The position numbers and the translations under genes are program-made. The notes below the pieces were generated by a model that was given only the letters and a program-made list of their open reading frames with translations, did no database searches and was not told the DNA's origin. Positions 1 through 64,000 of a stretch of DNA of 64,000 nt are shown in pieces; position 1 is the stretch's first letter, and each line of letters begins with the position of its first letter. This DNA is from Lentisphaerota bacterium (GTDB lineage Bacteria; Verrucomicrobiota; Lentisphaeria; Victivallales; Victivallaceae). The stretch covers positions 4,243 to 68,242 of the forward strand of contig SUVU01000002.1 of assembly GCA_015061865.1 (NCBI GenBank). Direction: 5' to 3'.

Positions 1-2
1 AC

Positions 3-203
3 GCCGTCGCCCCCGGTTATATCGAAACCGACATGACTGCCCAGTTGCCGCAGGCGGCACGGGATGCGTTTTTGACCATCATCCCCGCCAACCGCGGCGG
101 TTCTCCGGAAGATGTTGCCAACGTGGTCAACTTCCTCTGCTCGCCGGATTCGGATTACGTCACCGGTCAGGTCATCCACGTTGACGGCGGTATGCTGATG
201 TAA
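3..203 (+). CDS. fabG: 3-oxoacyl-ACP reductase (SDR family), C-terminal fragment. The 5' end lies outside the window.
   Basis: Frame 3 translates as ...AVAPGYIETDMTAQL...NRGGSPEDVANVVNFLCSPDSDYVTGQVIHVDGGMLM*, with TAA at 201-203. The GYIETDMT and VDGGM motifs are typical of the FabG/SDR C-terminus. Confidence 0.8.
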   Translation, partial: AVAPGYIETDMTAQLPQAARDAFLTIIPANRGGSPEDVANVVNFLCSPDSDYVTGQVIHVDGGMLM

Positions 204-220
204 TCAAAATCACAGCAGCA

Positions 221-256
221 AAAGGCACAACTTGAAAAAGTTGTGCCTTTTTAGTT
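221..256 (+). terminator. Rho-independent terminator after fabG
   Basis: Perfect hairpin aaaggcacaac / gttgtgccttt with loop ttgaaaaa, followed by a T-run. Confidence 0.8.
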
Positions 257-318
257 TTTCACAAATGGTGCATGCAAATGCAGATCTTTGGTTTGCGATA
301 TATTATCGTGCATTCTTT

Positions 319-346
319 TTGACATTTGCTGTAGTTGTGCTATATT
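319..346 (+). promoter_or_regulatory. Sigma70-like promoter: TTGACA, 16-nt spacer, TATATT
   Basis: TTGACA at 319-324 and TATATT at 341-346, in an AT-rich intergenic region upstream of the 661 lipoprotein gene. Confidence 0.5.
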
Positions 347-660
347 ACTGAAAAGTCTGATGCGCTGCTAACGAAAGGAGGTCATATGAGCTGAAAGAAC
401 AGATAATTTCATAAAAATATAAAATCGTTTTACCAAAACGGTTGTGTATCAAAACTCGCAATTTTTTTACGCAACGGCCGTCGTGGTGCGGATTGTCATA
501 CCCTGGACATACTCCGCGCTTTGTCGTTGCGTAGGCTTGCGAGTGCCTGATACACGGAAAGCAGTTGGAATATGTCCTTTTTATTGTTCCGGCTGCAGAG
601 TCATGCCGCTGGCTCCGGAGAGCTGCGGCGAAAGCAAAATCCTAAATCATAAGGAAAGTT

Positions 661-981
661 ATGAAAATAAAAAATATATTGTCAGTGATAGCACTGATGG
701 CTTTGATGATCTGCTCCGGCTGTGGAAGAAACAACGAACAAATATCAACAGATGTAAAACCGGTGGTGGAAAAAATCATCTTCAATGAAGCCGGGGTCAA
801 AGCCGATTGTACGCGGTTGCTGGACATTCAGAAAATCGACCGCAATCATTACACCGCCACTGCGGAAGTTCAGTATTACCCCGGAGCGGCTGAACGAGCT
901 CTTAAAATGAAAAAAACAGAGCTGCTCAAAATTTCCATTGCTTATGATGGAGACACTGTTGTGGTAAGAATTGAGCAATAA
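661..981 (+). CDS. Small lipoprotein, function unknown
   Basis: The signal peptide ends in the lipobox LMICSGC. The SD-like aaggaaag lies 3 nt upstream of the ATG. 106 aa. Confidence 0.6.
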   Translation: MKIKNILSVIALMALMICSGCGRNNEQISTDVKPVVEKIIFNEAGVKADCTRLLDIQKIDRNHYTATAEVQYYPGAAERALKMKKTELLKISIAYDGDTVVVRIEQ

Positions 982-1016
982 TTTTTGGCACCTAAACCTT
1001 AAACTGGAGCAAAACT

Positions 1017-1415
1017 ATGAAAAAATTTACGATTGCATGTCTGTTGTCCTGCATGCTGGTGATTTTGCTTGCCGGCTGCAGCAAATCTGACACGAAAGCT
1101 AAAAGACAGGTCGCCGCATGCACTGCCAACCAGAAACAAATCATTATTTCGTTAATGCTGTATGCAAACGAAAATCCGGACAAAAAATTGCCGCAGGATT
1201 TGTCACAGTTGATCCACGACCAGCAAGTGCTGAGTTGTCCGAAAAGTTCAAGCAGTTATACCATTCTTCCCGGTGTTACTCTTGCGGCGCTGCAAAGTAG
1301 CGACAGCACGATCCCGGTGATTTGCTGTCAAGCCCATCCCGATGTTGCTGTTATCGGCTATGCGGATGGACACGTCGAAACGATCACCGGTCCGCTGCCG
1401 GCAGCAGTAAAATAA
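1017..1415 (+). CDS. H-X9-DG domain protein (DUF1559-like) with a lipoprotein signal instead of a prepilin leader
   Basis: The N-terminus MKKFTIACLLSCMLVILLAGC carries a lipobox LLAGC. The central segment CTANQKQIIISLMLYANEN resembles the C-x-NNLKQI segment of PVC prepilin-associated proteins. The C-terminus AHPDVAVIGYADGHVETI fits H-X9-DG exactly. Confidence 0.7.
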   Translation: MKKFTIACLLSCMLVILLAGCSKSDTKAKRQVAACTANQKQIIISLMLYANENPDKKLPQDLSQLIHDQQVLSCPKSSSSYTILPGVTLAALQSSDSTIPVICCQAHPDVAVIGYADGHVETITGPLPAAVK

Positions 1416-1482
1416 AAAATGCAGTTGTTGAAGCCTCCTCTAATCTGGAAATCCATGAATTCCGGGGGCAATACTGCGATAG

Positions 1483-1518
1483 CAATCAGCCCGGCAAATT
1501 GCCGGGCTGATTGTTTTT
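1483..1518. terminator. Bidirectional rho-independent terminator between convergent genes
   Basis: Stem caatcagcccggca / tgccgggctgattg with a short loop, followed by a T-run. Confidence 0.75.
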
Positions 1519-1536
1519 CGTATATTTTTCAGCAGT

Positions 1537-2034
1537 TTACTGCTGCTCTTTCAATCTGGCGACATCCTGATCAGCAAAATCAATGACAGCTTTGAATTTC
1601 TCCGCATTGCTTTCATCGGCAGAAACCAGCGCTTTATGTGCTTCGGCAACCGTTTCAGCGGTCGTCAGCAAAGATGCCGGAGCAGAATTGCCATCGGCTA
1701 TCCGCACCCCGCCATTGCTGTCAGACTCATCCACACAGTTGAAAAGTTTTGCTACGCCGAGATCCCGCAACAGTTTCAACAACGTACTGCTGGCACCGAC
1801 AAGCATAACTCTGTCACCGCGTTTGCGCAATTTCAGCGCCAACATGGACAATACCCCCATAAAGGTGCTGTCCATCGCTTCACAATTGCTTAAGTCGATC
1901 TGCAACTTCCCGCTTGCAGTGAGTTTGCCGGACAATTCCCGCAACGGCACCGCATAGTCGAAATTTGCTCTGCCGGAAACTTCAACGGAGTACGCTCCGT
2001 CCAGTTCCATGATTTTGAGATCTTCACTGCGCAT
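1537..2034 (-). CDS. STAS-domain protein (anti-sigma-factor antagonist-like) with a C-terminal extension
   Basis: The segment LQIDLSNCEAMDSTFMGVLSMLALKLRKRGDRVMLVGASSTLLKLLRDLGVAKLF is a typical STAS/SpoIIAA fold sequence. I chose the ATG at 2034, which lies 6 nt after GGAGA. Confidence 0.65.
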   Translation of the reverse strand: MRSEDLKIMELDGAYSVEVSGRANFDYAVPLRELSGKLTASGKLQIDLSNCEAMDSTFMGVLSMLALKLRKRGDRVMLVGASSTLLKLLRDLGVAKLFNCVDESDSNGGVRIADGNSAPASLLTTAETVAEAHKALVSADESNAEKFKAVIDFADQDVARLKEQQ

Positions 2035-2051
2035 AATCACTCTCCATGATC

Positions 2052-3842
2052 TTATTTGGAGGCGGCTTCACCGATCACAGCTTTGATCCGGCGGACACCG
2101 CGGCTGGAGCTTTCCTCTTTGAGGATTTTGAATTTAACCAGATCTCCGGTATTGGCAGCATGGGGACCACCGCAAATTTCTTTGCTGACATCGCCCATCG
2201 TATAAACTTTGACCACATCACCGTATTTGTTGCCGAAAAGCCCCATTGCACCGGCTTCCCGTGCGGCATCAACACTCATTTCCTCACAGGAAATCGGCAG
2301 TTTGCGTTCAATAGCGTCATTGACCAGCGCCTGAACTTCCTGAATCTGTTCCGGAGTCATTTTATCCGGGTGGCAGAAGTCGAACCGCAACCGTTCGGCA
2401 GTGATATTGGAACCGCGCTGCTCCACATGAGTACCGAGGACTTTACGAAGCGCCGCATGGAGCAAGTGGGTGGCAGTGTGCAGTTTGGCAGTCTCCTCAG
2501 AGTGATCCGCCAGACCGCCTTTGAATTTTTGCTCGGCTCCGGCACGGGACAGCTCCTGATGTTTGGCATACGCCGCCTGGAAACCATCCACATCCACCGC
2601 AAAACCCTGCTCTTTTGCCATTTCCACGGTCAATTCCAACGGGAAACCGTAGGTTTCGTAAAGATTGAACGCATTTTTGCCGCTGATCACTTTTTTGGCA
2701 ATATGCGGCGGAACCCGGTCGATAAGTTTCTGAAATTCTTTAGTACCATGTTCCAATGCGGCGGCGAACTGTTTTTCTTCACGCTCCAGCTCACTGCAGA
2801 TCATCTCGGCATTATTGACCAATTCGGGATAAAATTCGCCGAATCCGGCAATCACCTGTTTGGCAATGCGGGCGGCAAATTCGGTGGTGATACCGAGTTT
2901 ACGTCCTTCACGGATCGCACGGCGGATCAACCGGCGCAGCACATACGGCTGATCCACTCTGCCCGGAGTGATACCGTCACCGATGATAAACGTTGCCGCC
3001 CGGAGATGGTCAACGATAATGCGTTCGGATGAAGTACGTTCATTGGCAGGCACTCCAGGCACGCCGCGGATCGCATCCAATTCAGCAAACAACGGTGCAA
3101 AAATTTCCGTCTCATAGCAGCTGGGTTTGCCCTGCAATACCGCAGTAACACGCTCCAACCCCATACCGGTATCGACATTGCGCTGTGACAACGGTTCAAA
3201 TTTGCCCTCGGCATTTTTATGATACTGCATAAAAACGTCGTTCCAGATCTCGACCCAGAGTTTATTTTCCGGATCGAACACCTGCGGAGCCGGCTGCGGG
3301 CCGGTCCAGTAAAACATTTCGGTATCCGGGCCGCAGGGACCGGTCGTACCGGCGGGGCCCCACCAGTTGTCTTTTTTTCCGAGCTTGGCGATGCGCTCAG
3401 CAGGAATACCCAAATTATTCCAAATCTGCCACGCTTCGGCATCAAACGGACAATCTTCATCACCGGCAAAGACCGTGACCGCCAGCTGTTCGATCGGGAT
3501 TCCCAACTCTTTGGTCAGAAAAGTAAAGCTGAAATTGATCGCTTCTTCTTTGAAATAATCGCCCAGCGACCAGTTGCCGAGCATTTCAAAAAAGGTCAGA
3601 TGCACGGCATCACCGACTTCGTCAATATCACCGGTGCGGATACACTTCTGGCAGTCGGTCAAGCGGGTTCCGGACGGATGTTTCGCTCCCTGCAAATACG
3701 GCACCAGCGGGTGCATACCGGCAGTGGTAAACAAACAGGTCGGGTCGTTATCCGGGATCAGCGAAGCACTTTTGATCTCGGCATGGCCGTTTTTCTTGAA
3801 AAACTCAATATATTTTCTTCTGAGTTCGTTAGCAGTCATCAT
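2052..3842 (-). CDS. alaS: Alanine--tRNA ligase, short form (596 aa) lacking the C-Ala domain
   Basis: Catalytic-core motifs FTTAGM and HLTFFEMLGNWSLGDYFK are present. Editing-domain motifs HTATHLLH and CGGPH are also present. The ORF ends directly after the editing domain. Confidence 0.9.
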   Translation of the reverse strand: MMTANELRRKYIEFFKKNGHAEIKSASLIPDNDPTCLFTTAGMHPLVPYLQGAKHPSGTRLTDCQKCIRTGDIDEVGDAVHLTFFEMLGNWSLGDYFKEEAINFSFTFLTKELGIPIEQLAVTVFAGDEDCPFDAEAWQIWNNLGIPAERIAKLGKKDNWWGPAGTTGPCGPDTEMFYWTGPQPAPQVFDPENKLWVEIWNDVFMQYHKNAEGKFEPLSQRNVDTGMGLERVTAVLQGKPSCYETEIFAPLFAELDAIRGVPGVPANERTSSERIIVDHLRAATFIIGDGITPGRVDQPYVLRRLIRRAIREGRKLGITTEFAARIAKQVIAGFGEFYPELVNNAEMICSELEREEKQFAAALEHGTKEFQKLIDRVPPHIAKKVISGKNAFNLYETYGFPLELTVEMAKEQGFAVDVDGFQAAYAKHQELSRAGAEQKFKGGLADHSEETAKLHTATHLLHAALRKVLGTHVEQRGSNITAERLRFDFCHPDKMTPEQIQEVQALVNDAIERKLPISCEEMSVDAAREAGAMGLFGNKYGDVVKVYTMGDVSKEICGGPHAANTGDLVKFKILKEESSSRGVRRIKAVIGEAASK

Positions 3843-3944
3843 GATATAATTCCTCTATTTATACAGTTAGACCATCATCTTTATAAGATACAACACAAGC
3901 GTAAATTTTTCAAGTGTTTTTCTGCGGCGCTCCGGTATGGCGAC

Positions 3945-4631
3945 TTATTTTTTATTGACACGCCGCCATTCCCACGGCGGCTGCGGGTACGGATCCCGCC
4001 AGATGCCCAGATTACGGATGCGGGCATTTTTTTCTGCTGCAGCGATATCATCCTCATTTTTGGCGTATGCCGCATAATGCCATGCGGCGCCGTCAGCAAC
4101 CATTTCCAAATTTATATAACGCTCCGCCAGCATGACTTTGGCGACACTTCTGCCGTAATTATCAGTATTGATAACCGCCGCAGTCACATTTTTGCCCAGA
4201 ATTTTCTGCCGGAGCAGATCTCTGGCCTCGATCCCGTACGGCTGCAATTTTTCCGGAGCATCGATGCCAAAAAATCTGATGCGGTATTTTTTGTTATCAG
4301 CAGTCAGAATATCGATCGTATCTCCGTCATAAACTTCAAGTACTTTGCCCTCGACCATCTCTTTGGCGACTGCCCTGCCCTGTTCGGCATTGCTGCCGGG
4401 CAGCACTTTCACCAGCCACGTCGGCAGATATTTTTTGTATTTCAGCATGGAAATGCCAACATTTTCCATGCAGCCGAATTGGAAAATAAATCCGCCGGCA
4501 GCGGTCAGCAGCGCCAACAGGATCATGCGCTTAACAGTTCTGACGAACCATGATGATTTTTTGCCTTTACTGCCGGATTTTTTACTTTTTTCCGCTGAAT
4601 TCTTTTTTCCGTCTGATTTTTTCACTGCCAT
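3945..4631 (-). CDS. Membrane-anchored thermonuclease (staphylococcal nuclease, SNase family)
   Basis: SNase motifs VYDGDTIDIL and RFFGIDAPE are present, with a Lys-rich N-terminus and a TM segment. The start was trimmed to MAVKK (ATG at 4631) because the upstream part of the ORF overlaps the divergent gene and promoter. Confidence 0.75.
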   Translation of the reverse strand: MAVKKSDGKKNSAEKSKKSGSKGKKSSWFVRTVKRMILLALLTAAGGFIFQFGCMENVGISMLKYKKYLPTWLVKVLPGSNAEQGRAVAKEMVEGKVLEVYDGDTIDILTADNKKYRIRFFGIDAPEKLQPYGIEARDLLRQKILGKNVTAAVINTDNYGRSVAKVMLAERYINLEMVADGAAWHYAAYAKNEDDIAAAEKNARIRNLGIWRDPYPQPPWEWRRVNKK

Positions 4632-4694
4632 AGAAATTCCCCTTTTGTTTTTGAGAAAATATACCGTCTCAGTGCAAAAAAAACAAGTTGATCT

Positions 4695-4722
4695 CTTGAA
4701 AAATTGCGGCATAAATTTATAA
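4695..4722 (+). promoter_or_regulatory. Sigma70-like promoter: TTGAAA, 16-nt spacer, TATAAT
   Basis: TTGAAA at 4695-4700 and TATAAT at 4717-4722, upstream of the 4785 gene. Confidence 0.45.
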
Positions 4723-4784
4723 TTGTATAACAGAGGAGAAACTCCGGAATAACCCGGAGCAACAACAAAAGAGGAGGAGAAAAA

Positions 4785-5033
4785 ATGAAACGAACACTCA
4801 TCATCTGCGGCGCACTGGCGGCAAGTACTCTGTTGATCACCGGATGCGTCTACCACTCATGCGGCGGCGGCATGCCAGGCGGCAAAAACTGGCAGAAAAA
4901 ACATTGCGCCCCGCAGCCGAACTGCGAAGAAGTTGAGACCATGACCATCGAAGCAGTGGCGGTTCCCAACAACGCCCCGGCACCGCAAAATGCTCCGGCA
5001 CCGGCAGCACCCAAAGCTCCGGCGACCAACTGA
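4785..5033 (+). CDS. Small lipoprotein with a Pro/Ala-rich C-terminus
   Basis: Strong SD (agaggaggag), lipobox LITGC, and a C-terminal NNAPAPQNAPAPAAPKAPATN tract. Confidence 0.6.
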   Translation: MKRTLIICGALAASTLLITGCVYHSCGGGMPGGKNWQKKHCAPQPNCEEVETMTIEAVAVPNNAPAPQNAPAPAAPKAPATN

Positions 5034-5050
5034 ACTTGCGGGTGACAGGC

Positions 5051-5632
5051 ATGATGAATAAATCATTGCGGGATTCCCGGACAGAACGCAATCTCATCCA
5101 TGCGTTCGCCGGGGAATCCCAGGCCCGCAACCGTTACACCTACTTTGCGTCGCAAGCCCGCAAAGAGGGCTTTATGCAGATATCGGCAATTTTCGCTGAA
5201 ACTGCCGATCAGGAAAAAGAACATGCGGAAAGATTTTTCAAGTTTCTGGAGGGCGGTTTTGTCAATGTCAATGCCGCATTTCCGGCTGGAATCATCGGAG
5301 ATACAGCTGCCAATCTCGCCGCCGCCGCCGACGGTGAGTACGATGAGTGGCACACCCTGTATCCGGGTTTTGCCGAAGTGGCAAGACAGGAAGGATTCGC
5401 AGAGATCGCACTGGTTTTTGACTACGTTTGTGTTGCTGAAAAGCTGCACGAAAAGCGCTACCGTGATCTATTGCGCCTGCTGGAAACCGATCAGATGTTC
5501 AAACGTCCGGCTCCGGTAGTTTGGCGCTGCATGAACTGCGGCTACATCCATACCGGCAACTTCGCGCCGATGCGTTGTCCATCCTGCGATCATGACCGCG
5601 GCTACTTTATGGTGTTCAACGAAACCTTATGA
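5051..5632 (+). CDS. rbr: Rubrerythrin
   Basis: The ferritin-like di-iron domain shows ESQARNRYTYFA and EKEHA. A C-terminal rubredoxin-like CMNCGY...CPSC follows. I preferred the ATG at 5051 over the TTG at 5036. Confidence 0.9.
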   Translation: MMNKSLRDSRTERNLIHAFAGESQARNRYTYFASQARKEGFMQISAIFAETADQEKEHAERFFKFLEGGFVNVNAAFPAGIIGDTAANLAAAADGEYDEWHTLYPGFAEVARQEGFAEIALVFDYVCVAEKLHEKRYRDLLRLLETDQMFKRPAPVVWRCMNCGYIHTGNFAPMRCPSCDHDRGYFMVFNETL

Positions 5633-5640
5633 CTACAAAC

Positions 5641-5681
5641 AAAAAACTGGCGCAACTTGAGAAAATTGCGCCAGTTTTTTT
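5641..5681. terminator. Bidirectional rho-independent terminator
   Basis: Stem ctggcgcaa / ttgcgccag, flanked by an A-run upstream and a T-run downstream, between convergent rbr and the 5693 gene. Confidence 0.8.
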
Positions 5682-5692
5682 ATGGTTATCTG

Positions 5693-6817
5693 TCAGAGGG
5701 CAAGAAGTTTTGCCAGAGCATCGTGTTCCGCACCCCACGGCTGCGGCCACAATTCCGCCAATTTGGCTTTCACATCGCCACCGGCAGCAAATTCTGCGGC
5801 GGCAAGTTTGGCACCTTCGGCGAACTCCACCGGATTTCCGCCCTGACTCATCACCAGACGCATCGTTCCGATGACCCGGTCATCCCAGGAGAGTTTGCGC
5901 TCCGGATCCCGGGTAATACGGTCAATGGCATCTTTCAAGAACGGGTTGGTCATACGCACCAGCAGATTATCGACATAGGCTTTGAAACCGGCCGTGGTGA
6001 ACAATTCATCGTTAAGCGAAGCATATTTTTTCACCAGCGCCGAACCGGATTCCTCAAAAAACGCCACCCGTGCCTTTTCGATCAATTCGGGGTATGCGCT
6101 TAACTCATCCATCGTTTTGCAGCCTTTTTGTTTACCCAGCGTGGCAAGCAAAAAGTGCGTGGCATTATGACCGTAAAGTTTGGCATCCTCGAACGGGAAA
6201 AGATCGTCTTTGACGTACAGCGACTGAACTTTGCGGTTCTCAATACCCGGACATTTGGAAATATAAATCGTATTGAATTCCTCAACCAGATGACCGTTCT
6301 CTGCTTCCGGAGCCAGCGCCGGATACGCACCGCCGGCGGGAACGACACCACTCATTTTGCCGATAACAGTGTTGAGATAATAGGTATTCGGGAAAGATAC
6401 GCCCATGGCTTTTTCCAATTCCTCCGCCGCATGGTTGTTGTTTTCAGCGGTGTAGAAAAAGCGCACCCGTTCCGGCTGCAATGCGAAACCGGCTTTCAGC
6501 CACGGCGCACAGTAGGCGTAAAATTTCACGCTCGGCAATGCGGTCGCCAACTCAGAAGCCTCCGCCGCCGCCTGGATAAGTTTCTCAACATCAGCCGGAT
6601 CATTGGGGTTGTAAACCTCCACATTCGGATAGACTTCGGTGTAAACTCTATCAGCAGCAGCGACGTTGACCGTAACACTGTGAACCGCATTTACCGCAGC
6701 TTTAAGTTTCTCATTGACTTCAGCAATCACGATCCGGTCGAAACCGCCTTTCGCCGCACCGGCGAGAAAAATTCCGGTCTGGATCGGTCCCAGACCAATA
6801 CCGACAAATGTACTCAT
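5693..6817 (-). CDS. Mannitol-1-phosphate 5-dehydrogenase family (MtlD-like) polyol-phosphate dehydrogenase
   Basis: The N-terminal Rossmann motif is GIGLGPIQTGIF. The C-terminal segment NPFLKDAIDRITRDPERKLSWDDRVIG closely mirrors the MtlD NPYLKD...RxPxRKL...DRLI block. At 374 aa the length is MtlD-like. Confidence 0.6.
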   Translation of the reverse strand: MSTFVGIGLGPIQTGIFLAGAAKGGFDRIVIAEVNEKLKAAVNAVHSVTVNVAAADRVYTEVYPNVEVYNPNDPADVEKLIQAAAEASELATALPSVKFYAYCAPWLKAGFALQPERVRFFYTAENNNHAAEELEKAMGVSFPNTYYLNTVIGKMSGVVPAGGAYPALAPEAENGHLVEEFNTIYISKCPGIENRKVQSLYVKDDLFPFEDAKLYGHNATHFLLATLGKQKGCKTMDELSAYPELIEKARVAFFEESGSALVKKYASLNDELFTTAGFKAYVDNLLVRMTNPFLKDAIDRITRDPERKLSWDDRVIGTMRLVMSQGGNPVEFAEGAKLAAAEFAAGGDVKAKLAELWPQPWGAEHDALAKLLAL

Positions 6818-6838
6818 AATTTTACTTCCTTATGTAAA

Positions 6839-7930
6839 TTATTTGGCAAACACATCCACACCGGCGATGAAAATATCCTGATGTTTTTTCAACTGTTCTA
6901 TCGTATAATCATCAGCAAGCAGCTGTCCGGGCGCATTCATCTCGGTACCGGCAAGCAGCGGCATATTGTGTTTTACCGCAGCGGCAACGAAACGGTCAAG
7001 TTCTGCGACCAATTTCGCACTTTTTTCCGCATCCGCCGCCCGCCAGTTGCGATCGGGGATCAACGTCGCCGCACCGGCACCGTATTTCAAATGCAGATCC
7101 AACAGCGCATCCACATCGTTTTCACCGGCTGACAAACCATTGAGCCACGCCAGAGTCGGCACGGCGCCGCAGGCTTTGATAAACTTATTCATCTCCTCAA
7201 GGGTGGGGAAACTTTCCGGAGCGGCTTTAACATAACCGACACCACCGGATTTCATGGTTTTGGCACGGATAAGCGCCTCCATTTTCACCGGATCAGCCTC
7301 AAAGCCGCCGATTTTTTCCTGCCAGTACGCCGCCAGCTCTGCTCCGGCAAATTTTTTCTCTGCCGCCACCCGGTAAGCGCAGCAAACATGGCGCTCGGTC
7401 ACATTGCCTGCCGGAGTATATTCTGCGGCAACATTTTTGAAATCGACCGCAATTTCGGTCAGTAAAGTATTTACTTTTTCCACCAGAGTCGCCGTCCGCT
7501 TCTGCGCCCGGGCTTTTAAATCAGCGGCAAAAGCTTTCTGGGATTCCGGCACCACAGCAGAGGTAAATCCGCAACCGAGATGATAAGCGATCCCCGGTTC
7601 GCCCGGAGAGTTGATCTCTTTATCAGCCATATCCGGGACAAAGACTCTGGTTTCCATCCCCGCAGCTGCCCGCACTCCCAATGACCGGGCGGCGCTCAGA
7701 AACTCATCCACGCCATCCAGCACGTCAAAATCGACCAGCATTACGCCGCGCCAATTCAACTCTTTGGCCAGAGCGACCAGCATGGAGGGAGAATAACCGT
7801 AGCCGTTATAGGAATAAAAACTGTGACAATGCATATTAAACGCATTATTGGCTTTGCGAAATACTTCCAACGCTCCGGAACGCACCGCCGGCTCAAAGGA
7901 ATTCAATGCTTTTTTCATCGCTTCATCCAT
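6839..7930 (-). CDS. PHP-domain metal-dependent phosphoesterase
   Basis: The N-terminal NMHCHSFYS matches the PHP motif HxHxxxS. 363 aa. Confidence 0.6.
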   Translation of the reverse strand: MDEAMKKALNSFEPAVRSGALEVFRKANNAFNMHCHSFYSYNGYGYSPSMLVALAKELNWRGVMLVDFDVLDGVDEFLSAARSLGVRAAAGMETRVFVPDMADKEINSPGEPGIAYHLGCGFTSAVVPESQKAFAADLKARAQKRTATLVEKVNTLLTEIAVDFKNVAAEYTPAGNVTERHVCCAYRVAAEKKFAGAELAAYWQEKIGGFEADPVKMEALIRAKTMKSGGVGYVKAAPESFPTLEEMNKFIKACGAVPTLAWLNGLSAGENDVDALLDLHLKYGAGAATLIPDRNWRAADAEKSAKLVAELDRFVAAAVKHNMPLLAGTEMNAPGQLLADDYTIEQLKKHQDIFIAGVDVFAK

Positions 7931-7949
7931 AACATTACCCTTTGCAAAA

Positions 7950-8444
7950 TTATCTTCCCATCACTTTTCTGACGGCTTTATCCAACTCGATCTGGAATTT
8001 CTCAATATCTTCCGGTGTCGGTTTTTCGCCGACCAGATTTTCCAATCCCAACCGCCCCATATTGTCCACATACCACTCGGCACTTGAACCGGAAGCGAAC
8101 TTCACCGAACCGGAAAGCATCATCCCCGGACGGGCAAGTTTACTCACCTCAACGACCGTGTCGGAAATTTCCCCGTCAGCGGCAGGTTCGGCAGCAGTCT
8201 CCGGCTCAACTGTATCCGGAGCGGCAGCAGGCTCTTCCGCCGCCGGTTCAGCGGCTTTTTTCGCATTCGGATCCAACGCCTGCCAATCAACGTCCAAAGT
8301 CGATGCCAGGATCCGGACATCCATATAGGTCAAAGACGTTTTGAATTCTGCATTGATATGATTCTGAATATCAGAAAGCGACACCCCGGCTGCCAATTCA
8401 GCAGCGGTAAATTTTTTGATTTCAAGTTCCAGAGCTTTATCCAT
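7950..8444 (-). CDS. Hypothetical protein with an acidic Pro/Ala/Glu linker, translationally coupled to der
   Basis: The start overlaps the der stop (TAATG). I recognise no family. Confidence 0.5.
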   Translation of the reverse strand: MDKALELEIKKFTAAELAAGVSLSDIQNHINAEFKTSLTYMDVRILASTLDVDWQALDPNAKKAAEPAAEEPAAAPDTVEPETAAEPAADGEISDTVVEVSKLARPGMMLSGSVKFASGSSAEWYVDNMGRLGLENLVGEKPTPEDIEKFQIELDKAVRKVMGR

Positions 8445-9853
8445 TATTTTTTCTCCTTGCGGCGGATGCTTTCAATTTTTTTGGGTCGGGCGGCGACTTC
8501 CAAATCCAACGGGATACCGGTCAATGAAAAGTTTTCCCGGATCCGCTTTTTCAGAAACGCCAGATAGTTTCCGGCGGCAGACTCCACCCGGTTGACAAAC
8601 AATTTCACCCGCGGCGGTCTGACTCCCGCCAGCGAAGCGTAAAACAGCTTCAAAGGCACACCCTTTATGACCGGCGGCGGAGTATCTTCAAATGCTTTGG
8701 TCAACACCCGGTTCAGCAAACCGGTAGTTATTTCGGTCTGCAAATTAGCTGCCACCTCGGCAATGCTGCTTTCCAAACGTGCCAGATTGTGTTTTTCAGT
8801 CGCACTGATAAACACTGCCGGAGCAAAATTCAAATTGGGCAGCTGCCGTTTCAGCTCCTGTGCCAGCGGCTCGACTTTGGCATCATCGCAGAGGTCGCAT
8901 TTATTGGCGACCACCACACAACTGCGCCCGGATTGCTCGATCAATGCGGCGATTTTGCGATCCTGCGCCGTAACTTTGCCGATACCGGCTTCCAATACCA
9001 TCAAAACGACATCCGCCCGGTCGATTGCACTTTTAGCACGCATCACGCTGAACATCTCAACCAGATTGTCGACTTTGCCGGTTTTCCGCAATCCGGCAGT
9101 ATCGACCAGCTGCGCCGGGAGCTCACCGCCTTTACCGTCTTTGATCGCAAATTCGATTTTGACCGCATCCCGGGTCGTCCCGGCGATCGGACTGGTCATC
9201 AAACGCTCTTCCCCCAGCAACGCATTTACCAAACTGGATTTGCCGACATTGGGTCTGCCGACGATAGCAATATTGAGTGCCGGCTTTTTTATCACCGCCG
9301 ACACCGGCACAAAGCGGCACTCTTTCAGCGCATCAGCGATCAACGCATTGATTCCGCCACGGTGAGTACAGCAGATCGGATAGATTTTTTTGAATCCCAA
9401 CCGGCTGAATTCCGTCGCATGATCTTTCCACTCATCACTGTCGCATTTGTTGGCAGCGACAAAAACCGGTTTATTCAACTGCCGCACCCGGCGTGCCACA
9501 TCAATATCCAGCGGTGTCAACCCCGCCTGACTGTCGCAGACCAGAATCAGCACATCGGCATTTTCCATCGCATACTGCGCCTGAGTAGTGATACCGGCAT
9601 CCCAGAAGTCCACGTTTTTTTCAGTATCGTCCAGCGTATTCAAACCGCCGGTATCAACCAGCGTGAACATCTGTTTTTGAAATCTGATATCGGCACTGAC
9701 CCGGTCACGGGTAACTCCACTCATTTCATGCACGATCGCCAGTTTTCTGCCGACTACGGCATTGAACAAACTGGATTTGCCGACATTGGGTCTGCCGACA
9801 ATGGCGATCACCGGCAATGTGACCGGAGTTTTTTCTTCAACTGCATCTGTCAT
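8444..9853 (-). CDS. der: Ribosome-associated GTPase Der (EngA)
   Basis: Two tandem GTPase domains each carry GRPNVGKSSL, followed by a KH-like C-terminus. Confidence 0.95.
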   Translation of the reverse strand: MTDAVEEKTPVTLPVIAIVGRPNVGKSSLFNAVVGRKLAIVHEMSGVTRDRVSADIRFQKQMFTLVDTGGLNTLDDTEKNVDFWDAGITTQAQYAMENADVLILVCDSQAGLTPLDIDVARRVRQLNKPVFVAANKCDSDEWKDHATEFSRLGFKKIYPICCTHRGGINALIADALKECRFVPVSAVIKKPALNIAIVGRPNVGKSSLVNALLGEERLMTSPIAGTTRDAVKIEFAIKDGKGGELPAQLVDTAGLRKTGKVDNLVEMFSVMRAKSAIDRADVVLMVLEAGIGKVTAQDRKIAALIEQSGRSCVVVANKCDLCDDAKVEPLAQELKRQLPNLNFAPAVFISATEKHNLARLESSIAEVAANLQTEITTGLLNRVLTKAFEDTPPPVIKGVPLKLFYASLAGVRPPRVKLFVNRVESAAGNYLAFLKKRIRENFSLTGIPLDLEVAARPKKIESIRRKEKK

Positions 9854-9867
9854 AAATCAAACGATCC

Positions 9868-10680
9868 TTACCGGAAAGAGTTGATCTCATCACGCAGTTT
9901 TTTTGCCGCAAGTCCGGCAGCTTCAGCGAAATCATCGCCATTGGAAGCATAAATAATGCCACGGGAAGAGTTGACCACAATACCGAGTTTATCCGCAGTG
10001 CATCCGAATTTTACGACTTTTTCCACATCGCCGCCCTGAGCGCCGACACCCGGCACCAGGAAGGTCAAATCCGGGCAAATGCCGCGCAATTCACGCAATT
10101 CATCCGGATAAGTAGCCCCGACCACCAATGCGGCGTTGCGGTTATAATTCCACTTATCTCTGACCAGTTCGGCGACATGGACATAGAGAGGTTTACCGTC
10201 AGCGACCAGATTCTGCAAGTCACCGGAGTGCGGATTGGATGTCCGGCAGAGAATAATCACGCCTTTGTCAGCGTAATCCAAAAACGGTTTCACCGCATCC
10301 AGGCCCATATAAGCATTGACCGTCACCGCATCGGCGCCATAACGGTCAAAAGCCTCTTTGGCATACCATTCTGCAGTAGAACCGATATCGCCGCGTTTGA
10401 CATCCAGAATAACGGGAACTTCCGGAGCATTGGTTTTAATGTATTCGATCGAGGCTTTCAGCGCCTCGTCACAATCCTGACCGGCGTAATAAGCCGCCTG
10501 CGGTTTATAAGCGCAGACATAATCTTTGGTCGCATCGACCAGACGGCAGTTGAATTCATAAATCGCATCGGCTTTGCCCTGCAAACACGCCGGCAGTTTG
10601 TTCATTGCCGGATCCAGACCGACACAAACCAGAGAATTGTTGCGGCGCATCGCCGAGTTGAGTTTTTCCATAAACGTCAT
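9868..10680 (-). CDS. pyrF: Orotidine 5'-phosphate decarboxylase, type 2
   Basis: Motifs LVCVGLDP and DVKRGDIGSTA. 270 aa. Confidence 0.9.
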   Translation of the reverse strand: MTFMEKLNSAMRRNNSLVCVGLDPAMNKLPACLQGKADAIYEFNCRLVDATKDYVCAYKPQAAYYAGQDCDEALKASIEYIKTNAPEVPVILDVKRGDIGSTAEWYAKEAFDRYGADAVTVNAYMGLDAVKPFLDYADKGVIILCRTSNPHSGDLQNLVADGKPLYVHVAELVRDKWNYNRNAALVVGATYPDELRELRGICPDLTFLVPGVGAQGGDVEKVVKFGCTADKLGIVVNSSRGIIYASNGDDFAEAAGLAAKKLRDEINSFR

Positions 10681-10738
10681 GATATACCTCCTGAAATCAG
10701 TTACTTGTACACAAAATATTACCTTGACTTAATATAGG

Positions 10739-11875
10739 TCAAATTTGCTCTTTTTTCAAGCTCTTTTTACCAAAGAGCCACCCGGAAATCACGGCAGTCA
10801 ACGGAGCTACCAGCACCAGTGAAAAACTGCCGATCAAAGTTTTCACCACTTCTGCCGCCACCAACGGGTTATTCAAAAAATCCGTTGCGGGCGTCCCCTG
10901 CACCGCGAACATCATCAGCAGCGTCAAGTACCCGCCGGAATATGCCAGCAAAAGTGTAGTCGTCATCGTGCCGACCACACTTCTGCCGATACGGACACCT
11001 GACATCATCAGTTCCCGGCGCGACAATCCGGGATTATGCAGTGCGACCTCCTCGATCCCGGCGGCAATATCCATTGCCAAATCCATTACCGCACCACTGC
11101 CGGCAAGGATCATCGCTCCGATAAAAATATCCTGCAGATCCAATTTCTCGAACCCGCTGTATAACAACGCCTGCACATACGGCATCGACGCTCCGTTGAT
11201 GTGCATGACTTCACCGAAACCGTATGCCATCAGCAATCCGGCACAGACTCCGGTGACCGCACCGCCGAAAGCTGCGATCCCTTTTTTAGTCAAACCGGAG
11301 ACCAGAAAAATGATTACAGCGGTCAATAAACACACCACGGAAAATATCAGCCAACTGGCAGAAAAACCTTTCAAAGTCAGCGGGATCACCAGTTTCCAGA
11401 TCGCCAGACAACTGAATACAAAACTCAACAGCGCTTTCACTCCCGTCCACGAGCCGAATATGATCAGCAGCACACAAAACATCCCGAACAGAGCGAAGCT
11501 CCAACCGTTGCGCCAGTGGTCTTTGGCAACCAGCACAGTATTATCCGGTTCAGCATCCGGAGGCATCGTCACGATGATCTGATCTCCCGGAGCAAAAACT
11601 TTATCCAGCTCCAACTGCCCCCGCAGCTGGTTATCCGCCCGGAATATTTTTTCTCCGGCTTTGACCGTGACCCGCTGAGAGCCGTACCGCACCAAACCGT
11701 GAGTTTGCAAATCAGAATCATCAACTTCCAAAACCTGCGCCCGCACCGTTTTTTCAGCCGGAGCTTCAGTCAAAACCGGAGCTGACGGCAGCAGACACAG
11801 CCCCAGACATCCGAGCGAAACGACTGTAATAAAAACCAGCTCTTTCCATGGCGGCAGCAGTTGACGAAACTTCAT
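10739..11875 (-). CDS. Polytopic membrane protein, probably YibE/F family
   Basis: A signal anchor is followed by a soluble domain of about 100 aa and then 6-7 TM helices. The family assignment comes from recalled architecture only. Confidence 0.45.
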   Translation of the reverse strand: MKFRQLLPPWKELVFITVVSLGCLGLCLLPSAPVLTEAPAEKTVRAQVLEVDDSDLQTHGLVRYGSQRVTVKAGEKIFRADNQLRGQLELDKVFAPGDQIIVTMPPDAEPDNTVLVAKDHWRNGWSFALFGMFCVLLIIFGSWTGVKALLSFVFSCLAIWKLVIPLTLKGFSASWLIFSVVCLLTAVIIFLVSGLTKKGIAAFGGAVTGVCAGLLMAYGFGEVMHINGASMPYVQALLYSGFEKLDLQDIFIGAMILAGSGAVMDLAMDIAAGIEEVALHNPGLSRRELMMSGVRIGRSVVGTMTTTLLLAYSGGYLTLLMMFAVQGTPATDFLNNPLVAAEVVKTLIGSFSLVLVAPLTAVISGWLFGKKSLKKEQI

Positions 11876-11876
11876 T

Positions 11877-13217
11877 TCACAATACCGATTTCAATTTTTT
11901 GGCAATATCCGTATTTTCATAAAATCCGGTAAACATTTTGGCTCCGGCGCCATAACTGGTCGTCGAAACCGGCATTGCAGTATGACCGCCGCTGGTCCAG
12001 CCGATACCGGCTTTTCTGCTCATCACGATTCTGGCACCGACCTCAAGTTTTCCCTGTTGGAAATACGATTTCAACAGCTCCTCATCAGCGCCGCTTACCC
12101 GCATAGGCGAATTGCCGGAAAATTCAAAACTGAAATACTGATTCAGCAATTTTTTGGCATCATCAAAAGTAAATGATTTACCGGATTTTTCGGCTTCTTT
12201 TTTAGCGTTTTTCATAAAGGTTTTGAATTGTCCCAGTGAGCATTTCTGCAGTGCCAGACGTTCAACATGCATTGTGTAACCGGAACCGGCAAATCCCATT
12301 GTCATACCGCCGGTTTCATGATCACCGGTCACAACGATCAGAGTTTCATCCGGATGTTTTTCGGCGAATTTCAGCGCTACTTTAACAGCTTCATCCAGAG
12401 CAAGCACCTCAAACAGGTTGGTGGCCGCTTCGTTGGCATGACCGGCAAGGTCGATCGCACCGCTTTCCACCATCATAAAAAATCCGTTCGGGTTGTCCAG
12501 CAGTTCAATACCTTTGGCAGTGAAATCCGCCAACGTCGGCACTTCCGGATAATATTTCCGGTCAATATAACCGGGCAAATAACCGTCAGTACCGCGAGCC
12601 AGCACTTTGCCGCCCGGTTTCAGCGCCATCAATCCGGCACGGTCGCTGACAACCGTATAACCGGCTTTTTGAGCCAATGTGTAAATGTTTCCCCGATAGA
12701 GGGGTGACTTTTTATCGTCCGGTTTTGCAACAGCGCCGCCGCCGAAATAATCGAATCCGGAGGCGATCAAATCCAAACCGATCTCATAATACTCCCCGCG
12801 ACTCATCCGGTTGGCATAAAATCCGCCGGGGGTGGCATGGTTGATCGTCACACTGGTAATGATGCCGACTTTTTTACCATTGCGTTTGGCAACTTTTGCT
12901 ACTGATTCCAACTTACGTTTGCCATCGGCACTGATACCCAATCTGCCGTTTTTAGTTTTCTCACCACAGGCGATCGCAGTGGCGGCGGCGGCAGAGTCGG
13001 TGATCAAATCACCCGCAGATTTAGTTCTGGTCGTGCCATGATACGGAAAATTGTTGATTTCCAGACAGCCTTTACCGGTGCTGCGGGAAAAATCTTCTGC
13101 GACCATCCGCTGCGGCATCGCCATTCCGTCACCGATGAACAAAAACACATACTTCGGCTTGCCGTAAAGTGACACTGCGGCAAGCAGCATTAACATTAAA
13201 AACAGAATTTTTTTCAT
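11877..13217 (-). CDS. phoA: Alkaline phosphatase
   Basis: Motifs FIGDGMAMP, TDSAAAATA (the Ser nucleophile), GDHETGGM and GGHT. The start was trimmed to MKKILF (ATG at 13217, GGAGA SD) and is followed by a signal peptide. Confidence 0.9.
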   Translation of the reverse strand: MKKILFLMLMLLAAVSLYGKPKYVFLFIGDGMAMPQRMVAEDFSRSTGKGCLEINNFPYHGTTRTKSAGDLITDSAAAATAIACGEKTKNGRLGISADGKRKLESVAKVAKRNGKKVGIITSVTINHATPGGFYANRMSRGEYYEIGLDLIASGFDYFGGGAVAKPDDKKSPLYRGNIYTLAQKAGYTVVSDRAGLMALKPGGKVLARGTDGYLPGYIDRKYYPEVPTLADFTAKGIELLDNPNGFFMMVESGAIDLAGHANEAATNLFEVLALDEAVKVALKFAEKHPDETLIVVTGDHETGGMTMGFAGSGYTMHVERLALQKCSLGQFKTFMKNAKKEAEKSGKSFTFDDAKKLLNQYFSFEFSGNSPMRVSGADEELLKSYFQQGKLEVGARIVMSRKAGIGWTSGGHTAMPVSTTSYGAGAKMFTGFYENTDIAKKLKSVL

Positions 13218-13239
13218 AATTTCATCTCCGATCCAGTGC

Positions 13240-14061
13240 TTAAAACTCCACCGTTTCACCCGGGGCGATACTCCGGAGGTCACTCATCCCCCAGCCATCG
13301 GCAAAAAACCAGACGGTTTCGGCAGTCGGATTGTAGAGCAAATGCCCATTTGCTCCTGAAACCAGACTGCGTATCGCTTTAATGTACCGGCACAACATGA
13401 TATTGGTACAATACCACGCATCCGGCAATCCGGTCAATTTCTGACAGATTGTTTCGATCAAATCCCAGTTGTCATCCCGGTCAAATTCAAAGGAGTGCCC
13501 ATAGATATACAGCGTTTGCATCAGTGGCCGTGTCTCATTCAAAACCGCATCCATCCGCTGCAAAGCATCGCAATGATGGCAAGTCGGTTTCCAACGCATA
13601 AAGTCATCCGGAATGTACCGGACAGGAGCGCTGTATTCCGTGGTTCTGGCATATTCAAAACCAGCCGCACGCAAAATTTCGATCGCCTGATCCGAATATT
13701 GTCCGCACGGGTAAGCAAATCCGGTCACCGGAACTCCGGCAGCTTTTTCCAGAATCATCCGGTCATTAAAAATTTCCCGGATCACATCCGTGGCGGCGAT
13801 ACGATCCAGTCCGGCATGAAACTCAGCGTGAGCCGCCACCTCATGACCGGCATAGAGTTCTTTGATCTGATCGGCTGATATCCGTTTCGATGTTGACCAA
13901 TCCCGACCATCTACGGCGGCACCGTTGAGGTTGAATGTTGCTTTCATGCCGTAACGGTTGAAAATTTCAATCAGTTTTTTATCCTGTATGCAACCGTCAT
14001 CGTAACTGAATGTCACCGCTTTGGACTTGCCGCCTGGGAACAGATATATTGGTGTTTTCAT
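13240..14061 (-). CDS. Polysaccharide deacetylase (NodB homology, CE4)
   Basis: Motifs TFSYDDG, AAHAEFH and FAYPCG are characteristic of CE4. Confidence 0.75.
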   Translation of the reverse strand: MKTPIYLFPGGKSKAVTFSYDDGCIQDKKLIEIFNRYGMKATFNLNGAAVDGRDWSTSKRISADQIKELYAGHEVAAHAEFHAGLDRIAATDVIREIFNDRMILEKAAGVPVTGFAYPCGQYSDQAIEILRAAGFEYARTTEYSAPVRYIPDDFMRWKPTCHHCDALQRMDAVLNETRPLMQTLYIYGHSFEFDRDDNWDLIETICQKLTGLPDAWYCTNIMLCRYIKAIRSLVSGANGHLLYNPTAETVWFFADGWGMSDLRSIAPGETVEF

Positions 14062-14066
14062 CTCTG

Positions 14067-14804
14067 TTATCTCTTGTTAAGTTTTCTGAAAACCGGTGCC
14101 GGCGACTTCTCATCGTGAAGTCCGACCGCCGCATAACGCTCGTCAAAATCAATTTTCGTCATCCAGCCGGGCCCGGAAAGCTGAACCCGCCGGATGTAAT
14201 ACAAATCATTTTTTTTGGTCAAAGCACCGGCTTCCAAATCACGGTACGGCTCCTTTTCGCCATACTTGATAAATTCCGCCCGGAACGGAAACGCATGCTC
14301 GCGGGAAATCCACACTTTGACCGTCTCTTTTTTTTCTTTATTGTCAAGCAGAAATACCCGGCACGGCACCAAACCGCGAATTGTTTCCGGTTCCAGCTCT
14401 TTCAACGGCGGACAAAAAAGGAAACTCAACACCAGATCATCAGCCCGAACACCGACCGCATCAAGTTTGGACGAACCGTCTTTTTGCGGATTCATCGGCA
14501 CCATGGATGTTACTCCGGAACCTTTGGCTTGCGAAAGCATGTAGCCCTCATCGCCATCGAGGATCAGTTGTCCGAATGTCCGGTCGGGATGGATGATCAT
14601 ACCGAAATAAACTGGCATGGTCACCGCATCTTTCCCCCGGCGGCGATGCTGCAGCGTACCATCCAGCATCGCATAAGTCGCCACCGCATTGCTCCGGCGT
14701 GCCCGCAGCAAAAATTCCTGCATCGGCAGATCGGCAGGTTTCTGACCGGCAGCTCCGGCGATCATGGTCAATGCCGTTACGAACAACAATCCAAACTTTT
14801 TCAC
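14067..14804 (-). CDS. Secreted hypothetical protein (possibly a LolA-like fold)
   Basis: It has a signal peptide MKKFGLLFVTALTMIAGAAG, and its start overlaps the lon stop. The fold suggestion is weak. Confidence 0.4.
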   Translation of the reverse strand: MKKFGLLFVTALTMIAGAAGQKPADLPMQEFLLRARRSNAVATYAMLDGTLQHRRRGKDAVTMPVYFGMIIHPDRTFGQLILDGDEGYMLSQAKGSGVTSMVPMNPQKDGSSKLDAVGVRADDLVLSFLFCPPLKELEPETIRGLVPCRVFLLDNKEKKETVKVWISREHAFPFRAEFIKYGEKEPYRDLEAGALTKKNDLYYIRRVQLSGPGWMTKIDFDERYAAVGLHDEKSPAPVFRKLNKR

Positions 14805-17239
14805 AGCCCCTCACCTCCAAATGCAATTTTCCGGGCTTCTGCAAATGTTTTGACAAAGTTGATATGCAGAGCTTTACGGATGTTGTCCGGCAGCTCCTCC
14901 ACATCCTTGCGGTTTTCTTCCGGCACGATCACGGTATTTACTCCGGCACGCAGTGCGCCGACAAGTTTTTCCCGGACGCCGCCAATGGCGGTAACTTTCC
15001 CCTGGAGCGTGATTTCTCCGGTCATGGCAAGATGCGGGATCAGCGGTTTACCGGTCAGCAAAGAGGTCAACGCCAGCGCGATCGTGATACCGGCGGACGG
15101 ACCATCTTTCGGGGTGGCACCATCCGGCACATGGATATGGAAATCATTGACCGAAAAATACTCCGGTTTTACATCCCAATTTCCGGCATGCGCCCGGATA
15201 AAGGTAAAAGCCGTTTCCGCAGATTCGGACATTACTTTGCCCAAACTGCCGGTAAGTTTCAAATTACCTTTGCCGCCGGGAACAGCAACTGTTTCCACCG
15301 GCAGCACCACGCCGCCGACGCTCGTCCATGCCATTCCGGTAGCACAACCGGGAACCGGAACCGATGCTTTATCACGCAAAAATTTGCGGGCACCAAGCAA
15401 AGCGTTGACCATTTTGGCATCGACCGTCACCACATCATTTTCACCGATTTCGCCGGTGACAAATTTGCGGGCGATTTTACGGCAGACCTGAGCGATCGTG
15501 CGCTCCAGTGTCCGGACTCCGGCCTCCATGGTGTAGTAATCAATTATCTCATTGAGCGCACTCTGACGGAACTTGACTTTTTTCGGGTCAAGACCATTTT
15601 CTTTCAACTGCCGCTTGACCAGATAGCGTTTGGATATTTCCAATTTTTCCAAAGCTGTATATCCCGACAAACGGATAACTTCCATGCGGTCACGCAACGG
15701 TCCGGGAATTTCTTCCAGCACGTTGGCAGTAGCAATAAAAAACACTTTGGACAAATCCAGCGGCAATTCGATGTAATTGTCATTGAACGCAAAATTCTGT
15801 TCCGGATCCAATACTTCCAGCAATGCGGACGACGGATCGCCGCGGAAATCATGCGCCAATTTATCAACTTCATCAAGCATAAAAACAGGATTAGCCGTGC
15901 CGCAGCGTTTCAAATTCTGCACGATTCTGCCCGGCATTGCTCCAACGTAAGTCCGGCGGTGACCACGGATTTCCGCCTCATCCCGGACGCCGCCGAGCGA
16001 AACCCGGATAAATTCCCGGTTCATTGCTCTGGCAATGGATCGTCCGATAGAGGTTTTTCCCACGCCCGGTGGTCCGACCAGACAGAGGATCGGCGCCCGG
16101 CAATCGGTATCCCCCTGACGTTTCTGCATCACAGCCAGAAACTCCAATATCCGCACTTTTACGTCTTCCAAACCGAAGTGGTCAGACTCCAATATTTTTT
16201 CTGCTGCTGCACAATCCAGAGTATCGGCACTGAAAACCTGCCACGGCACATCCAACAGCCAGGAAATATAGTTGTAACTGATGTGATATTCCGGGGCGTT
16301 CTGGGGAATAAGTTCCAACCGGTCAAGTTCTTTGCGCACGACAGCTTCAACTTTTTCCGGCAGCGATGTCTGTTCCAGTTTTTCAGTCAGTTCGGTCACA
16401 TCGGCATTGCTGCTGATTTCTCCCAGTTCATGCCGGATGACTTTCAACTGCTCCCGCAGATAAAATTCCCGCTGACTGGCACCCATTGACTCCTGCACAT
16501 CCGCTTGGATCTGCATCCCCAAACGTCCGGCTTCCAATTCCCGGTTCAGCAATACCGCCAGCATATCCAAGCGCATTTCCAGCGCCGGAGCCGTCAGCAG
16601 CATGAGTTTTTCTGCATAAGAAAAACTCATGGCATCGGCAATCGTGTCCGCACAACGTGACGGCGTGGAAGCTCCGACGACCGCCAGCTGCAGCTCTTCC
16701 GGAAATCCGGGCTGCAGCACAGTCAATTCCTGAAACATCCTGACCACCCCTTTCTGGCGGCCGAGATTTTCGGTATTGCGATTGTCATTCTCCGGGTCAC
16801 TCATCACCCGGTAACGCACCAGAGTAACATCGGCACCGTTACGCAGTATACTCATACCGATGACCCGTTTCAACCCGCGAACCACGATGCGGCGGGAATT
16901 ATCCGGCATACGGATCTCTTTGACCACTCTTGCCAAAGTTCCGACCGCCACCCGCTGCACCCCGGAATCACTGAATTGCGGCAGCGCTCCGGGAAACGGC
17001 AGCTCCGCCAACTCATCACGGTGCGGCACTTCATTGAAAACCGCCACGATCCGGTCATCTTTCATAACCTGATCCAGCATGGCAAGATTTTCCCTGCCGT
17101 CGACCTGAATACTGGTCAATGCAAACGGGAAGACCACCGGCTCACGCAAACGCAGCAAGCCGGCAGGCTTTTCTGATACAACTCCCATGCCGTCAATGAC
17201 GATCGCACCATCATTGACAGTTTTGTCTTCTTTACTCAT
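14801..17239 (-). CDS. lon: ATP-dependent Lon protease (LonA)
   Basis: It has a LAN N-domain, Walker A GPPGVGKTS and the catalytic PKDGPSAGIT. 812 aa. Confidence 0.95.
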   Translation of the reverse strand: MSKEDKTVNDGAIVIDGMGVVSEKPAGLLRLREPVVFPFALTSIQVDGRENLAMLDQVMKDDRIVAVFNEVPHRDELAELPFPGALPQFSDSGVQRVAVGTLARVVKEIRMPDNSRRIVVRGLKRVIGMSILRNGADVTLVRYRVMSDPENDNRNTENLGRQKGVVRMFQELTVLQPGFPEELQLAVVGASTPSRCADTIADAMSFSYAEKLMLLTAPALEMRLDMLAVLLNRELEAGRLGMQIQADVQESMGASQREFYLREQLKVIRHELGEISSNADVTELTEKLEQTSLPEKVEAVVRKELDRLELIPQNAPEYHISYNYISWLLDVPWQVFSADTLDCAAAEKILESDHFGLEDVKVRILEFLAVMQKRQGDTDCRAPILCLVGPPGVGKTSIGRSIARAMNREFIRVSLGGVRDEAEIRGHRRTYVGAMPGRIVQNLKRCGTANPVFMLDEVDKLAHDFRGDPSSALLEVLDPEQNFAFNDNYIELPLDLSKVFFIATANVLEEIPGPLRDRMEVIRLSGYTALEKLEISKRYLVKRQLKENGLDPKKVKFRQSALNEIIDYYTMEAGVRTLERTIAQVCRKIARKFVTGEIGENDVVTVDAKMVNALLGARKFLRDKASVPVPGCATGMAWTSVGGVVLPVETVAVPGGKGNLKLTGSLGKVMSESAETAFTFIRAHAGNWDVKPEYFSVNDFHIHVPDGATPKDGPSAGITIALALTSLLTGKPLIPHLAMTGEITLQGKVTAIGGVREKLVGALRAGVNTVIVPEENRKDVEELPDNIRKALHINFVKTFAEARKIAFGGEGL

Positions 17240-18267
17240 TCAGCACTCTCCATGCCCTCGGGAAGCGGGGTGTAACGTGCAGTTTTCAAAAATTCCGTCA
17301 TCTCCTGCAAAGAAACTGCACCGCCGCTGGCGGTAACAGATTTCAAATTGAAACTGCTGAATGCTCCGCCCAAATTCAATGCTTCTTTAAGCTCCCAGTT
17401 TTCATGCAGTGCATACATCACTCCGGCGCAGAAAGCATCCCCTGCCCCGTTGGTGCCGACAATATCTTTTTTGTCAGCATAAACACTGGGGACATAGATA
17501 TAACTGCCGTCGGGAGTTCCGGCACATGCGCCTTCGGGGAAGTGGATCACCACCGTTTTGCGCACGCCTTTGCCAAACAAAAACTTCACCGCCGCCGGCA
17601 GTTTCTGCCACAGCAGTTTGCCGTTTTCATCACGCAACGCATCACCGGTGCAGCTGGAAGTTTCGACCTCATTGACGATCAAATGGTCAATATACGGCAG
17701 TGCAGGCAAAACTTTGGCACGGAATTTTTCCGGAGCTTCAGAAACGAAGTCCACCACGGTTTCGTAACCTTTTTTGCTCAAACGATCGAGCAGACGCACC
17801 GCCTGAGTCCCATATTGCGGATCCGGAGAATCCAATGTATCCAGCAACAGCAAATATGCCAGATAAAAGAATTTCGCCGGCACATCAATATCACACAAGT
17901 CATCAAAGCACAACTCGGCATTGGCACCGCGGCAATGGAAAAATGTCCGTTTGCCGTTGCCGGACATCACATCCGTATAACTGGTCGGAGCAGTGGAGGT
18001 GCGAAGCATGTAGCGGCTGTCAATATTGCGTTTGGTGATCTCGTCCAGCACATAGTCACCGGTCTCATCATTGCCGAGTCTGCCGGCAGCATACAGCGGG
18101 AAATCCGCATCCGCAGCACGCAGGTCAAACAAAACGTTTGCCGGCCCGCCGCCGGTGGAGGCTTCTTCTTTCAACACATTGCACAAATTTCCTTCGCCCG
18201 GCCAGCGGTCGATGGTCTTAACTTTATCCTGGAGCCAGTTTCCGGCACCGACAATACCTTTTTTCAT
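17236..18267 (-). CDS. PfkB-family carbohydrate kinase
   Basis: The C-terminal motif is TNGAGDAFCAG. An ATGA overlap couples it to the lon start. Confidence 0.8.
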   Translation of the reverse strand: MKKGIVGAGNWLQDKVKTIDRWPGEGNLCNVLKEEASTGGGPANVLFDLRAADADFPLYAAGRLGNDETGDYVLDEITKRNIDSRYMLRTSTAPTSYTDVMSGNGKRTFFHCRGANAELCFDDLCDIDVPAKFFYLAYLLLLDTLDSPDPQYGTQAVRLLDRLSKKGYETVVDFVSEAPEKFRAKVLPALPYIDHLIVNEVETSSCTGDALRDENGKLLWQKLPAAVKFLFGKGVRKTVVIHFPEGACAGTPDGSYIYVPSVYADKKDIVGTNGAGDAFCAGVMYALHENWELKEALNLGGAFSSFNLKSVTASGGAVSLQEMTEFLKTARYTPLPEGMESAE

Positions 18268-18291
18268 AACCGTATTCCTTATCTTTTTTAA

Positions 18292-20190
18292 TTAATTAAG
18301 CATGATCTGACCGCCGGTCACAGCGATAGCCTGACCGGTTTCATACTGCTGTTCGACAGCGTAAACAATGGCTCTGGCGACATCAGCGGGAAAACAACCG
18401 CGATTCATCGGCACCAGACTTTCGTAGTGTTTACGGACATCAGCAACCGTTTTGGCTCCGGGGACTTTGCCCGCCGCCAGATACTGGACAAACAACCCTT
18501 TTTCCGGATCGCTCCACAACGGACCATCCAAAAAGTTTCCGGGACAGACCGCATTGACTTTGATCCGGTCACTGACCAGTTCCAGCGCAAAACTCTGCAC
18601 CAATCCCAAGCCGCCGAATTTGCTGCCGGCATAAGCACCGTTGTTTTTGCTGCCGAGCAAACCGCTTTTGCTGTTGACCTGAATAATATCACTCCATAAA
18701 CCGGTCGCCTGATTCTGACGGGCCATGACCCGGGCAAAATGTTTCGTGCAGAGGAAAAAGCCGTTATAATTGACATTGGTGACAAATTCCCAGGTTTTGA
18801 GGTCAAATTCTTTGACCGAGCCTGCTCTGGCTACCCCGGCATTGGAAATCAGGATATCCACACCGCCGTATTCTTTAACAATGGACTGCACCAGTGTTTC
18901 CACCGAGTTTTCGTCAGCCACATTGACTGCGAAACCCCGGCATCCGGCGCCCAATTTGGCTGCTGCGGCAGCAGCACCGTCGGCATTCATGTCGGCGATA
19001 ACGATATCTGCCCCCTGCGCCGCCAGTGATTCAGCGATACCAAGTCCGAATCCCTGCGCTCCGCCGGTGACCACGGCGACCATACCGGTCAGCGAACTGT
19101 TGCTGCCGGAAGCGACTTTGGCACGGTAAGATTCGACTTCCCAGTTTTCAATAAACTCCCGCTGGGCATCGTTGAGATAATGAACTCCGCCAAATGCAGA
19201 TGCAATTTTTTCGATTTGTGCGCCATTGAGCGCCAATGCCAGCACCGTTGCCGCAGCAGCACGGTTTTTACCGACACAGAACACGGCTTTGCCGGATACT
19301 TCGACCATCCGCGGCGGATAGTTGCGCTGCACCCGGAATTCAGCGATTTGAGCCGCATCCGGAGCATCAGAGATCAAACCGAAAGCTTTGGCATACACCA
19401 GATGATCCGGTGACAGCGGCCCGCGCGGAATATTGAATGCTCCGGAAGCGCTGACCGTGACTGCTTTACAGGCATCTGCTTCCGGCCGCAGCCAGCCGCG
19501 CAGCGACGGAGATAACTGCATCACGCAATCCATGTCAATTTCCCCCGGCTCAACCGGCGCAGTATCCACGCCTTTGGCGGCACAGAAATCTTTAAGTATC
19601 TCCATGATCCCGGTATAAAGCGCATCAATTTCATCGGCGCTGTCAGCTCCGACAAAAACCCCGTGGTTTTGCAGGAAAATGACCTGCGGATCAAAACCAT
19701 TGGCGGCTTTGAATTTTACACACTCGTCAAAAACCACTTTCGCAAGCGTAAAACCGGGGTCGCAATAATCCACCCAAAGCGCATTCGGGAAAAGTTCGGC
19801 ACAAATTTTTGCGCCGTCATTACCGCAAGTCATACCGTTGACCAATGCCGGGTGAGTATGAACCACATATTTAAAAGGCATGATCTCATGCAGCGGAGCT
19901 TCCACAGACGGACGCATACCTTCGCCGACCACCGCAAACGCCATCAGGCTTTTGACTTTGGCTTCCCGTTCGGCTTTGGTGGCAAATCCGCCAAGTTCGA
20001 AACAGCTGCGGACGATTTCCCGATCCATTTTTACAAAATCACTCTCGGTGATTTTTGCCAGAGAAACTCCACTGGGTTTCACATAAAGCAGTTTTTCATC
20101 TTTATAGGATGTGTTGCCGCCGCCGGCAAGAACGAAATCCGGATCAGCACCGTAGCGGTTGGACAACTCTTTGATAACAGTCAGTGACAT
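18292..20190 (-). CDS. Bifunctional class II aldolase / short-chain dehydrogenase (rhamnulose-1-phosphate aldolase/lactaldehyde dehydrogenase-like)
   Basis: The N-terminal aldolase/adducin-like half is followed by a C-terminal SDR (VTGGAQGFG, YAGSK). The start was trimmed to MSLTV (ATG at 20190) behind a GGAGG SD. Confidence 0.75.
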   Translation of the reverse strand: MSLTVIKELSNRYGADPDFVLAGGGNTSYKDEKLLYVKPSGVSLAKITESDFVKMDREIVRSCFELGGFATKAEREAKVKSLMAFAVVGEGMRPSVEAPLHEIMPFKYVVHTHPALVNGMTCGNDGAKICAELFPNALWVDYCDPGFTLAKVVFDECVKFKAANGFDPQVIFLQNHGVFVGADSADEIDALYTGIMEILKDFCAAKGVDTAPVEPGEIDMDCVMQLSPSLRGWLRPEADACKAVTVSASGAFNIPRGPLSPDHLVYAKAFGLISDAPDAAQIAEFRVQRNYPPRMVEVSGKAVFCVGKNRAAAATVLALALNGAQIEKIASAFGGVHYLNDAQREFIENWEVESYRAKVASGSNSSLTGMVAVVTGGAQGFGLGIAESLAAQGADIVIADMNADGAAAAAAKLGAGCRGFAVNVADENSVETLVQSIVKEYGGVDILISNAGVARAGSVKEFDLKTWEFVTNVNYNGFFLCTKHFARVMARQNQATGLWSDIIQVNSKSGLLGSKNNGAYAGSKFGGLGLVQSFALELVSDRIKVNAVCPGNFLDGPLWSDPEKGLFVQYLAAGKVPGAKTVADVRKHYESLVPMNRGCFPADVARAIVYAVEQQYETGQAIAVTGGQIMLN

Positions 20191-20218
20191 TTTTTGACCT
20201 CCGTAATATTTGTGATTT

Positions 20219-21328
20219 TTAATCTCTTGCGTCATCTTTTATATTCAAATGCAGCTGGATGATCGTGATTATCACCAACAGCAAAAATGCCTGTCCGACA
20301 ATCACCGCTGCCGTTTTGAAATCTCCCCAATATATCGGCAATGCTCCCAGCGCCACGGTCAGCGCCATGAAATGCACCAGCATTACTGCGTTGCGCCGGC
20401 TCAATCCCATCCGCACGAAACGGTGGGAAATATGGTTGTGGTCACCGATCCAGAAAGGCTTCCGCTTCCACGTTCTGATCGCCACCACCATAAGCGTATC
20501 AAACAGCGGCAGTGCCAGTATAAATGCCGGGATCAGCACCGGAAATCGTGACATGGAAAAACTTTTATCAAAAAATGTCACCTGTACCGCCATTACCGCC
20601 GCCAGGAATCCGATAAAATGACTGCCGGAATCTCCCATAAAAATAGATGCCGGATTGGAGTTGAACACCCAGAATCCGCAACATACGCCGCAATTGAGCG
20701 CCGCAAATGCTGCCAGAAAGTATTCCCCGTTCAGTGCGGCTATCACCAGAAAGAAAAACATTGCGATCGCAATGGTACCGGCAGCCAATCCATCCATGTT
20801 GTCAAAGAAATTGATGGAATTCATCATCAGCACGATCCAGAAAACCGTCACTGCTTCGGCAAGAAAAGGCACTTCGCCAAAAAGATTTATTTTGATTCCA
20901 CCGCCGACAACGGCAAGCAGCGCCACCAGAAACTGACCGCCGAATTTAGCTTTGGCACTCAATGCAAACCGGTCATCCAGCAAACCGAGCAAAACCGCCA
21001 GCAGAGCAGCGATCACTACGAAAGATAATTGCAGTGACACACTTTTGAATCCGGCAGCATGAGTCAACCAAATATTCCGCCACGCCTGCGGCACCCAACC
21101 GGAAACCACGGCAATTGCACCGCAAACAATAACCAACAGCCATGCCGAAAACATCGCCGCTCCACCGAGCAGCGGGGTGGCTTGGGCATGACCTTTGTGA
21201 TTATCTGCAGGACGGTCAAGAAAACCGATCCGCCATGCGATCTTGCGGAAAAAAAGTGTCAATATCAGCGATGACAGAAATGCACCGGCAAAAACCAGAG
21301 CATAAATCACCAACCAGTTATTCCACAT
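20219..21328 (-). CDS. Polyprenyl-phosphate HexNAc-1-phosphate transferase (MraY/WecA family, GT4)
   Basis: Motifs NFFDNMDGLAAG and IFMGDSGSHFIGF, with about 10 TM helices. Confidence 0.8.
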   Translation of the reverse strand: MWNNWLVIYALVFAGAFLSSLILTLFFRKIAWRIGFLDRPADNHKGHAQATPLLGGAAMFSAWLLVIVCGAIAVVSGWVPQAWRNIWLTHAAGFKSVSLQLSFVVIAALLAVLLGLLDDRFALSAKAKFGGQFLVALLAVVGGGIKINLFGEVPFLAEAVTVFWIVLMMNSINFFDNMDGLAAGTIAIAMFFFLVIAALNGEYFLAAFAALNCGVCCGFWVFNSNPASIFMGDSGSHFIGFLAAVMAVQVTFFDKSFSMSRFPVLIPAFILALPLFDTLMVVAIRTWKRKPFWIGDHNHISHRFVRMGLSRRNAVMLVHFMALTVALGALPIYWGDFKTAAVIVGQAFLLLVIITIIQLHLNIKDDARD

Positions 21329-21331
21329 TGT

Positions 21332-22087
21332 TTACTCCATGCTTCTGCGCACTGATTCAAATATCAGAACTGTCGCCGCCTGAGCGGCGTTTATAGACTC
21401 ATAATCTCCGGGCATCGGGATCATCACCCGTGCCGCATCCGGAGCCACGCCGAGGACCCCGTTGGGTTCGCCGCCGATAACGATAACCGAGTGTTCAAAC
21501 AATCCCTGCTGTTTGAAACAACTCTCTCCCTGATGCGGGTCGGCAATAAAAATTTTGCAAAACCCAAGTTCACGCGCCGCCAGCGCTAATTCTTCCAGCG
21601 TATCAAACCGGCGCATCCGCAGTGCAAACTGCACGCCCATTCCGGAACGGATGGCTTTATCGCCCCACGGATCTATCGAACCTTTGGTATACCACAACTC
21701 ATGTTGCCCGGCAGCACGCAGTGATCTGGCGATCGTACCGAAATTTCCCGGATCACCCAACTGATCAAGCGCCAGAATAAAATCGCCCTGCACTGCGCCG
21801 GATGCCATTTCCGGCATATCGGCGACAGCGATCACCCCCTGACTGTTGACCGTACCGGAAAGCTCCTCAAACTCCCGTTCCGGCACGATCCGCAACTTGT
21901 CCGGAGCAGTACCAAGCGCCTCTATTCCCCGTTCAGTTGCCGCAATAAAACGCACTTTTTCCGGAAAATTGGTCAACAACTCCCGGACAGCACGCACCCC
22001 CTCGCAACGGCAGCACCCGGAACGGCGTCTGCCGCCGCGGGTAGTCAGTGCCAGAAGCAATGCTTTTTCGCGGCGGGAAAGATCCAT
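21332..22087 (-). CDS. SpoU/TrmH-family RNA 2'-O-methyltransferase
   Basis: Motifs GDPGNFGTIARSLRAAG, VIVIGGEPNGV and SINAAQAATVLIFE. Confidence 0.8.
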   Translation of the reverse strand: MDLSRREKALLLALTTRGGRRRSGCCRCEGVRAVRELLTNFPEKVRFIAATERGIEALGTAPDKLRIVPEREFEELSGTVNSQGVIAVADMPEMASGAVQGDFILALDQLGDPGNFGTIARSLRAAGQHELWYTKGSIDPWGDKAIRSGMGVQFALRMRRFDTLEELALAARELGFCKIFIADPHQGESCFKQQGLFEHSVIVIGGEPNGVLGVAPDAARVMIPMPGDYESINAAQAATVLIFESVRRSME

Positions 22088-22089
22088 TG

Positions 22090-22752
22090 TTATTTCACTT
22101 TGATATTAGCAAAATTTTTCAGCATATTACGGCAGAGATTGACGTAAATATCCTGTGCTCCATCAGCGGCACTGCCCAAATCGGCAATTTTCTGAAGCAT
22201 TTTTTCCGCTTCGGCGTTGTTTCCGGCGGCGATCAGCAGTCTGGCAGCGTGGAAACCGGCTTCCGCACGGGTCGGCAGGGAATTGGCAGCATCATCAGCC
22301 AGCACTTGATAACTTTTCCGGGCCTCCTGAGTTTCGCCCAGCAGTTCCAAACAATTGGCGGCGCCGATTTTACCACATTCCTGCAATGCAACAGCAGCTT
22401 TCGCAGCAGCAGCGAGATTGTCAAATTCAGCTTTTGCGCCTTTCACATCGCCTTTGGCAAGCAAACCGTTTGCCAAACGCAGCCGGGCAGCAGGAACTGC
22501 CGGATGCTCCGGTTTTTCCGCAATGATGCCGGCGATTTCTTCAACTTTTGCCGCACCGAGTTTTTCCCTGAATTCCGCATCATTTTTCTGGGCGAAATAG
22601 TGCCACGCTGCCGCAGCACCGGCAGCCAGAATCACTGCAAAAGTCAAAACCACGCATTTTTTCCAGTTGGCAGCGAACCACAATTCCATGCGCTCACGGT
22701 CAGAGAACAGCGATTCGCCCAGCTGGCTGCCTTTAATATCTTTTTTTGCCAT
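22090..22752 (-). CDS. YfgM-like membrane-anchored TPR protein
   Basis: The N-terminal segment LWFAANWKKCVVLTFAVILAAGAAAAWHYF parallels the YfgM anchor. It is followed by Ala-rich TPR-like helices. Confidence 0.55.
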   Translation of the reverse strand: MAKKDIKGSQLGESLFSDRERMELWFAANWKKCVVLTFAVILAAGAAAAWHYFAQKNDAEFREKLGAAKVEEIAGIIAEKPEHPAVPAARLRLANGLLAKGDVKGAKAEFDNLAAAAKAAVALQECGKIGAANCLELLGETQEARKSYQVLADDAANSLPTRAEAGFHAARLLIAAGNNAEAEKMLQKIADLGSAADGAQDIYVNLCRNMLKNFANIKVK

Positions 22753-22782
22753 AATTTCACAAACTCCTGTGTTTTTCTGTTA

Positions 22783-23904
22783 TCAATGGTGAGAGAAAAT
22801 ACGTTCCGGAGCGTGGAACAGCGCCACCCCCAACTCGTTGGCACGTTTGATCACATCGGCGTCACGCAAACTTCCAGCCGGAGCGATGATCGCTTTGACA
22901 CCGGCGGCAGCGGCGACTTCGACACCATCCTCAAAGGGGAAAAATCCGTCACTGCTCATCACCGAATTTTCCAGAGTGCCATTTCCGGTATATTTCTCTT
23001 TGAATTTCACGACCGCCTGTTCGATCGCACCGACACGATCCTGTTCACCGGTACCTACCGAAAGCGTCTGACCGTTGGAAACGATCACCACACCGTTGGA
23101 ACGGACGCTCAAGTTAACGTGCCAGCTGAACAGCAGATCACGTTTCATATCCTCACTGCACGGCACATTGGAAACCTGTTTGCCGCACCGGGAATTTTCA
23201 CCGCAGGCGGGTTTAAGGTCTGCAACCGTCCGCAAAGAGGTCAGCAGCGGAGCCGCCACGATCAAAGAACCGTCAGCCAGAACTTTCACGGTATCAACGG
23301 CATCGGCAGCATCAGAACAATATTTGGGCAGCGCAGCAATGTCACCGCACTGGATGATCCGGACGTGCTTGTTGAGTTTGAAACGCTCGGAGTCATTGAA
23401 CACCGCCAACGCTTCATCGTCAAACGCCGGAGCAACAACGCACTCCACAAACGTACTCATGATCTCTTCGGCGGTTTCCACATCAACTTTCACGTTAAAA
23501 GCGATCACACTGCCGAAAGCCGCACGGGCATCAGCATCACGGGCTTTGATATAAACCTGTTTGAGCGTTTCACCGGGGCAGCCGACTGCGGCACCGGAGG
23601 GGTTGACATGTTTCATCACCGCACATGCCGGAGCATCAGGGCAGAATTTCACGATATTCAACGCACCGGAAATATCTTCCAGATTGGTCTGGGAAAGACC
23701 GTTTTTGCCGTTTTTCAGAATTTTCATGCCGCCGATAACACCGGTCACACCGGCGGGACGGTAATATGCCGCCGGCTGATGCGGGTTGGTGCCGTAACGC
23801 AAATCATCTACTTTTTCATACTTCACACCGGCGACATCAATCGTTTCCGGGAAGCTGCCGACATTTTTTTCCAGATAGCTGGAACGGGACAATTCAGTTG
23901 CCAT
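22783..23904 (-). CDS. purH: AICAR formyltransferase domain protein (PurH C-terminal domain only, no IMP cyclohydrolase/MGS domain)
   Basis: It has the RYGTNPHQ motif, and the C-terminus AIIAPAGSLRDADVIKRANELGVALFHAPERIFSHH matches the PurH end. At 373 aa it leaves no room for the roughly 200-aa IMPCH domain. Confidence 0.8.
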   Translation of the reverse strand: MATELSRSSYLEKNVGSFPETIDVAGVKYEKVDDLRYGTNPHQPAAYYRPAGVTGVIGGMKILKNGKNGLSQTNLEDISGALNIVKFCPDAPACAVMKHVNPSGAAVGCPGETLKQVYIKARDADARAAFGSVIAFNVKVDVETAEEIMSTFVECVVAPAFDDEALAVFNDSERFKLNKHVRIIQCGDIAALPKYCSDAADAVDTVKVLADGSLIVAAPLLTSLRTVADLKPACGENSRCGKQVSNVPCSEDMKRDLLFSWHVNLSVRSNGVVIVSNGQTLSVGTGEQDRVGAIEQAVVKFKEKYTGNGTLENSVMSSDGFFPFEDGVEVAAAAGVKAIIAPAGSLRDADVIKRANELGVALFHAPERIFSHH

Positions 23905-24044
23905 TTTTCACTCTTTCCTATGTAAAATTAATAAAAATGGAAATTTTCTCCACAATACAATATATCACCATTTGAACTTATGAGCAAATGGAACTATCTT
24001 TTAAATATGGATTTTCCTGAACATTTTTTTAATTTTGGTGTCAA

Positions 24045-24683
24045 ATGGACAAAAAAAACGGTTTTTTCATCACTTTTGAAGGCCCCGAGGGTGCCGGAAA
24101 AAGTTCTCAAGTACGGATGCTGGCAGAACATCTGACTGCTCTCGGCATGGAGTGCATCCTCACCCGTGAACCCGGCGGAACGCCGCTGGCCGAGGATATC
24201 CGGCAGGTCGTCAAATCCCATCACAGCAGTGAACCGGTTCACCCGGAAACAGAATTACTGCTGATGGAAGCAGCACGCTCCCAACATGTTCATGAAGTGA
24301 TCCTGCCTGCCCTTGCCGCAGGCAAAACCGTGATCTGCGACCGCTTCTACGACTCAACCACGGCGTATCAGGGCGGCGCCAGAAATCTGCCATTGGACAC
24401 GATCAATATTCTCAATTCATTTGCCGCCGCCGGCAGAAAACCGGATTTGACCTTTTTGATGGATCTGCCGCCTGAAGTTGGCTTTGAGCGTATCCGTTCC
24501 CGTGAAAGCGAGGGATATGACCGTTTTGAAAATGAAAATATCCAATTTCACCGCACCGTCCGGCAGGCATTCATTGACCTCGCCGCCGGGGAGCCGGAAC
24601 GGGTCAAAGTTATTGATGCGACCGCTGATATCGCAACCATCAGCGGACAGATACGGAAAATTGTCGATGAGCATTTACGCTGA
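24045..24683 (+). CDS. tmk: Thymidylate kinase
   Basis: P-loop FITFEGPEGAGKSSQ and a DRF motif. Confidence 0.9.
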   Translation: MDKKNGFFITFEGPEGAGKSSQVRMLAEHLTALGMECILTREPGGTPLAEDIRQVVKSHHSSEPVHPETELLLMEAARSQHVHEVILPALAAGKTVICDRFYDSTTAYQGGARNLPLDTINILNSFAAAGRKPDLTFLMDLPPEVGFERIRSRESEGYDRFENENIQFHRTVRQAFIDLAAGEPERVKVIDATADIATISGQIRKIVDEHLR

Positions 24684-25716
24684 ATACTCCAAATGCTACG
24701 GCGATCTGATCCGCTGTCTGGAAAATGCCCGTGCTGCCAACCGTTTGGCACACGCTTTTCTGGTCCACTCGCCGGATGCCTCCGTCCGCCGGGATTTTGC
24801 CAAAATCATCATGCAGATCGCCGGATGCCAGAACTTGAAAAACGGCAAACCTGATCTCACCTGCCGCTTCTGCCGTCAGGTGGAATCCGGGCTTTATGCC
24901 GACTGCCACACCGTCGGACCGGTCGGCAAAATGTATCAGATCAAAGTCGGTGACCGGCTCAATCCGGAACCGAACACCCTGCGCGATCTGCTCGATCACA
25001 TCGGTTATACTTCCGGAAGTCACCGCAAATTCGGAGTGATCGAGGATGCTGACCGGATGGGGGTAGAGGCTCAAAATGCCTTGTTGAAAACTTTGGAAGA
25101 GCCGCCGCCGGATACCACGATCATTCTGGAAACAGCCAATCCCGGCGCTTTGCTGCCGACCACCCGTTCCCGCTGTCAGCTGCTGGAACTGCCGGACAAC
25201 AAATTCCGTTTTGAATTCAGCGGCTTTGACGAAACCAGACGGGCAGTATTTGCGCTCTGTTTCAAATGCGGCTGTGACATGGTAAAAATAGAACGGGCTG
25301 CCAGCAAACTGATCGCCGTCAGCGAAGCGTTGAGCGAGCAGACCGCATTGACCGTAGAGGCCGAATTTGCCGATGCCATGCAAACCGCTGCCATGAGCGA
25401 AGATCCGGCCTTTATCAAGCGGCTGGAAGCCCGCAAAAAAGATGCCGCCAGCGGAGCATTTATGCGGGAAAGAAGAAGTTTTATCGCCGCCATATCCACG
25501 TTTTGCTCCCAGCTGTTTCTGCTTGCCAACGGCGCAGCTTACGCCGACCTGCCCAATCCGGAACTGTTTGAGCATCTGGAAATTCCTGCCGACCTGTCGA
25601 TTGACCGGGCGCAAAGAATATTAAAAGAAGCAGAGGATCTGGAATACACCCTCTGCTTCAACGTCAGCACCGATCTGGCACTGCGTACCTTTGCTCTCAA
25701 TGTGGCGATGAATTAA
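24667..25716 (+). CDS. holB: DNA polymerase III delta' subunit
   Basis: Motifs AHAFLVHSP, a Cys cluster (C-x..-CRFC...C), and KTLEEPP. The start was trimmed to MSIYAEY (ATG at 24667), which overlaps the tmk end by 17 nt. Confidence 0.8.
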   Translation: MSIYAEYSKCYGDLIRCLENARAANRLAHAFLVHSPDASVRRDFAKIIMQIAGCQNLKNGKPDLTCRFCRQVESGLYADCHTVGPVGKMYQIKVGDRLNPEPNTLRDLLDHIGYTSGSHRKFGVIEDADRMGVEAQNALLKTLEEPPPDTTIILETANPGALLPTTRSRCQLLELPDNKFRFEFSGFDETRRAVFALCFKCGCDMVKIERAASKLIAVSEALSEQTALTVEAEFADAMQTAAMSEDPAFIKRLEARKKDAASGAFMRERRSFIAAISTFCSQLFLLANGAAYADLPNPELFEHLEIPADLSIDRAQRILKEAEDLEYTLCFNVSTDLALRTFALNVAMN

Positions 25717-26135
25717 ATCACCCGCATCCCGATCAGGCGCATGACGCCATCACGGTCACCGAAAAGCAATTGCAGCAGCAGTTGCCGCCGCACTTCACGG
25801 CCCTGCCGGTCAAATTTGACGAAATCCAGCACCCACACCTGATTTACGACCAGCGGGGTCTGCAGATAAGTCAAAAATCTGAAGCCGGTTATTTTGCCGT
25901 AAGCTCCAGTCAGGTTATCGTATGAGGCTTTGAATTTTTCCGCATCGCCGCTGCGCTCGGATTCACCTGCCGCCTGCAGAAACTGCCGGTAATCCCCGGT
26001 TTGGATCGCCATTACGATCGCTTCGCCCTGCCCTCTTGCCAGATCTGAAGTCGTGATCACCGGCGGTAATTCATCCGCCCGCACTCCAGATATTGCCGAC
26101 ATGGTCACAATGAAAAGCAAAACAACTTTTTTCAT
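25713..26135 (-). CDS. Small secreted protein, translationally coupled to the upstream secretin
   Basis: It has a signal peptide MKKVVLLFIVTMSAISGVRA and an ATGA overlap with the stop of the 26132 gene. 140 aa, family not recognised. Confidence 0.55.
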   Translation of the reverse strand: MKKVVLLFIVTMSAISGVRADELPPVITTSDLARGQGEAIVMAIQTGDYRQFLQAAGESERSGDAEKFKASYDNLTGAYGKITGFRFLTYLQTPLVVNQVWVLDFVKFDRQGREVRRQLLLQLLFGDRDGVMRLIGMRVI

Positions 26136-27793
26136 TTCGTTTTATGCTCCTGCTGATACCCCCACTGACAACTGGCGACTACGACCAATTCCGAGTTTTT
26201 GACCGACTTTGACTTGCTGGAAAACAAATATCCCAAATACGGAATATCAGATAACCACGGGATGCCGGTGGACGATTCTACGACTTCGCTTTTATTCAGC
26301 CCGCCGATCACAAACCCGCCATCACCGGCAAACGGCAGACTGACATTCTGCTTCACCACGCTGCCCTGCGAAATGCGCGGCGCCCCATTGGATTGAAACC
26401 CGATCAAACTGGTGTTACTGAGTTTGATTTCAAATCGGCACTCCTGCAAATTTACCGAAACATTGGCGACCTCCATCGTAAAGCCGTAACCGCCGGACGA
26501 AGTAACGATCTGTTTACTGCCTTTGCCCACCGGAATATCCTGCCGGTCTGCAGCCGCGATCGCCTGACCGATTATATCTGCCAGCCATTGATACGCCCCG
26601 ACTCCGGTATCCGGAGTGGTGACTGCATTGCCGGCAGCTTGAGAGTCATCCACAAAGAAAATCTGTGTTGTCCGGCTGAAAACGCCGCCGGTATTATTGC
26701 GCAGGCACAACTCGCCGGAATGAACGACCTGAGCATAGCCTTTAGCGGCAAGAAAATCCAGATACCGGCTGTTCCATTTGGGGTTGAAATTGAAAAAATT
26801 GCTCCGTTCCGAACCGTAGCTCTGTTTCAAATTACCGGCGACGCCGTAAACTGCCGCCCAGTTGTTGCGATATCTGCCGCCGACTGAAAAAAAATCACTG
26901 CCTTCATTATTTTTCCAACTCTGGAAATCAATTCCGATCCGGTCATCGTTTTCAGAATAAACTTCATAAACCTTTATCTGCAGCCGGACTTGCGGGATCG
27001 GCACATCGTACTGCGACAGCAAATTGGAAATATTTTCGCAGGAATAGTTTGAAACGTCAAAAATCAGCCAGTTCAAATCCTGATCGGTCGTGACCAGATC
27101 CTGCCCCTGCCACAATTCAGTGACATCGCTGACATTCATGCCGACGTTTTCGATCAATGGCAGCAGATTTGCCGCCGGGACGTATTTAGGCATATAAATA
27201 AACATCTGACTGCCCGTGCCAAGTGCGCCCATTGCCGGATCGTCGAACATCGCTACGATCGTATCAATGCCCATACCGTTCTCACTGTCTTTGAAACGGT
27301 ACTCCTCGGCGCTGACGATCAGCAGTCCGGTACCGTCAGAGTATTTCAGACACTCCACGGCAGTATTGCTGCCCAGATTCGCCGCCGGAGCATATCCGGG
27401 CTGAGCAGATGCCGGATTCAACTGGGGTTGAGATGCGGTGGCAGTCACCGGAAACGCCGTCGTATTACCGGGATAACTCTGCACCATACTGGTATTGCCG
27501 ACCCGCTTGCTCTGCACCATCTGCCGCAAATAATCCCGGAACTCATAAGCATCGAGATTTTTCAACACATAAGTTTTAGTCACCACCCGCGGATCATTGT
27601 TATCCCGGACAAAGTGAACCACCTCGGTATCTGTTGACAACGGCAATTGCAGCTGGGCTTCGACCCTGGTTCCGTCATATCCGGCAGTATTACCATTATT
27701 GGAATCCCGCGGCACCCCGGGAACGACTGCCCCTGAAAGCGGCGAAAAAAACAGCATCGCAGCACCAATACCGGCAAATATTTTTATATTCAT
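26132..27793 (-). CDS. Secretin-family outer-membrane channel protein (paralog B, 553 aa)
   Basis: It has a signal peptide. The C-terminal motif is GFVIGGLNKSEVVESSTGIPWLSDIPYLGYLFSSKSKSVKNSELVVV. The N-terminal N0-like segment is FVRDNNDPRVVTKTYVLKNL. Confidence 0.8.
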   Translation of the reverse strand: MNIKIFAGIGAAMLFFSPLSGAVVPGVPRDSNNGNTAGYDGTRVEAQLQLPLSTDTEVVHFVRDNNDPRVVTKTYVLKNLDAYEFRDYLRQMVQSKRVGNTSMVQSYPGNTTAFPVTATASQPQLNPASAQPGYAPAANLGSNTAVECLKYSDGTGLLIVSAEEYRFKDSENGMGIDTIVAMFDDPAMGALGTGSQMFIYMPKYVPAANLLPLIENVGMNVSDVTELWQGQDLVTTDQDLNWLIFDVSNYSCENISNLLSQYDVPIPQVRLQIKVYEVYSENDDRIGIDFQSWKNNEGSDFFSVGGRYRNNWAAVYGVAGNLKQSYGSERSNFFNFNPKWNSRYLDFLAAKGYAQVVHSGELCLRNNTGGVFSRTTQIFFVDDSQAAGNAVTTPDTGVGAYQWLADIIGQAIAAADRQDIPVGKGSKQIVTSSGGYGFTMEVANVSVNLQECRFEIKLSNTSLIGFQSNGAPRISQGSVVKQNVSLPFAGDGGFVIGGLNKSEVVESSTGIPWLSDIPYLGYLFSSKSKSVKNSELVVVASCQWGYQQEHKTK

Positions 27794-27808
27794 AGCGATT
27801 TCGGCTCC

Positions 27809-29260
27809 TTACTTGATTTTTTTCAAAATTCCGGCACTCATTCCATCCGGGCGGGAAGAATTCAACAGCTTTGCGGTAACAGTCACGCAAACATGAGTTT
27901 TTTCAATGCTTTCCGTTTCCGTACTGAATAAATACCGCAATACCGGAATATCAGACAACCACGGAACGCCGATGATCTGGGTAACTTTGCTCTCTTTTTC
28001 CCAGCGCCCCAACAGAAATTCTTTATCCAGCGGGATCAGACAATTTCCGGAAATACGGGAAGTTTCGATCAGCTCGGCACCGACATTATTGCGCTCCACC
28101 ACGTTGGCGGCCTGCAATTCATAACCAAAAAAGAGTGTTCCCGGGATTTTTTTGAACTTCGCCGGATCATAGGCCTCAACAGTAAAAGCCAGATTTCCCG
28201 GATACCCATTCTGACTTTGCCCGTATTGGATATTGACGACCGGAGCAGAAATTTTGGCATAAGTATGATAGAGATCCTCCGCCGCCGCCAGCGCCCCGGT
28301 CGAAACGCTGCTTTTATCATTGTCGCTTTTGCTGATATTCTGCTGTTGAGGATTGAAGTAAACCGCATAATCAGCAGTATTGGAATTAGACACCGTCAAT
28401 GATGCCTGATTGGTGATTTTGGCATTACCATTCTGCTGCAGCATCCGGATAAAACTGGCATCAAATTGCGGAGCGACAAAAAATCCTCCGAACGGTCCGG
28501 ATGCCGCCTGCAATGCCATACTGCCGGCAGAGGACAACCCGAATGCCTGCCATCCGGCTTCAAAAATATTGAGTCCGGGGCCGTTTTTCCACGCCAGATA
28601 CTCAATTCCCAGATCCCGCAGCGAACTCTCCCGGATCTCGTAAATCGTAAAATGCAGTGCCACCTGCGGCGGCGGCCGGTCAAGAAAACTCAAAAACTGG
28701 TAAACATATTCCGTATCAGAGGAATTATCTTTCCAATAGATCTGGTTGCTGTTGGCATCATAAGCATAGATCGCCCCCGCCGGGCCGGTGCCGATCACCG
28801 AATTTATCAACACATCTGCCACCGTCTGCCCGGAGCGGAATTTGGGGCGGTAAACAGCGCGGGTGATTCCGGTACCGCGGATAATATCGCCGCCGTTATG
28901 ACCTGCGATTTTCACTTTGCGGTCAGCTTTGGCGACAAAATCATCCACATACGGCATCATTTCCACCGGACAGGTCACGGTCAGCCATTGCTGATTGTTG
29001 CCGTAATTAACGCTGTCCACGGTGCTGTTGACATTATACCGCATAACGATACCGCTGACAAACGGGATCAAATCGTTGCCCTGAACGTATTTCAGCTTGT
29101 AGATTTTGGAGACCATCCGATCCTGCGCATCATCCTGAATGAAGCGCACGGTGCGGGTTTTCGCCCCCGGAGGACTTTGACCGTACAATGACACAATACC
29201 GACACCGAGAATACCCAGCACTGCCAGGCAGCCTCTCCAACTCAGGGATTTTTGACTCAT
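27809..29260 (-). CDS. Secretin-family outer-membrane channel protein (paralog A, 483 aa)
   Basis: It has a signal peptide. The C-terminal motif is GVPWLSDIPVLRYLFSTETESIEKTHVCVTV. The N-terminal segment FIQDDAQDRMVSKIYKLKYV parallels that of paralog B. Confidence 0.8.
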   Translation of the reverse strand: MSQKSLSWRGCLAVLGILGVGIVSLYGQSPPGAKTRTVRFIQDDAQDRMVSKIYKLKYVQGNDLIPFVSGIVMRYNVNSTVDSVNYGNNQQWLTVTCPVEMMPYVDDFVAKADRKVKIAGHNGGDIIRGTGITRAVYRPKFRSGQTVADVLINSVIGTGPAGAIYAYDANSNQIYWKDNSSDTEYVYQFLSFLDRPPPQVALHFTIYEIRESSLRDLGIEYLAWKNGPGLNIFEAGWQAFGLSSAGSMALQAASGPFGGFFVAPQFDASFIRMLQQNGNAKITNQASLTVSNSNTADYAVYFNPQQQNISKSDNDKSSVSTGALAAAEDLYHTYAKISAPVVNIQYGQSQNGYPGNLAFTVEAYDPAKFKKIPGTLFFGYELQAANVVERNNVGAELIETSRISGNCLIPLDKEFLLGRWEKESKVTQIIGVPWLSDIPVLRYLFSTETESIEKTHVCVTVTAKLLNSSRPDGMSAGILKKIK

Positions 29261-29348
29261 AATCGACTCCTCTTGTTTGAAATGCGCAGTACTCCTGCTG
29301 CGCCCATTCCCTCAATGAGAAATCAATTTAAGTTAATTTGCTGAAAAC

Positions 29349-31229
29349 TCAAATCCCCCGCGGCACTCCGGCGGCAATAACCCACTCGCCCGGCAGTACT
29401 CTGCCGTTGAGAAAACTGCGGCGGTAATCCCGTTGATGATCACAAACGACCCACAATTCTCCGCCGGAAATATCAAGTATTTCGATCTGCACTTTGCCGT
29501 TGTAAATATTTTCCATCGGCATCATGACCATTTTATACTCATTTTTTCCCGGTGCCGGCGGAGGCAGTTCAAATTCCCGCAACTCCCCGTTGATCCGCAT
29601 GACCAGCGACACCGGCTCATAATTGCACATCATGATCCGCAACTCCGCCGGAACAGTGCCGATCCGGGCAAATTGTTTGCCAATGACCATACCTTTTTTC
29701 ACCGGAATATTCTGCCACCCGCCGAACGGCTGCGGACCATAATCAAAATGCAGTATGTTTTTCCCCTGCAAATCCATGATTATTCCGTCGGGATGAATGG
29801 TTCTCTGCAATGCCGGTTCCATGTCCCGATACCATTCATAACCGCCATTGACCGGTAAAATCCCTAACAGCAATGTTAAAACGATGGTCATTCGGGTCAA
29901 ACGTACTTTGCCGGGCGCCGGATACCTCCAGGCGTTTATCATACTGCATACGGCACCGCCGCCAAAAATTGCCAGCAGCGGCAGCAGCGGTGCTCTGAAG
30001 CGGGATAATATGTAAAACATCACCACTGTCAGATAAAATATCCCCACAAAAGTATATAACAATATCCACCTGCCCCGTTTACATTCTTTTTTGATCCCCG
30101 GCAAAAACCAGAATATTCCAGCTAATCCCAGTGCCAGCAGCACCCGGTTATGCCCCCATGCCAGATATTGCAAAACGAAAGAATTACGGCAGCCGTCATA
30201 TTCCAGAGAAACATTATTCGGGATCTCTCTACCATCCCAGAACAGCAATGCTTTGCGGCACTGCAGCTCGATAAATCCTGCCGGATCGTCGCAAAACCAC
30301 TGCCACATCTGTTCCGGCACCGATACCGCATTGCGGCCTGAAGCATTTGCCATCATCCGCTTGTATGATTCTGAATAATACATCGCCCCTGCCCGTTCCC
30401 ACGGCTCTCTGCCACCGGCAGGCGCATCGATGCCATTGCCGATCGCCAACACCGCATCAGCGGCGGTACTGGCTCCGCACAGGCGCTCTTCAGCGACAGA
30501 ATTACGGATCATAAACGGCAGCTGCACCACGATCATGCAAAACAGAAACAATGCCAGATGCAGCCATGATTTTTTGCGGAATTTGCCACGTTTGAGTGTA
30601 AAAAATGCGATTGCCGGCACCAACATCCAGATATTGCCCCGGGTCAGGATCGCAATTCCGGTAACGGTTCCGGCAGCCAGCCACCATTGCCATTTATCGG
30701 CATCATACGCTTTCAACGTCAGGTATAACAACAATATCAGATGAAAGGTCTGCAAAGTTTCATTCTGGTGATAAGGAACATATAATATCAATGTTGCTGA
30801 AATCGCCGTTAATCCGGCAGCAACCAATCCGGCAGCAGATGAAAAAATTTTGCGCCCGCACCATCCGGTCAGAAACACCGTAGCGGCACTCAGCAGCGAC
30901 TGTACCAAAATTACCGCATAAACCGCCATTTTTGCGCCGCACAGCCAATTTATTGCCGCCAGAAAAACCGCATAATAATAGGGTTGATAATAAAATGTCC
31001 GGGGGAAGTTCCCCGCCGCACACTCCTGCCCCAACTGCATATAAGTAGCTAAATCGCTGGTCTCAGGAGGCGTAAACATATTGTTCATACCGCCGCCGGC
31101 TCTGGACATTTCCCATGCGGCGACCAACCGCAAAATCCAGGCGACAGCGGTGATCAATAGCAGTAAACGGACAAAAAAACCGCCGGGAACACTCTTTCCG
31201 GCGGCTTTTGAAATATCAACGGCTTTCAC
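29349..31229 (-). CDS. GT39/ArnT-like (PMT_2) polytopic membrane glycosyltransferase with a C-terminal soluble domain
   Basis: About 11 TM helices. The first-loop region resembles ArnT/PMT family proteins, and a non-membrane tail of about 170 aa follows. The family call is from architecture and is moderate. Confidence 0.55.
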   Translation of the reverse strand: MKAVDISKAAGKSVPGGFFVRLLLLITAVAWILRLVAAWEMSRAGGGMNNMFTPPETSDLATYMQLGQECAAGNFPRTFYYQPYYYAVFLAAINWLCGAKMAVYAVILVQSLLSAATVFLTGWCGRKIFSSAAGLVAAGLTAISATLILYVPYHQNETLQTFHLILLLYLTLKAYDADKWQWWLAAGTVTGIAILTRGNIWMLVPAIAFFTLKRGKFRKKSWLHLALFLFCMIVVQLPFMIRNSVAEERLCGASTAADAVLAIGNGIDAPAGGREPWERAGAMYYSESYKRMMANASGRNAVSVPEQMWQWFCDDPAGFIELQCRKALLFWDGREIPNNVSLEYDGCRNSFVLQYLAWGHNRVLLALGLAGIFWFLPGIKKECKRGRWILLYTFVGIFYLTVVMFYILSRFRAPLLPLLAIFGGGAVCSMINAWRYPAPGKVRLTRMTIVLTLLLGILPVNGGYEWYRDMEPALQRTIHPDGIIMDLQGKNILHFDYGPQPFGGWQNIPVKKGMVIGKQFARIGTVPAELRIMMCNYEPVSLVMRINGELREFELPPPAPGKNEYKMVMMPMENIYNGKVQIEILDISGGELWVVCDHQRDYRRSFLNGRVLPGEWVIAAGVPRGI

Positions 31230-31230
31230 A

Positions 31231-31797
31231 TTAAACCGTCATCAATTCTTTATCTTTGGCAGCGAACATCGCATCAACTTTGGCAATATAGCTGTCGGTA
31301 AGTTTCTGGATATCATCGAGCATTTTTTTGCGTTCGTCTTCAGTCAACTCACCGTCTTTTTCAAATTTTTTGACCGCATCATTGCCGTCACGACGGATAT
31401 TGCGCAATGCAACTTTGGCTTCCTCGGCACTGCTTTTCGCCTGTTTGCTCAAAGCCACCCGGCGATCCTGACTCAATTCGGGAATCGGCAGTTTCAGAGT
31501 TTTGCCGTCGCTCATCGGAGTAATGCCGATACTGGAGGACAACAACGCTTTTTCAATACCTTTGACGGCAGTGGCATCCCACGGCTGAATGACCAGCAAA
31601 CGCGGCTCCGGAGCAGTGATACCGGCGGCATCTTTGATCCGGGTCTGGGTGCCGTAATACTCAAAAGTGATATTTTCCACCAGAGCCGGAGAGGCTTTAC
31701 CGGTACGGATACCGGCGAAAGCACTGCTCAAAGCATCTTCGGATTTCATCATGTTTTCTTCCAGAGCATCCAACAAAGTGTCAACTGTATAAGCCAT
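31231..31797 (-). CDS. frr: Ribosome recycling factor
   Basis: IRTGKASPALVENITFEYYG and the typical 188-aa length and helical tail. Confidence 0.95.
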   Translation of the reverse strand: MAYTVDTLLDALEENMMKSEDALSSAFAGIRTGKASPALVENITFEYYGTQTRIKDAAGITAPEPRLLVIQPWDATAVKGIEKALLSSSIGITPMSDGKTLKLPIPELSQDRRVALSKQAKSSAEEAKVALRNIRRDGNDAVKKFEKDGELTEDERKKMLDDIQKLTDSYIAKVDAMFAAKDKELMTV

Positions 31798-31823
31798 TTT
31801 AAATTCCTGATTTTTATATTCTG

Positions 31824-32273
31824 TTACTGTTGTTTTTCGGATTCGGTATTTTCAAGCATTTCCAAATGCTTTTTCAGCTCCCGTTTACCCATGGTACGCA
31901 ACTGACAAATACGTTTTTTCATATTCGTCCGGGGAGAAACTTTATCCAACTCCCACATGCTGACGGTATGAGTGGAAACGCCCAGCAATGCGGCAAATTT
32001 GCCCTGAGTGAGATCAAGTTTGGTTCTGATACGGATGATACCGGCAGCGTTGAGGCGGTATTTTTTATCATCATCTTCAGCGACTTCGATGATCTGAACC
32101 GGTTCTTCTTTCACCGGCATATCTTTTTTCACCGCCGCCAATTCACGTTTCAACTCCCGGATCATCTGTTTCTGTTCAGCAACGAGTTTCAACAACGGAA
32201 CAACTGCCAGTTTCACTTCCTTGCGGGCGAGTCTGCGAACTTCATCATTGAAAACCTGTTTTATGTCTGCCAT
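31824..32273 (-). CDS. XRE-family helix-turn-helix protein with an N-terminal coiled coil
   Basis: HTH segment LDLTQGKFAALLGVSTHTVSMWE. The start was trimmed to MADIK (ATG at 32273) behind an AAGGAGA SD. Confidence 0.7.
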   Translation of the reverse strand: MADIKQVFNDEVRRLARKEVKLAVVPLLKLVAEQKQMIRELKRELAAVKKDMPVKEEPVQIIEVAEDDDKKYRLNAAGIIRIRTKLDLTQGKFAALLGVSTHTVSMWELDKVSPRTNMKKRICQLRTMGKRELKKHLEMLENTESEKQQ

Positions 32274-32424
32274 GATTGATTCTCCTTTACGTTTTTTCAA
32301 CATCTGTTTTGTTTACACAATCGCATGCTATTAATGTAACTTTAACTACAGTATTTTTCAAGGTTGTTTGATAATTTTTTTGATTTTTTCGTGATATTCG
32401 CAAAACAAATATCCTGAAAACGGC

Positions 32425-32452
32425 TTGAAAACTCCCGATACCGGTGTATATT
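32425..32452 (+). promoter_or_regulatory. Sigma70-like promoter: TTGAAA, 16-nt spacer, TATATT
   Basis: Located upstream of gpsA in a 229-bp divergent intergenic region. Confidence 0.45.
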
Positions 32453-32502
32453 CTAAACAGTCAAATGTATAATTCAACCCTGTTGTTTCAAGAGGTGTTT
32501 TT

Positions 32503-33498
32503 ATGAAAGTATCCGTTATAGGAGACGGTGCCTGGGGGACGGCACTGGCATTGAATATGATCTGCAACCGTCATCAGGTGACGCTGTGGGGAGCATTCCC
32601 GGATTATCTGGAACAGGTAAAAAAACGCCGGGAAAACTTCAAATTTCTGCCGCAGGTGACCTTGCCGGAAGAGCTGATTTTGCAGCCGGATCTTGCCGCC
32701 GCGGTTGACGGGGCAGATATCCTGCTGCTGGCGACTCCCACCCAGTTTTTGCGCAATGTGCTGAAAAATCTGGCTCCGTTTTTCAAAAAATCCACTCCGG
32801 TGATCAATGTAGCCAAAGGCATTGAAGTAGACACCTGGAAACGCATCAGCGAAATCATCGCCGAAGAAATCGGCGAAGTTGATTTCATTGATCTTTCCGG
32901 TCCCAGCCACGCCGAGGAAGTTTCCCGCCGGGTGCCGACCGCAGTGGTTGCCGCAGCCGCCAGCAATGATTCGGCAGAAATGGTGCAGAAACTGATGATG
33001 AATGAATCATTCCGGGTCTACACATCCAATGATGTTGTCGGGGTTGAGCTTGGCGGAGCATTGAAAAACGTCATGGCGATCGCAGCCGGTATCATTGACG
33101 GCATGAAACTCGGTGACAATCCCAAAGCCGCCATGATGACCAGAGGCATCGCTGAAATGAGTAAATTCGGCGAAGCTCTCGGCGGTCAGCGCAGTACCTT
33201 TGCCGGACTCAGCGGCATCGGCGACCTGATCGTCACCTGCACCAGCGGCCACAGCCGCAACCGCCACGTCGGCGAAGAACTCGGCAGAGGCAAATCCATG
33301 ACCGAAATCCAGCAGGCAATGGGAATGGTCGTCGCTGAAGGTGTCCCCACTGCCCGGGGGGCATATACTCTTGCCAGACAACATCAGGTCAGCACTCCGA
33401 TCATTGACGAGATCTACCGCATTATTTACGAACAGCGGGATGTCAATGCGGCGATCAGCAGTCTGATGAACCGCAAAGCCAAGCCCGAGGAAGAGTAA
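32503..33498 (+). CDS. gpsA: NAD(P)H-dependent glycerol-3-phosphate dehydrogenase
   Basis: MKVSVIGDGAWGTALA, and a typical GpsA central and C-terminal sequence. Confidence 0.95.
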   Translation: MKVSVIGDGAWGTALALNMICNRHQVTLWGAFPDYLEQVKKRRENFKFLPQVTLPEELILQPDLAAAVDGADILLLATPTQFLRNVLKNLAPFFKKSTPVINVAKGIEVDTWKRISEIIAEEIGEVDFIDLSGPSHAEEVSRRVPTAVVAAAASNDSAEMVQKLMMNESFRVYTSNDVVGVELGGALKNVMAIAAGIIDGMKLGDNPKAAMMTRGIAEMSKFGEALGGQRSTFAGLSGIGDLIVTCTSGHSRNRHVGEELGRGKSMTEIQQAMGMVVAEGVPTARGAYTLARQHQVSTPIIDEIYRIIYEQRDVNAAISSLMNRKAKPEEE

Positions 33499-33500
33499 CC

Positions 33501-34376
33501 ATGAAACTGTCGGTTTCCTCCAACTTATTTTCCTTCACCGGCGATCCGGATCGGCATCTGCGCATGATCAGCGAATACGGATTCACCCATTTGCTCTGGG
33601 GACAATACGGCAACAGCGATTTTGCCTATGGTAAATATGAATTGAGCGCCATCAAAAAAATGCTCAAGCGTTACAATTTGACCATTCAGGATATTCACGG
33701 CTGTGCCAATGGCGACAAAAGCTGGTTTTCAGTGCCGGAATATCAGCGTAAAGCCGGCATCGAGTTGATTATCAACCGGTTGCGGATGATGAAAACGCTC
33801 AACGCCACCGGCGTTCTGGTCATGCATCAGCCGCGGATAAAAACCAACTCCACCCCGGAGGAGATCGCTTACAAACGGCAGCAGTTTGATTCACTGCGCC
33901 GTTCCATGGACGAATTGGTTCCGGTGCTTGAAAAAATGGATGCCAAAATAGCGCTGGAAAACATGCCCGGAGATACCTGGGAATTTTTGCGCTATCTGTT
34001 GGACAACTATCCGCCGGAGCTGTTCGGGCTCTGTTTTGATTGCGGCCATGCCAATATCAATTTGAAAAATCAGTTTGCCGAGTGTGAAGAATACAAATCC
34101 CGCATCTGCTCCGTACATCTGCACGACAATAACGGCACCGGCGACCAGCATCTGGCGCCTTTCTACGGCACTGTTGATTGGGAACGCACAGCAAAACTGC
34201 TGGATTCGTCTGCGTACACCGGAGTGATAAATTTTGAACTTCATGTTCAGAAATCGCCATTTTTCAATCCGGCATTTCCGGGCAATGCCCAGCCGCCGGA
34301 AGCGGAAGCGGCATATATGGCTGATATCAGAGAACGCTGTGAGCGTTTCGCCCGGATGTGCCAAAGAAATGGATAA
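33501..34376 (+). CDS. Xylose isomerase-like TIM-barrel protein (sugar phosphate isomerase/epimerase family)
   Basis: Motifs ALENMPG, FDCGHAN and HLHDNNGTGDQHLAPFYGTVDW. Confidence 0.7.
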   Translation: MKLSVSSNLFSFTGDPDRHLRMISEYGFTHLLWGQYGNSDFAYGKYELSAIKKMLKRYNLTIQDIHGCANGDKSWFSVPEYQRKAGIELIINRLRMMKTLNATGVLVMHQPRIKTNSTPEEIAYKRQQFDSLRRSMDELVPVLEKMDAKIALENMPGDTWEFLRYLLDNYPPELFGLCFDCGHANINLKNQFAECEEYKSRICSVHLHDNNGTGDQHLAPFYGTVDWERTAKLLDSSAYTGVINFELHVQKSPFFNPAFPGNAQPPEAEAAYMADIRERCERFARMCQRNG

Positions 34377-34394
34377 CCGGACTCAACGACTGCC

Positions 34395-35030
34395 ATGACT
34401 GCAAAAGAAACATACTTAAAACTTTACCGCCAGCTGTTTGCGCTTTACGGTGATTGTGTCTGCCCTTTGAAACACGATTCGCCGTTTCAACTGCTGGCGG
34501 CAGTAATGCTCTCTGCCCAGTGCCGGGACGAACGGGTAAATCTGGTGACGGAAAAATTATTTGCCGTCGCCCCGGATGCCGTAACGATGAGCGAAACTCC
34601 GGTGGAGGAAATCGAAAAAATCATCCGCCCCTGCGGATTGTCCAACCACAAAAGCCGCAATCTGCATGAATGTGCCGGAATTATCGTTGCGCAATTCAAT
34701 GGTGAAGTTCCTCAAACCATGGAGGAACTTACCAAATTACCGGGGATCGGCAGAAAAAGCGCCAACGTGCTGCTGGGAAATTGTTTCGGCATCCCCGGCT
34801 TTCCGGTCGATACGCACGTCAACCGCCTGCTGAACCGGATCGGCATGGTGAAAACCACCTCCCCTGAAGCGATCGAAGCCGAAGTCAACCGGCAAGTCCC
34901 GCCGGAATTGTGGACCAACTTCTCCCATTTGCTGATCCAGCACGGCAGACAGGTCTGTTCCAGCCGGGCGCCGCAATGCAGTAATTGTACCATCTCTGAA
35001 ATATGCAAAAAAGTGAATGTAAAAAAATGA
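34395..35030 (+). CDS. nth: Endonuclease III
   Basis: HhH-GPD motif LPGIGRKSANVLL and a 4Fe-4S cluster C-x6-C-x2-C-x5-C (CSSRAPQCSNCTISEIC). Confidence 0.9.
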   Translation: MTAKETYLKLYRQLFALYGDCVCPLKHDSPFQLLAAVMLSAQCRDERVNLVTEKLFAVAPDAVTMSETPVEEIEKIIRPCGLSNHKSRNLHECAGIIVAQFNGEVPQTMEELTKLPGIGRKSANVLLGNCFGIPGFPVDTHVNRLLNRIGMVKTTSPEAIEAEVNRQVPPELWTNFSHLLIQHGRQVCSSRAPQCSNCTISEICKKVNVKK

Positions 35031-35689
35031 GTACTCTGAAACACAAATTCCGGCAGATCAAAAAACTGCCGACCTGGATTTATTTTTTGCCCGCAATGCT
35101 GATGCGAATTTTTTTCAAAATCTTTTACCGGGTGGAATTGATTGATAAATTCAATGTTTGCGCCCGACCGGAACGGCTGGTCGTATTGATATGGCACAAC
35201 CGGCTGCTGTTCCTGCCGTTGGCATTCCCATACAGTTTACGCAAAAACGCTTTTGCCATGGTCAGCGCCTCCCGGGACGGGCAGTACCTCACGGATTTTC
35301 TCTCTCACTTTTCCGTCCGCACCCTGCGCGGTTCGTCCAGCCGCAAAGGCATGAATGCCCTGCTCGGCGCCGTCCGGGTCATTGAAGACAACAAATATGT
35401 CGTCATCACCCCTGATGGTCCGCGCGGTCCCAAGTATAAATTGAAAAACGGTCCGGTCATGCTGGCATCACACACCGGAGCAAAAATCGTTCCCGTGGTT
35501 ATCAATTCCTCAAAATGCTGGCAATTAAAAAGTTGGGATAAATTTCAAATCCCCAAACCCGGAGCAAAATTGACGTTGATAATCGGGGAACCGATAGAAA
35601 TTCCCGCCGATCTTACTGCCGAACAGCTGCAGGAATTCCGGCAGAAAGCCGAAAGCGAATTGCTGAAAATCACCGTTGATCCGGCGTGA
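35027..35689 (+). CDS. DUF374 / lysophospholipid acyltransferase-like protein
   Basis: Motifs LIWHNRLL, SASRDGQY and ITPDGPRGP. An ATGA overlap couples it to the nth stop. Confidence 0.7.
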   Translation: MSTLKHKFRQIKKLPTWIYFLPAMLMRIFFKIFYRVELIDKFNVCARPERLVVLIWHNRLLFLPLAFPYSLRKNAFAMVSASRDGQYLTDFLSHFSVRTLRGSSSRKGMNALLGAVRVIEDNKYVVITPDGPRGPKYKLKNGPVMLASHTGAKIVPVVINSSKCWQLKSWDKFQIPKPGAKLTLIIGEPIEIPADLTAEQLQEFRQKAESELLKITVDPA

Positions 35690-36200
35690 CCGCTTCAGTC
35701 TGCTCCCCCCGGTGCAACCCGGAAATCCCACCGTAGCTCCAGACTCCGCGCACCGCACAGCATGCCAACTGAAACAATCCCCAGAAAACCAGTATCCGGA
35801 CAAAGTGCCTGAACATTTCCAGTGACGACACTTTTTTGCGGGCAAACGCCAACAGAGATACCAGTACATAAATCAGCAGTATCTGGACAATATCGCATAT
35901 TCCCAGCAGCCACGCCTCGTTGCCGCACCACGGCAGCACAATTCCGAAACACCAGCAGATTGCGCCCAAAGCACCGACTGCCAGATATCCCGGCAACAGC
36001 AAAAACCACAACGCAAAACCATTGATCGAGTCCCCAGCCAGATTGTATTCGCCGCGACTGCCGATCCAAGCTGAAACCACCACCAATACAATGTAAACCA
36101 CTACTGTCAACGTCAAACGTTTCCACTCCCGGCGCAGTTTCTCCTGGATCCGGGAACGGGATGACGATGCCTGAACAAAATGTGCAGCTGTTTTGATCAT
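35670..36200 (-). CDS. Hypothetical integral membrane protein
   Basis: Four to five hydrophobic helices. I chose the start MIKTAA (ATG at 36200), which lies 10 nt after AGGAGGA and directly after the corA stop. Confidence 0.5.
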   Translation of the reverse strand: MIKTAAHFVQASSSRSRIQEKLRREWKRLTLTVVVYIVLVVVSAWIGSRGEYNLAGDSINGFALWFLLLPGYLAVGALGAICWCFGIVLPWCGNEAWLLGICDIVQILLIYVLVSLLAFARKKVSSLEMFRHFVRILVFWGLFQLACCAVRGVWSYGGISGLHRGEQTEAVTPDQR

Positions 36201-36201
36201 T

Positions 36202-37152
36202 TCAACGTTTCCTCCTGTTCCGGGGAGTTCCGATATCACGCACCAGCAAATAGGTGACCAGACTGACCACCGCCATCACCACCACCAATCCGGCATAGGC
36301 ATGCGGCCACCAGAGACCTTCAGTCATCATGGTAAATTCCGACATTCCCCCCAGACCGGTAATCACGGTCAGCGGCATAAACACGATATTTATGATCGCC
36401 AGCAATTTCATGATATTGGAAAGGTTGTTGCTGGCAATAGTACGTCTGGCATCGGTCATTCCGGTCAGGATTTCGGTGTAGATCCGGGCAAGATTGTCAC
36501 ACTGTTTGTTTTCAATGGCAATATCTTCCAGAAACTCCAGCTCCTCTTCCTGAAATCCGATCCGCCGGCAATCATCTCTCAACCTGCCGAGCAGCAGCAG
36601 ATTTGCCCGGGTGGCAGATTCGTAATAGATCAGACTTTTCTGAAATGAAAACACATTGACCATGGATTTATTGGTCACAGCATATTCAATTTTTTTCTCG
36701 ATTTCATCAGAAATATTGCGGATCAGCCGCAGGTGCTGCAAAAAATGCTGGGTGGCATGATACAGCAAACGCAGCAGCACGCCGGGGATACTGTTTCCAC
36801 GCAGTGGAGTTTTGCCATGCTCAAACAGCGATGATGCCTCAGCCTGCACCACGATTATGCGGTCTTTGAAAAGAAATGCCCCCAGAGAAAATACCCGGAA
36901 AGCCATCATATTTTCCAACTGGATCTCCCGCGGCCGTTTCATAATCACCGCCACATGGTTCTGCTCATACTCAACACGGCTTATTTCGTCATCGTCCAGT
37001 GCAGAATTCAGGGTGTGTTCATCAATACCGCACTGTTCGACAAGGTAGAGTTTCTCCTCATCGGTCGGATTGCTGTAAACCTGGATAATCCCGAGCTGCC
37101 CATCCGGACAACGCCGGACACGCCCGTCAACAAGATCATAACATTTGAACAT
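36202..37152 (-). CDS. corA: CorA-family divalent cation transporter (signature GMS instead of GMN)
   Basis: The C-terminus FMPLTVITGLGGMSEF is followed by a final TM helix and a basic tail. 316 aa. Confidence 0.8.
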   Translation of the reverse strand: MFKCYDLVDGRVRRCPDGQLGIIQVYSNPTDEEKLYLVEQCGIDEHTLNSALDDDEISRVEYEQNHVAVIMKRPREIQLENMMAFRVFSLGAFLFKDRIIVVQAEASSLFEHGKTPLRGNSIPGVLLRLLYHATQHFLQHLRLIRNISDEIEKKIEYAVTNKSMVNVFSFQKSLIYYESATRANLLLLGRLRDDCRRIGFQEEELEFLEDIAIENKQCDNLARIYTEILTGMTDARRTIASNNLSNIMKLLAIINIVFMPLTVITGLGGMSEFTMMTEGLWWPHAYAGLVVVMAVVSLVTYLLVRDIGTPRNRRKR

Positions 37153-37445
37153 TGGTGATTCCTCTTTCTTTTCTAATCAGCGTCAAGAGGACACAGTCAA
37201 ATGCAATGCCGCCACACCGGTCAGCTTGCCGGATGATTTTTCAGAAGCAACCGGCACCAAGCAGCGGCTGCCAATCCCCGGCGGCATTGCACCATCGAGG
37301 TCCGGGATCGTCGATACTGTTCATAAATTCAGCCTCTGCTTTTATTAATACTCTCTGCGGCACGCCGGAAAGGGTTCCCGGCAAACATCAATATTGTTAA
37401 TTTAGCACTCCGGAAAAAGTTTTTCAACCCTTGAAAGTTGGAAAT

Positions 37446-37474
37446 TTGCATTTTTATTGTATTTGTAGTATAGT
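37446..37474 (+). promoter_or_regulatory. Sigma70-like promoter: TTGCAT, 17-nt spacer, TATAGT
   Basis: Located 37 nt upstream of the mcsA ATG region. Confidence 0.45.
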
Positions 37475-37510
37475 ATGCCGCAATCACCGCAAGAGGAGAG
37501 AAACTGAATT

Positions 37511-38065
37511 ATGTTATGCGAGAAATGCAAAAAAAATGAAGCCACTGTTCACATGACCCACTATGTATCCGGTAAAAGTGTGACCAAACATCTGTGCGAT
37601 GAGTGCTTCCGTAAAGAAAACGAAAACTCGCCCGTCGAAAATTTCGGCAGCAGTTTTGCTGAAATACTTTTTAACATCAAAAAATTCGCCAGCACCGTAA
37701 AGACCGCCGCTGAAGCGGCTGACACTGCCGACAGCGGCCCGGAATGTCCACGCTGCGGATTGTCATTGAACAAACTCCGCAATTCCAACGGTCAACTTGG
37801 CTGTCCGGAGTGTTATCAGACTTTTAAGGTCATGATCAAAGACACCATCGCCAATATTCAAAGCGGCACGATCCATCTGGGCAAACGCCCTCCGTCCAAA
37901 AAAGCCGTAACTCCGGCACTGCGGGAGGCGGAAATTGCCAAACTTCAGGAGGAGATAAAAAAACTTATTGCAGCAGAGGATTACGAAGCCGCAGCGGTCT
38001 GCCGCGACCGCATCACCGCCTTGCGCACTGCAGAAGAATCGGACCATGACGGAGGCGAAGCATGA
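37511..38065 (+). CDS. mcsA: McsA-like protein (zinc ribbons plus UVR domain)
   Basis: CEKCKK...CDEC and CPRCG...CPECY Cys pairs. The UVR-type helix is IAKLQEEIKKLIAAEDYEAAAVCRDRI. Confidence 0.8.
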   Translation: MLCEKCKKNEATVHMTHYVSGKSVTKHLCDECFRKENENSPVENFGSSFAEILFNIKKFASTVKTAAEAADTADSGPECPRCGLSLNKLRNSNGQLGCPECYQTFKVMIKDTIANIQSGTIHLGKRPPSKKAVTPALREAEIAKLQEEIKKLIAAEDYEAAAVCRDRITALRTAEESDHDGGEA

Positions 38066-39132
38066 TTTACGACAATGTGGAAAACCTGCTTAACCGTCCG
38101 GTCACATTTCTGGATGAATCAGCGCCGGACAGTCAAATCGCCATATCCACCCGCATCCGGCTGGCCCGGAATCTGGCGGATCACCTTTTCCCCTCGCTGG
38201 CAACAGATGATGAATGTACTGCCGTCTGTGACACGATCACTGCGGCGGCAAAAAAGACCACGGCTTTAAGCAAAAGAAATGCCATGTGCTTCACCTCATC
38301 GGAACTGGATGATATCGACCGCAGTATTCTGCTGGAGCGCCGGCTCGCCAGCCCGGAATTTTTCACTGCCGTTCCCGGACGCAGAATATTGGTGTGTCCG
38401 CAGGAAGCATGTTCTCTGATGATAAATGAAGAGGATCAACTCCGGCTGCAAATCCTCCGCCCCGGACTGCAGCTGCGCAAGACCTGGCAGGAGATCAACC
38501 TGCTGGATGACCAGTTGGGCAAAGAACTTGACTTCGCATTCGACGATCAATTCGGTTTTCTGACCAGCTGTCCGACCAATGTCGGTACCGGCTTGCGGGC
38601 TTCGGTGATGCTGCATCTGCCGGCACTGGTGCTGACCGGTCAAATGGAAGCCACTTTGAAAGGTCTTGCCAAACTCCGTATCGAAGTTCGCGGGGTTTAC
38701 GGTGAATTGTCTGACAAATCCGGCAATCTTTTTCAAATTTCCAATCAAGTCACTTTGGGCGAAAGTGAATCCAGAATCATCGACTCGCTGGAAACGATCA
38801 TCAGGCAAATCATTGACAGTGAACTGCGCACGAGAAAAAAACTGCTGCAATCAGATCACAATGCTCTGCTGGATCAAATCGGCAGAGCATATGGCAGATT
38901 GCGTTATTGCTACACTTTGACCGAAAAAGAAGCTCTGGATTCGTTGTCCGGACTGCGTTTGGGAGTAGACCTGGGGCTGTTCAAAGATGTGAATATTGCC
39001 ATGATAAATGAGATGTTTACCGGCATTATGAATGGTCACTTGCAAAAACGTTACGGCAAAAAACTTACAACTGCGGAATGTGATATTTTCCGGGCGGTAT
39101 TCTGCCGGGAAAAATTGCGGCGCAGCGAATAA
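38062..39132 (+). CDS. mcsB: Protein arginine kinase McsB (ATP:guanido phosphotransferase)
   Basis: The phosphagen-kinase active site is CPTNVGTGLRASVM. A 4-nt overlap couples it to mcsA. Confidence 0.9.
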   Translation: MIYDNVENLLNRPVTFLDESAPDSQIAISTRIRLARNLADHLFPSLATDDECTAVCDTITAAAKKTTALSKRNAMCFTSSELDDIDRSILLERRLASPEFFTAVPGRRILVCPQEACSLMINEEDQLRLQILRPGLQLRKTWQEINLLDDQLGKELDFAFDDQFGFLTSCPTNVGTGLRASVMLHLPALVLTGQMEATLKGLAKLRIEVRGVYGELSDKSGNLFQISNQVTLGESESRIIDSLETIIRQIIDSELRTRKKLLQSDHNALLDQIGRAYGRLRYCYTLTEKEALDSLSGLRLGVDLGLFKDVNIAMINEMFTGIMNGHLQKRYGKKLTTAECDIFRAVFCREKLRRSE

Positions 39133-39209
39133 GTTCAACCGCTGATCCCTGAAAAAAACCATAAAACAGAAAAAATCAGCAAAAAAACATTTCTTTACCT
39201 GAAAAAAAC

Positions 39210-39237
39210 TTGCAAAAAATTTTTTTTATGGTAAATT
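39210..39237 (+). promoter_or_regulatory. Sigma70-like promoter: TTGCAA, 16-nt spacer with an extended TG, TAAATT
   Basis: Located in the AT-rich gap upstream of coaE. Confidence 0.4.
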
Positions 39238-39330
39238 ATGCGTAATCCAATCGGATTATCATCATTGTTTATTTTTCCCGGAACAAAAATAACTTCACTG
39301 CATTGAAGTATTTTCGGAGTTTGACACTTT

Positions 39331-39909
39331 ATGATTCTCGGCATTACCGGCGCATTCGGCAGCGGCAAAAGTTCTGCATTGCGTTATTTTGCATCCCATG
39401 CGTGGCATGCTTTTGATGCCGATGCCGTCTGCCGTGATTTTTACGAGCAGAAACACGCCGGACTCTTTGCAGCGGTACGGGAAAACTTTGGCGATGTGTT
39501 TACTGTCGATGGAGATATTGACAGAAAAAAATTGGGAATGGAAGTATTTTCCCACCCTGAAAAAATGAATATTCTGACCGGAATTCTGTATCCGCTGCTG
39601 ACAGAAAAAATGGTGGCGGACATACAGTTTTGCCGTCAGCAAAATATCAATGGTGCTTTTGAAATCCCGTTGTTGTACGAAGCGGGATTTGAGAAATATT
39701 TTGATGCCGTGCTGACCGTTTGGGTACCGCCGCAGTTGAGCAGAACCAGATTGTACGGCAGAAATTTTTCTGATGAGGAAATCACCAAAAGAACGCAAAT
39801 GCAGCTGGATGCCGGAATAAAATTGGAAAAGGCTGATTTTGCAGTCATCAATACCGGAAACCCGGCAGACATGACCAGCCAGCTGGACAAATTATTTGCC
39901 GGCTTCTGA
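39331..39909 (+). CDS. coaE: Dephospho-CoA kinase
   Basis: [16 protein letters not shown]-loop. 192 aa. Confidence 0.9.
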
Positions 39910-39961
39910 AACTGATTATAATTTTTATTGTTACATATATGCGCTTATGAAAGGAAATCTT

Positions 39962-41680
39962 ATGAGCAACGAAAACGATCTGTTTCCGCAGATTCCTGAA
40001 AATGAACCCGCCCCGGCAGCTCCCCGGCGCCGCGGCCGTCCCCGCAAAGTAAAAAACGAAGAAGCCGAACCTGCTCCGGCTGAATTTACCAATCCCCCCG
40101 ATCCCACGGCTGTCATCGCCCCCGGAGTCCAGCAGCCGCTGCCGGAAGTTCCGGAAATGGAATACATCCCCCCTGCCCCGGCACCGGTTCAGGAAACCAT
40201 TGCTCCGGAAAACAGTGAAAACACTCCGCTTCCGGCAGAACCGCAAAATCAGCCCCACGACGGCAACCGGGACAACAACCGCAATAACGGAAATAATGGC
40301 AACAACAACCGCCGGGATCGTTTCCGCAAAAATAAAAACAACCGCAACAATCACCGCAACAACAATGCTGACCGGCACGAAATCGACGAGGAAAATCTGC
40401 CGCCGCCGGATCCCAATGCGCCCACGCTGAATATTACCGAATTGCAGAATAAATCCATCGTGGAACTGGCAGCTATGGGTGCTGAACTCGGCATTGAGGG
40501 CATCGGGGCTTTGGAAAAATCCACCCTGATTTGTGAAATTCTCCGTGCCAATGCCGAAAAATGCGGTCTGCTTTACGGCAGCGGCTATCTGGAAGTGCTG
40601 CCGGACGGCTTCGGCTTCCTGCGCTCCCCGACTTACAGTTATCTGCCATCGTCAGAGGATATTTATTTGAGCCCGTCGCAAATCAAACGCTTTGCGCTGA
40701 AAACCGGCGACTTCATCACCGGTCAGATCCGTTCCCCCCGGGAAAAAGAACGCTTCTTTGCCATGCTCAAAGTGGAATCGATCAACAATGATACCCCGGA
40801 ACGCAAAAAACAGATTATCCCTTTCAACAGTCTGGAGCCGTATTTCCCGACCCAGAGATTGCTTCTGGAGCGTGATCCGGCAGACTTCTCGACCCGGGTA
40901 TTTGATCTGGTAACTCCGATCGGCAAAGGTCAGCGCGGTTTGATCGTTGCCCCGCCGCGCACCGGCAAAACTGTACTGCTGCAAAAAGTTGCCAAAAGCA
41001 TCCGGGAAAACAATCCGGAAGTCACGTTGATCATTCTGCTGATCGACGAGCGCCCCGAGGAAGTGACCGACATGGAACGCATGATCGACGCCGAAGTGGT
41101 CAGCTCCACATTTGACGAACCGCCGGAACGCCATGCTCAAGTTGCAGAAATGGTCATTGAAAAAGCCAAACGCATGGTCGAATACGGCAAAGACGTCGTG
41201 ATCCTGCTGGACAGTATCACCCGTTTGGCACGGGCGTACAACACCTTGCAGCCGCACAGCGGCAAAATCCTCACCGGCGGTGTGGATGCCACGGCATTGC
41301 ATAAACCCAAACGCTTTTTCGGTGCGGCACGGAATATCGAAAATCACGGCAGTCTGACCATCATTGCCACGGCATTGATCGAAACCGGCAGCCGCATGGA
41401 CGATGTGATCTTTGAAGAGTTCAAAGGCACCGGCAATATGGAACTGCATCTGGATCGCAATGTATCCGACCGCCGTATTTATCCGGCGATCAACATTGAA
41501 AAATCCGGCACCAGAAAAGAGGAATTGCTCCTGCATCCGGATGAACTCAACAAAGTGTGGCTGTTGCGCAAAGCCGTCAATGGAGTTCCCCCGGCGGAGG
41601 CGATGGAAATGGTTCTCGGCAGATTGAAAAAGTGCCGCACCAATATCGAATTTCTGGTAACTCTGCAACCGGAACGCTGA
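39962..41680 (+). CDS. rho: Transcription termination factor Rho with a roughly 155-aa N-terminal low-complexity extension
   Basis: The canonical part starts at [15 protein letters not shown] and includes [12 protein letters not shown], Walker A APPRTGKT and the C-terminus. I chose the ATG at 39962 (AAGGA SD). The ATGs at 39947 and 39896 are alternatives. Confidence 0.9.
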
Positions 41681-41706
41681 TCCTGCCGGCAAGGAGATAA
41701 TATTAT

Positions 41707-42003
41707 ATGTTGAGCAAAGAAAACCGGGCGACTTTCTGGTGGGTGTTATTTATCATCATCGCTGTTGTGATGACGGTACTGTTTCTGCTGCCGCGTTACA
41801 AACAGCTGCATGAGGAACAGGCAAAGGTAAAAAAACTGCAATCGGAACTGACCAGGCTCCAACAGGAAAACACCCGTCTGCGTACTAAAGTTGATAATTT
41901 GCAGAACTCTCCGGCAGAGGTGGAACGGACTGCCAGAGAGAAGTATAACATGGCTCAAAAAGGTGAAACTGTATGGATTTCAGAATCTGAAAAGGAAAAA
42001 TGA
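41707..42003 (+). CDS. ftsB: FtsB/DivIC-family septum formation initiator
   Basis: A single N-terminal TM helix, a Leu-zipper-like coiled coil, and AREKYNMAQKGETVW. Confidence 0.75.
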   Translation: MLSKENRATFWWVLFIIIAVVMTVLFLLPRYKQLHEEQAKVKKLQSELTRLQQENTRLRTKVDNLQNSPAEVERTAREKYNMAQKGETVWISESEKEK

Positions 42004-42022
42004 TTTTTTTTCATTTTTACTA

Positions 42023-42051
42023 TTGCAAAAAATGCAATCGTTCCTTATATT
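42023..42051 (+). promoter_or_regulatory. Sigma70-like promoter: TTGCAA, 17-nt spacer, TATATT
   Basis: Located upstream of the LysM lipoprotein gene. Confidence 0.45.
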
Positions 42052-42067
42052 ATGATATTATCACTTA

Positions 42068-43072
42068 ATGGCACAAAATTTTAAATTCAGGAGGAAAAAC
42101 AAAGTGCGTAAAGTTACCTTTTTTGCAGTGGCAGCCGGTGCCGGAGTGCTTTTCACCGGTTGCGTCGATGATGTGATGCGCGATCGTCATTACATCCCGG
42201 CTCCGATTGACAACGTCCCGGTAGTTGAGACCACCCCGGTCGAACAGTCCCGGATCGAAAATATCGAAAAAACAACGAAACCTGTTGCAATCACTCCGTC
42301 CTATGAGCCGATGACCGATGCAGTTTCCTCCGGCGGCGTTGACAGTGCTTCTGCGGCTGCCGGCAGTTCCGTTTCCGGCAAAGGTGTTTACATCGTCAAA
42401 CGCGGCGATTACCCCGAACGCATTGCCCGCAAAAACAACGTCCGCTTGAGCGATTTGATGAAAGCTAATAACCTCAATGAAGCCTCTGCCCGCAGATTGC
42501 AGGTCGGTCAGAAACTGGTTATTCCGGACAAAAAAATCAGCGCTAAAAGCAGCGGCAAAAAAATTGGTAAAAAATCTGCCGTTTCCGGCAAAAACGCCTC
42601 TGCCCCGGCTCTTAACGATGGCAAATATGCGGTCAAAAAAGGTGATTCCCCGGAACGCATCGCCAGACGTTTCAAAGTCAAAGTTTCTGACTTGATGAAA
42701 GCGAACAACCTCGATGAAGCCGCCGCCCGCAGACTGCAGGTCGGTCAGAAATTGGTCATTCCCGGCAAATCCGGTGCCGCTGTCAGTACCGCTGATATTC
42801 CTCCGGTAGAAAAAAACACCCCGGTTGTCACGGGTGAACAGACTGAACCCAAAAATGCTCCTGCGGTCACAGAACAGACCAAAGAAGAAAACAGCGTTGA
42901 CACCGCCACATCTGATGACACAACGGCAATCGAACTTACCAAAGATATGACCTGGGCGGAAATTTCAGCTGAATACAACGTTCCGGAACCGGTATTGCGC
43001 AAACTCAATGTCGGAATTGAAGGCAACACGCTTACCAAAGACTCGCTGGTCATTATTCCGGCAAAAAAGTAA
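42068..43072 (+). CDS. LysM-repeat lipoprotein (three LysM domains)
   Basis: Lipobox LFTGC. Two near-identical LysM domains (YxVKxGDxPERIAR...LQVGQKLVIP) are followed by a third, divergent one. Confidence 0.85.
   Translation: MAQNFKFRRKNKVRKVTFFAVAAGAGVLFTGCVDDVMRDRHYIPAPIDNVPVVETTPVEQSRIENIEKTTKPVAITPSYEPMTDAVSSGGVDSASAAAGSSVSGKGVYIVKRGDYPERIARKNNVRLSDLMKANNLNEASARRLQVGQKLVIPDKKISAKSSGKKIGKKSAVSGKNASAPALNDGKYAVKKGDSPERIARRFKVKVSDLMKANNLDEAAARRLQVGQKLVIPGKSGAAVSTADIPPVEKNTPVVTGEQTEPKNAPAVTEQTKEENSVDTATSDDTTAIELTKDMTWAEISAEYNVPEPVLRKLNVGIEGNTLTKDSLVIIPAKK
42380..42770 (+). repeat. Intragenic tandem duplication encoding LysM domains 1 and 2
   Basis: The stretch gatttgatgaaagctaataacctcaatgaagcc...cgcagattgcaggtcggtcagaaactggttattccgg recurs about 235 nt later with few substitutions. 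Confidence 0.8.
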
Positions 43073-43076
43073 TTCT

Positions 43077-43694
43077 ATGAAGTTTCTCATCAGTGCCGGA
43101 CCGACCAGAGAAAAGATCGATCCGGTACGTTTCATTACCAATTTTTCCAGCGGACGCATGGGGTATGCGATTGCCAATGCGGCGAGCTGTCTGGGACATG
43201 AAGTCACACTTGTTTCCGGTCCGGTAACATTGCCGGAACCGGAAAACGTCAGGACGATCCATGTGGAGTCTGCGGCAGAAATGGCAGCGGCGATCCATGC
43301 AAATGCTCCTGATGCCGATGTGATCATCATGGCGGCGGCAGTAGCGGATTACCGTCCTGCCAATCCGGAAACGCATAAAATGAAAAAAATGCCCGGAGAG
43401 TTGGTGTTGAAACTGGAACGTACCGAGGATATTCTGGCATCATTAGGCAAAAACAAACGTGCTGACCAGATTCTGGTCGGTTTTGCCGCAGAAACTGATG
43501 ATCTGGAACAGAACGCATTGGGAAAATTACAACGCAAAAATCTGGATTGGATCGCCGCCAACTGGGTCGCTGACGGTTTTGGCACCGACACCAACGCCCT
43601 GCTGCTGCTCTGCCGAGATGGACGCAAGGTGATATTACCAAGTGCAGAAAAAGCTGTTTTAGCCGGAAAAATGCTTGATACGATATTGTCATGA
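43077..43694 (+). CDS. coaB: Phosphopantothenate--cysteine ligase (standalone CoaB domain)
   Basis: ISAGPTREKIDPVRFITNFSSGRMG. At 205 aa there is no flavoprotein CoaC domain. The start was trimmed to MKFLIS (ATG at 43077). Confidence 0.8.
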   Translation: MKFLISAGPTREKIDPVRFITNFSSGRMGYAIANAASCLGHEVTLVSGPVTLPEPENVRTIHVESAAEMAAAIHANAPDADVIIMAAAVADYRPANPETHKMKKMPGELVLKLERTEDILASLGKNKRADQILVGFAAETDDLEQNALGKLQRKNLDWIAANWVADGFGTDTNALLLLCRDGRKVILPSAEKAVLAGKMLDTILS

Positions 43695-44584
43695 AAAAAA
43701 ACTCCATCGAATTTTTTGACCGGGAGTCCGGCAAAATCTGTACCGAGACGGTAATGGGGGACGGCGCGCTGCGCTTTGCCTATAACACGTTGGCGGGCAG
43801 AGCATTATGGGGATTCCTTTTCAACAGTTCACTGCCGTCAAAATTAATGGGGAAATATTACGACAGCCCCAAGTCCCACAAAAAAATCCCGCAGTTGGCA
43901 AATTTACCGGGATTGCGTCTGAATGAAGCGGAAAAATCGTGGCAGGAGTATGGTTCTTTCAACGATTTTTTCACCCGCAAACTGAAACCGGGAATGCGCC
44001 CGTTTGTCGCTGATGAAAACGTGGTCTGCTCCCCTGCAGATGGCAGATTGCTGGTTTACCCCGATGTTGATAAAACGGCCAAAATCCCGGTCAAAGGTGC
44101 CGTGAGATCGCTGGAAACTCTTTGCGGTCAATCACTTGATGCCAAACGCTATCACGTTGCTGTATTCCGGCTGGCACCGGTGGATTATCACCGTTTTCAC
44201 TATCCGTGCGATTGTGAACAAGCCGCCCCTGCCCGCCTGATCCCGGGCAAATATCACTCGGTCAATCCGATCGCGTTTTATAAGGCCCCGGATGTGTTTG
44301 TGGAAAACGCCCGCACAGTAACGGAATTAACTCATCCCCAATTGGGCAAATTTCTCTATCTGGATGTGGGAGCATTCGGCGTGGGTTCCATCATGCAAAC
44401 CGCTTCGACCGGACACCATGCTAAAGGTGATGAAAAAGGTTACTTCAAATTCGGCGGATCAACGGTAATTTTGCTGTTTGATGCAGATAAGTTTGCCTTT
44501 GATGCCGATTTACTGACTCACTCCGCCGGCGGCATGGAAACGCTCATCCGTTGCGGTGCATCCATCGGCACGATTATTGAATAA
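43691..44584 (+). CDS. psd: Phosphatidylserine decarboxylase proenzyme
   Basis: Motif LAPVDYHRFHYP and the self-cleavage site FGGST. An ATGA overlap couples it to coaB. Confidence 0.85.
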   Translation: MKKNSIEFFDRESGKICTETVMGDGALRFAYNTLAGRALWGFLFNSSLPSKLMGKYYDSPKSHKKIPQLANLPGLRLNEAEKSWQEYGSFNDFFTRKLKPGMRPFVADENVVCSPADGRLLVYPDVDKTAKIPVKGAVRSLETLCGQSLDAKRYHVAVFRLAPVDYHRFHYPCDCEQAAPARLIPGKYHSVNPIAFYKAPDVFVENARTVTELTHPQLGKFLYLDVGAFGVGSIMQTASTGHHAKGDEKGYFKFGGSTVILLFDADKFAFDADLLTHSAGGMETLIRCGASIGTIIE

Positions 44585-44606
44585 CTGAATAATAAGGGCT
44601 GGGGGA

Positions 44607-45683
44607 ATGAAGTGTCCTCGTTGTGAGCAAAAACTTCAAAAAGAGTTATTCTCCGGCATAATCCGTTACTCGTGCCCTCACAATCATGGCAGTTTGACCA
44701 CATTTGCGGCATTACGAACTTTGCATGTCGATCCGGGTTCTCTCAATGAATTGTGGCGCAATGCCATACAAGGCAACTTCATTTACGGTGCCCCCTGCCC
44801 GCAATGCGGCAAAAAAATGCGGATGCTGGAACTTGCCGACGGTGAATTTCATTTTGATTTGGATATATGTATTTCCTGTCAAACCGTGTGGTTTGACCAT
44901 GGAGAAGCCGAACATCTTCCGGTACTGCCCCCTGAAGAAACAGAAAACCTGCCGCAGCGTGCCAAAGAGATTCTGGCAGAATATCAAACCCGGCAGCTTG
45001 CCGATAAAACAGATAACGACAGTAATACCCCGCCTGACTCTTGTTGGAAAATTCTGCCGGCACTATTGGGTATGCCGGTAAAAACAGACCACCATCCGGT
45101 AATGCGCCGTCCCTATCTGACCTGGGGCATTGCGGCAGTATGTATCATCGTTTTTGCCGTCACATTCCGTAATTTGGAATTTTTCATCCGCAAATTTGGC
45201 TTCACACCGCAAAACTGGAGTGCCCTCGGCGGCATTACCATTTTAACGTCAGCATTTATACATGGCGACTTGGTACATCTACTTGGCAACACATATTTTT
45301 TGCTCGGTTTCGGCGGCAATGTGGAAGACGCATTCGGCAGACGCAATTACCTGATTCTGTTATTTACATCCGGACTTTTTGCCACTGCCACGTATGCTGT
45401 GTCTGCCAGAAATCCGGCGATACCGGTAATCGGAGCCAGCGGTTTCATATCCGGTATAATTGCCGCCTATGCCATCACGTTTCCCCGGGCAAAACTATCT
45501 TTTTTGATTCGCTGCCGCTGGATTTCGATATACACTTGGGTTGCATTTGCGCTTTGGGTCATATATCAGACTGTGGCATTTTTTGTAAATTACAATTCCC
45601 CGATAGCGTACGCCGCCCATCTCGGCGGCATGATACCGGGAATCGTATTCGCCATTGCATATAAAATACGCCGGAAACATTAA
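44607..45683 (+). CDS. Rhomboid-family intramembrane serine protease with N-terminal zinc ribbons
   Basis: Three Cys pairs: CPRC...CPH, CPQCG and CISC. Rhomboid motifs HGDLVHLLGN and GASGFISG are present. Confidence 0.8.
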   Translation: MKCPRCEQKLQKELFSGIIRYSCPHNHGSLTTFAALRTLHVDPGSLNELWRNAIQGNFIYGAPCPQCGKKMRMLELADGEFHFDLDICISCQTVWFDHGEAEHLPVLPPEETENLPQRAKEILAEYQTRQLADKTDNDSNTPPDSCWKILPALLGMPVKTDHHPVMRRPYLTWGIAAVCIIVFAVTFRNLEFFIRKFGFTPQNWSALGGITILTSAFIHGDLVHLLGNTYFLLGFGGNVEDAFGRRNYLILLFTSGLFATATYAVSARNPAIPVIGASGFISGIIAAYAITFPRAKLSFLIRCRWISIYTWVAFALWVIYQTVAFFVNYNSPIAYAAHLGGMIPGIVFAIAYKIRRKH

Positions 45684-45712
45684 ATGCTTCCGGCGCAACA
45701 ACGGCACAACGG

Positions 45713-46858
45713 TTATCTGGTATAACGCACTTCACCGCCGACGAGAGTTTTCTGCACGTTAAAATCTTTATCCAGCAGCACAATATCAGCCAGATACCCG
45801 GGCAGCAGATAGCCGCGATCAAGCAAGCCCAGCGATTTCGCCGCCGATGCCGAGGTCGAACGCACCACTTCACTCATCGGTAAACCGGTGACTTCGCAAA
45901 CATTTTTGAACGCTGTCGCCAACTGCAGCGTACTGCCTGCCAGCGCCCCGCCCTCTTTCAACCGTGCCGCACCGTCAGCCACCAGCACCGGCAAACCGCC
46001 AAGCGAATATTCACCGTCCGGCATCGCCGCCGCCCGCATGGCATCGGTGATCAAAACAACATGATCGGCGCCTTTGGTCTGGAACACCAACTTGATCATA
46101 TCCGGGCAGATGTGCAGTTTGTCGCAAATCAACTCCGCAAACACATCTTTATGCAGCAACCCCGCTCCGACCAGACCGATATCACGGTGGTGCAGCGGCG
46201 TCATCTGATTGCAAAAGTGCGACAAATTGCGCAAACCGGTATCATACGCCGCTTTGAAAACACTGTATTTTGCCGCACTGTGGGTACAGGACGGCACGAT
46301 CCCGGCATTGAGCATTTCCGCCACGAAATCCACGCCATTGGCTTCCTCAATGGCAAAAGTGATCTTTGCCACTGGAAACACCGCATTGAGCCGGGCAACT
46401 TCAGCGGCATCAGGTACCCGGACAAATTCCGGATTCTGCGCCCCGGCACATTTGACATTGATAAACGGTCCTTCCAGATGCACTCCGGGGATCCGGCAAC
46501 CGCTTTTCTGATCATACGCGGCAATTGCGCTCAAAGAATCTGCCAATTCCGTTTCACTGACCGTTAACGTCGTCGGCAGCAATGTGGTCACACCTTCCGC
46601 AAGTTTATTTACTGCGATCGCCGCAGAACCGGCGGCATCGCCGTCACAGAAGTCATAACTGTTTCTGCCGTGACAATGCACATCAATAAATCCCGGCACC
46701 GCAGTTGTGCCCTGCGCATCAATGACTTCAGCTCCGGCGGGAGCAGAGATTTTTCCGGCGGCGACCTGTACGATCTTGCCGTCACAAATCAAAATTGAGG
46801 CTTCCGGCATATCAACTCCGGGCGAAACCAGGCGGCAACCAGTGATCAAAGTATACAT
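45713..46858 (-). CDS. nagA: N-acetylglucosamine-6-phosphate deacetylase
   Basis: Motif PGFIDVHCHG and amidohydrolase-fold motifs. The start was trimmed to MYTLI (ATG at 46858) behind an AAGGAGA SD. Confidence 0.85.
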   Translation of the reverse strand: MYTLITGCRLVSPGVDMPEASILICDGKIVQVAAGKISAPAGAEVIDAQGTTAVPGFIDVHCHGRNSYDFCDGDAAGSAAIAVNKLAEGVTTLLPTTLTVSETELADSLSAIAAYDQKSGCRIPGVHLEGPFINVKCAGAQNPEFVRVPDAAEVARLNAVFPVAKITFAIEEANGVDFVAEMLNAGIVPSCTHSAAKYSVFKAAYDTGLRNLSHFCNQMTPLHHRDIGLVGAGLLHKDVFAELICDKLHICPDMIKLVFQTKGADHVVLITDAMRAAAMPDGEYSLGGLPVLVADGAARLKEGGALAGSTLQLATAFKNVCEVTGLPMSEVVRSTSASAAKSLGLLDRGYLLPGYLADIVLLDKDFNVQKTLVGGEVRYTR

Positions 46859-46981
46859 GATTTTTTCTCCTTTGGAATTACAAAAATTCAATAATCTGAT
46901 TTAATTTAATACCACCGGGCTGATTATGCAACCACGCATACGCATAGTTTATGGACTTTCCGGTAAAAATTTCAAATCCGG

Positions 46982-47010
46982 TTGCAAAAAAAACGAATAC
47001 GGGCTATATT
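46982..47010 (+). promoter_or_regulatory. Sigma70-like promoter: TTGCAA, 17-nt spacer, TATATT
   Basis: Located in the divergent region between nagA and the nucleotidyltransferase gene. Confidence 0.45.
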
Positions 47011-47051
47011 GAGTATTGTACATGATCCTATAACCATATCAGGAGTAAAAA

Positions 47052-47960
47052 ATGGGACTTTCATTATTGATTCTTGCCGCCGGCATGGGCAGCCGTTACG
47101 GCGGACTGAAACAGCTTGACCAGATGGGACCGTCCGGAGAAACCGTGATGGACTATTCCGTTTTTGATGCCATGCGTGCCGGATTCGACCGGGTGATTTT
47201 TGTCATCCGCCGCGATTTTGAAAATGAATTCAAAAATGTGATCGCCAAACGCTACGAAGGCAAAGTCAAAATGGATTTTGCTTTTCAGGATCTCAACGAC
47301 CTGCCCGGTAATTTCACGCCGCCGGCAGACCGGGTAAAACCGTGGGGCACCGGTCACGCCGTTTACGCCGCCAGACATCTGCTCACGGAACCGTTTGCAG
47401 TTATCAATGCCGATGACTTCTACGGTCAGGACAGTTACCGTCAGTTGGCGGCATATTTGAGCAATCCTCCGGCAACGGATAAAGTTCGCGGCTGTATTGC
47501 GGCATTTCAGTTGAGCAACACTTTGAGTGAAAACGGCTCGGTTTCGCGCGGGATCTGCAGCGACGACGGTCAGGGACATCTTGCCAAAGTCGTAGAAAAC
47601 ACTAAAATTTTCCGCCGCCCGGACGGAGTGATCGTCTCGGCAATGGATGACGGCTCTGAAAACGTGCTGACCGGCAACGAACCGGCGTCCATGAATTCCT
47701 GGGGCTTCATGCCGGAAATCATCGGTAATTTGGAAACGCTGTTCACTGAATTTCTTTCTGCGCACGGCACCGAACTCAAAAGCGAATTTTATCTGCCGTT
47801 TGTGGTCGATTCGCTCATCCAGTCCGGTAAAGCCGAAATCACCATGTGTCACAGCCGGGACAGCTGGTTTGGCGTAACGTATCAGGAAGACCGCCCCGGC
47901 GTGCAGAAAGCCCTGCAAAAACTGGTTGATTCAGGGGCGTATCCCCAGCAACTTTTTTAA
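47052..47960 (+). CDS. Sugar-1-phosphate nucleotidyltransferase
   Basis: The N-terminal segment LILAAGMGSRYGGLKQLD is the G-x-G-x-R nucleotide-binding loop. The substrate is not determinable from sequence. Confidence 0.7.
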   Translation: MGLSLLILAAGMGSRYGGLKQLDQMGPSGETVMDYSVFDAMRAGFDRVIFVIRRDFENEFKNVIAKRYEGKVKMDFAFQDLNDLPGNFTPPADRVKPWGTGHAVYAARHLLTEPFAVINADDFYGQDSYRQLAAYLSNPPATDKVRGCIAAFQLSNTLSENGSVSRGICSDDGQGHLAKVVENTKIFRRPDGVIVSAMDDGSENVLTGNEPASMNSWGFMPEIIGNLETLFTEFLSAHGTELKSEFYLPFVVDSLIQSGKAEITMCHSRDSWFGVTYQEDRPGVQKALQKLVDSGAYPQQLF

Positions 47961-47971
47961 GGAGTATCACC

Positions 47972-49069
47972 GTGGCCATACCGTATTCGCAAAAAGATAT
48001 CCGCCGCTTGATCGGCATGTTTGATGTATATGGAGATTTTCTGGTCGGCGCCCCTTTCGGCAACGGCAATGTCAATGATACATTTCAGTTGACTTATGAT
48101 CAGGGCGGTATCCGGCTCCATTACGCATTGCAGCGGATCAACTCTAATGTATTCAAAAATCCGGTACACGTTATGGAAAACGTCGCCAGAGTCACCGATC
48201 ATATTCTGGAAAAAATCCGTACAGCCAAAGCCGAAACCAGAAAACGCACCCTGCGCCTGCTTCATGCGCATGACGGGAAACCGTATGCGTTTGACGATAA
48301 CGGGAATTGCTGGCGGGCATACGTTTTTGTAGAACACGCCCGGGCTTATGAAGTGCTGGAATCTCCGGAGCAGGCGTTCCGGGTCGCTCAGGGATTTGGC
48401 GAATTTCAACAGCAATTGTCGGACTTCAAAGGCAGACTGCATGAAACCATTCCGGATTTTCACAACACTCCCAAGCGGGTGAACGCTCTGGAGGCTGCGA
48501 TAAAAGCCGACTCCTGCAACCGGGTCAAATCAGTTGCCAGAGAAATTGATTTTGTTCTCAGCCGCAAAGATGAATGTGGTAAACTCCTGCAGCTTCATGC
48601 CGAAGGCTCCATTCCGGAACGGATCACTCACAACGATACCAAAGCCAATAATATTCTGATCGATGACCTTTCCGGTGAAGCGGTGTGTGTGATCGATCTT
48701 GACACCGTCATGCCCGGGTTGTCGCTCTATGATTTCGGTGACATGGTACGCAGCGGCACCAACCCTGCCGAAGAAGATGAAGTAAATCTCGACCGGGTCG
48801 GCATGAGATTTGATATGTATGAGGGATTTTTCGACGGTTTTTTGAATACCGCCGGAGCGATTTTGACCGAAGCGGAAAAAGAAATGCTGCCGTTTTCGGC
48901 AAAACTCATCACGTTGGAAATCGGCATGCGCTTTTTGACCGATTACCTGATGGGCGATGTGTACTTCAAAACCAAGCGCCCGAATCAAAATCTTGACCGC
49001 TGCCGGACGCAATTCAAACTGGTTGAGTCTATCGAAGCGCAAATGAATAAAATGATGGCGTTAATGTAA
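47972..49069 (+). CDS. Anomeric sugar kinase of the APH/phosphotransferase fold, N-acetylhexosamine 1-kinase (NahK)-like
   Basis: GNGNVNDTF (nucleotide loop), catalytic HNDTKANNILID and IDLD. At 365 aa it is similar in length to NahK. GTG start. Confidence 0.6.
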   Translation: MAIPYSQKDIRRLIGMFDVYGDFLVGAPFGNGNVNDTFQLTYDQGGIRLHYALQRINSNVFKNPVHVMENVARVTDHILEKIRTAKAETRKRTLRLLHAHDGKPYAFDDNGNCWRAYVFVEHARAYEVLESPEQAFRVAQGFGEFQQQLSDFKGRLHETIPDFHNTPKRVNALEAAIKADSCNRVKSVAREIDFVLSRKDECGKLLQLHAEGSIPERITHNDTKANNILIDDLSGEAVCVIDLDTVMPGLSLYDFGDMVRSGTNPAEEDEVNLDRVGMRFDMYEGFFDGFLNTAGAILTEAEKEMLPFSAKLITLEIGMRFLTDYLMGDVYFKTKRPNQNLDRCRTQFKLVESIEAQMNKMMALM

Positions 49070-49087
49070 ATCATTGACATAAATCTT

Positions 49088-49120
49088 AAGCCGGTGAAAT
49101 TTCATTTTCACCGGCTTTTT
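49088..49120 (+). terminator. Rho-independent terminator
   Basis: 12-bp stem aagccggtgaaa / tttcaccggctt followed by a T-run. Confidence 0.8.
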
Positions 49121-49135
49121 CATATTTCATCGCAT

Positions 49136-49160
49136 AAAAAAAGCGCCCCTGACGGACGCT
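49136..49160 (-). terminator. Rho-independent terminator after rpsU
   Basis: The minus strand reads AGCGTCC-GTCAG-GGGCGCT followed by TTTTTTT. Confidence 0.7.
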
Positions 49161-49174
49161 TTTCATCATTGCGA

Positions 49175-49342
49175 TCAATGACGACGCTGTTTGGCTTCGC
49201 GACGTTTGATTTCGCTCGGTTTTTCATAGTGCCGGCGATTGCGCAATTCTTTGAGGGTTCCCTCTTTGTCGAGTTTCTTTTTCAGACGACGCAGAGCGCG
49301 GTCGATGATCTCGCCTTTTTTGACGCGGACTTCGGTATGCAT
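49175..49342 (-). CDS. rpsU: 30S ribosomal protein S21
   Basis: My own translation of the minus strand gives [62 protein letters not shown] lies upstream. At 55 aa it is below the cut-off of the ORF track. Confidence 0.9.
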
Positions 49343-49420
49343 GGAATTCACCCCCTTTCAAAACGTTTTACTTCAACATCATATTTTTTAATATAGCATC
49401 TTTTTGCTCAAAAAGCAAAT

Positions 49421-50041
49421 TCAATATTTAAAAAATAATAAAATCGGCGTCTTGCCCGTACTGCACAAAGTAAATTTATCTGCTTCTACTTCATTCAATG
49501 TCCCGCTGTGCCACCACGGCAGAGCCAGATCGACCAGCGGATATTTCAATCCGGTCGAATTCAATTTCTGCAACGGATCAAAACTGAATATCGAAATCTG
49601 GGTCCCTACCGGACAATCAAACTCCCCTGCTCCGGCAAAAACCTGAAAAAATCCCTGCTCGGTATAGAGACGGCATCCGGAAAAATTTACCGCATTTTCA
49701 GCGAAACGGGATAAATTTCCCAACATGTGATCTTCTCTGGCGCCTGATGCGCCCAACACTGCATTCGGAGCCAACCCCTTTTCGGCGCAAAAACGGAATG
49801 CTTTGGCAAGGTCATTGGTCTCCTGCTCACAGAAATGCACCGCTTTAGCAGCAAAACGCAACTTTGTTTCAGGAGAAACGCTATCCAAATCCCCGACTAT
49901 CCAGTCCGGTTCTCTGCCAAATGCGACCAGTTTATCCGCCGCCCCGTCACAGCAAATCACCATTCCGGCGTTACGAAGCATCGCCAATAACTCACTGCGG
50001 CGCGGGAACTCGCCATCAGCAAGGATTATTACCTCATTCAT
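49421..50041 (-). CDS. thiN: Thiamine pyrophosphokinase
   Basis: Motifs ILADGEFP, VICCDGAA and IVGDLDS. The start overlaps the upstream gene by 8 nt. Confidence 0.75.
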   Translation of the reverse strand: MNEVIILADGEFPRRSELLAMLRNAGMVICCDGAADKLVAFGREPDWIVGDLDSVSPETKLRFAAKAVHFCEQETNDLAKAFRFCAEKGLAPNAVLGASGAREDHMLGNLSRFAENAVNFSGCRLYTEQGFFQVFAGAGEFDCPVGTQISIFSFDPLQKLNSTGLKYPLVDLALPWWHSGTLNEVEADKFTLCSTGKTPILLFFKY

Positions 50042-51395
50042 GGATCACTGAAACCACTTTTTCCGGCGGAGTCAACGCCAACTGCCGCTGCACAGCGGGG
50101 ATCGTCCGCAGAACTTTTTCCACCATCAGCGGCGTGATCGCTCTGGTACACTCGATTTCCCGCGGCGTACCGCTGTGACGCGGACACCAAACCGGAGCAT
50201 TAACGTCAAAAAACAACGTCGGATCGCTCCAGCAGCCGTGGCAATAATTAAAGTTGGTGATCCGGTACGGGGTTGGGAACTCCGCACCCTCCATACTGAA
50301 GCCAGCCAACAGCACCACCGGAATATTACAATCCCATGCCACCCAGGACAAACCACTGGGCAAGCCGATGAAAAAGTCAGCGTGCTGCAGCATGGCAATA
50401 CGGTCGGAAATCGGTAAACGTCCGGTGAAATCTTCTGCCTCCGTGGGAATCGAATAATGTTTCCCGGCAAAATTCAAATCATGTTCACGGTCAATATCCA
50501 TCACCCGGAAACCGATAGATTTCAAAAAACGGATCGCCGTGTTCCACCCATCCGGAAAATTCCAATATTTGGACGGATTAGTTGCCATGCTGGAAATGCA
50601 GACAAACGGCTCTTTGAAAGGACGCGGCGCATCCAAATGCAGCCGGACTTTCAAATACTCATGCGGCAGCCCCAGCATTTGCGAAATAGAGCGCTGCATC
50701 CCGAAGTGCTGATGCGCCACCGGACGCCAACTGGTGCGGTCTTTGGGGAAAGCCGAACAATAATACGAAGCATAACCATCATTCAGCGGCGGACGCTCGC
50801 TGACCGGGATGAATTTCAGTTTCGGGTAAAGATCTCCACACAAACGGATAAACCACTCACCGATCACGCACGTCACATCTGCCTGATGCACCCGGCGAAA
50901 CTCCTCTGCATACGGCATCCAGGCAAAATTTTCGCCCAAACCACCGTCCGGCACCACCACATAAACTTTTTTGCCTTTACAATCAAATTTATGTTCAAAC
51001 AACAGCTCTTTGGTGTCTGCATCCGAAATCCTGACGTGGTAACGCAAAAAATATTTACGGTCACCGACGACCATGCCGCCGCCGTCAAGAGTGCTTTCAT
51101 ACAGCGGCAGATCGGTATCCATATCCATTACCAGCACATGGTAGCGACGTCCAGCCGGTAACAGGAAACGGAAACCGAAAATAAAGTCATATTTTATACC
51201 ATGCGGTGCATCCATGCCCGGGACATCACCGAGTTTAATGGTACACTGGGCATTGCGGGGATCCGGACCGATTTCCGGTCCGATCATCGGAGTTTCAGGC
51301 GCTGCCGTTTGCGGAGCGACCGACAACGACACCGGCATTGGATCTGTTTTTATACCTGCGATAGAAATCGGTTGCGGTTTAAATGAATAACCCAT
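50034..51395 (-). CDS. BAHT-family (TibC/Aah-like) O-heptosyltransferase homologue
   Basis: The N-terminus HGIKYDFIFGFRFLLPAGRRYHVLVMDMD follows the TibC/Aah pattern GI-YDFN-GARVLLP. The GT9-like core is AEDFTGRLPISDRIAMLQHADFFIGLPSGLSWVAWDCNIPVVLLAGFS. The Cys motif is CHGCWSD...WCPRH...ECTR, as in the BAHT iron finger. All matches are from recalled family sequences. Confidence 0.7.
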   Translation of the reverse strand: MGYSFKPQPISIAGIKTDPMPVSLSVAPQTAAPETPMIGPEIGPDPRNAQCTIKLGDVPGMDAPHGIKYDFIFGFRFLLPAGRRYHVLVMDMDTDLPLYESTLDGGGMVVGDRKYFLRYHVRISDADTKELLFEHKFDCKGKKVYVVVPDGGLGENFAWMPYAEEFRRVHQADVTCVIGEWFIRLCGDLYPKLKFIPVSERPPLNDGYASYYCSAFPKDRTSWRPVAHQHFGMQRSISQMLGLPHEYLKVRLHLDAPRPFKEPFVCISSMATNPSKYWNFPDGWNTAIRFLKSIGFRVMDIDREHDLNFAGKHYSIPTEAEDFTGRLPISDRIAMLQHADFFIGLPSGLSWVAWDCNIPVVLLAGFSMEGAEFPTPYRITNFNYCHGCWSDPTLFFDVNAPVWCPRHSGTPREIECTRAITPLMVEKVLRTIPAVQRQLALTPPEKVVSVIHE

Positions 51396-51415
51396 TTTTA
51401 TATCCTCAAAGTTTA

Positions 51416-54400
51416 TTAATCGCTGAGATAATCGATCCGGTTGATAAACAATCTGCCGGTCGCCGGATCGCGGACAAATGTCACCATCGCCTTGACTTCA
51501 CCGGTAATTTCGTCAAAATACACATTTAAATCATCGTTATCGGAGTGTTCAAGCGCATCAAATACGCCCAGTTCGCACTTTTTAGCCACCGTGCCGTCCT
51601 CAATTTCATCAACAGTAGAACCATCAATTGCAGTAAACTTGCCTTTGCTGGTTTCGCTGGTGGCTCTGACCTGCACGCCTTTGCGATCCTTAATGCTCTG
51701 GGCAACAATAACGACCTGAACCATTGCCGGCGAAGTGGTTTCAGCACCGAGCAGATTGATCGTTTTGCCGATGATCTCCTCCTGCGCCGCATCGTTATCA
51801 GCAAGAGTTACTTTGCCAAAAACATTTGCCAATGTCCCACTACTGACAAAATTAAGAAACTCCGCCCTGCTCCCGAATGGACGCAGATTGCTGGCAGCTT
51901 TCATTTTGGTAAACACACTTTCATCAGAGGTGACATCTTTTTCATTACTATTACCGCCAACAGCAGGAAATTGTCCGTTAGTACGGGTGGATTCTTTGAT
52001 AAAATCCCCCATATTCTGATTGTAAACCACGCCATTGAAAAGAGCATTGACGATGTTGATATCCAAATCGTTTTTGCCGATCAGGTTGACGTTTATTTTT
52101 CCGTATGAATCCACCCGGTCAGTCATTTTGATCTGCTCCAGCAGAGCGCCGTCACCGTCACTGTATTTCGTCCCGGCATATTTCCAATCTTTATCCTCAT
52201 CAGAGCCTTCGGCATTAAATTTCGGCTCAAAACTATCTGCGGAAAAATCATCCGAATTTCCCGGATTGCCGGCCTTTTTGATATTCAAAGTCTGCCATCT
52301 CAAACCGCGATGGATCACCCCGATTTCCCACGGACTCATCATCGGAGCATTGCGGATATAGGCTGTTGACAAACGGTTTTCGCCTCCCGTGTACGCCGGT
52401 TCGGCGACGGTTTCTTTATCAAAACTGCCGCTGCTGTTCTGCGGGCTGAATTTAGGATCGCCGGAATTGACCAAGCCGCTATCTCCGGCATCATCAATAT
52501 CCATTGCTGACTTGATTTCGGCAAGTGAAGGATTTTTGAAATCAGCCAATTTCACCATTTTGACATTACTTGTCATCCAGTCAGCACCGTAAAGATTCTG
52601 CCGGGGATCATAATTTTTGCCTCCACCGATCAACACTCCGGCGCGCTTGGCATCATTATCAGGAACCAAACTGATTTCCGTATCTGCACCTGTCGCACGT
52701 TCCCATTTGATCTCCTCAAAATGCCCGGCGAAATCCACCCCGATTTCATTATTGGAATTTTTCTCTTTGCCGGTCAAAACGAGACGGCGCGGTTTTATTG
52801 AAACTTTTTTCAGGTCAACTTTCTCCAAAACCACATCCTCGGCCTGATTGGAAACAGTGATATTATACAATTGATCTTTCAATGCGCTTTCCAATTGGCT
52901 CAACGATGTAATATTTTGCGTACCGGTCGTCTCAAAATTTTCAAACTTGACCTTTTCAGGAAGCCCATTACCGGTTCCAGTGCGGAAATCGCCCAATGCT
53001 ACTGAAAAATTGATATTATTCACCGTACATTTCAAATACTGCCAATCAGCGTCCGACTCATTTTTAGCATAAAACAGCGGATATGGATTCGTGCCGGTTT
53101 GATTGTCAAGTTTGTTTTTGGCAAACGGAACCGGCACATTTTTAACCTCTCCGGCATTGTTTTTCCAAACCTCTGCTTCAGGAGCCATCGTCAAATCTGC
53201 CGCAAAAGCACTTTTAAAGGAATTGGCATCCTCGATTTTGACATCCACCGTCGCCGTCCGGCTGTACTTCACCTCATCAATGGTTTCATCAAATGAGAAT
53301 TTGACTTTTTTCAGCGTAAGTGCTTTAGGTGCAAATGTGACTTCGGTTTTTCCGAAATCTACGTATCCATTCATAAACTTATCATCACTGCTGATTGCAG
53401 AAAATGCTTCATCCGGCTTGAAGTCATAAATATTTGCCAATTTCAAAACCGGAAGTGCCTGAAGTCTCACCGCCAGAGAATAAGAGCCGTCTCCAGTAGA
53501 GGTGGTTTTTATTTCCGTTGCAGCAGATTCCGCCGGCACGATACCGAAATTCATTCCGAACTCATACAGATACGGAGTTTTTTCATTACCGGTGAATGTC
53601 GGTATTTTATCGGCAAAATCAGTAGTATAATCAGCAGGCAAATCCTGCAGCCACTTTTCTGCGTTCACATCAGAGGTGGGAATACTGTCTTCATCACAGT
53701 AATCGTTGAAGTTAGCTGCAATCTGTTTGCGCCATGCCATCATGTCCACTTCGCCGCCATCCGCACTGCGGAATGAAGCCCCTGATTCCTCGGCATGACC
53801 GATCAAGCGCAAAAACGGCAAGCCGGATTTTTCAGAAATATCCTTATCTTTTTGCGGCTCTTTGGACGGCAGGTAAAGCAAACTTCCCAACGTCAGTTTA
53901 TGGACCGCAGTTTTGCTGTTTTTATCGCTGTCAGCAGAAATTCCCAATCTGCCGTACCACTTGTCACTGCCGTAGTCGCCCTCGGAAATATTGAAACGCA
54001 TCAATTGCTGTTTCGGCCCTTTTTTGTCCTTTTGATAAACGTATACTTCCGGAAAGATCGGAAATGGTTTGGCAACCGTTCCATATCCGTCCTCTTCGGT
54101 AAAATCAGGGATCAACCATGTTTTGATCCAAGTCTGCACTGCAGTATCGTCTTTTAAGTAAGAAAACAAACTTTCGAAGTCGTTGATTTTGGTATCCGGA
54201 GTAATTGCCTGAATTTTGTCATTAATAAAATCCGGGGTTCCATCATTTTCATCCAAATACACCTCATCGATCTCTCTGCCCCAGCGATGATTACTGGCTC
54301 TAAAGGTGGCGTCGTCAGGATCGATTTTTTCAACCTTACCGCGCATAAACACCGGAGCCAAAATCTGGGCGCTGGATGTCACTACCTGCCAGGCGGCACG

Positions 54401-54922
54401 ACCGACGATCTCCCGATCATTACCGTCTTTTTTATTGTAGAAAAAGACCCAACTGCCATCCCATGCATCTTTCGCACCTTTTTCTTTTTTAAATCTGGCA
54501 TTATATGCCACAGCAAAGCCTTTTTCGACCAGAGAGCTGTCCTCAAGCAGCAGCATTTTGGATGATGAATTAGTTTTTTTCAACAAACCATCGGTAATCA
54601 TGGTACCGCTGTCAGCGCTTTTCCCGTCAGAATCGTATGCCCCATAGCTGTAAATTTTATCAAAGTTATCCGGAGCATCATCATTATCGATCGCCTGCTG
54701 CTGGTAAACCATGATTGATGCGGCAGCCCGATTGGCAGCAGAAAGCACCAGCATCCGAGCCTGAGTACGGGAACTGTTGTTGCGGGCGACTTTTTTGAAA
54801 ATCAACGCATTACCGAGAAATGCCAGCCCCACAGCCAGCATCAACCCCAGCAAACCGATGGCAAAAACCAGAGCGACACCGCTTTCGCGCCTGTTATAGT
54901 ATTTGAATTTGTGTTTCATCAT
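51416..54922 (-). CDS. Giant GspK-like minor pseudopilin (1168 aa)
   Basis: The N-terminus NRRESGVALVFAIGLLGLMLAVGLAFL resembles a GspK/PilX-type anchor. The C-terminal 300 aa or so carry SPWEIGVIHRG and GKINVNLIG, which are GspK-like. About 780 aa of unassigned sequence lies between them. An ATGA overlap couples it to the upstream gene. Confidence 0.65.
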   Translation of the reverse strand: MMKHKFKYYNRRESGVALVFAIGLLGLMLAVGLAFLGNALIFKKVARNNSSRTQARMLVLSAANRAAASIMVYQQQAIDNDDAPDNFDKIYSYGAYDSDGKSADSGTMITDGLLKKTNSSSKMLLLEDSSLVEKGFAVAYNARFKKEKGAKDAWDGSWVFFYNKKDGNDREIVGRAAWQVVTSSAQILAPVFMRGKVEKIDPDDATFRASNHRWGREIDEVYLDENDGTPDFINDKIQAITPDTKINDFESLFSYLKDDTAVQTWIKTWLIPDFTEEDGYGTVAKPFPIFPEVYVYQKDKKGPKQQLMRFNISEGDYGSDKWYGRLGISADSDKNSKTAVHKLTLGSLLYLPSKEPQKDKDISEKSGLPFLRLIGHAEESGASFRSADGGEVDMMAWRKQIAANFNDYCDEDSIPTSDVNAEKWLQDLPADYTTDFADKIPTFTGNEKTPYLYEFGMNFGIVPAESAATEIKTTSTGDGSYSLAVRLQALPVLKLANIYDFKPDEAFSAISSDDKFMNGYVDFGKTEVTFAPKALTLKKVKFSFDETIDEVKYSRTATVDVKIEDANSFKSAFAADLTMAPEAEVWKNNAGEVKNVPVPFAKNKLDNQTGTNPYPLFYAKNESDADWQYLKCTVNNINFSVALGDFRTGTGNGLPEKVKFENFETTGTQNITSLSQLESALKDQLYNITVSNQAEDVVLEKVDLKKVSIKPRRLVLTGKEKNSNNEIGVDFAGHFEEIKWERATGADTEISLVPDNDAKRAGVLIGGGKNYDPRQNLYGADWMTSNVKMVKLADFKNPSLAEIKSAMDIDDAGDSGLVNSGDPKFSPQNSSGSFDKETVAEPAYTGGENRLSTAYIRNAPMMSPWEIGVIHRGLRWQTLNIKKAGNPGNSDDFSADSFEPKFNAEGSDEDKDWKYAGTKYSDGDGALLEQIKMTDRVDSYGKINVNLIGKNDLDINIVNALFNGVVYNQNMGDFIKESTRTNGQFPAVGGNSNEKDVTSDESVFTKMKAASNLRPFGSRAEFLNFVSSGTLANVFGKVTLADNDAAQEEIIGKTINLLGAETTSPAMVQVVIVAQSIKDRKGVQVRATSETSKGKFTAIDGSTVDEIEDGTVAKKCELGVFDALEHSDNDDLNVYFDEITGEVKAMVTFVRDPATGRLFINRIDYLSD

Positions 54923-55674
54923 TCACCACTCCTGTGTCCCAGCAAAATTGCCCGGCGGAACGTATAACCATATTCTGAAAAAATTTCTTTCTTCTTATCA
55001 TCATCTCCATCTTTCCACCGCAGATACGCTTCTTTGTTATCAAGCAGAGAAATCTCCACCTCGATCATATACGGCGGAGTGATAAAAGATGAGCCATCTT
55101 TGAATGCAGATGAAACACTTTCCTGCGGCTTCAGTTCCCAGTTATTGCCATTTTTGACTGCAAAAAAGCCATGAATTTTAAAATCAGTCACGTTATCTAT
55201 CAATTCAACTGTTTCCGAACTTCCAAGTTTGCTGCTGACAGCATCCCAAGCTGTTATAGCAGCATCCTGATTTTTGAACGGCGGAAAATGTGCAATAAAC
55301 TTGCGGCTTTCCTCTTTACCCGCATATATTCTCATCACCAGCGTACCGGCATTGGCATCACGCTCAAATTTCAGAAACCGCAAATAATATTCATCATCAC
55401 GGTTATCCATCGGCATGGAGGTAGCGAACCAAATTTCGTTATCTTTCATGCTGAACGGAACATTTTCATAGTAGACAAGCGTCTGCATCCGCACCGCAAC
55501 AAATTCCATCGCAGTCCGGGCATCGGCAAAAGCATTGGTCTTTTGCTCCGACCTCACCCACAACTGCTGCGCTCCGGAAAACAATCGCATCGATACCAGC
55601 AAAAGTATGCTGAAAACCGCCATTGCGGCAAGCAGCTCCACCAGTGTAAATTTTTTATATTGTAATTTTCTCAT
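54919..55674 (-). CDS. GspJ-like minor pseudopilin
   Basis: N-terminus MRKLQYKKFTLVELLAAMAVFSILLL (prepilin-type methylation motif FTLVE). 251 aa. Confidence 0.65.
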   Translation of the reverse strand: MRKLQYKKFTLVELLAAMAVFSILLLVSMRLFSGAQQLWVRSEQKTNAFADARTAMEFVAVRMQTLVYYENVPFSMKDNEIWFATSMPMDNRDDEYYLRFLKFERDANAGTLVMRIYAGKEESRKFIAHFPPFKNQDAAITAWDAVSSKLGSSETVELIDNVTDFKIHGFFAVKNGNNWELKPQESVSSAFKDGSSFITPPYMIEVEISLLDNKEAYLRWKDGDDDKKKEIFSEYGYTFRRAILLGHRSGE

Positions 55675-56360
55675 GGCGTCCCCTGGGTCGGCAACACATA
55701 GTGTTCATTAAAAATTTCAAACCGGAAATAACTTTTTTCACGTTCTTCGTATGGTACTTCTGCCGGATAACTGAGTTCCAGCACCAGCGGCAGCAGAACA
55801 TCATCCATATTAACTTTGCCAACTTTTTCGTACAACATATATTTCGGCTCTGCATTGTCTTTGGCAATGTAAAAGAACTCCTTTGTCATGCTGTCTGTAT
55901 CGACATAAACTCTGGCAATCGCAGAAAAATCCACAAATCTCTCATCTTCCGGTCCGGACATCTGGCGTACCAGGAAAACATTTTTTTTATTTTTAGACCG
56001 CAGCAAAGATGCGTTTTCTATTTTATCGTGATCATCTTTACCGCTTTTCAGCAATTCCGGAACTTCCCACTGGCTGTCGTCCCCGCCACTGACGGCATTA
56101 TTGCCGCTGACATCGCTGATCTCATCTTTCACATCTGCCCATGTCCCAAAACCGGAGCCGCTGGCAGTATCCATATTGATCTGCGCCCGGACACCGGAAA
56201 TAACCAACTCTGCCAAATCAGCAATACTATTGTCGGCGGCGGCATTTTTATGCGCAGACAACCCGGCAGGAAACAGCACAAATACACTCGATAATCCCAG
56301 AGAGATCACCACAATTGCGAGCATCACCTCGACCATGTTGAAATATCTTTTATTCAGCAT
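55671..56360 (-). CDS. GspI-like minor pseudopilin (degenerate leader)
   Basis: N-terminus MLNKRYFNMVEVMLAIVVISLGLSSVF, with Glu at +5 relative to Phe. 229 aa. Confidence 0.55.
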   Translation of the reverse strand: MLNKRYFNMVEVMLAIVVISLGLSSVFVLFPAGLSAHKNAAADNSIADLAELVISGVRAQINMDTASGSGFGTWADVKDEISDVSGNNAVSGGDDSQWEVPELLKSGKDDHDKIENASLLRSKNKKNVFLVRQMSGPEDERFVDFSAIARVYVDTDSMTKEFFYIAKDNAEPKYMLYEKVGKVNMDDVLLPLVLELSYPAEVPYEEREKSYFRFEIFNEHYVLPTQGTP

Positions 56361-56363
56361 AAA

Positions 56364-57005
56364 TCAATCCTCTTTGTATTTCACTCTGCCGGTCACAAAG
56401 TTGAGAATCAAAGTAACCTTATTGTCCTCATTGGGGAAGTCATATTTTGCCCGCTCGTCATCGGTATTTTCCCCGGAATACGCCGCTTCTGTGAACGAAA
56501 ACTCCAAGTTCCGGTCACCGACCACACCGCCATACGGACTGAATATCACCGCCTTACGGTTTTGGTCATCTCCCAGAGATGTCCAATCCTCATCTTCAGA
56601 AACCGATGAATCCAATTTCAAATCTTTCAAATTGGTAACCAATTGCAAAAATCTCGCTCCGTCTGCGGCATTGCGCCAGGAACTGCCCGGAACCCAACCG
56701 AAAAAATGTCCTTCTTTATCCACAAACGCCAAACGGTAGCCGCCATCACAATACGGCTGCAATCTTTTGTCAGCTTTGCCATAGTACTGCGGAATGACCA
56801 TCGCCACATATTTGCGTGATGAAACCGCTTGCGCCTGCGCCATTTCCAACCCGAGTTTAAAATCCGATGCCGCCTGATCGACTTTACTGCCGAACATCAT
56901 CCGGCTGAATGCCGGTACAAACATGGCGATCAACGCCCCGGCAATTGCCACCACGGCGATCATTTCGATCAGCGTGAACGACTTTTTTATCTTTACAGTT
57001 TTCAT
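56364..57005 (-). CDS. GspH-like minor pseudopilin
   Basis: N-terminus MKTVKIKKSFTLIEMIAVVAIAGALIAM after trimming to the ATG at 57005. The longer ORF would run through the promoter and terminator. Confidence 0.65.
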   Translation of the reverse strand: MKTVKIKKSFTLIEMIAVVAIAGALIAMFVPAFSRMMFGSKVDQAASDFKLGLEMAQAQAVSSRKYVAMVIPQYYGKADKRLQPYCDGGYRLAFVDKEGHFFGWVPGSSWRNAADGARFLQLVTNLKDLKLDSSVSEDEDWTSLGDDQNRKAVIFSPYGGVVGDRNLEFSFTEAAYSGENTDDERAKYDFPNEDNKVTLILNFVTGRVKYKED

Positions 57006-57039
57006 TATGGAATTTCCCCAATATTTCACTATCGGCGAT

Positions 57040-57068
57040 ACTATAAACTGCAACTGCACTTTTTTCAA
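57040..57068 (-). promoter_or_regulatory. Sigma70-like promoter of the pseudopilin operon: TTGAAA, 17-nt spacer, TATAGT
   Basis: On the minus strand, the -35 is at 57068-57063 and the -10 at 57045-57040, directly downstream of a terminator. Confidence 0.5.
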
Positions 57069-57100
57069 TCCGATTATTGATTTTTTCGCAAAAAAAACAC

Positions 57101-57130
57101 AAAAAAAGCGTATCCGTTGTCCGGATACGC
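57101..57130 (-). terminator. Rho-independent terminator
   Basis: The minus strand reads GCGTATCCG-GACAA-CGGATACGC followed by TTTTTTT. Confidence 0.85.
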
Positions 57131-57145
57131 CATTTTTCACCGTTT

Positions 57146-58339
57146 TCACTTGTCCCAACTGGTATTGCCGAGAACACCTTCATTGAAAAACACCGCCTTG
57201 CAGCCCATTTCTTTCAGACATTCTGCGGCACACTCCAAACGCTGCAGGTGATCCGGCAGGTAATTGGGGTAATACGGGAACGTATACTGCTCATGGCTGG
57301 CGGCATTAAATACCTCAAAACCGCTTTTTTCGGCTCTGGCGGCAACTGCCTCATAACGTTTCGGAATCTCATCCAGCGGCACCAGATTGCAGCAGACACT
57401 GTTTTGTCCAAAAAAGAACAGATCAATCAAAGGATCATAATACACCGATGATTGGGCGAGATAATTCCGGGGTTCGTAAAAACCGTAATGCAGATTCAAC
57501 CCTTCCGTTTCCGGATTGCGGTCGACTCCGGAAGCAGAACGCTTTTCAATTGCCGCCATATTGCCGCCTTTCTGACGGTCGGCAAGACTCGGTCCGCCCA
57601 TCACCCGGGGATGCAGGTTATTGCTATACGCTCTGGTGCCGCGCCGGATCATCTCCTGCGCCACGGCCGGATGGATATTAGCCCAGTGAATAACTATCGG
57701 CGGCACGAAACTCCCCTCCCCGGCGAAACGGATGATCTCATTCTGCACCATATCCCAATCTTTGCCGAACTCCTCTGCAGATGCTTCGCAGTAGGGACGG
57801 TCGGGAAACTCACTGTACGCATGAAACGAAAACTTCAGCCAATCGGCATTATCCTGAAATTCACTTTTCCAGGTATCAGGCATGTCTTTCAGCAGAAATT
57901 CATGATGCGCATTGTGATAAAAGGTATTAAGGGTGAATTTCGTTCCAAATTTGCGGTGGATATTTCTCAAGCCGCCCAGATAAAAGTGGTCAAACGCACT
58001 GGCAGGACGCTCTTTTGCCAGATCGGTAAAAGTAAAAATATGATCGTCGATATAAAAATCATTGCGCCGGAACGATTTTTTATCCCAAACCAGTTTCAAC
58101 TCCTGGCTGTAATTGCCATACGGCGTAACCGCAGTTGCCGTAACGGTATTGATTTTTTCAGTCAAAGCGATTTGAGCAGAAAAATTCCGTCCGCACATTT
58201 CCGCCGTTATTCCGTTTATTTTCACCGGACAACCCAATTCAGAAATACCGCTGATTTCAACGGTCAATGCTGATTCGGTTTCAGTACCGTGATTATGGTT
58301 AAGCACCGCTCCCTGCCGATGACTGGTGATTTCCAACAT
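57146..58339 (-). CDS. Hypothetical cytoplasmic protein (N-terminal beta-sandwich-like region plus a carbohydrate-enzyme-like C-terminal domain)
   Basis: A long ORF bounded by terminators on both sides. No signal peptide and no recognised catalytic motif. Confidence 0.5.
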   Translation of the reverse strand: MLEITSHRQGAVLNHNHGTETESALTVEISGISELGCPVKINGITAEMCGRNFSAQIALTEKINTVTATAVTPYGNYSQELKLVWDKKSFRRNDFYIDDHIFTFTDLAKERPASAFDHFYLGGLRNIHRKFGTKFTLNTFYHNAHHEFLLKDMPDTWKSEFQDNADWLKFSFHAYSEFPDRPYCEASAEEFGKDWDMVQNEIIRFAGEGSFVPPIVIHWANIHPAVAQEMIRRGTRAYSNNLHPRVMGGPSLADRQKGGNMAAIEKRSASGVDRNPETEGLNLHYGFYEPRNYLAQSSVYYDPLIDLFFFGQNSVCCNLVPLDEIPKRYEAVAARAEKSGFEVFNAASHEQYTFPYYPNYLPDHLQRLECAAECLKEMGCKAVFFNEGVLGNTSWDK

Positions 58340-58371
58340 ATTGCGCCCTTTCGCTTTATTTCAGATATTAA

Positions 58372-58396
58372 CAAAAACTCCCGTCAGCGACGGGAG
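58372..58396 (-). terminator. Rho-independent terminator
   Basis: The minus strand reads CTCCCGTC-GCT-GACGGGAG followed by TTTTTG. Confidence 0.8.
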
Positions 58397-58404
58397 AAAT
58401 ACTT

Positions 58405-60462
58405 TTACGGATTCATCAGTTTAACAAACGTCTGCCACATGCCGGCCGTTTTCACATCCTGTGCCGCCGGAATTTTGCGGCGGTAAATATTGAAGTAAAA
58501 CGCACCATTTTGTCCAATTTTACTCAAGATACGTTCCTGCTGTTTTTTTTCCAGTTCATCAAAGGTAAATATGATTCCGTCCAGACTTCTGACATCACCT
58601 TTGTCAGTGAAACCGGCAACAACGTGACGCCCGTTTTTATTGAATGATATATTTTTATCGGCATTGATTTTTTTGATCGCATCCATTTTCTGACGGATTT
58701 CTTTAACTTTTGCCGGAAATTCCTTCAAAACGTCGCTGAACTGCTTTTTCAACAACTGCTCTTCCGGGGTATCTGCGGACAAAGACTCTCTGACGTACTC
58801 CGCCTCACTCAAAGCTCTATCCAAGACACTTCGTTCCGCACCATGAACGACCTGTATGAATGCCTCCATACATTTGCGCAAACTACCTGCCACCCGGCTT
58901 TGATTATCTGCCAAATGTTTTATTTTGCGGGCGGCCTCCTCCTGCCGGACCCGTTCCAAATCACGTTTGCGTGTTTGCTCCAGCTCCAGTGCAAGCCGTT
59001 TGCGCTCCGCATCTTCTGCACGGCGCTGATTCCGCAAGCGGATAAAATCACTTCTCAAATTTTTTCTCGCAACGGCACACCGTGCCTCATCAGCTTTGGC
59101 AAAAGCACCGATGTTTTCAGACAGTAAAGCGGCATCTTCGGCATTACCCGGCGCGCTCAAAAAAAGCCACTGCCGGTCAACCGCTTCCACTCCGGAGAAA
59201 TTGGTCAACACTCCGGCAACCGCTTGTTCATAGGGACTTTTTTCTTTTTGCGCCACGACCGTTTCTTCCACGATTTCCGGTTCGGGTCTTTCGATCAAAC
59301 TGCCAAAAACCGCTTTGCCCACCGGCTGCAGCATCTCCGGCAAATTACCATATCTGCCCCACAGGAACAACGCTACCGCGGCAACAGCACCAACGGCGAC
59401 GATACCACCGGCAGCAAACGCTGAAACTTTTGATATTTTTTTCCACGGCCAAGCTGCCAATTTTTTGCATACCAGTTTTTTCCAATCTTTTTTGCCGGGA
59501 CGATAGGTCTGCAAAAACGCTTCCAGATCCTGAATCAACTCTTCCGCAGTCTGGTAACGCTCCTCAATATTGCGGGCCATCATTTTTATAATGATCCGGT
59601 TCAACTCATCCGGCACTTCCGGATTCACCGACTGCGGCGGTTCCAGATTGCCGGCATCATGCATTCGCGCCAGCTCCTCGATCGTCGGAGCGATATACGG
59701 AAAACGTCCGGTCACAAACTGAAAAAACGTTGCTCCCAAACTGTAAATATCACTGCGAATATCAGTAGGCACACCGGTCAGCTGTTCCGGACTGATATAC
59801 TGCGGAGTGCCGAAAACTTCATCTTCACCGGCATCGATCGCATCAACAGAACTGGTTTTGGCAAGACCGAGATCAGCCAACTTTGCCAGATCACGGCTTT
59901 CGTCCATCATGATATTGTCCGGCTTAATATCCTGATGCACCAGTTTCTGCTCCCGCCACGCCACCGCCAGTCCGTGGGCAATATCGCAAATGACTTTGGC
60001 AGATTTTTCAAACGGCAGGATTCCCTCTTTGGCAATGATGGACTTCATGGTTTTGCCGCGCACCAGCTCCATGGCAAAATAGAAAACTCCGTCGTCGTCA
60101 CCGACAGCATACGCCTGAACGATATTGGGGTGGTTGACTTTGGCAGCGGCACGGGCTTCCCGGAACAATCCGGCGACATAGTCCCGATCCTGAGTATACT
60201 CCCCCTGCAGCACTTTCAGCGCCACCGGGCGGTCAAGCGACAACTGTCTGGCCTCGAAAACCAGCCCCATGCCGCCACTGCTGATGACTTTTTCAATCAA
60301 AAAATCTCCGATCACCACTCCGGGGCCGGGGCATTCTGCCGGGCGGAGCGCCTCCGTGCCGCAATCGGGGCATTTCACATCCGAAGCATCATCTTTTTTC
60401 ACCGGGAAAGGTTTCCCGCACTGTTGGCAAAATAACTTAATCACTTGTCCTGTTTCCATCAA
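58405..60462 (-). CDS. Hanks-type Ser/Thr protein kinase with an N-terminal zinc ribbon, one TM helix and an extracytoplasmic coiled-coil domain
   Basis: Zinc ribbon CQQCG...CPDCG. Kinase motifs VALKVL, HQDIKPDNIMM, DLGLAK and GTPQYISPE. TM segment AAGGIVAVGAVAAVALFLWG. Confidence 0.9.
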   Translation of the reverse strand: MMETGQVIKLFCQQCGKPFPVKKDDASDVKCPDCGTEALRPAECPGPGVVIGDFLIEKVISSGGMGLVFEARQLSLDRPVALKVLQGEYTQDRDYVAGLFREARAAAKVNHPNIVQAYAVGDDDGVFYFAMELVRGKTMKSIIAKEGILPFEKSAKVICDIAHGLAVAWREQKLVHQDIKPDNIMMDESRDLAKLADLGLAKTSSVDAIDAGEDEVFGTPQYISPEQLTGVPTDIRSDIYSLGATFFQFVTGRFPYIAPTIEELARMHDAGNLEPPQSVNPEVPDELNRIIIKMMARNIEERYQTAEELIQDLEAFLQTYRPGKKDWKKLVCKKLAAWPWKKISKVSAFAAGGIVAVGAVAAVALFLWGRYGNLPEMLQPVGKAVFGSLIERPEPEIVEETVVAQKEKSPYEQAVAGVLTNFSGVEAVDRQWLFLSAPGNAEDAALLSENIGAFAKADEARCAVARKNLRSDFIRLRNQRRAEDAERKRLALELEQTRKRDLERVRQEEAARKIKHLADNQSRVAGSLRKCMEAFIQVVHGAERSVLDRALSEAEYVRESLSADTPEEQLLKKQFSDVLKEFPAKVKEIRQKMDAIKKINADKNISFNKNGRHVVAGFTDKGDVRSLDGIIFTFDELEKKQQERILSKIGQNGAFYFNIYRRKIPAAQDVKTAGMWQTFVKLMNP

Positions 60463-61409
60463 AAATAATATTCTACCACTGCGTTTTTACGCAAGTATTT
60501 AAAATACTCCTGCAAAATGCCTTCCCGCCGCTTCTTTTCCAGCTCCTGCGTTATTTGCGCCTCAACCGCCTTGAATTCGATCGCCACAGCTTTCTGATAC
60601 GAAACGACCTTCAACCACACCGTCGCCCCATCGACCTGCAAAGGGCCGGCCACGGCACCGGTCACGGCATTTTTCAATGCCGCGGCAAACTCCGGACGCA
60701 ACAACCGGCACTCGATCTCACCGAGATTTCCGGTTCCGGCTCCGGGGGTATATTTCTTTATCAACGCTGAAAAATCGACATCCTGACGCTTCAATGCGGC
60801 GGAAATTTCGGCAACATCTTTTGACAATTCCGGTCGGGACGGTTCCAATTTCAACATTTCCAGCCCGATTTTCGCCTCTTTAACAAACTCTTTTTTATGG
60901 TCAAGGAAATACTTATAAACTTCTCCGGGGGTGATTTTTCCGGCAATCATAATTTGGCGCTGGATCATAGTCTGCGCCATCATATTTTTTTCCAGATCCA
61001 GCCGGACGGTTTCCAAAGTCATCCCGTCTTTACGCAATTTCTCCAGAAACTCCTCCCGGGAACGGCACCCCATGTTTTCGGCGATCCGGTCAATTTCACG
61101 CTCAATATCGCTGTTGGCGATCCTGAATGTCTGGTTGGCATACTCTTTCTGCAGCAATTTGCTGTCAATCAACCGGTCAACAGTATTTTTGCGCAGAGTA
61201 CGGATCTCCTGTTCCAGCAATTTTCCGGAATAAATCGCCCGCAATTGATTTTCACGCGGCATGGTCAAAGGCAGCACATCCATCAAGGTGATCGCTTCGC
61301 CGTTGACCGAAGCCAGAATAGAGTTGACCTCCTGCGCCGGAGATGCATCAACAAACGGCACAGCAACAGTAAAAATCAGAAAAACCGGTAAAAAAATTAT
61401 TTTTTTCAA
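60459..61409 (-). CDS. SurA/PrsA-like periplasmic chaperone with a parvulin-type PPIase domain
   Basis: It has a signal peptide, a SurA N-domain-like ASVNGEAITLMDV and a C-terminal parvulin-like segment. An ATGA overlap couples it to the kinase start. Confidence 0.65.
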   Translation of the reverse strand: MKKIIFLPVFLIFTVAVPFVDASPAQEVNSILASVNGEAITLMDVLPLTMPRENQLRAIYSGKLLEQEIRTLRKNTVDRLIDSKLLQKEYANQTFRIANSDIEREIDRIAENMGCRSREEFLEKLRKDGMTLETVRLDLEKNMMAQTMIQRQIMIAGKITPGEVYKYFLDHKKEFVKEAKIGLEMLKLEPSRPELSKDVAEISAALKRQDVDFSALIKKYTPGAGTGNLGEIECRLLRPEFAAALKNAVTGAVAGPLQVDGATVWLKVVSYQKAVAIEFKAVEAQITQELEKKRREGILQEYFKYLRKNAVVEYYF

Positions 61410-61458
61410 CGCTTCAACCTCATGCCAACGAATATGTTATTTGATTTAATATAACCTG

Positions 61459-62052
61459 TCAATGCCAGTTATTCAAATCAACTGCGCCCTGCCGCAATAT
61501 TTTCGGAACACTGCCAGTGGCATCGACCACCGTAGAGCCGCAAGCACCGGGTGGCAGCGCACCGCCATCCACGGCACAATCGACCTCCCCGGACAGCTGA
61601 CTCAACGCCTCCCCGCAACTGCCGGCGTCCGCCATACCGGAACAATTAGCACTGGTTTGCAGCAGCGGCATATCCATCAGACGGAGCAATTCGGCAAGCA
61701 GCGGATGATCCGGGATACGGAATCCCTGAGTCGCCCCATCGCCGCGACGGGCAATGATCGTTAAAGCTCCGGGGGTATAACGCTGAATCAACTTTTCCGG
61801 CAGCCCGGTCAGGATAACACCGTGTGCCTCAAGCATCCCGGCATTTCCGGCGAACCAGCCGATGCGCTTATCTGCCGGACGATTTTTCAGTAAAAAAATC
61901 TTTTGAAATGCCGCTTCATCACCGACTTTGGCAATTAAGCCATAAACTGTTTCCGTCGGCACTACCGCCACCGCACCCGGCTGGCGCAATCCCGCCGCAA
62001 CTTCAGCTGCGGCGTTCTCAATGCCAACTTCAGCTAAAGAGATCAGTTTCAC
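61459..62052 (-). CDS. tsaC: L-threonylcarbamoyladenylate synthase (YrdC/Sua5 family)
   Basis: Motifs VVPTETVYGLIA and LLQTSANCSG. I chose the GTG start at 62052, which overlaps the upstream stop. Confidence 0.75.
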   Translation of the reverse strand: MKLISLAEVGIENAAAEVAAGLRQPGAVAVVPTETVYGLIAKVGDEAAFQKIFLLKNRPADKRIGWFAGNAGMLEAHGVILTGLPEKLIQRYTPGALTIIARRGDGATQGFRIPDHPLLAELLRLMDMPLLQTSANCSGMADAGSCGEALSQLSGEVDCAVDGGALPPGACGSTVVDATGSVPKILRQGAVDLNNWH

Positions 62053-63599
62053 GCTCCGATCTCTCCGGATTCCTCTTTCTCGTCCGCCCAACGCTCACCG
62101 GCATAACAGCAAACCGCTGTCAGCAGCGCAGAAACGAATCCGTAAACCGCACCACAGGTAATGACCCGATCAAAATGATCACTGCCAAGCAGTTCCACCA
62201 GTCCCATTCCGGTACCGCAACTGAAAATGTATGTATAACCGATCCACACCACCGTACCGACGATCATCGTTGCCCAAGCGGTATTGCGACCGGCTTTCGG
62301 CACATACAACGCCATCATCACCGGAATAAACACGATCACCAGCTGCGAAATCCAACTGTTGATCATCAAGTTGTAAATGCTTTTCACCCACAATGCCAAA
62401 ACCAGAGCGATCACTGTCAACAGCACCGTGGTAACACGGGTGCAAATCAACATTTTCTGAGCGCGCAATTTCGGGAACAGCGGCACCATCACGTTATTGC
62501 AGAGCAGCGATGCACCGGCGAGCAGAGAACTGTCTGCCGAACTCATTATCGCAGCAGTCAATGCCGCAATAAAAATCGTCAGCAGCAGCGGATAACTCTC
62601 GCCCAACACGATTATTGCGATCCGGGGCAGCACCTGATTTTCCAAATTATCTCCCATAACGTCAGAAGTAATACCGTATTTCGGCAATATGATCCGGGCA
62701 GCGATACCGACAATGATCGGAATCAAGCCGATCACCATGTAGAAAAATCCGGACATCACACTGCTGGCAACTGCAATATTGGCATTTTTACTGGAAAGAG
62801 AACGCTGGATCAAATCCTGACCGACCATACAGCCCAATCCCATCACGATCCAGCTGCCGATATAATAGACGTAGTCATTGAACCCGCTTGCACCGAGCGG
62901 CAACAGAGTGTCTTCGGGGCGCAAGGATGAAAACAACGCCTCACTGCCGCCGGCAATATTGATCGTACCGGGGAGCAAAAAGATCAATCCGACAATCATA
63001 ATCCCGACCTGCACCACGTCAGTAAGCGTCACCGCCCACATGCCGCCGGCACAGGTGTAGATCAAAACCACAACGGAACCGATCAAAGTTCCCATCGGCA
63101 CTGAAATACCGGTCAGCAAATTAAGGATCGTCCCAAGCCCGAGCAACTGGGCGCCGAGCCATCCGACATAAACCGGCACCATCCAGAGTGAAGCATAAAT
63201 TCCGGCACCTTTGCCATACTGACGCTCAATGATATCGGTGACGGTCATACAACCTTTTTTGCGCAGCATACCGACAATAAAAATACCGGCAAGGATCAAA
63301 CTGAGAGAAGCGCCGAAAGGGTCAGCCAGTACTCCGTTGATCCCATCATCATAAACGGTAGCTGCCACACCCATACTGGAACCTGCGCCGAACCAGGTCG
63401 CCAGCAAAGTAGCAGTTGCCATCCACAATGGCAAACGCCTGCCTGCGACTAAAAAGTCACTCATCTCGGTAACTTTTCTACTGGACAGCCAGCCGATAGT
63501 CAGCATGCCGATCATATAGACCGCTATTCCGATCCACAACAATTTCAACGTTCCGGAAGGCAGCAGGCTTCCAGCGGCAGCAGCGAGACAAAAATCCAT
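62049..63599 (-). CDS. Sodium:solute symporter family (SSF/SLC5) transporter
   Basis: About 13 TM helices. The motif AGGMWAVTLTDVVQ is typical of SSF. Confidence 0.8.
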   Translation of the reverse strand: MDFCLAAAAGSLLPSGTLKLLWIGIAVYMIGMLTIGWLSSRKVTEMSDFLVAGRRLPLWMATATLLATWFGAGSSMGVAATVYDDGINGVLADPFGASLSLILAGIFIVGMLRKKGCMTVTDIIERQYGKGAGIYASLWMVPVYVGWLGAQLLGLGTILNLLTGISVPMGTLIGSVVVLIYTCAGGMWAVTLTDVVQVGIMIVGLIFLLPGTINIAGGSEALFSSLRPEDTLLPLGASGFNDYVYYIGSWIVMGLGCMVGQDLIQRSLSSKNANIAVASSVMSGFFYMVIGLIPIIVGIAARIILPKYGITSDVMGDNLENQVLPRIAIIVLGESYPLLLTIFIAALTAAIMSSADSSLLAGASLLCNNVMVPLFPKLRAQKMLICTRVTTVLLTVIALVLALWVKSIYNLMINSWISQLVIVFIPVMMALYVPKAGRNTAWATMIVGTVVWIGYTYIFSCGTGMGLVELLGSDHFDRVITCGAVYGFVSALLTAVCCYAGERWADEKEESGEIGA

Positions 63600-63691
63600 T
63601 ACGCAATACCTTTCACAAATATTGTTGTCTCTTAATAAATCCGGCAGACCATTCTGCCACTCAAATTATCATCCCCGAAAAGACGCTGTAA

Positions 63692-63719
63692 AATATAGTC
63701 CCCCCAAGCGGAATTGCAA
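63692..63719 (-). promoter_or_regulatory. Sigma70-like promoter: TTGCAA, 16-nt spacer, TATATT
   Basis: It lies on the minus strand upstream of the symporter gene and leaves a leader of about 90 nt. Confidence 0.4.
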
Positions 63720-63791
63720 CTTGCAGAATCAAAAAAAAGCCATTTTTTTCAAAAAAAAACTTATTTCCGGCAAAAAATGGAGCTTTTTACA

Positions 63792-64000
63792 TCACCAACT
63801 GATGTTTATGATCGGAAAATGTTTCAAAAAACCATTGGGGTTGGTGTTCCACAATCCAAACTGTACCCCTTTGCCTTCAGAATAATTCACCAGGCCTGCC
63901 TGCACACCGAAACCATCCTCTTTTTTCTGCGGTTTCATACCATATTCGATCAGGGCATCGGGGTGACTTTTGTTGAGCAGACCGATCTGCACCCCGTTAT
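63792..64000 (-). CDS. Hypothetical repeat protein, 3' end only. The 5' end lies outside the window.
   Basis: The reading frame stays open to the window edge (...NGVQIGLLN...). The motif G-x-Q-x-GL-x-N recurs three times (VQIGLLN, VQAGLVN, VQFGLWN). Confidence 0.5.
   Translation of the reverse strand, partial: NGVQIGLLNKSHPDALIEYGMKPQKKEDGFGVQAGLVNYSEGKGVQFGLWNTNPNGFLKHFPIINISW

Follow-up and report, generated by a model that had tools for sequence, protein, structure and literature searches.

A conserved minor-(pseudo)pilin cassette of Victivallales with a giant subunit bearing a GspK-type N-terminus, followed in one sub-branch by a heptosyltransferase gene

In a 64,000-nucleotide stretch of a Lentisphaerota bacterium genome (GCA_015061865.1 SUVU01000002.1:4243-68242, hereafter the window), four pilin-like genes are followed by genes for a BAHT-family protein O-heptosyltransferase (GT) and a thiamine pyrophosphokinase (TPK). 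The locus raises two questions, namely what kind of apparatus the four pilin-like proteins belong to, and whether their tip module is coupled to a cytoplasmic glycosyltransferase, as a preliminary description made from the sequence had proposed. That description had depicted a self-promoted unit with pilin-like genes in the order H-I-J-K, then a BAHT-type heptosyltransferase and TPK, and this outline is confirmed here.

ORF calling on the window placed all six genes co-directionally on the minus strand between 49421 and 57005, and the resulting coordinates reproduce the gene positions and tight junctions reported earlier (Table 1). The strong terminator and the TTGAAA-17-TATAGT promoter described ahead of the first gene were recovered as well. 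The terminator hairpin begins 15 nt past the stop codon of an upstream 397-aa gene and shields the cassette from transcription of that gene. The promoter score alone is at chance level, with 12 sites found in the scan vs. 12.4 expected. In 16 species, however, the motif TTGAAAAA..GCAGTYTATAGTATC is kept 5' of the H-like gene amid variable flanking bases, and between these species synonymous positions have reached saturation; based on this conservation, it is very probably the real promoter of the cassette, which is probably transcribed constitutively. At the other end of the operon, it is possible that the hairpin between TPK and the convergent APH-family gene is a bidirectional terminator that closes the operon, its minus-strand role being one that we infer.

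Table 1. Features of the operon and other elements of the window discussed in the text (positions counted from the first nucleotide of the window).
Feature	Position	Strand	Details
H-like minor (pseudo)pilin	56364-57005	-	213 aa; ATG at 57005 preceded by GGGGAAA
I-like / PilV-like minor pilin	55671-56360	-	229 aa
J-like minor pilin	54919-55674	-	251 aa
Giant K-position protein	51416-54922	-	1168 aa
BAHT-family (TibC/Aah) protein O-heptosyltransferase (GT)	50034-51395	-	453 aa; TIGR04414
Thiamine pyrophosphokinase (TPK)	49421-50041	-	206 aa; TIGR01378
Junction H/I			3-nt gap
Junction I/J			4-nt overlap
Junction J/K			4-nt overlap
Junction K/GT			20-nt gap
Junction GT/TPK			8-nt overlap
Intrinsic terminator of upstream 397-aa gene	57107-57131	-	hairpin GCGTATCCG/CGGATACGC, 10 pairs (6 G-C), then T7
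Sigma-70-type promoter TTGAAA-17-TATAGT (very probable)	57040-57068	-	10/12 consensus matches; top-scoring match
12-bp hairpin	49088-49117	.	in 350-nt gap between convergent APH-family gene and TPK; scan lists plus-strand terminator
Secretin-domain gene 1, tandem	26132-27793		PF00263, 58 bits
Secretin-domain gene 2, tandem	27809-29260		PF00263, 46 bits

The pilin-type N-termini attributed to the encoded proteins are present. Short leaders (MKTVKIKKS in the H-like, MLNKRY in the I-like and MRKLQYKK in the J-like protein) precede FTLIEM, FNMVEV and FTLVEL, respectively, so that FTLIE, FNMVE and FTLVE, each with Phe at +1 and Glu at +5, lead into a hydrophobic tract, as in type IV pilins, where ~21 hydrophobic residues follow the cleavage site, while the fourth protein has Gly at -1 and no Glu5, like GspK. 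F+1 and E+5 are kept in nearly all relatives of the first three proteins, with Y at +1 in a few distant ones. PF07963 and TIGR02532 gave matches near threshold. As to the family models suggested as a check in the preliminary description, GT and TPK scored above cut-off, whereas the pilin-type matches of the H-, I- and J-like proteins all fell below the curated cut-offs.

For the H-like protein, TIGR02596 (Verru_Chthon D) matched over the full length (E = 8.9e-8; 32.4 vs. a cut-off of 70), PF12019 GspH missed its threshold with 20.1 bits vs. 21 (residues 46-173), and TIGR01708 (T2SS GspH) covered the N-terminal part only (28.9 vs. 80). TIGR02596 was the top family in all 98 diverse representatives of the H family, and GspH matched 88 of them; in hhalign, the H profile aligned with E. 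coli GspH at a probability of 94%, although the alignment was limited to 67 residues. The I-like protein matched TIGR02523 PilV (E = 4.8e-5; 23.9 vs. 52.2) and, more weakly, TIGR02598 (Verru_Chthon B; E = 0.085; 13.1 vs. 51.4), and the GspI profile (TIGR01707) did not match it; among 56 orthologues, PilV was matched by 33 (best E = 6.4e-9) and TIGR02598 by 22. For the J-like protein, the match to TIGR02599 (Verru_Chthon C; E = 5.4e-11; 42.3 vs. 256.5) was better than that to GspJ (TIGR01711; E = 7e-4; 19.4 vs. 64.85), which spanned residues 9-67 only. Its orthologues agree, with TIGR02599 as the top family in 58/58 and a GspJ match in 22/58.

The closest curated families are Verru_Chthon D, B, C and A (TIGR02596/02598/02599/02600), which include the best family for three of the four cassette proteins and represent an uncharacterised cassette of Verrucomicrobia, members of the same PVC superphylum as Lentisphaerae; a literature search on it found nothing relevant. 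The Verru_Chthon A model (TIGR02600) has 1296 positions and thus describes a giant protein with a GspK-type N-terminus, like the 1168-aa protein here, a resemblance drawn between the models and our four genes. However, none of the cassette proteins reaches the cut-off of its Verru_Chthon family, the matches of the J-like and K-like proteins to Verru_Chthon C and A are confined to the N-terminal helix, and the J-like protein has 251 aa vs. 361 model positions. Because all Verru_Chthon scores lie far below their cut-offs, these profile comparisons place our cassette as a sister of the Verru_Chthon cassette, not as a member. The tie between the Lentisphaerae genes and this orphan cassette points to a tip module, with a giant subunit of GspK type, that would span the whole superphylum.

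The 1168-aa protein had been called GspK-like, a label that holds for its N-terminal 55-90 or so residues and its gene position, but not for the remaining body. The sequence ..RRESG followed by VALVFAIGLL, without Glu5, is GspK-type, and the gene is the fourth behind H, I and J; beyond the N-terminus lies a lineage-specific body of ~1000 aa. No Pfam or NCBIfam profile matched the protein of the window, and these scans revealed no PilY1 (IPR008707) or vWA signature. Among 41 relatives, NF037980 GspK matched 31 and TIGR02600 matched 8, in both cases within the N-terminal 55-90 residues only, with at most 24 bits vs. a cut-off of 130 for the former (profile positions 2-89 of 307) and at most 19.6 vs. 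332.3 for the latter. Since hhalign aligned only the N-terminal 23 residues with E. coli GspK, at 17% probability, we abandoned the term GspK homologue in favor of GspK-type N-terminus.

Structure prediction did not bring the body closer to GspK. The AF2 model (pLDDT 82.5, pTM 0.78) predicts a long helix at residues 16-78, a middle part rich in beta-structure and a sheet at the C-terminus, with strands of up to 25 residues that do not form a beta-helix. Searched against the PDB with Foldseek, the full-length model returned only meaningless beta-toxin matches (TM <0.07, rmsd ~29 Å) and no GspK. Residues 836-1168, modelled alone in search of a GspK-like alpha-domain, gave a poor model (pLDDT 59) with which Foldseek found nothing, and an HMM profile of the family had no match at E <= 1 among PDB sequences. 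Neither the scores nor the fold of GspK (NF037980 / PF03934, with the inserted alpha-domain) were thus recovered, and similarity of the body to GspK, PilX or PilY1 went undetected by hhalign and Foldseek. All named homologue records are labelled 'hypothetical'. Modular pilins, GspK among them, are widespread and located at the tip (PMC8179133), and the giant protein, which fits their design of a carrier module plus an effector module (PMC8179133), is probably a modular tip pilin.

The arrangement of the cassette resembles two known systems. In the T2SS, GspH-GspI-GspJ-GspK have the same four-gene order, overlapping junctions also occur in E. coli gspH-K, and the fourth protein likewise has G-1, lacks Glu5 and is enlarged, in GspK by an inserted alpha-domain (PMC8179133). 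By contrast, E. coli GspK has 327 aa and shares with the 1168-aa protein only the N-terminal helix, the H-, I- and J-like proteins lack Gly at -1 and miss all curated cut-offs, and none of gspG, gspE, gspF, gspL, gspM and gspO adjoins the cassette.

The minor-pilin operon fimU-pilV-pilW-pilX-pilY1-pilE of the Pseudomonas T4aP stands alone, apart from the genes for the ATPase, platform and secretin. Our cassette is likewise stand-alone, and its I-like protein is closer to PilV than to GspI. As in this operon, and in line with modular tip pilins such as S. sanguinis PilB/PilC and ETEC CofB, a large tip protein (~1100 aa) ends the set. However, PilY1 is a non-pilin with a beta-propeller, whereas the giant protein is itself a subunit of pilin type whose N-terminus is class III-like, and the fifth and sixth pilin genes of the T4aP operon have no counterpart in the cassette.

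The preliminary description had also reported that the 64 kb lack core machinery genes. This stands for the ATPase, the platform, the prepilin peptidase and any further FTLxE-type pilin, none of which were found among the ~46 window ORFs scanned, but not for the secretin, as two tandem secretin genes lie ~22 kb from the cassette. Nor is a lack of core genes nearby unusual, since T2SS genes can be dispersed, those of Legionella over five loci (PMC6617341). Given the two secretins and this documented dispersal (PMC6617341), we do not take the window as evidence that core genes are absent.

The residue at -1 is atypical in the three smaller proteins. The class III signal peptide of type IV pilins is a short hydrophilic leader with Gly or Ala as its last residue (PMC8179133), while position -1 is S in the H-like, Y in the I-like and K in the J-like protein of the window. 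Gly is also rare at this position among orthologues (1/52 for H-like, 2/56 for I-like, 0/51 for J-like) and in the wider H family (6 of 134 sequences), and R, S, K, N, H, Y and other residues occur there instead; the K-like proteins, by contrast, have G-1 without E5 in all 55 orthologues. With Gly or Ala missing at -1, it is uncertain whether prepilin peptidase processes H, I and J in the canonical manner. It could therefore be argued that the three are uncleaved bitopic inner-membrane proteins which, together with the giant protein, make up a membrane-anchored periplasmic or surface complex independent of any filament machine, in line with the definition of class III signal peptides (PMC8179133) and with a window in which no ATPase, platform or peptidase gene was found. 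We consider this unlikely. The missing Gly is no oddity of the cassette, an explanation that we rejected, since the other prepilin-like ORFs of the same loci likewise lack G-1 (0/22); F+1 and E+5, which are important in methylation and assembly, are almost always retained; the leaders are basic and 5-12 residues long, as is typical of prepilins; and the window does hold two secretin genes. The lineage-wide pattern rather suggests an altered specificity of the prepilin peptidase, not lost processing, and such a change would be directly testable in these genomes.

Comparison of 53 related loci placed H, I and J ahead of K in 50, and every related locus with a named taxon belongs to Lentisphaerae/Victivallales, two being labelled only 'uncultured bacterium'. 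The first four genes are a conserved, uncharacterised minor-(pseudo)pilin cassette. Literature searches on Lentisphaerae or Victivallis pseudopilins or prepilins, and on the FTLIELLVV motif, returned nothing relevant. The dN of the cassette proteins is ~10 times that of GT, which fits surface exposure.

Taken together, we consider it probable that genes 1-4 encode a set of minor pilins, typical of Victivallales, for a type IV filament (T2SS pseudopilus or type IV pilus), and that the downstream GT and TPK are passengers. By analogy with GspH-I-J-K and FimU-PilV-W-X(+Y1), the four proteins, made from the cassette's own conserved sigma-70-type promoter, would insert in the inner membrane via their hydrophobic N-terminal helices and form a tip or initiation complex that primes polymerisation of the major pilin, while the ATPase, platform, peptidase and secretin for filament assembly would be encoded elsewhere. 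The fourth protein, lacking Glu5, would cap the filament and present its lineage-specific, fast-evolving body of ~1000 aa at the tip as a modular pilin, where it would most likely bind a ligand or substrate. Against this reading, no assembly machinery or major pilin was identified, and the candidate set could belong to either type of filament. Victivallales inhabit gut and rumen, and their cell biology has hardly been studied by experiment; the cassette offers a concrete target concerning filament type, with a giant tip subunit that is conserved across the order and yet evolves fast.

As for the remaining two genes, the earlier identifications were right. TPK scores 118.7 bits vs. a cut-off of 76.4 for TIGR01378, with PF04263 and PF21275 also above threshold, and is a housekeeping gene riding at the operon end. 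GT gives a full-length TIGR04414 match (386.5 bits vs. 200) and matches the TibC structure 4RB4 at E = 1e-92. Following the residue roles established for TibC (PMC4358343), the iron-finger cysteines C339, C342, C358 and C370 correspond to C385, C388, C404 and C416 of GT, and the sugar (ADP-heptose)-binding residues T226, K230, R286 and W305 to T272, K276, R332 and W351; P300 is likewise conserved. The catalytic base Asp110 aligns to Glu155, a conservative change found in 5 of 36 aligned sequences (D in the other 31) and shared by the four closest ones (window, P0121-P0123; 66-92% identical), and GT has an extra N-terminal extension of ~55 aa. Between GT-bearing loci, the protein is 90-94% identical vs. 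37-74% for its neighbors (tblastn). Recent horizontal transfer was rejected as an explanation, since pS (0.59-0.73) shows synonymous sites to be almost saturated and dN/dS is 0.02-0.035, values that indicate old, strong purifying selection. GT is thus, judged from its residues and substitution rates, an active-looking, strongly constrained enzyme.

What it might modify is a separate matter. BAHT genes are often, and hence not obligatorily, followed by the gene of an autotransporter substrate (PMC4358343). Compared with TibC/Aah, our GT has a Lentisphaerae rather than a proteobacterial host, Glu in place of Asp110, and TPK rather than an autotransporter gene behind it; no autotransporter gene was found in its flanks in the window. 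GT probably acts on a protein of beta-helix or autotransporter-like type whose gene lies elsewhere.

The proposed link between tip module and heptosyltransferase is not supported by the related loci; the preliminary description had itself named a lack of synteny between GT and the pseudopilin genes as grounds for refuting it. Among 49 related loci with a downstream flank, GT directly follows the giant gene in only 3, in each with TPK behind it, TPK follows directly in 11, and neither is found in 35. Conversely, inspection of 85 other BAHT loci found no cassette gene within 10 kb of any of them, and GT relatives elsewhere, also those in other Lentisphaerae, sit in unrelated contexts, one of the Lentisphaerae relatives adjoining a beta-helix protein gene. 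The GT-bearing loci form adjacent branches of the K tree, which points to one gain or one loss in one sub-branch. We therefore propose that TPK would have become the last gene of the operon in one clade, and that only a single sub-branch would have acquired, or kept, GT between K and TPK.

Alternatively, GT might work within the system in this sub-branch by heptosylating the giant protein, H, I or J while these are still in the cytoplasm, so that a glycosylated pilus tip would be exported. GT follows K after 20 nt, the two are not separated by a terminator, and one conserved promoter lies ahead of them; GT is kept at the same spot in the window and in L006, L014 and L018, even with K at just 37-44% identity (tblastn); its dN/dS reflects very strong constraint; the D110-to-E change is common to its four closest sequences; and no autotransporter gene adjoins it in the window. 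However, the 46 of 49 cassettes without GT show that the cassette does not need it, the 85 other BAHT loci offer no parallel, and the linkage amounts to one gain or one loss. Moreover, the whole neighborhood is syntenic, including the upstream 397-aa gene and TPK, so retention of position is expected without function. The substrates known for BAHT enzymes are passenger domains folded as a beta-helix, which are modified within the dodecamer of TibC (PMC4358343); the giant protein is not modelled as a beta-helix, and one Lentisphaerae GT relative adjoins a beta-helix protein gene instead. We thus regard a role of GT in the system as distinctly unlikely. Less likely still is the more specific scenario that a Victivallaceae sub-branch recruited the BAHT for glycosylation of the giant tip pilin or of the minor pilins that accompany it, with D110-to-E marking an altered acceptor; if true, the BAHT family would gain its first substrate class other than autotransporters, and a type IV filament would be O-heptosylated by way of the cytoplasm. 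Only direct evidence would justify taking the adjacency of GT for a new glyco-pilus system.

Against the passenger interpretation favored above, GT occupies this exact spot in at least four species that have diverged deeply, and the purifying selection on it is very strong, so a functional link there is conceivable, though unlikely. The giant protein is not enriched in Ser/Thr where GT is present, as its Ser/Thr fraction in these loci (0.134-0.148) lies within the range of the others (0.124-0.172).

The four pilin-like genes of the cassette (H-like, I-like, J-like and the gene for the giant K-position protein), a heptosyltransferase gene (GT) and a thiamine pyrophosphokinase gene (TPK) form a unit of six genes on one strand, as the preliminary description had it. 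The junctions are also as tight as described, with a 3-nt gap between H-like and I-like, 4-nt ATGA overlaps at I/J and J/K, a 20-nt gap between K and GT, and an 8-nt overlap of GT and TPK. The claimed upstream terminator is found as a 10-pair hairpin with a T-run, beginning 15 nt past the stop codon of an upstream gene for a 397-aa protein. The proposed promoter, TTGAAA-17-TATAGT, is the best promoter-like site in a scan that overall stayed at chance level (12 sites found vs. 12.4 expected). When the 130 nt 5' of the H-like gene were aligned across related species, TTGAAAAA-N13-GCAGTYTATAGTATC was kept in 16 species while the bases around it varied, and synonymous sites are near saturation between these species. 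This amounts to a phylogenetic footprint, which makes a genuine cassette promoter very probable. The housekeeping gene TPK lies, in some members of the family, 3–20 nt 3' of the giant gene, suggesting that the operon is transcribed constitutively.

Positions of the six-gene unit, its flanks and the secretin-domain genes
Feature	Position	Strand	Remarks
Upstream 397-aa protein	57146-58339	minus	ends just before the terminator
Terminator hairpin	57131-57107
Promoter	57068-57040
H-like	56364-57005	minus	mechanical ORF extends further upstream; ATG at 57005, preceded by GGGGAAA, is the biologically sensible start
I-like	55671-56360	minus	ORF list
J-like	54919-55674	minus	ORF list
Giant protein, 1168 aa	51416-54922	minus	ORF list
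GT, 453 aa	50034-51395	minus	ORF list
TPK, 206 aa	49421-50041	minus	ORF list
12-bp hairpin	49088-49117		end of the following pair
Nucleotidyltransferase (302 aa) and APH-family kinase (365 aa)	47052-49117	plus	convergent with TPK
PMT_2-family membrane glycosyltransferase, 626 aa	29349-31229	minus	flanks secretin pair
Secretin-domain gene, 483 aa	27809-29260	minus	PF00263, 46 bits
Secretin-domain gene, 553 aa	26132-27793	minus	PF00263, 58 bits
Signal-peptide protein, 140 aa	25713-26135	minus	flanks secretin pair

The HMM searches that the preliminary description had proposed placed GT and TPK above their cut-offs, but none of the four upstream proteins, although pilin-like, scored above the cut-off of any curated family, and they were therefore tested at family level by scanning their relatives. 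For the H-like protein, 1.84 billion proteins were searched with a profile, giving 461 clusters at E ≤ 1e-10, from which 98 diverse representatives were scanned; all 98 matched TIGR02596 (Verru_Chthon cassette protein D), a match that spans the full length of the window's protein, and 88 matched GspH. TIGR02599 (protein C) was matched by all 58 J-like orthologues and GspJ by 22, whereas the 56 I-like orthologues matched PilV (33) and TIGR02598 (protein B; 22). Among 41 relatives of the giant protein, 31 matched the GspK model NF037980 and eight TIGR02600 (protein A). The I-like protein resembles PilV more than GspI, and the H-like protein resembles both GspH and ComGD. The nearest described entity is the uncharacterized Verru_Chthon cassette of Verrucomicrobia, which is known as database models only and of which we found no mention in the literature searched. 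Since all four Verru_Chthon cut-offs were failed, the Lentisphaerae set appears from its sequences to be a sister cassette rather than a member.

The cassette is conserved as a set. A giant-protein profile scanned against one genome per GTDB species yielded 119 relatives, of which 73 loci were kept, and all loci with taxon-naming records belong to Lentisphaerae/Victivallales, including Victivallis vadensis DSM 14823. V. vadensis, in which the cassette is at L017, can be cultivated. H-, I- and J-like genes lie 5' of K in 50 of the 53 loci with enough flank. In six more distant Victivallales loci (L057, L059, L065 and L070-L072), 3–10 kb separate the J-like gene from the match to the giant-protein C-terminus, so that either the fourth protein is much larger there or extra genes are present; cassette architecture varies at depth.

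The designation of the fourth protein as GspK-like holds for its gene position, for the helix at its N-terminus and for the combination of Gly at −1 with no Glu5 that is a hallmark of GspK (55/55 orthologues), but not for its body, which is lineage-specific. The GspK and TIGR02600 matches of its relatives are confined to the first 55–90 residues, and when the family profile was compared with E. coli GspK by hhalign, only 23 N-terminal residues aligned. AF2 modelled the 1168-aa protein with confidence (pLDDT 82.5, pTM 0.78), giving an N-terminal helix of 63 residues, a beta-rich body in which strands reach 25 residues, and a sheet at the C-terminus; PDB matches were absent both for this model and for one of a C-terminal fragment. 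The protein would resemble GspK in build, its additional mass lying between the helix at the N-terminus and the sheet at the C-terminus. The TIGR02600 model is 1296 positions long, indicating that the "A" protein of Verrucomicrobia is giant too.

The H-, I- and J-like proteins begin with a short basic leader followed by Phe+1 (Tyr in a few distant ones) and Glu+5. Class III signal peptides by definition end in Gly or Ala (PMC8179133), yet Gly at −1 occurs in only 1/52 H-like (commonly R, S, K, N or H instead), 2/56 I-like (Y, N, R, F, K) and 0/51 J-like proteins (R, K, S, N, H), and in 6/134 sequences of the wider H family. It is equally missing from 22 other ORFs of an abundant prepilin-like type in the related loci (0/22; L001-L073, e.g., L006:2207-3133 and L027:490-1437), so that the cassette is no exception in this respect; the residues found in place of Gly in Lentisphaerae prepilin-like proteins are R, S, Q, H, K and N. 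Alternatively, the H-, I- and J-like proteins may not be cleaved. The simplest reading, that prepilin-peptidase specificity changed lineage-wide, is suggested by these counts; we found no literature on non-Gly residues at −1 in Lentisphaerae prepilin-like proteins.

The cassette had been described as lacking core genes nearby, and among the ~46 window ORFs scanned there is indeed no pilin ATPase, platform protein, prepilin peptidase or further pilin. However, the window holds two tandem secretin-domain genes, whose matches to GspD, PilQ, MshL, YscC and the Amuc_1098 family are partial and all far below cut-offs. These secretins may form the outer-membrane channel for a filament tipped by the cassette proteins. 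The Pseudomonas fimU-pilVWXY1E operon is separate from its machinery, and type II secretion genes are spread over five loci in Legionella (PMC6617341). Thus, there is nothing unusual in the cassette being an "orphan".

Taken together, we hypothesize that the first four genes encode the tip or initiation complex of a type IV filament, with the genes for its machine located elsewhere. The H-, I- and J-like proteins would serve as adaptor and core, while the fourth protein, which lacks Glu5 and whose huge body could not be accommodated in the filament shaft, would cap the filament and display a ~1000-aa effector module, in line with the "modular pilin" concept (PMC8179133). From these data, the filament could be either a secretion pseudopilus or a pilus. 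Compared with GspHIJK and FimU-PilVWX, the Lentisphaerae cassette has a giant, lineage-specific fourth subunit and non-Gly leaders, and lacks adjacent machinery. In one of the 41 giant-protein relatives (P0039), residues 536-658 of the beta-rich central region weakly match the flagellar filament cap FliD (E = 1.2e-4); the match may have arisen by chance, but a genuine one would be consistent with a role in capping the filament.

The assignments of the last two genes are firm. GT scores 386.5 bits against TIGR04414, the autotransporter strand-loop-strand O-heptosyltransferase model (cut-off 200), and TPK scores 118.7 against TIGR01378 (cut-off 76.4). Alignment of GT with the sequence of the TibC crystal structure gave E = 1e-92, and GT retains all four cysteines of the iron finger as well as the ADP-heptose contacts T226, K230, R286 and W305, while the proposed catalytic base Asp110 (residue roles from PMC4358343) is replaced by Glu155. 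This Glu is common to its three closest aligned relatives (P0121-P0123, 66–92% identical), and the position holds E in 5/36 and D in 31/36 aligned sequences. GT is an ordinary BAHT by sequence in an unusual host. GT and P0121-P0123 also share a ~55-aa N-terminal extension with a conserved IGPEIGPDPRN motif.

The coupling of GT to the pseudopilin genes, which the preliminary description had put forward, was for the most part not borne out by gene neighbourhoods: synteny of GT with these genes is largely missing from related genomes, an outcome that the description itself had named as refuting. Among 49 loci with ≥2.1 kb of flank 3' of K, GT and TPK follow K in three (L006, L014 and L018), TPK directly follows in 11, and neither is present in 35. 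Conversely, no relative of H, I, J, K or TPK lies within 10 kb of a GT relative at any of 85 other loci (five of the Lentisphaerae clade, 75 of a ~40%-identity clade from metagenomes and five further places). When the giant proteins were placed in a neighbour-joining tree, loci with TPK only grouped as one clade and those with GT, the window among them, fell on neighbouring branches, which means a single gain or a single loss of GT.

GT is 90–94% identical to its L006, L014 and L018 orthologues at the protein level (tblastn), compared with 65–74% for TPK and 37–44% for the giant protein. Its nucleotide identity of 78–84%, pS of 0.59–0.73 and dN/dS of 0.02–0.035 (0.06–0.35 for neighbouring genes) rule out a recent transfer; GT has long been at this site, under very strong constraint. 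TibC is a dodecameric enzyme (PMC4358343), and such an enzyme would plausibly evolve under this constraint. The faster evolution of the cassette proteins (dN 0.29–0.59 vs. 0.04–0.06 for GT) fits surface exposure. Given its age and constraint, a functional link between GT and the cassette in the GT-bearing sub-branch is possible; since the whole neighbourhood is syntenic, the position of GT alone carries little weight, and we consider it improbable that GT heptosylates the tip pilin there.

Elsewhere in Lentisphaerae, GT relatives occur in unrelated contexts, one by an ABC transporter, one alone and one in a radical-SAM/SPASM cluster. The last, P0162 (55% identical; L074-L076, 8958-13947), lies in a conserved cluster with the order radical-SAM/SPASM protein, BAHT, PqqD, NTP_transf_5 and a 384-aa beta-helix protein (NosD/Pect-lyase). 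This arrangement resembles a maturation cluster; what is heptosylated there could be the beta-helix protein or a peptide.

Upstream of the unit in the window lie genes for the conserved 397-aa protein, a Ser/Thr kinase, a SurA-like chaperone, a Sua5/YrdC-family protein and an SSF-family sodium:solute symporter. The 397-aa protein scored above no family cut-off, its sole Pfam match being Glucodextran_B (20.3 bits vs. 27), and is syntenic in L006 and L018 (73–74% identical). The kinase, next upstream, has 685 aa and an N-terminal Cys-rich segment. On the other side, the nucleotidyltransferase/APH pair resembles sugar-1-kinase/nucleotidyltransferase salvage pairs, with no equivalog match, and the hairpin at its end could terminate both convergent units.

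Follow-up and report, generated by a model that had tools for sequence, protein, structure and literature searches.

To our knowledge, the characterized O-heptosyltransferases of the BAHT (TibC/Aah-like) family all come from proteobacterial pathogens and are partners of autotransporter adhesins. In TibC the iron finger is a 1Fe-0S centre with four cysteines, and two hydrophobic residues at the thumb tip (F265 and V266) are needed for the active dodecamer. Like the BAHTs, HMW1C acts on its adhesin in the cytoplasm before export; O-glycosylation of pilins by PglL and PilO/TfpO is periplasmic and uses lipid-linked glycans, and we know of no pilin or pseudopilin that is heptosylated in the cytoplasm. 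BAHT genes usually adjoin the gene of their substrate (PMC4358343).

The BAHT gene analysed here, found in a 64-kb stretch of DNA (the window), is a new orphan variant within this known enzyme family. Its host is a Lentisphaerae commensal, whereas those of TibC and Aah are proteobacterial pathogens, and it belongs to a whole BAHT clade of gut and rumen commensal Lentisphaerae in which no canonical substrate is encoded next door.

Family, fold and active-site residues of the BAHT

The 453-aa product scored 386.5 bits on TIGR04414, the NCBIfam equivalog for the 'autotransporter strand-loop-strand O-heptosyltransferase' (cutoff 200 bits; E 1e-115; positions 3–374 of 374), and 49 bits (cutoff 27) on the Pfam profile of the TibC-type N-terminal β-barrel (TibC_1st, PF21129). 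The TibC chains 4RB4/4RAP aligned to aa 56–431 with an E of 1e-92 and ~40% identity. Its AF2 model (pLDDT 81.7) superimposed on TibC (4RB4/4RAP) with a TM of 0.94 and an rmsd of 2.2 Å, compared with a TM of 0.58 for WaaF and 0.45–0.55 for WaaC. These family and fold matches are far above chance and, judged by sequence and model, the protein is a genuine BAHT-family (TibC/Aah) enzyme, as the initial annotation had proposed in preference to a WaaC/WaaF-type GT9. The family N-terminal block, GT-B core and Cys-rich segment that it had described were likewise present, all of the quoted motifs (GIKYDFIFGFRFLLP, HVLVMDMD, FTGRLPISDRIAMLQHADFFIGLPSGLSWVAWDCNIPVV, CHGCW, WCPRH and ECTR) being found in the ORF. 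An LPS-type GT9 assignment was rejected, the PF01075 match being weak (21.4 bits, below the cutoff of 22) and restricted to a partial stretch; WaaC and WaaF share the GT-B fold and use ADP-heptose as donor, but lack the N-terminal barrel, thumb and iron finger.

The N-terminal β-barrel, GT-B core, predicted β-hairpin thumb and four-Cys iron finger follow one another in the same order as in TibC and Aah. The window protein differs from these in a disordered, clade-specific extension (aa 1–57, with a conserved IGPEIGPDPRN motif at aa 38–48) that precedes the barrel (aa ~58–147, with modelled strands at aa 68–147) and the core. The thumb hairpin was modelled at aa 306–315 (strands 306–309 and 312–315), and the residues aligned with F265/V266 of TibC at its tip are G311/K312, which vary across the clade; F309 adjoins the tip. 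The sugar-binding residues T272, K276, R332 and W351 (TibC Thr226, Lys230, Arg286 and Trp305) are invariant across the clade, P346 (TibC P300) is the conserved TibC-type stereoselectivity residue, and the predicted iron-finger cysteines C385, C388, C404 and C416 (TibC C339, C342, C358 and C370) are kept in 120/120 homologs. The sugar-binding residues and the four cysteines of TibC are thus conserved, and at the position of the catalytic base E155 replaces Asp110, with the carboxylate kept. This column is Asp in 115 of the 120 homologs and Glu in the window BAHT and in all six other loci where a BAHT gene adjoins that of the giant protein described below (BIG), the Glu being confined to this BIG-linked subclade and one homolog of no known context (P0055). 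Such a restriction suggests a functional specialization tied to that context.

The pseudopilin-type cassette and its giant last member

The BAHT gene lies between those of BIG and a thiamine diphosphokinase (TPK) on the minus strand (Table 1). The terminator-like and promoter-like signals at the upstream end mark the probable start of a transcription unit pp264–pp229–pp251–BIG–BAHT–TPK, and the BIG and BAHT genes appear, from their spacer, to be co-transcribed. For pp264, the true start is likely Met52 (about 57005), which gives an N-terminus of MKTVKIKKS/FTLIEM (the slash, here and in Table 1, separates positions −1 and +1). The terminator-like hairpin comes after an upstream gene encoding a 397-aa protein for which we found no family or PDB match.

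Table 1. Features of the BAHT locus, with positions in the window.
Feature	Position	Strand	Remarks
Thiamine diphosphokinase (TPK), 206 aa	49421..50041	minus	8-nt overlap with BAHT stop
BAHT-family (TibC/Aah-like) O-heptosyltransferase gene	50034..51395	minus	ATG-started ORF, 453 aa; profile, TibC and model matches
BIG–BAHT spacer, 20 nt, TAAACTTTGAGGATATAAAA	51396..51415	minus	GAGGA ribosome-binding site; no terminator
BIG, 1168-aa giant GspK-like / Verru_Chthon-cassette-A-like minor pseudopilin	51416..54922	minus	Real ORF
pp251, 251-aa prepilin-type protein, KK/FTLVELL, GspJ-like / Verru_Chthon cassette C-like	54919..55674	minus	
pp229, 229-aa prepilin-like protein, RY/FNMVEV, PilV/GspI-like N-terminus	55671..56360	minus	
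pp264, GspH-like / Verru_Chthon cassette D-like pseudopilin	56364..57158	minus	Listed ORF 264 aa
Terminator-like hairpin (57131–57107), then promoter-like site (57068–57040)	57040..57131	minus	Consensus matches only

BIG, which the initial annotation had rightly described as a giant pseudopilin-like protein, has a prepilin-like N-terminal segment (ESG/VALVFAIGLLGLMLAV) in which position −1 is Gly and position +5 is not Glu; within this segment (ESG/VALVFAIGLL...), G15, A17, L18, F20 and A21 are invariant among 25 homologs. A single N-terminal transmembrane helix is predicted, and the model (pLDDT 71.6) has an N-terminal helix at aa 14–79. The window protein had no match to NF037980 or TIGR02600 at E ≤ 1; across the family of 25 members, 21 gave a weak match to GspK (best 2e-5) and eight to cassette A (best 6e-5), all below the curated cutoffs. 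A whole-chain Foldseek search against the PDB returned nothing meaningful (TM about 0.05) and a profile search against the PDB returned no relative. Most loci that extend far enough upstream keep the gene order pp264–pp229–pp251–BIG, even at identities as low as 27%, and BIG is, on gene order and sequence likeness, the last gene closing a conserved H-I-J-K-like minor-pseudopilin cassette. As in GspH-I-J-K of type II secretion and in the Verru_Chthon cassette D-B-C-A, three small prepilin-type genes are followed by a large last member without Glu at +5, and window genes gave weak HMM matches to GspH/cassette D and GspJ/cassette C. In contrast to those pseudopilins, position −1 of the small ones in the window is S, K or Y and not G, and BIG differs from GspK in being 3–4 times larger and in having no fold or sequence relative in these PDB searches. 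We also considered BIG as a cryptic β-helix or repeat protein and rejected this, as it has no internal repeats, its Ser+Thr content (13.4%) is ordinary and its model consists of long-stranded sheets, not a solenoid.

Linked and unlinked acceptors

No autotransporter barrel or AIDA/TIGR04415-repeat protein was detectable within the window, in agreement with the initial annotation and in contrast to TibC and Aah. A search for a hidden autotransporter or target-repeat gene (tblastn and phmmer, 20 AIDA-repeat/barrel queries) returned none in the window or in loci L001–L039, the sole exception among these flanks being L030, where an AIDA-repeat/barrel-type match lies about 8 kb from the BAHT gene. 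The reading that we favour, at an even chance, is that the BAHT is a functional cytoplasmic protein O-heptosyltransferase of a Lentisphaerae-specific subfamily that no longer has the usual linkage to autotransporter or strand-loop-strand-repeat substrates; its acceptor would be unlinked, would not be an AIDA-type autotransporter and would not be revealed by the gene neighbourhood. In the enzyme, the conserved T272/K276/R332/W351 pocket would bind ADP-heptose, the D-glycero-D-manno isomer being the donor predicted from the TibC-type Pro346; the carboxylate at 155 (Glu here, Asp in TibC) would activate a Ser/Thr hydroxyl of the protein acceptor while the latter is still in the cytoplasm, and the four-Cys iron finger would keep the oligomer together. 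Glu at the base and GK in place of FV at the thumb tip make this activity and the oligomeric state less certain. None of the annotated ORFs of the window encodes a step of the ADP-heptose pathway.

Alternatively, BIG or a small pseudopilin of the cassette may be heptosylated by the BAHT of this subclade in the cytoplasm, ahead of membrane insertion, yielding a glycosylated pseudopilus or pilus tip. We regard a pseudopilin substrate as doubtful, and consider it unlikely that the Glu155 subclade was recruited to the minor-pseudopilin cassette for cytoplasmic O-heptosylation of BIG or its partner pseudopilins. Consistent with a pseudopilin substrate are the short BIG–BAHT spacer, with its ribosome-binding site and no terminator, the restriction of Glu155 to the BIG-linked subclade and P0055, and the habit of BAHT genes of neighbouring their substrate gene. 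Adjacency also held, with gaps of 6–43 nt, in all seven loci of this subclade (the window, L001–L003 and L085–L087), which span 66–98% identity for BAHT and 38–68% for BIG, and the pair is kept in L087 although the downstream gene there differs.

This adjacency is, however, confined to that one BAHT subclade. A BAHT gene follows BIG in 6/48 BIG-family loci with enough downstream sequence (not an unbiased frequency, since L085–L087 were picked as the closest BIG homologs) and is absent in the other 42; an unbiased scan of metagenome loci gave 0/78. Conversely, BIG is absent next to the clade BAHT in 29/35 loci with enough upstream sequence. The ORF calls in the relatives' loci are crude and sometimes picked antisense frames. 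BAHT is missing from the BIG-family cassettes of L081–L084 and L088, as it is from those of all 78 metagenome loci. In L081 and L088, which by TPK identity rank with L001 and L002 in closeness to the window, BIG is joined straight to the TPK gene (gap 3–8 nt). The BAHT-linked BIGs are not monophyletic in an NJ tree that is poorly resolved for so divergent a protein, and no Ser/Thr columns specific to them, which would signal co-evolution, were found; BIG falls to 37–44% identity where BAHT stays at 90–94%, and it has neither the β-helix nor the strand-loop-strand repeats that BAHTs recognize. Membrane insertion of pseudopilins through SRP/Sec is co-translational and would leave little time for cytoplasmic glycosylation. 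The place of BAHT in the pseudopilin operon is therefore lineage-specific and hardly more informative than the equally tight linkage of TPK, which is functionally unrelated, and because of this BIG, which the initial annotation had seen as the obvious candidate, is a somewhat less likely acceptor than a protein whose gene lies elsewhere in the genome. Were the pseudopilin link true, a type IV filament subunit would for the first time be seen to undergo BAHT-type heptosylation, a new modification for type II secretion and type IV filament biology, and acceptor recognition by BAHTs would reach beyond β-helical autotransporter passengers.

Selection on the BAHT bears on an unlinked acceptor as well. 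Its dN/dS is 0.016–0.036, where TPK has 0.12 and BIG about 0.2, at a dS equal to that of its neighbours (several dS values being saturated), and purifying selection on it is stronger than on the adjacent housekeeping gene. Taken with a clade that has no canonical neighbour, this constraint implies that an important target of protein heptosylation lies outside type V secretion. Recent horizontal transfer was rejected as the source of the 90–98% BAHT identity on the same comparison of dS values, several of them saturated.

Other contexts of the clade and its relatives

Five BAHTs of other Lentisphaerae (L056, L058, L060, L062 and L063; ~38% identity), of the same phylum and family as the window BAHT, lie directly downstream of 460–750-aa target-repeat proteins that carry TIGR04415/AIDA repeats without a β-barrel. 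Target-repeat neighbours thus occur beside BAHTs of ~38–42% identity, whereas they are absent in the window clade, whose members share at least 50%. These barrel-less proteins carried no prepilin leaders, which might have tied BAHT substrates to pilins. Substrate adjacency is thus also seen in Lentisphaerae, an observation that counts against an unlinked acceptor.

Elsewhere in the clade, BAHTs adjoin radical-SAM/SPASM, PqqD, ABC and β-helix genes or have a GT2 as neighbour or fusion partner; the pseudopilin operon, the GT2 fusions and the PqqD/radical-SAM clusters offer three concrete candidate contexts. A GT2 is fused to or beside the BAHT in at least seven loci, a PqqD-like RRE protein is encoded directly beside it in L020, L022/L169, L026 and L034/L167 (the order in L167 being rSAM-SPASM, BAHT, PqqD, NTP_transf_5, Beta_helix), and ABC exporters adjoin it in L169 and L170. 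A further conserved ORF upstream of some clade BAHTs ('cluster 9') was considered as a PqqD homolog and rejected by hhalign. Such neighbours would fit a clade in which heptose is added to a small ribosomal peptide or to a β-helix protein, or which starts a short heptose-containing glycan, with the window copy acting likewise on an unlinked target. We hold this to be improbable, as the association is limited to a minority of loci, none of the PqqD, radical-SAM, GT2 and ABC partners is seen around the window gene or elsewhere in the BIG-linked subclade, and no precursor peptide was found.

A last reading draws on BimC of Burkholderia, a BAHT-family protein that shares the fold and iron finger and has a membrane-anchored surface protein as partner; according to PMC11499645, citing Lu et al. 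(2015), its iron finger binds the transmembrane domain of BimA in polar targeting. BimA is an adjacently encoded autotransporter, whereas the partner of the window BAHT, if any, would be a pseudopilin. A comparable non-catalytic role, in which the iron finger binds a transmembrane helix, the N-terminal one of BIG or that of some other membrane protein, and the BAHT serves as a localization or assembly factor, would be in keeping with the single N-terminal helix of BIG, the Asp-to-Glu change at the base and the loss of the hydrophobic thumb-tip pair of the active TibC dodecamer, but is highly improbable. Neither the four sugar-binding residues nor the donor-selectivity Pro varies within the clade, the catalytic residues are fully maintained, with Glu as a chemically competent base, and a dN/dS of 0.02–0.04 across the whole catalytic domain points to a maintained active site. 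In addition, a GT2 glycosyltransferase is fused to or encoded after the BAHT in many clade members, as in a glycosylation pathway.

Identity and constraint of the heptosyltransferase

The initial annotation's TibC/Aah-like autotransporter O-heptosyltransferase (BAHT) was recovered with its coordinates (ATG start, 453 aa) and all quoted motifs intact, the strand being minus, and its family identity was confirmed. It matched the NCBIfam equivalog TIGR04414 ('autotransporter strand-loop-strand O-heptosyltransferase') over the full profile length (386.5 bits; cutoff 200; E 1e-115), Pfam TibC_1st above threshold, and the TibC crystal-structure chains across aa 56-431 (E 1e-92). An AF2 model built with 17 homologs (pLDDT 81.7) superposed on TibC with a TM of 0.94 (rmsd 2.2 Å) but reached only 0.45-0.58 with the LPS heptosyltransferases WaaF and WaaC, and a WaaC/WaaF-type GT9 placement was therefore rejected. 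Every one of its closest relatives (50-98% identity) belongs to a gut or rumen Lentisphaeria/Victivallaceae MAG; below this clade (Lentisphaerae BAHTs at least 50% identical to it) identity falls to ~40%, with BAHTs of Burkholderia, enterobacteria and Negativicutes. We found no paper linking heptosyltransferases with Lentisphaerae.

Functional residues from the TibC structure (eLife 2014; PMC4358343) were mapped onto the protein, and the expected conservation held for sugar binding and the iron finger. TibC T226, K230, R286 and W305 align with T272, K276, R332 and W351, and the finger cysteines are C385, C388, C404 and C416; across 120 homologs no variation occurs at the Lys, Arg, Trp and four Cys positions, and the Thr226 position is Thr or Ser. 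Pro346 occupies the stereoselectivity position, as does Pro in TibC; it is retained throughout the clade, and ADP-D,D-heptose would accordingly be the predicted donor. Two features differed, however: the catalytic base Asp110 of TibC is replaced by Glu155, and the thumb-tip pair F265/V266, needed for the active TibC dodecamer (PMC4358343), aligns with G311/K312; even so, a hairpin remains in the prediction, with F309 adjoining its tip. Unlike TibC, the protein also has a disordered extension (residues 1-57), within which, despite its variability, IGPEIGPDPRN (aa 38-48) is conserved in and specific to the Lentisphaerae clade; this motif, which TibC lacks, may serve in docking.

Against four related genomes the BAHT gene showed a dN/dS of 0.016-0.036, compared with ~0.12 for the adjacent thiamine diphosphokinase (TPK) and ~0.16-0.23 for the giant neighbour BIG, at a dS (0.8-1.5) comparable with the flanking genes. 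The 90-98% BAHT protein identity is therefore the product of purifying selection and not of recent transfer, and the gene appears functional and highly constrained. Between the same genomes the housekeeping gene product TPK is 65-84% and the pseudopilin cassette 37-79% identical, an extreme contrast within one operon, and the cassette resembles a surface structure that diversifies rapidly. The protein is thus a genuine BAHT-family enzyme under strong constraint, and belongs to an orphan subfamily specific to Lentisphaerae.

The pseudopilin cassette and the candidate acceptor

BIG (1168 aa) had no Pfam or NCBIfam match of its own and no relative was found in the PDB, but it belongs to a family of at least 142 Lentisphaerae proteins of 1050-1290 aa. 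Its N-terminus (...ESG/VALVFAIGLLGLMLAV, slash before +1) shows Gly at -1, lacks Glu at +5 and has G15, A17, L18, F20 and A21 as invariant positions; this stretch is the sole hydrophobic segment, and the model has a 66-residue N-terminal helix. T2SS_GspK matched weakly in 21 of 25 family members and Verru_Chthon cassette protein A in eight. The three genes upstream (pp264, pp229 and pp251) encode prepilin-type N-termini with weak GspH/cassette-D, PilV/GspI and GspJ/cassette-C matches, and the four-gene order ending in BIG is kept down to 27% identity at most loci with enough upstream sequence. These N-termini, the GspK-type matches and the conserved order support the earlier description 'giant pseudopilin-like', BIG being a putative GspK-like protein at the end of an H-I-J-K-like cassette, with all matches below curated cutoffs. 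The small proteins, here and in related loci, carry S, Y or K at -1 instead of the canonical Gly, and their processing by prepilin peptidase may be atypical or absent. The BAHT ATG follows the BIG stop after 20 nt that contain a GAGGA ribosome-binding site but no terminator, the BAHT overlaps TPK by 8 nt, and the first pseudopilin gene is preceded by a strong terminator-like hairpin and a promoter-like site; judged from these sequence features, pp264-pp229-pp251-BIG-BAHT-TPK are likely co-transcribed.

BIG, which had been proposed as the obvious candidate substrate, is a somewhat less likely acceptor than a protein encoded elsewhere. What stands of that proposal is the tight adjacency in one subclade (the window and L001-3 and L085-87), where the BAHT is embedded at the end of the GspHIJK-like cassette and has a Glu catalytic base: the BIG-BAHT junction measures 6-43 nt in 7/7, and the Glu (motif PDGGLGENFAW) occurs in 7/7 but in none of 39 further loci where the motif could be read. 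The set of 120 homologs contains only one more case, P0055, for which the upstream context is truncated; the change was probably a single evolutionary event, yet coincides with the change of context. L087 keeps the pair (BAHT 66%, BIG 38%, upstream gene 50% identical) though its downstream gene is PcRGLX-like and not TPK, and adjacency is normally informative for this family (PMC4358343; also the Lentisphaerae target-repeat neighbours).

The adjacency is, however, lineage-limited. BIG lies upstream of the BAHT in only 6 of the 35 clade loci whose upstream sequence extends to 3.6 kb or more. The same six account for every BAHT downstream of BIG at the 48 loci that contain the BIG C-terminus plus 1.4 kb or more beyond it, while an unbiased metagenome scan gave 0/78 BIG loci with a BAHT. 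At L081 and L088, which equal L001 and L002 in closeness to the window by TPK identity (70-71%), BIG is directly followed by TPK (gap 3-8 nt), S21 and an amidohydrolase, which shows the cassette present and maintained where no BAHT adjoins it. The linkage of TPK to the cassette is as tight as that of the BAHT, and operon membership here thus does not imply shared function. TibC tracks a beta-helix (PMC4358343), whereas BIG has neither repeats nor a beta-solenoid and an ordinary Ser+Thr content (13% vs 21-22% in target-repeat proteins). BAHT-linked BIGs are not monophyletic, have no specific Ser/Thr positions in common, and drop to 37-44% identity where the BAHT remains at 90-94%. Pseudopilins are moreover inserted co-translationally, leaving little opportunity for a cytoplasmic enzyme. 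Heptosylation of BIG is thus rather doubtful, but cheap and worthwhile to try by experiment; a 2026 chemoproteomic study of DAEC reported, at discovery level, many heptosylated non-autotransporter proteins (PMC13417296), so heptosylation beyond autotransporters is no longer unprecedented as a general idea. A non-glycosylating role like that of the BAHT-family protein BimC, whose iron finger acts on a partner's transmembrane domain (PMC11499645), is only a minor rival because the catalytic pocket is fully conserved.

Genomic contexts of the clade and the window

BAHTs of Citrobacter, Escherichia and Anaerovibrio (~38-42% identity) adjoin autotransporters with TIGR04415/AIDA repeats and a beta-barrel. 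Other Lentisphaerae BAHTs (~38%; L056, L058, L060, L062, L063) lie directly 3' of 460-750-aa target-repeat proteins in which no autotransporter barrel, signal peptide or prepilin leader was found; these share the N-terminus M(L)IPYQYN(K/R)MAAG. Neither the window nor the clade has a target-repeat neighbour, one L030 repeat protein ~8 kb away excepted, and 'BAHT without an autotransporter' is therefore correct as a clade-wide property.

Among 139 neighbouring ORFs at 34 clade loci we counted Radical_SAM 12 times (nine KamA-like), GT2 five, GT9 and SPASM three each, and PqqD, ABC and DUF1559 two each, while pilin, T2SS and autotransporter families did not recur. No genomic partner is thus constant across the clade, whose only recurring themes are glycosylation-pathway and RiPP-like partners. 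GT2 partners, fused or adjacent, suggest that the heptose is extended or that glycosylation is a two-enzyme pathway. PqqD-like genes (RiPP recognition element) directly adjoin the BAHT at four distinct loci, L167/L168 included, where RiPP-like or beta-helix-protein heptosylation may occur; no precursor peptide was identified there. ABC exporters flank the BAHT at L169 and L170. The annotated ORFs of the 64-kb window yielded no gmhA, gmhB or hldE. At three clade loci a GT9 heptosyltransferase gene neighbours the BAHT, a hint that these organisms use heptose.

Coordinates of features in the window and at related loci
Feature	Position	Remarks
pp264	56364-57158	KKS/FTLIEM
pp229	55671-56360	RY/FNMVEV
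pp251	54919-55674	KK/FTLVEL
Terminator-like hairpin	57131-57107
Promoter-like site	57068-57040
BIG	51416-54922
BAHT	50034-51395	minus strand
IGPEIGPDPRN motif	51251-51284
TPK	49421-50041
Tandem secretin-domain genes	26132-27793, 27809-29260
PMT_2 glycosyltransferase	29349-31229	GT-C, ArnT/PMT-like
McsA, McsB	37511-38065, 38062-39132	protein-arginine kinase pair
NTP_transferase, APH-family kinase	47052-47960, 47972-49069	resembles anomeric sugar kinase + nucleotidyltransferase (AmgK/MurU, LicA/LicC)
Target-repeat proteins next to Lentisphaerae BAHTs	L056:8397-9920, L058:8206-9906, L060:7226-8929, L062:7687-9888, L063:184-1998, L065:197-2437	TIGR04415/AIDA repeats
Clade BAHTs fused to C-terminal GT2	L007:9902-13069, L013:967-4089, L020:1716-4109, L025:2302-4428
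GT2 gene after clade BAHT	L018:11250-13283, L169:9665-10702
Radical-SAM/SPASM, BAHT, PqqD, NTP_transf_5, Beta_helix operon	L167/L168:6958-11947
PqqD-like genes abutting BAHT	L020:1456-1728, L022:9558-9827 (=L169:7657-7914), L026:9405-9956
Arg/Cys-rich ORF	L009:9485-9790, L010:2936-3244, L012:9421-9804, L015:9390-9785, L037:5090-5491	101-133 aa, ends ...VLGWRL

At five loci a conserved Arg/Cys-rich ORF, with no family match and not PqqD-like, directly precedes a clade BAHT in the same orientation; it could represent a genuine small protein or else conserved non-coding sequence. Within the window, the secretin and PMT_2 genes could be a periplasmic glycosylation route tied to secretion or pilus machinery; at L088 a PMT_2 gene also lies just upstream of the pseudopilin cassette. 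The NTP_transferase/APH-kinase pair is a second indel near the BAHT: in the window and L085 it separates S21 from the amidohydrolase, whereas at L081, L086 and L088 it is missing from that place. The McsA/McsB system is best known from Firmicutes; the McsB here scored 377 bits, just under the equivalog cutoff of 385.
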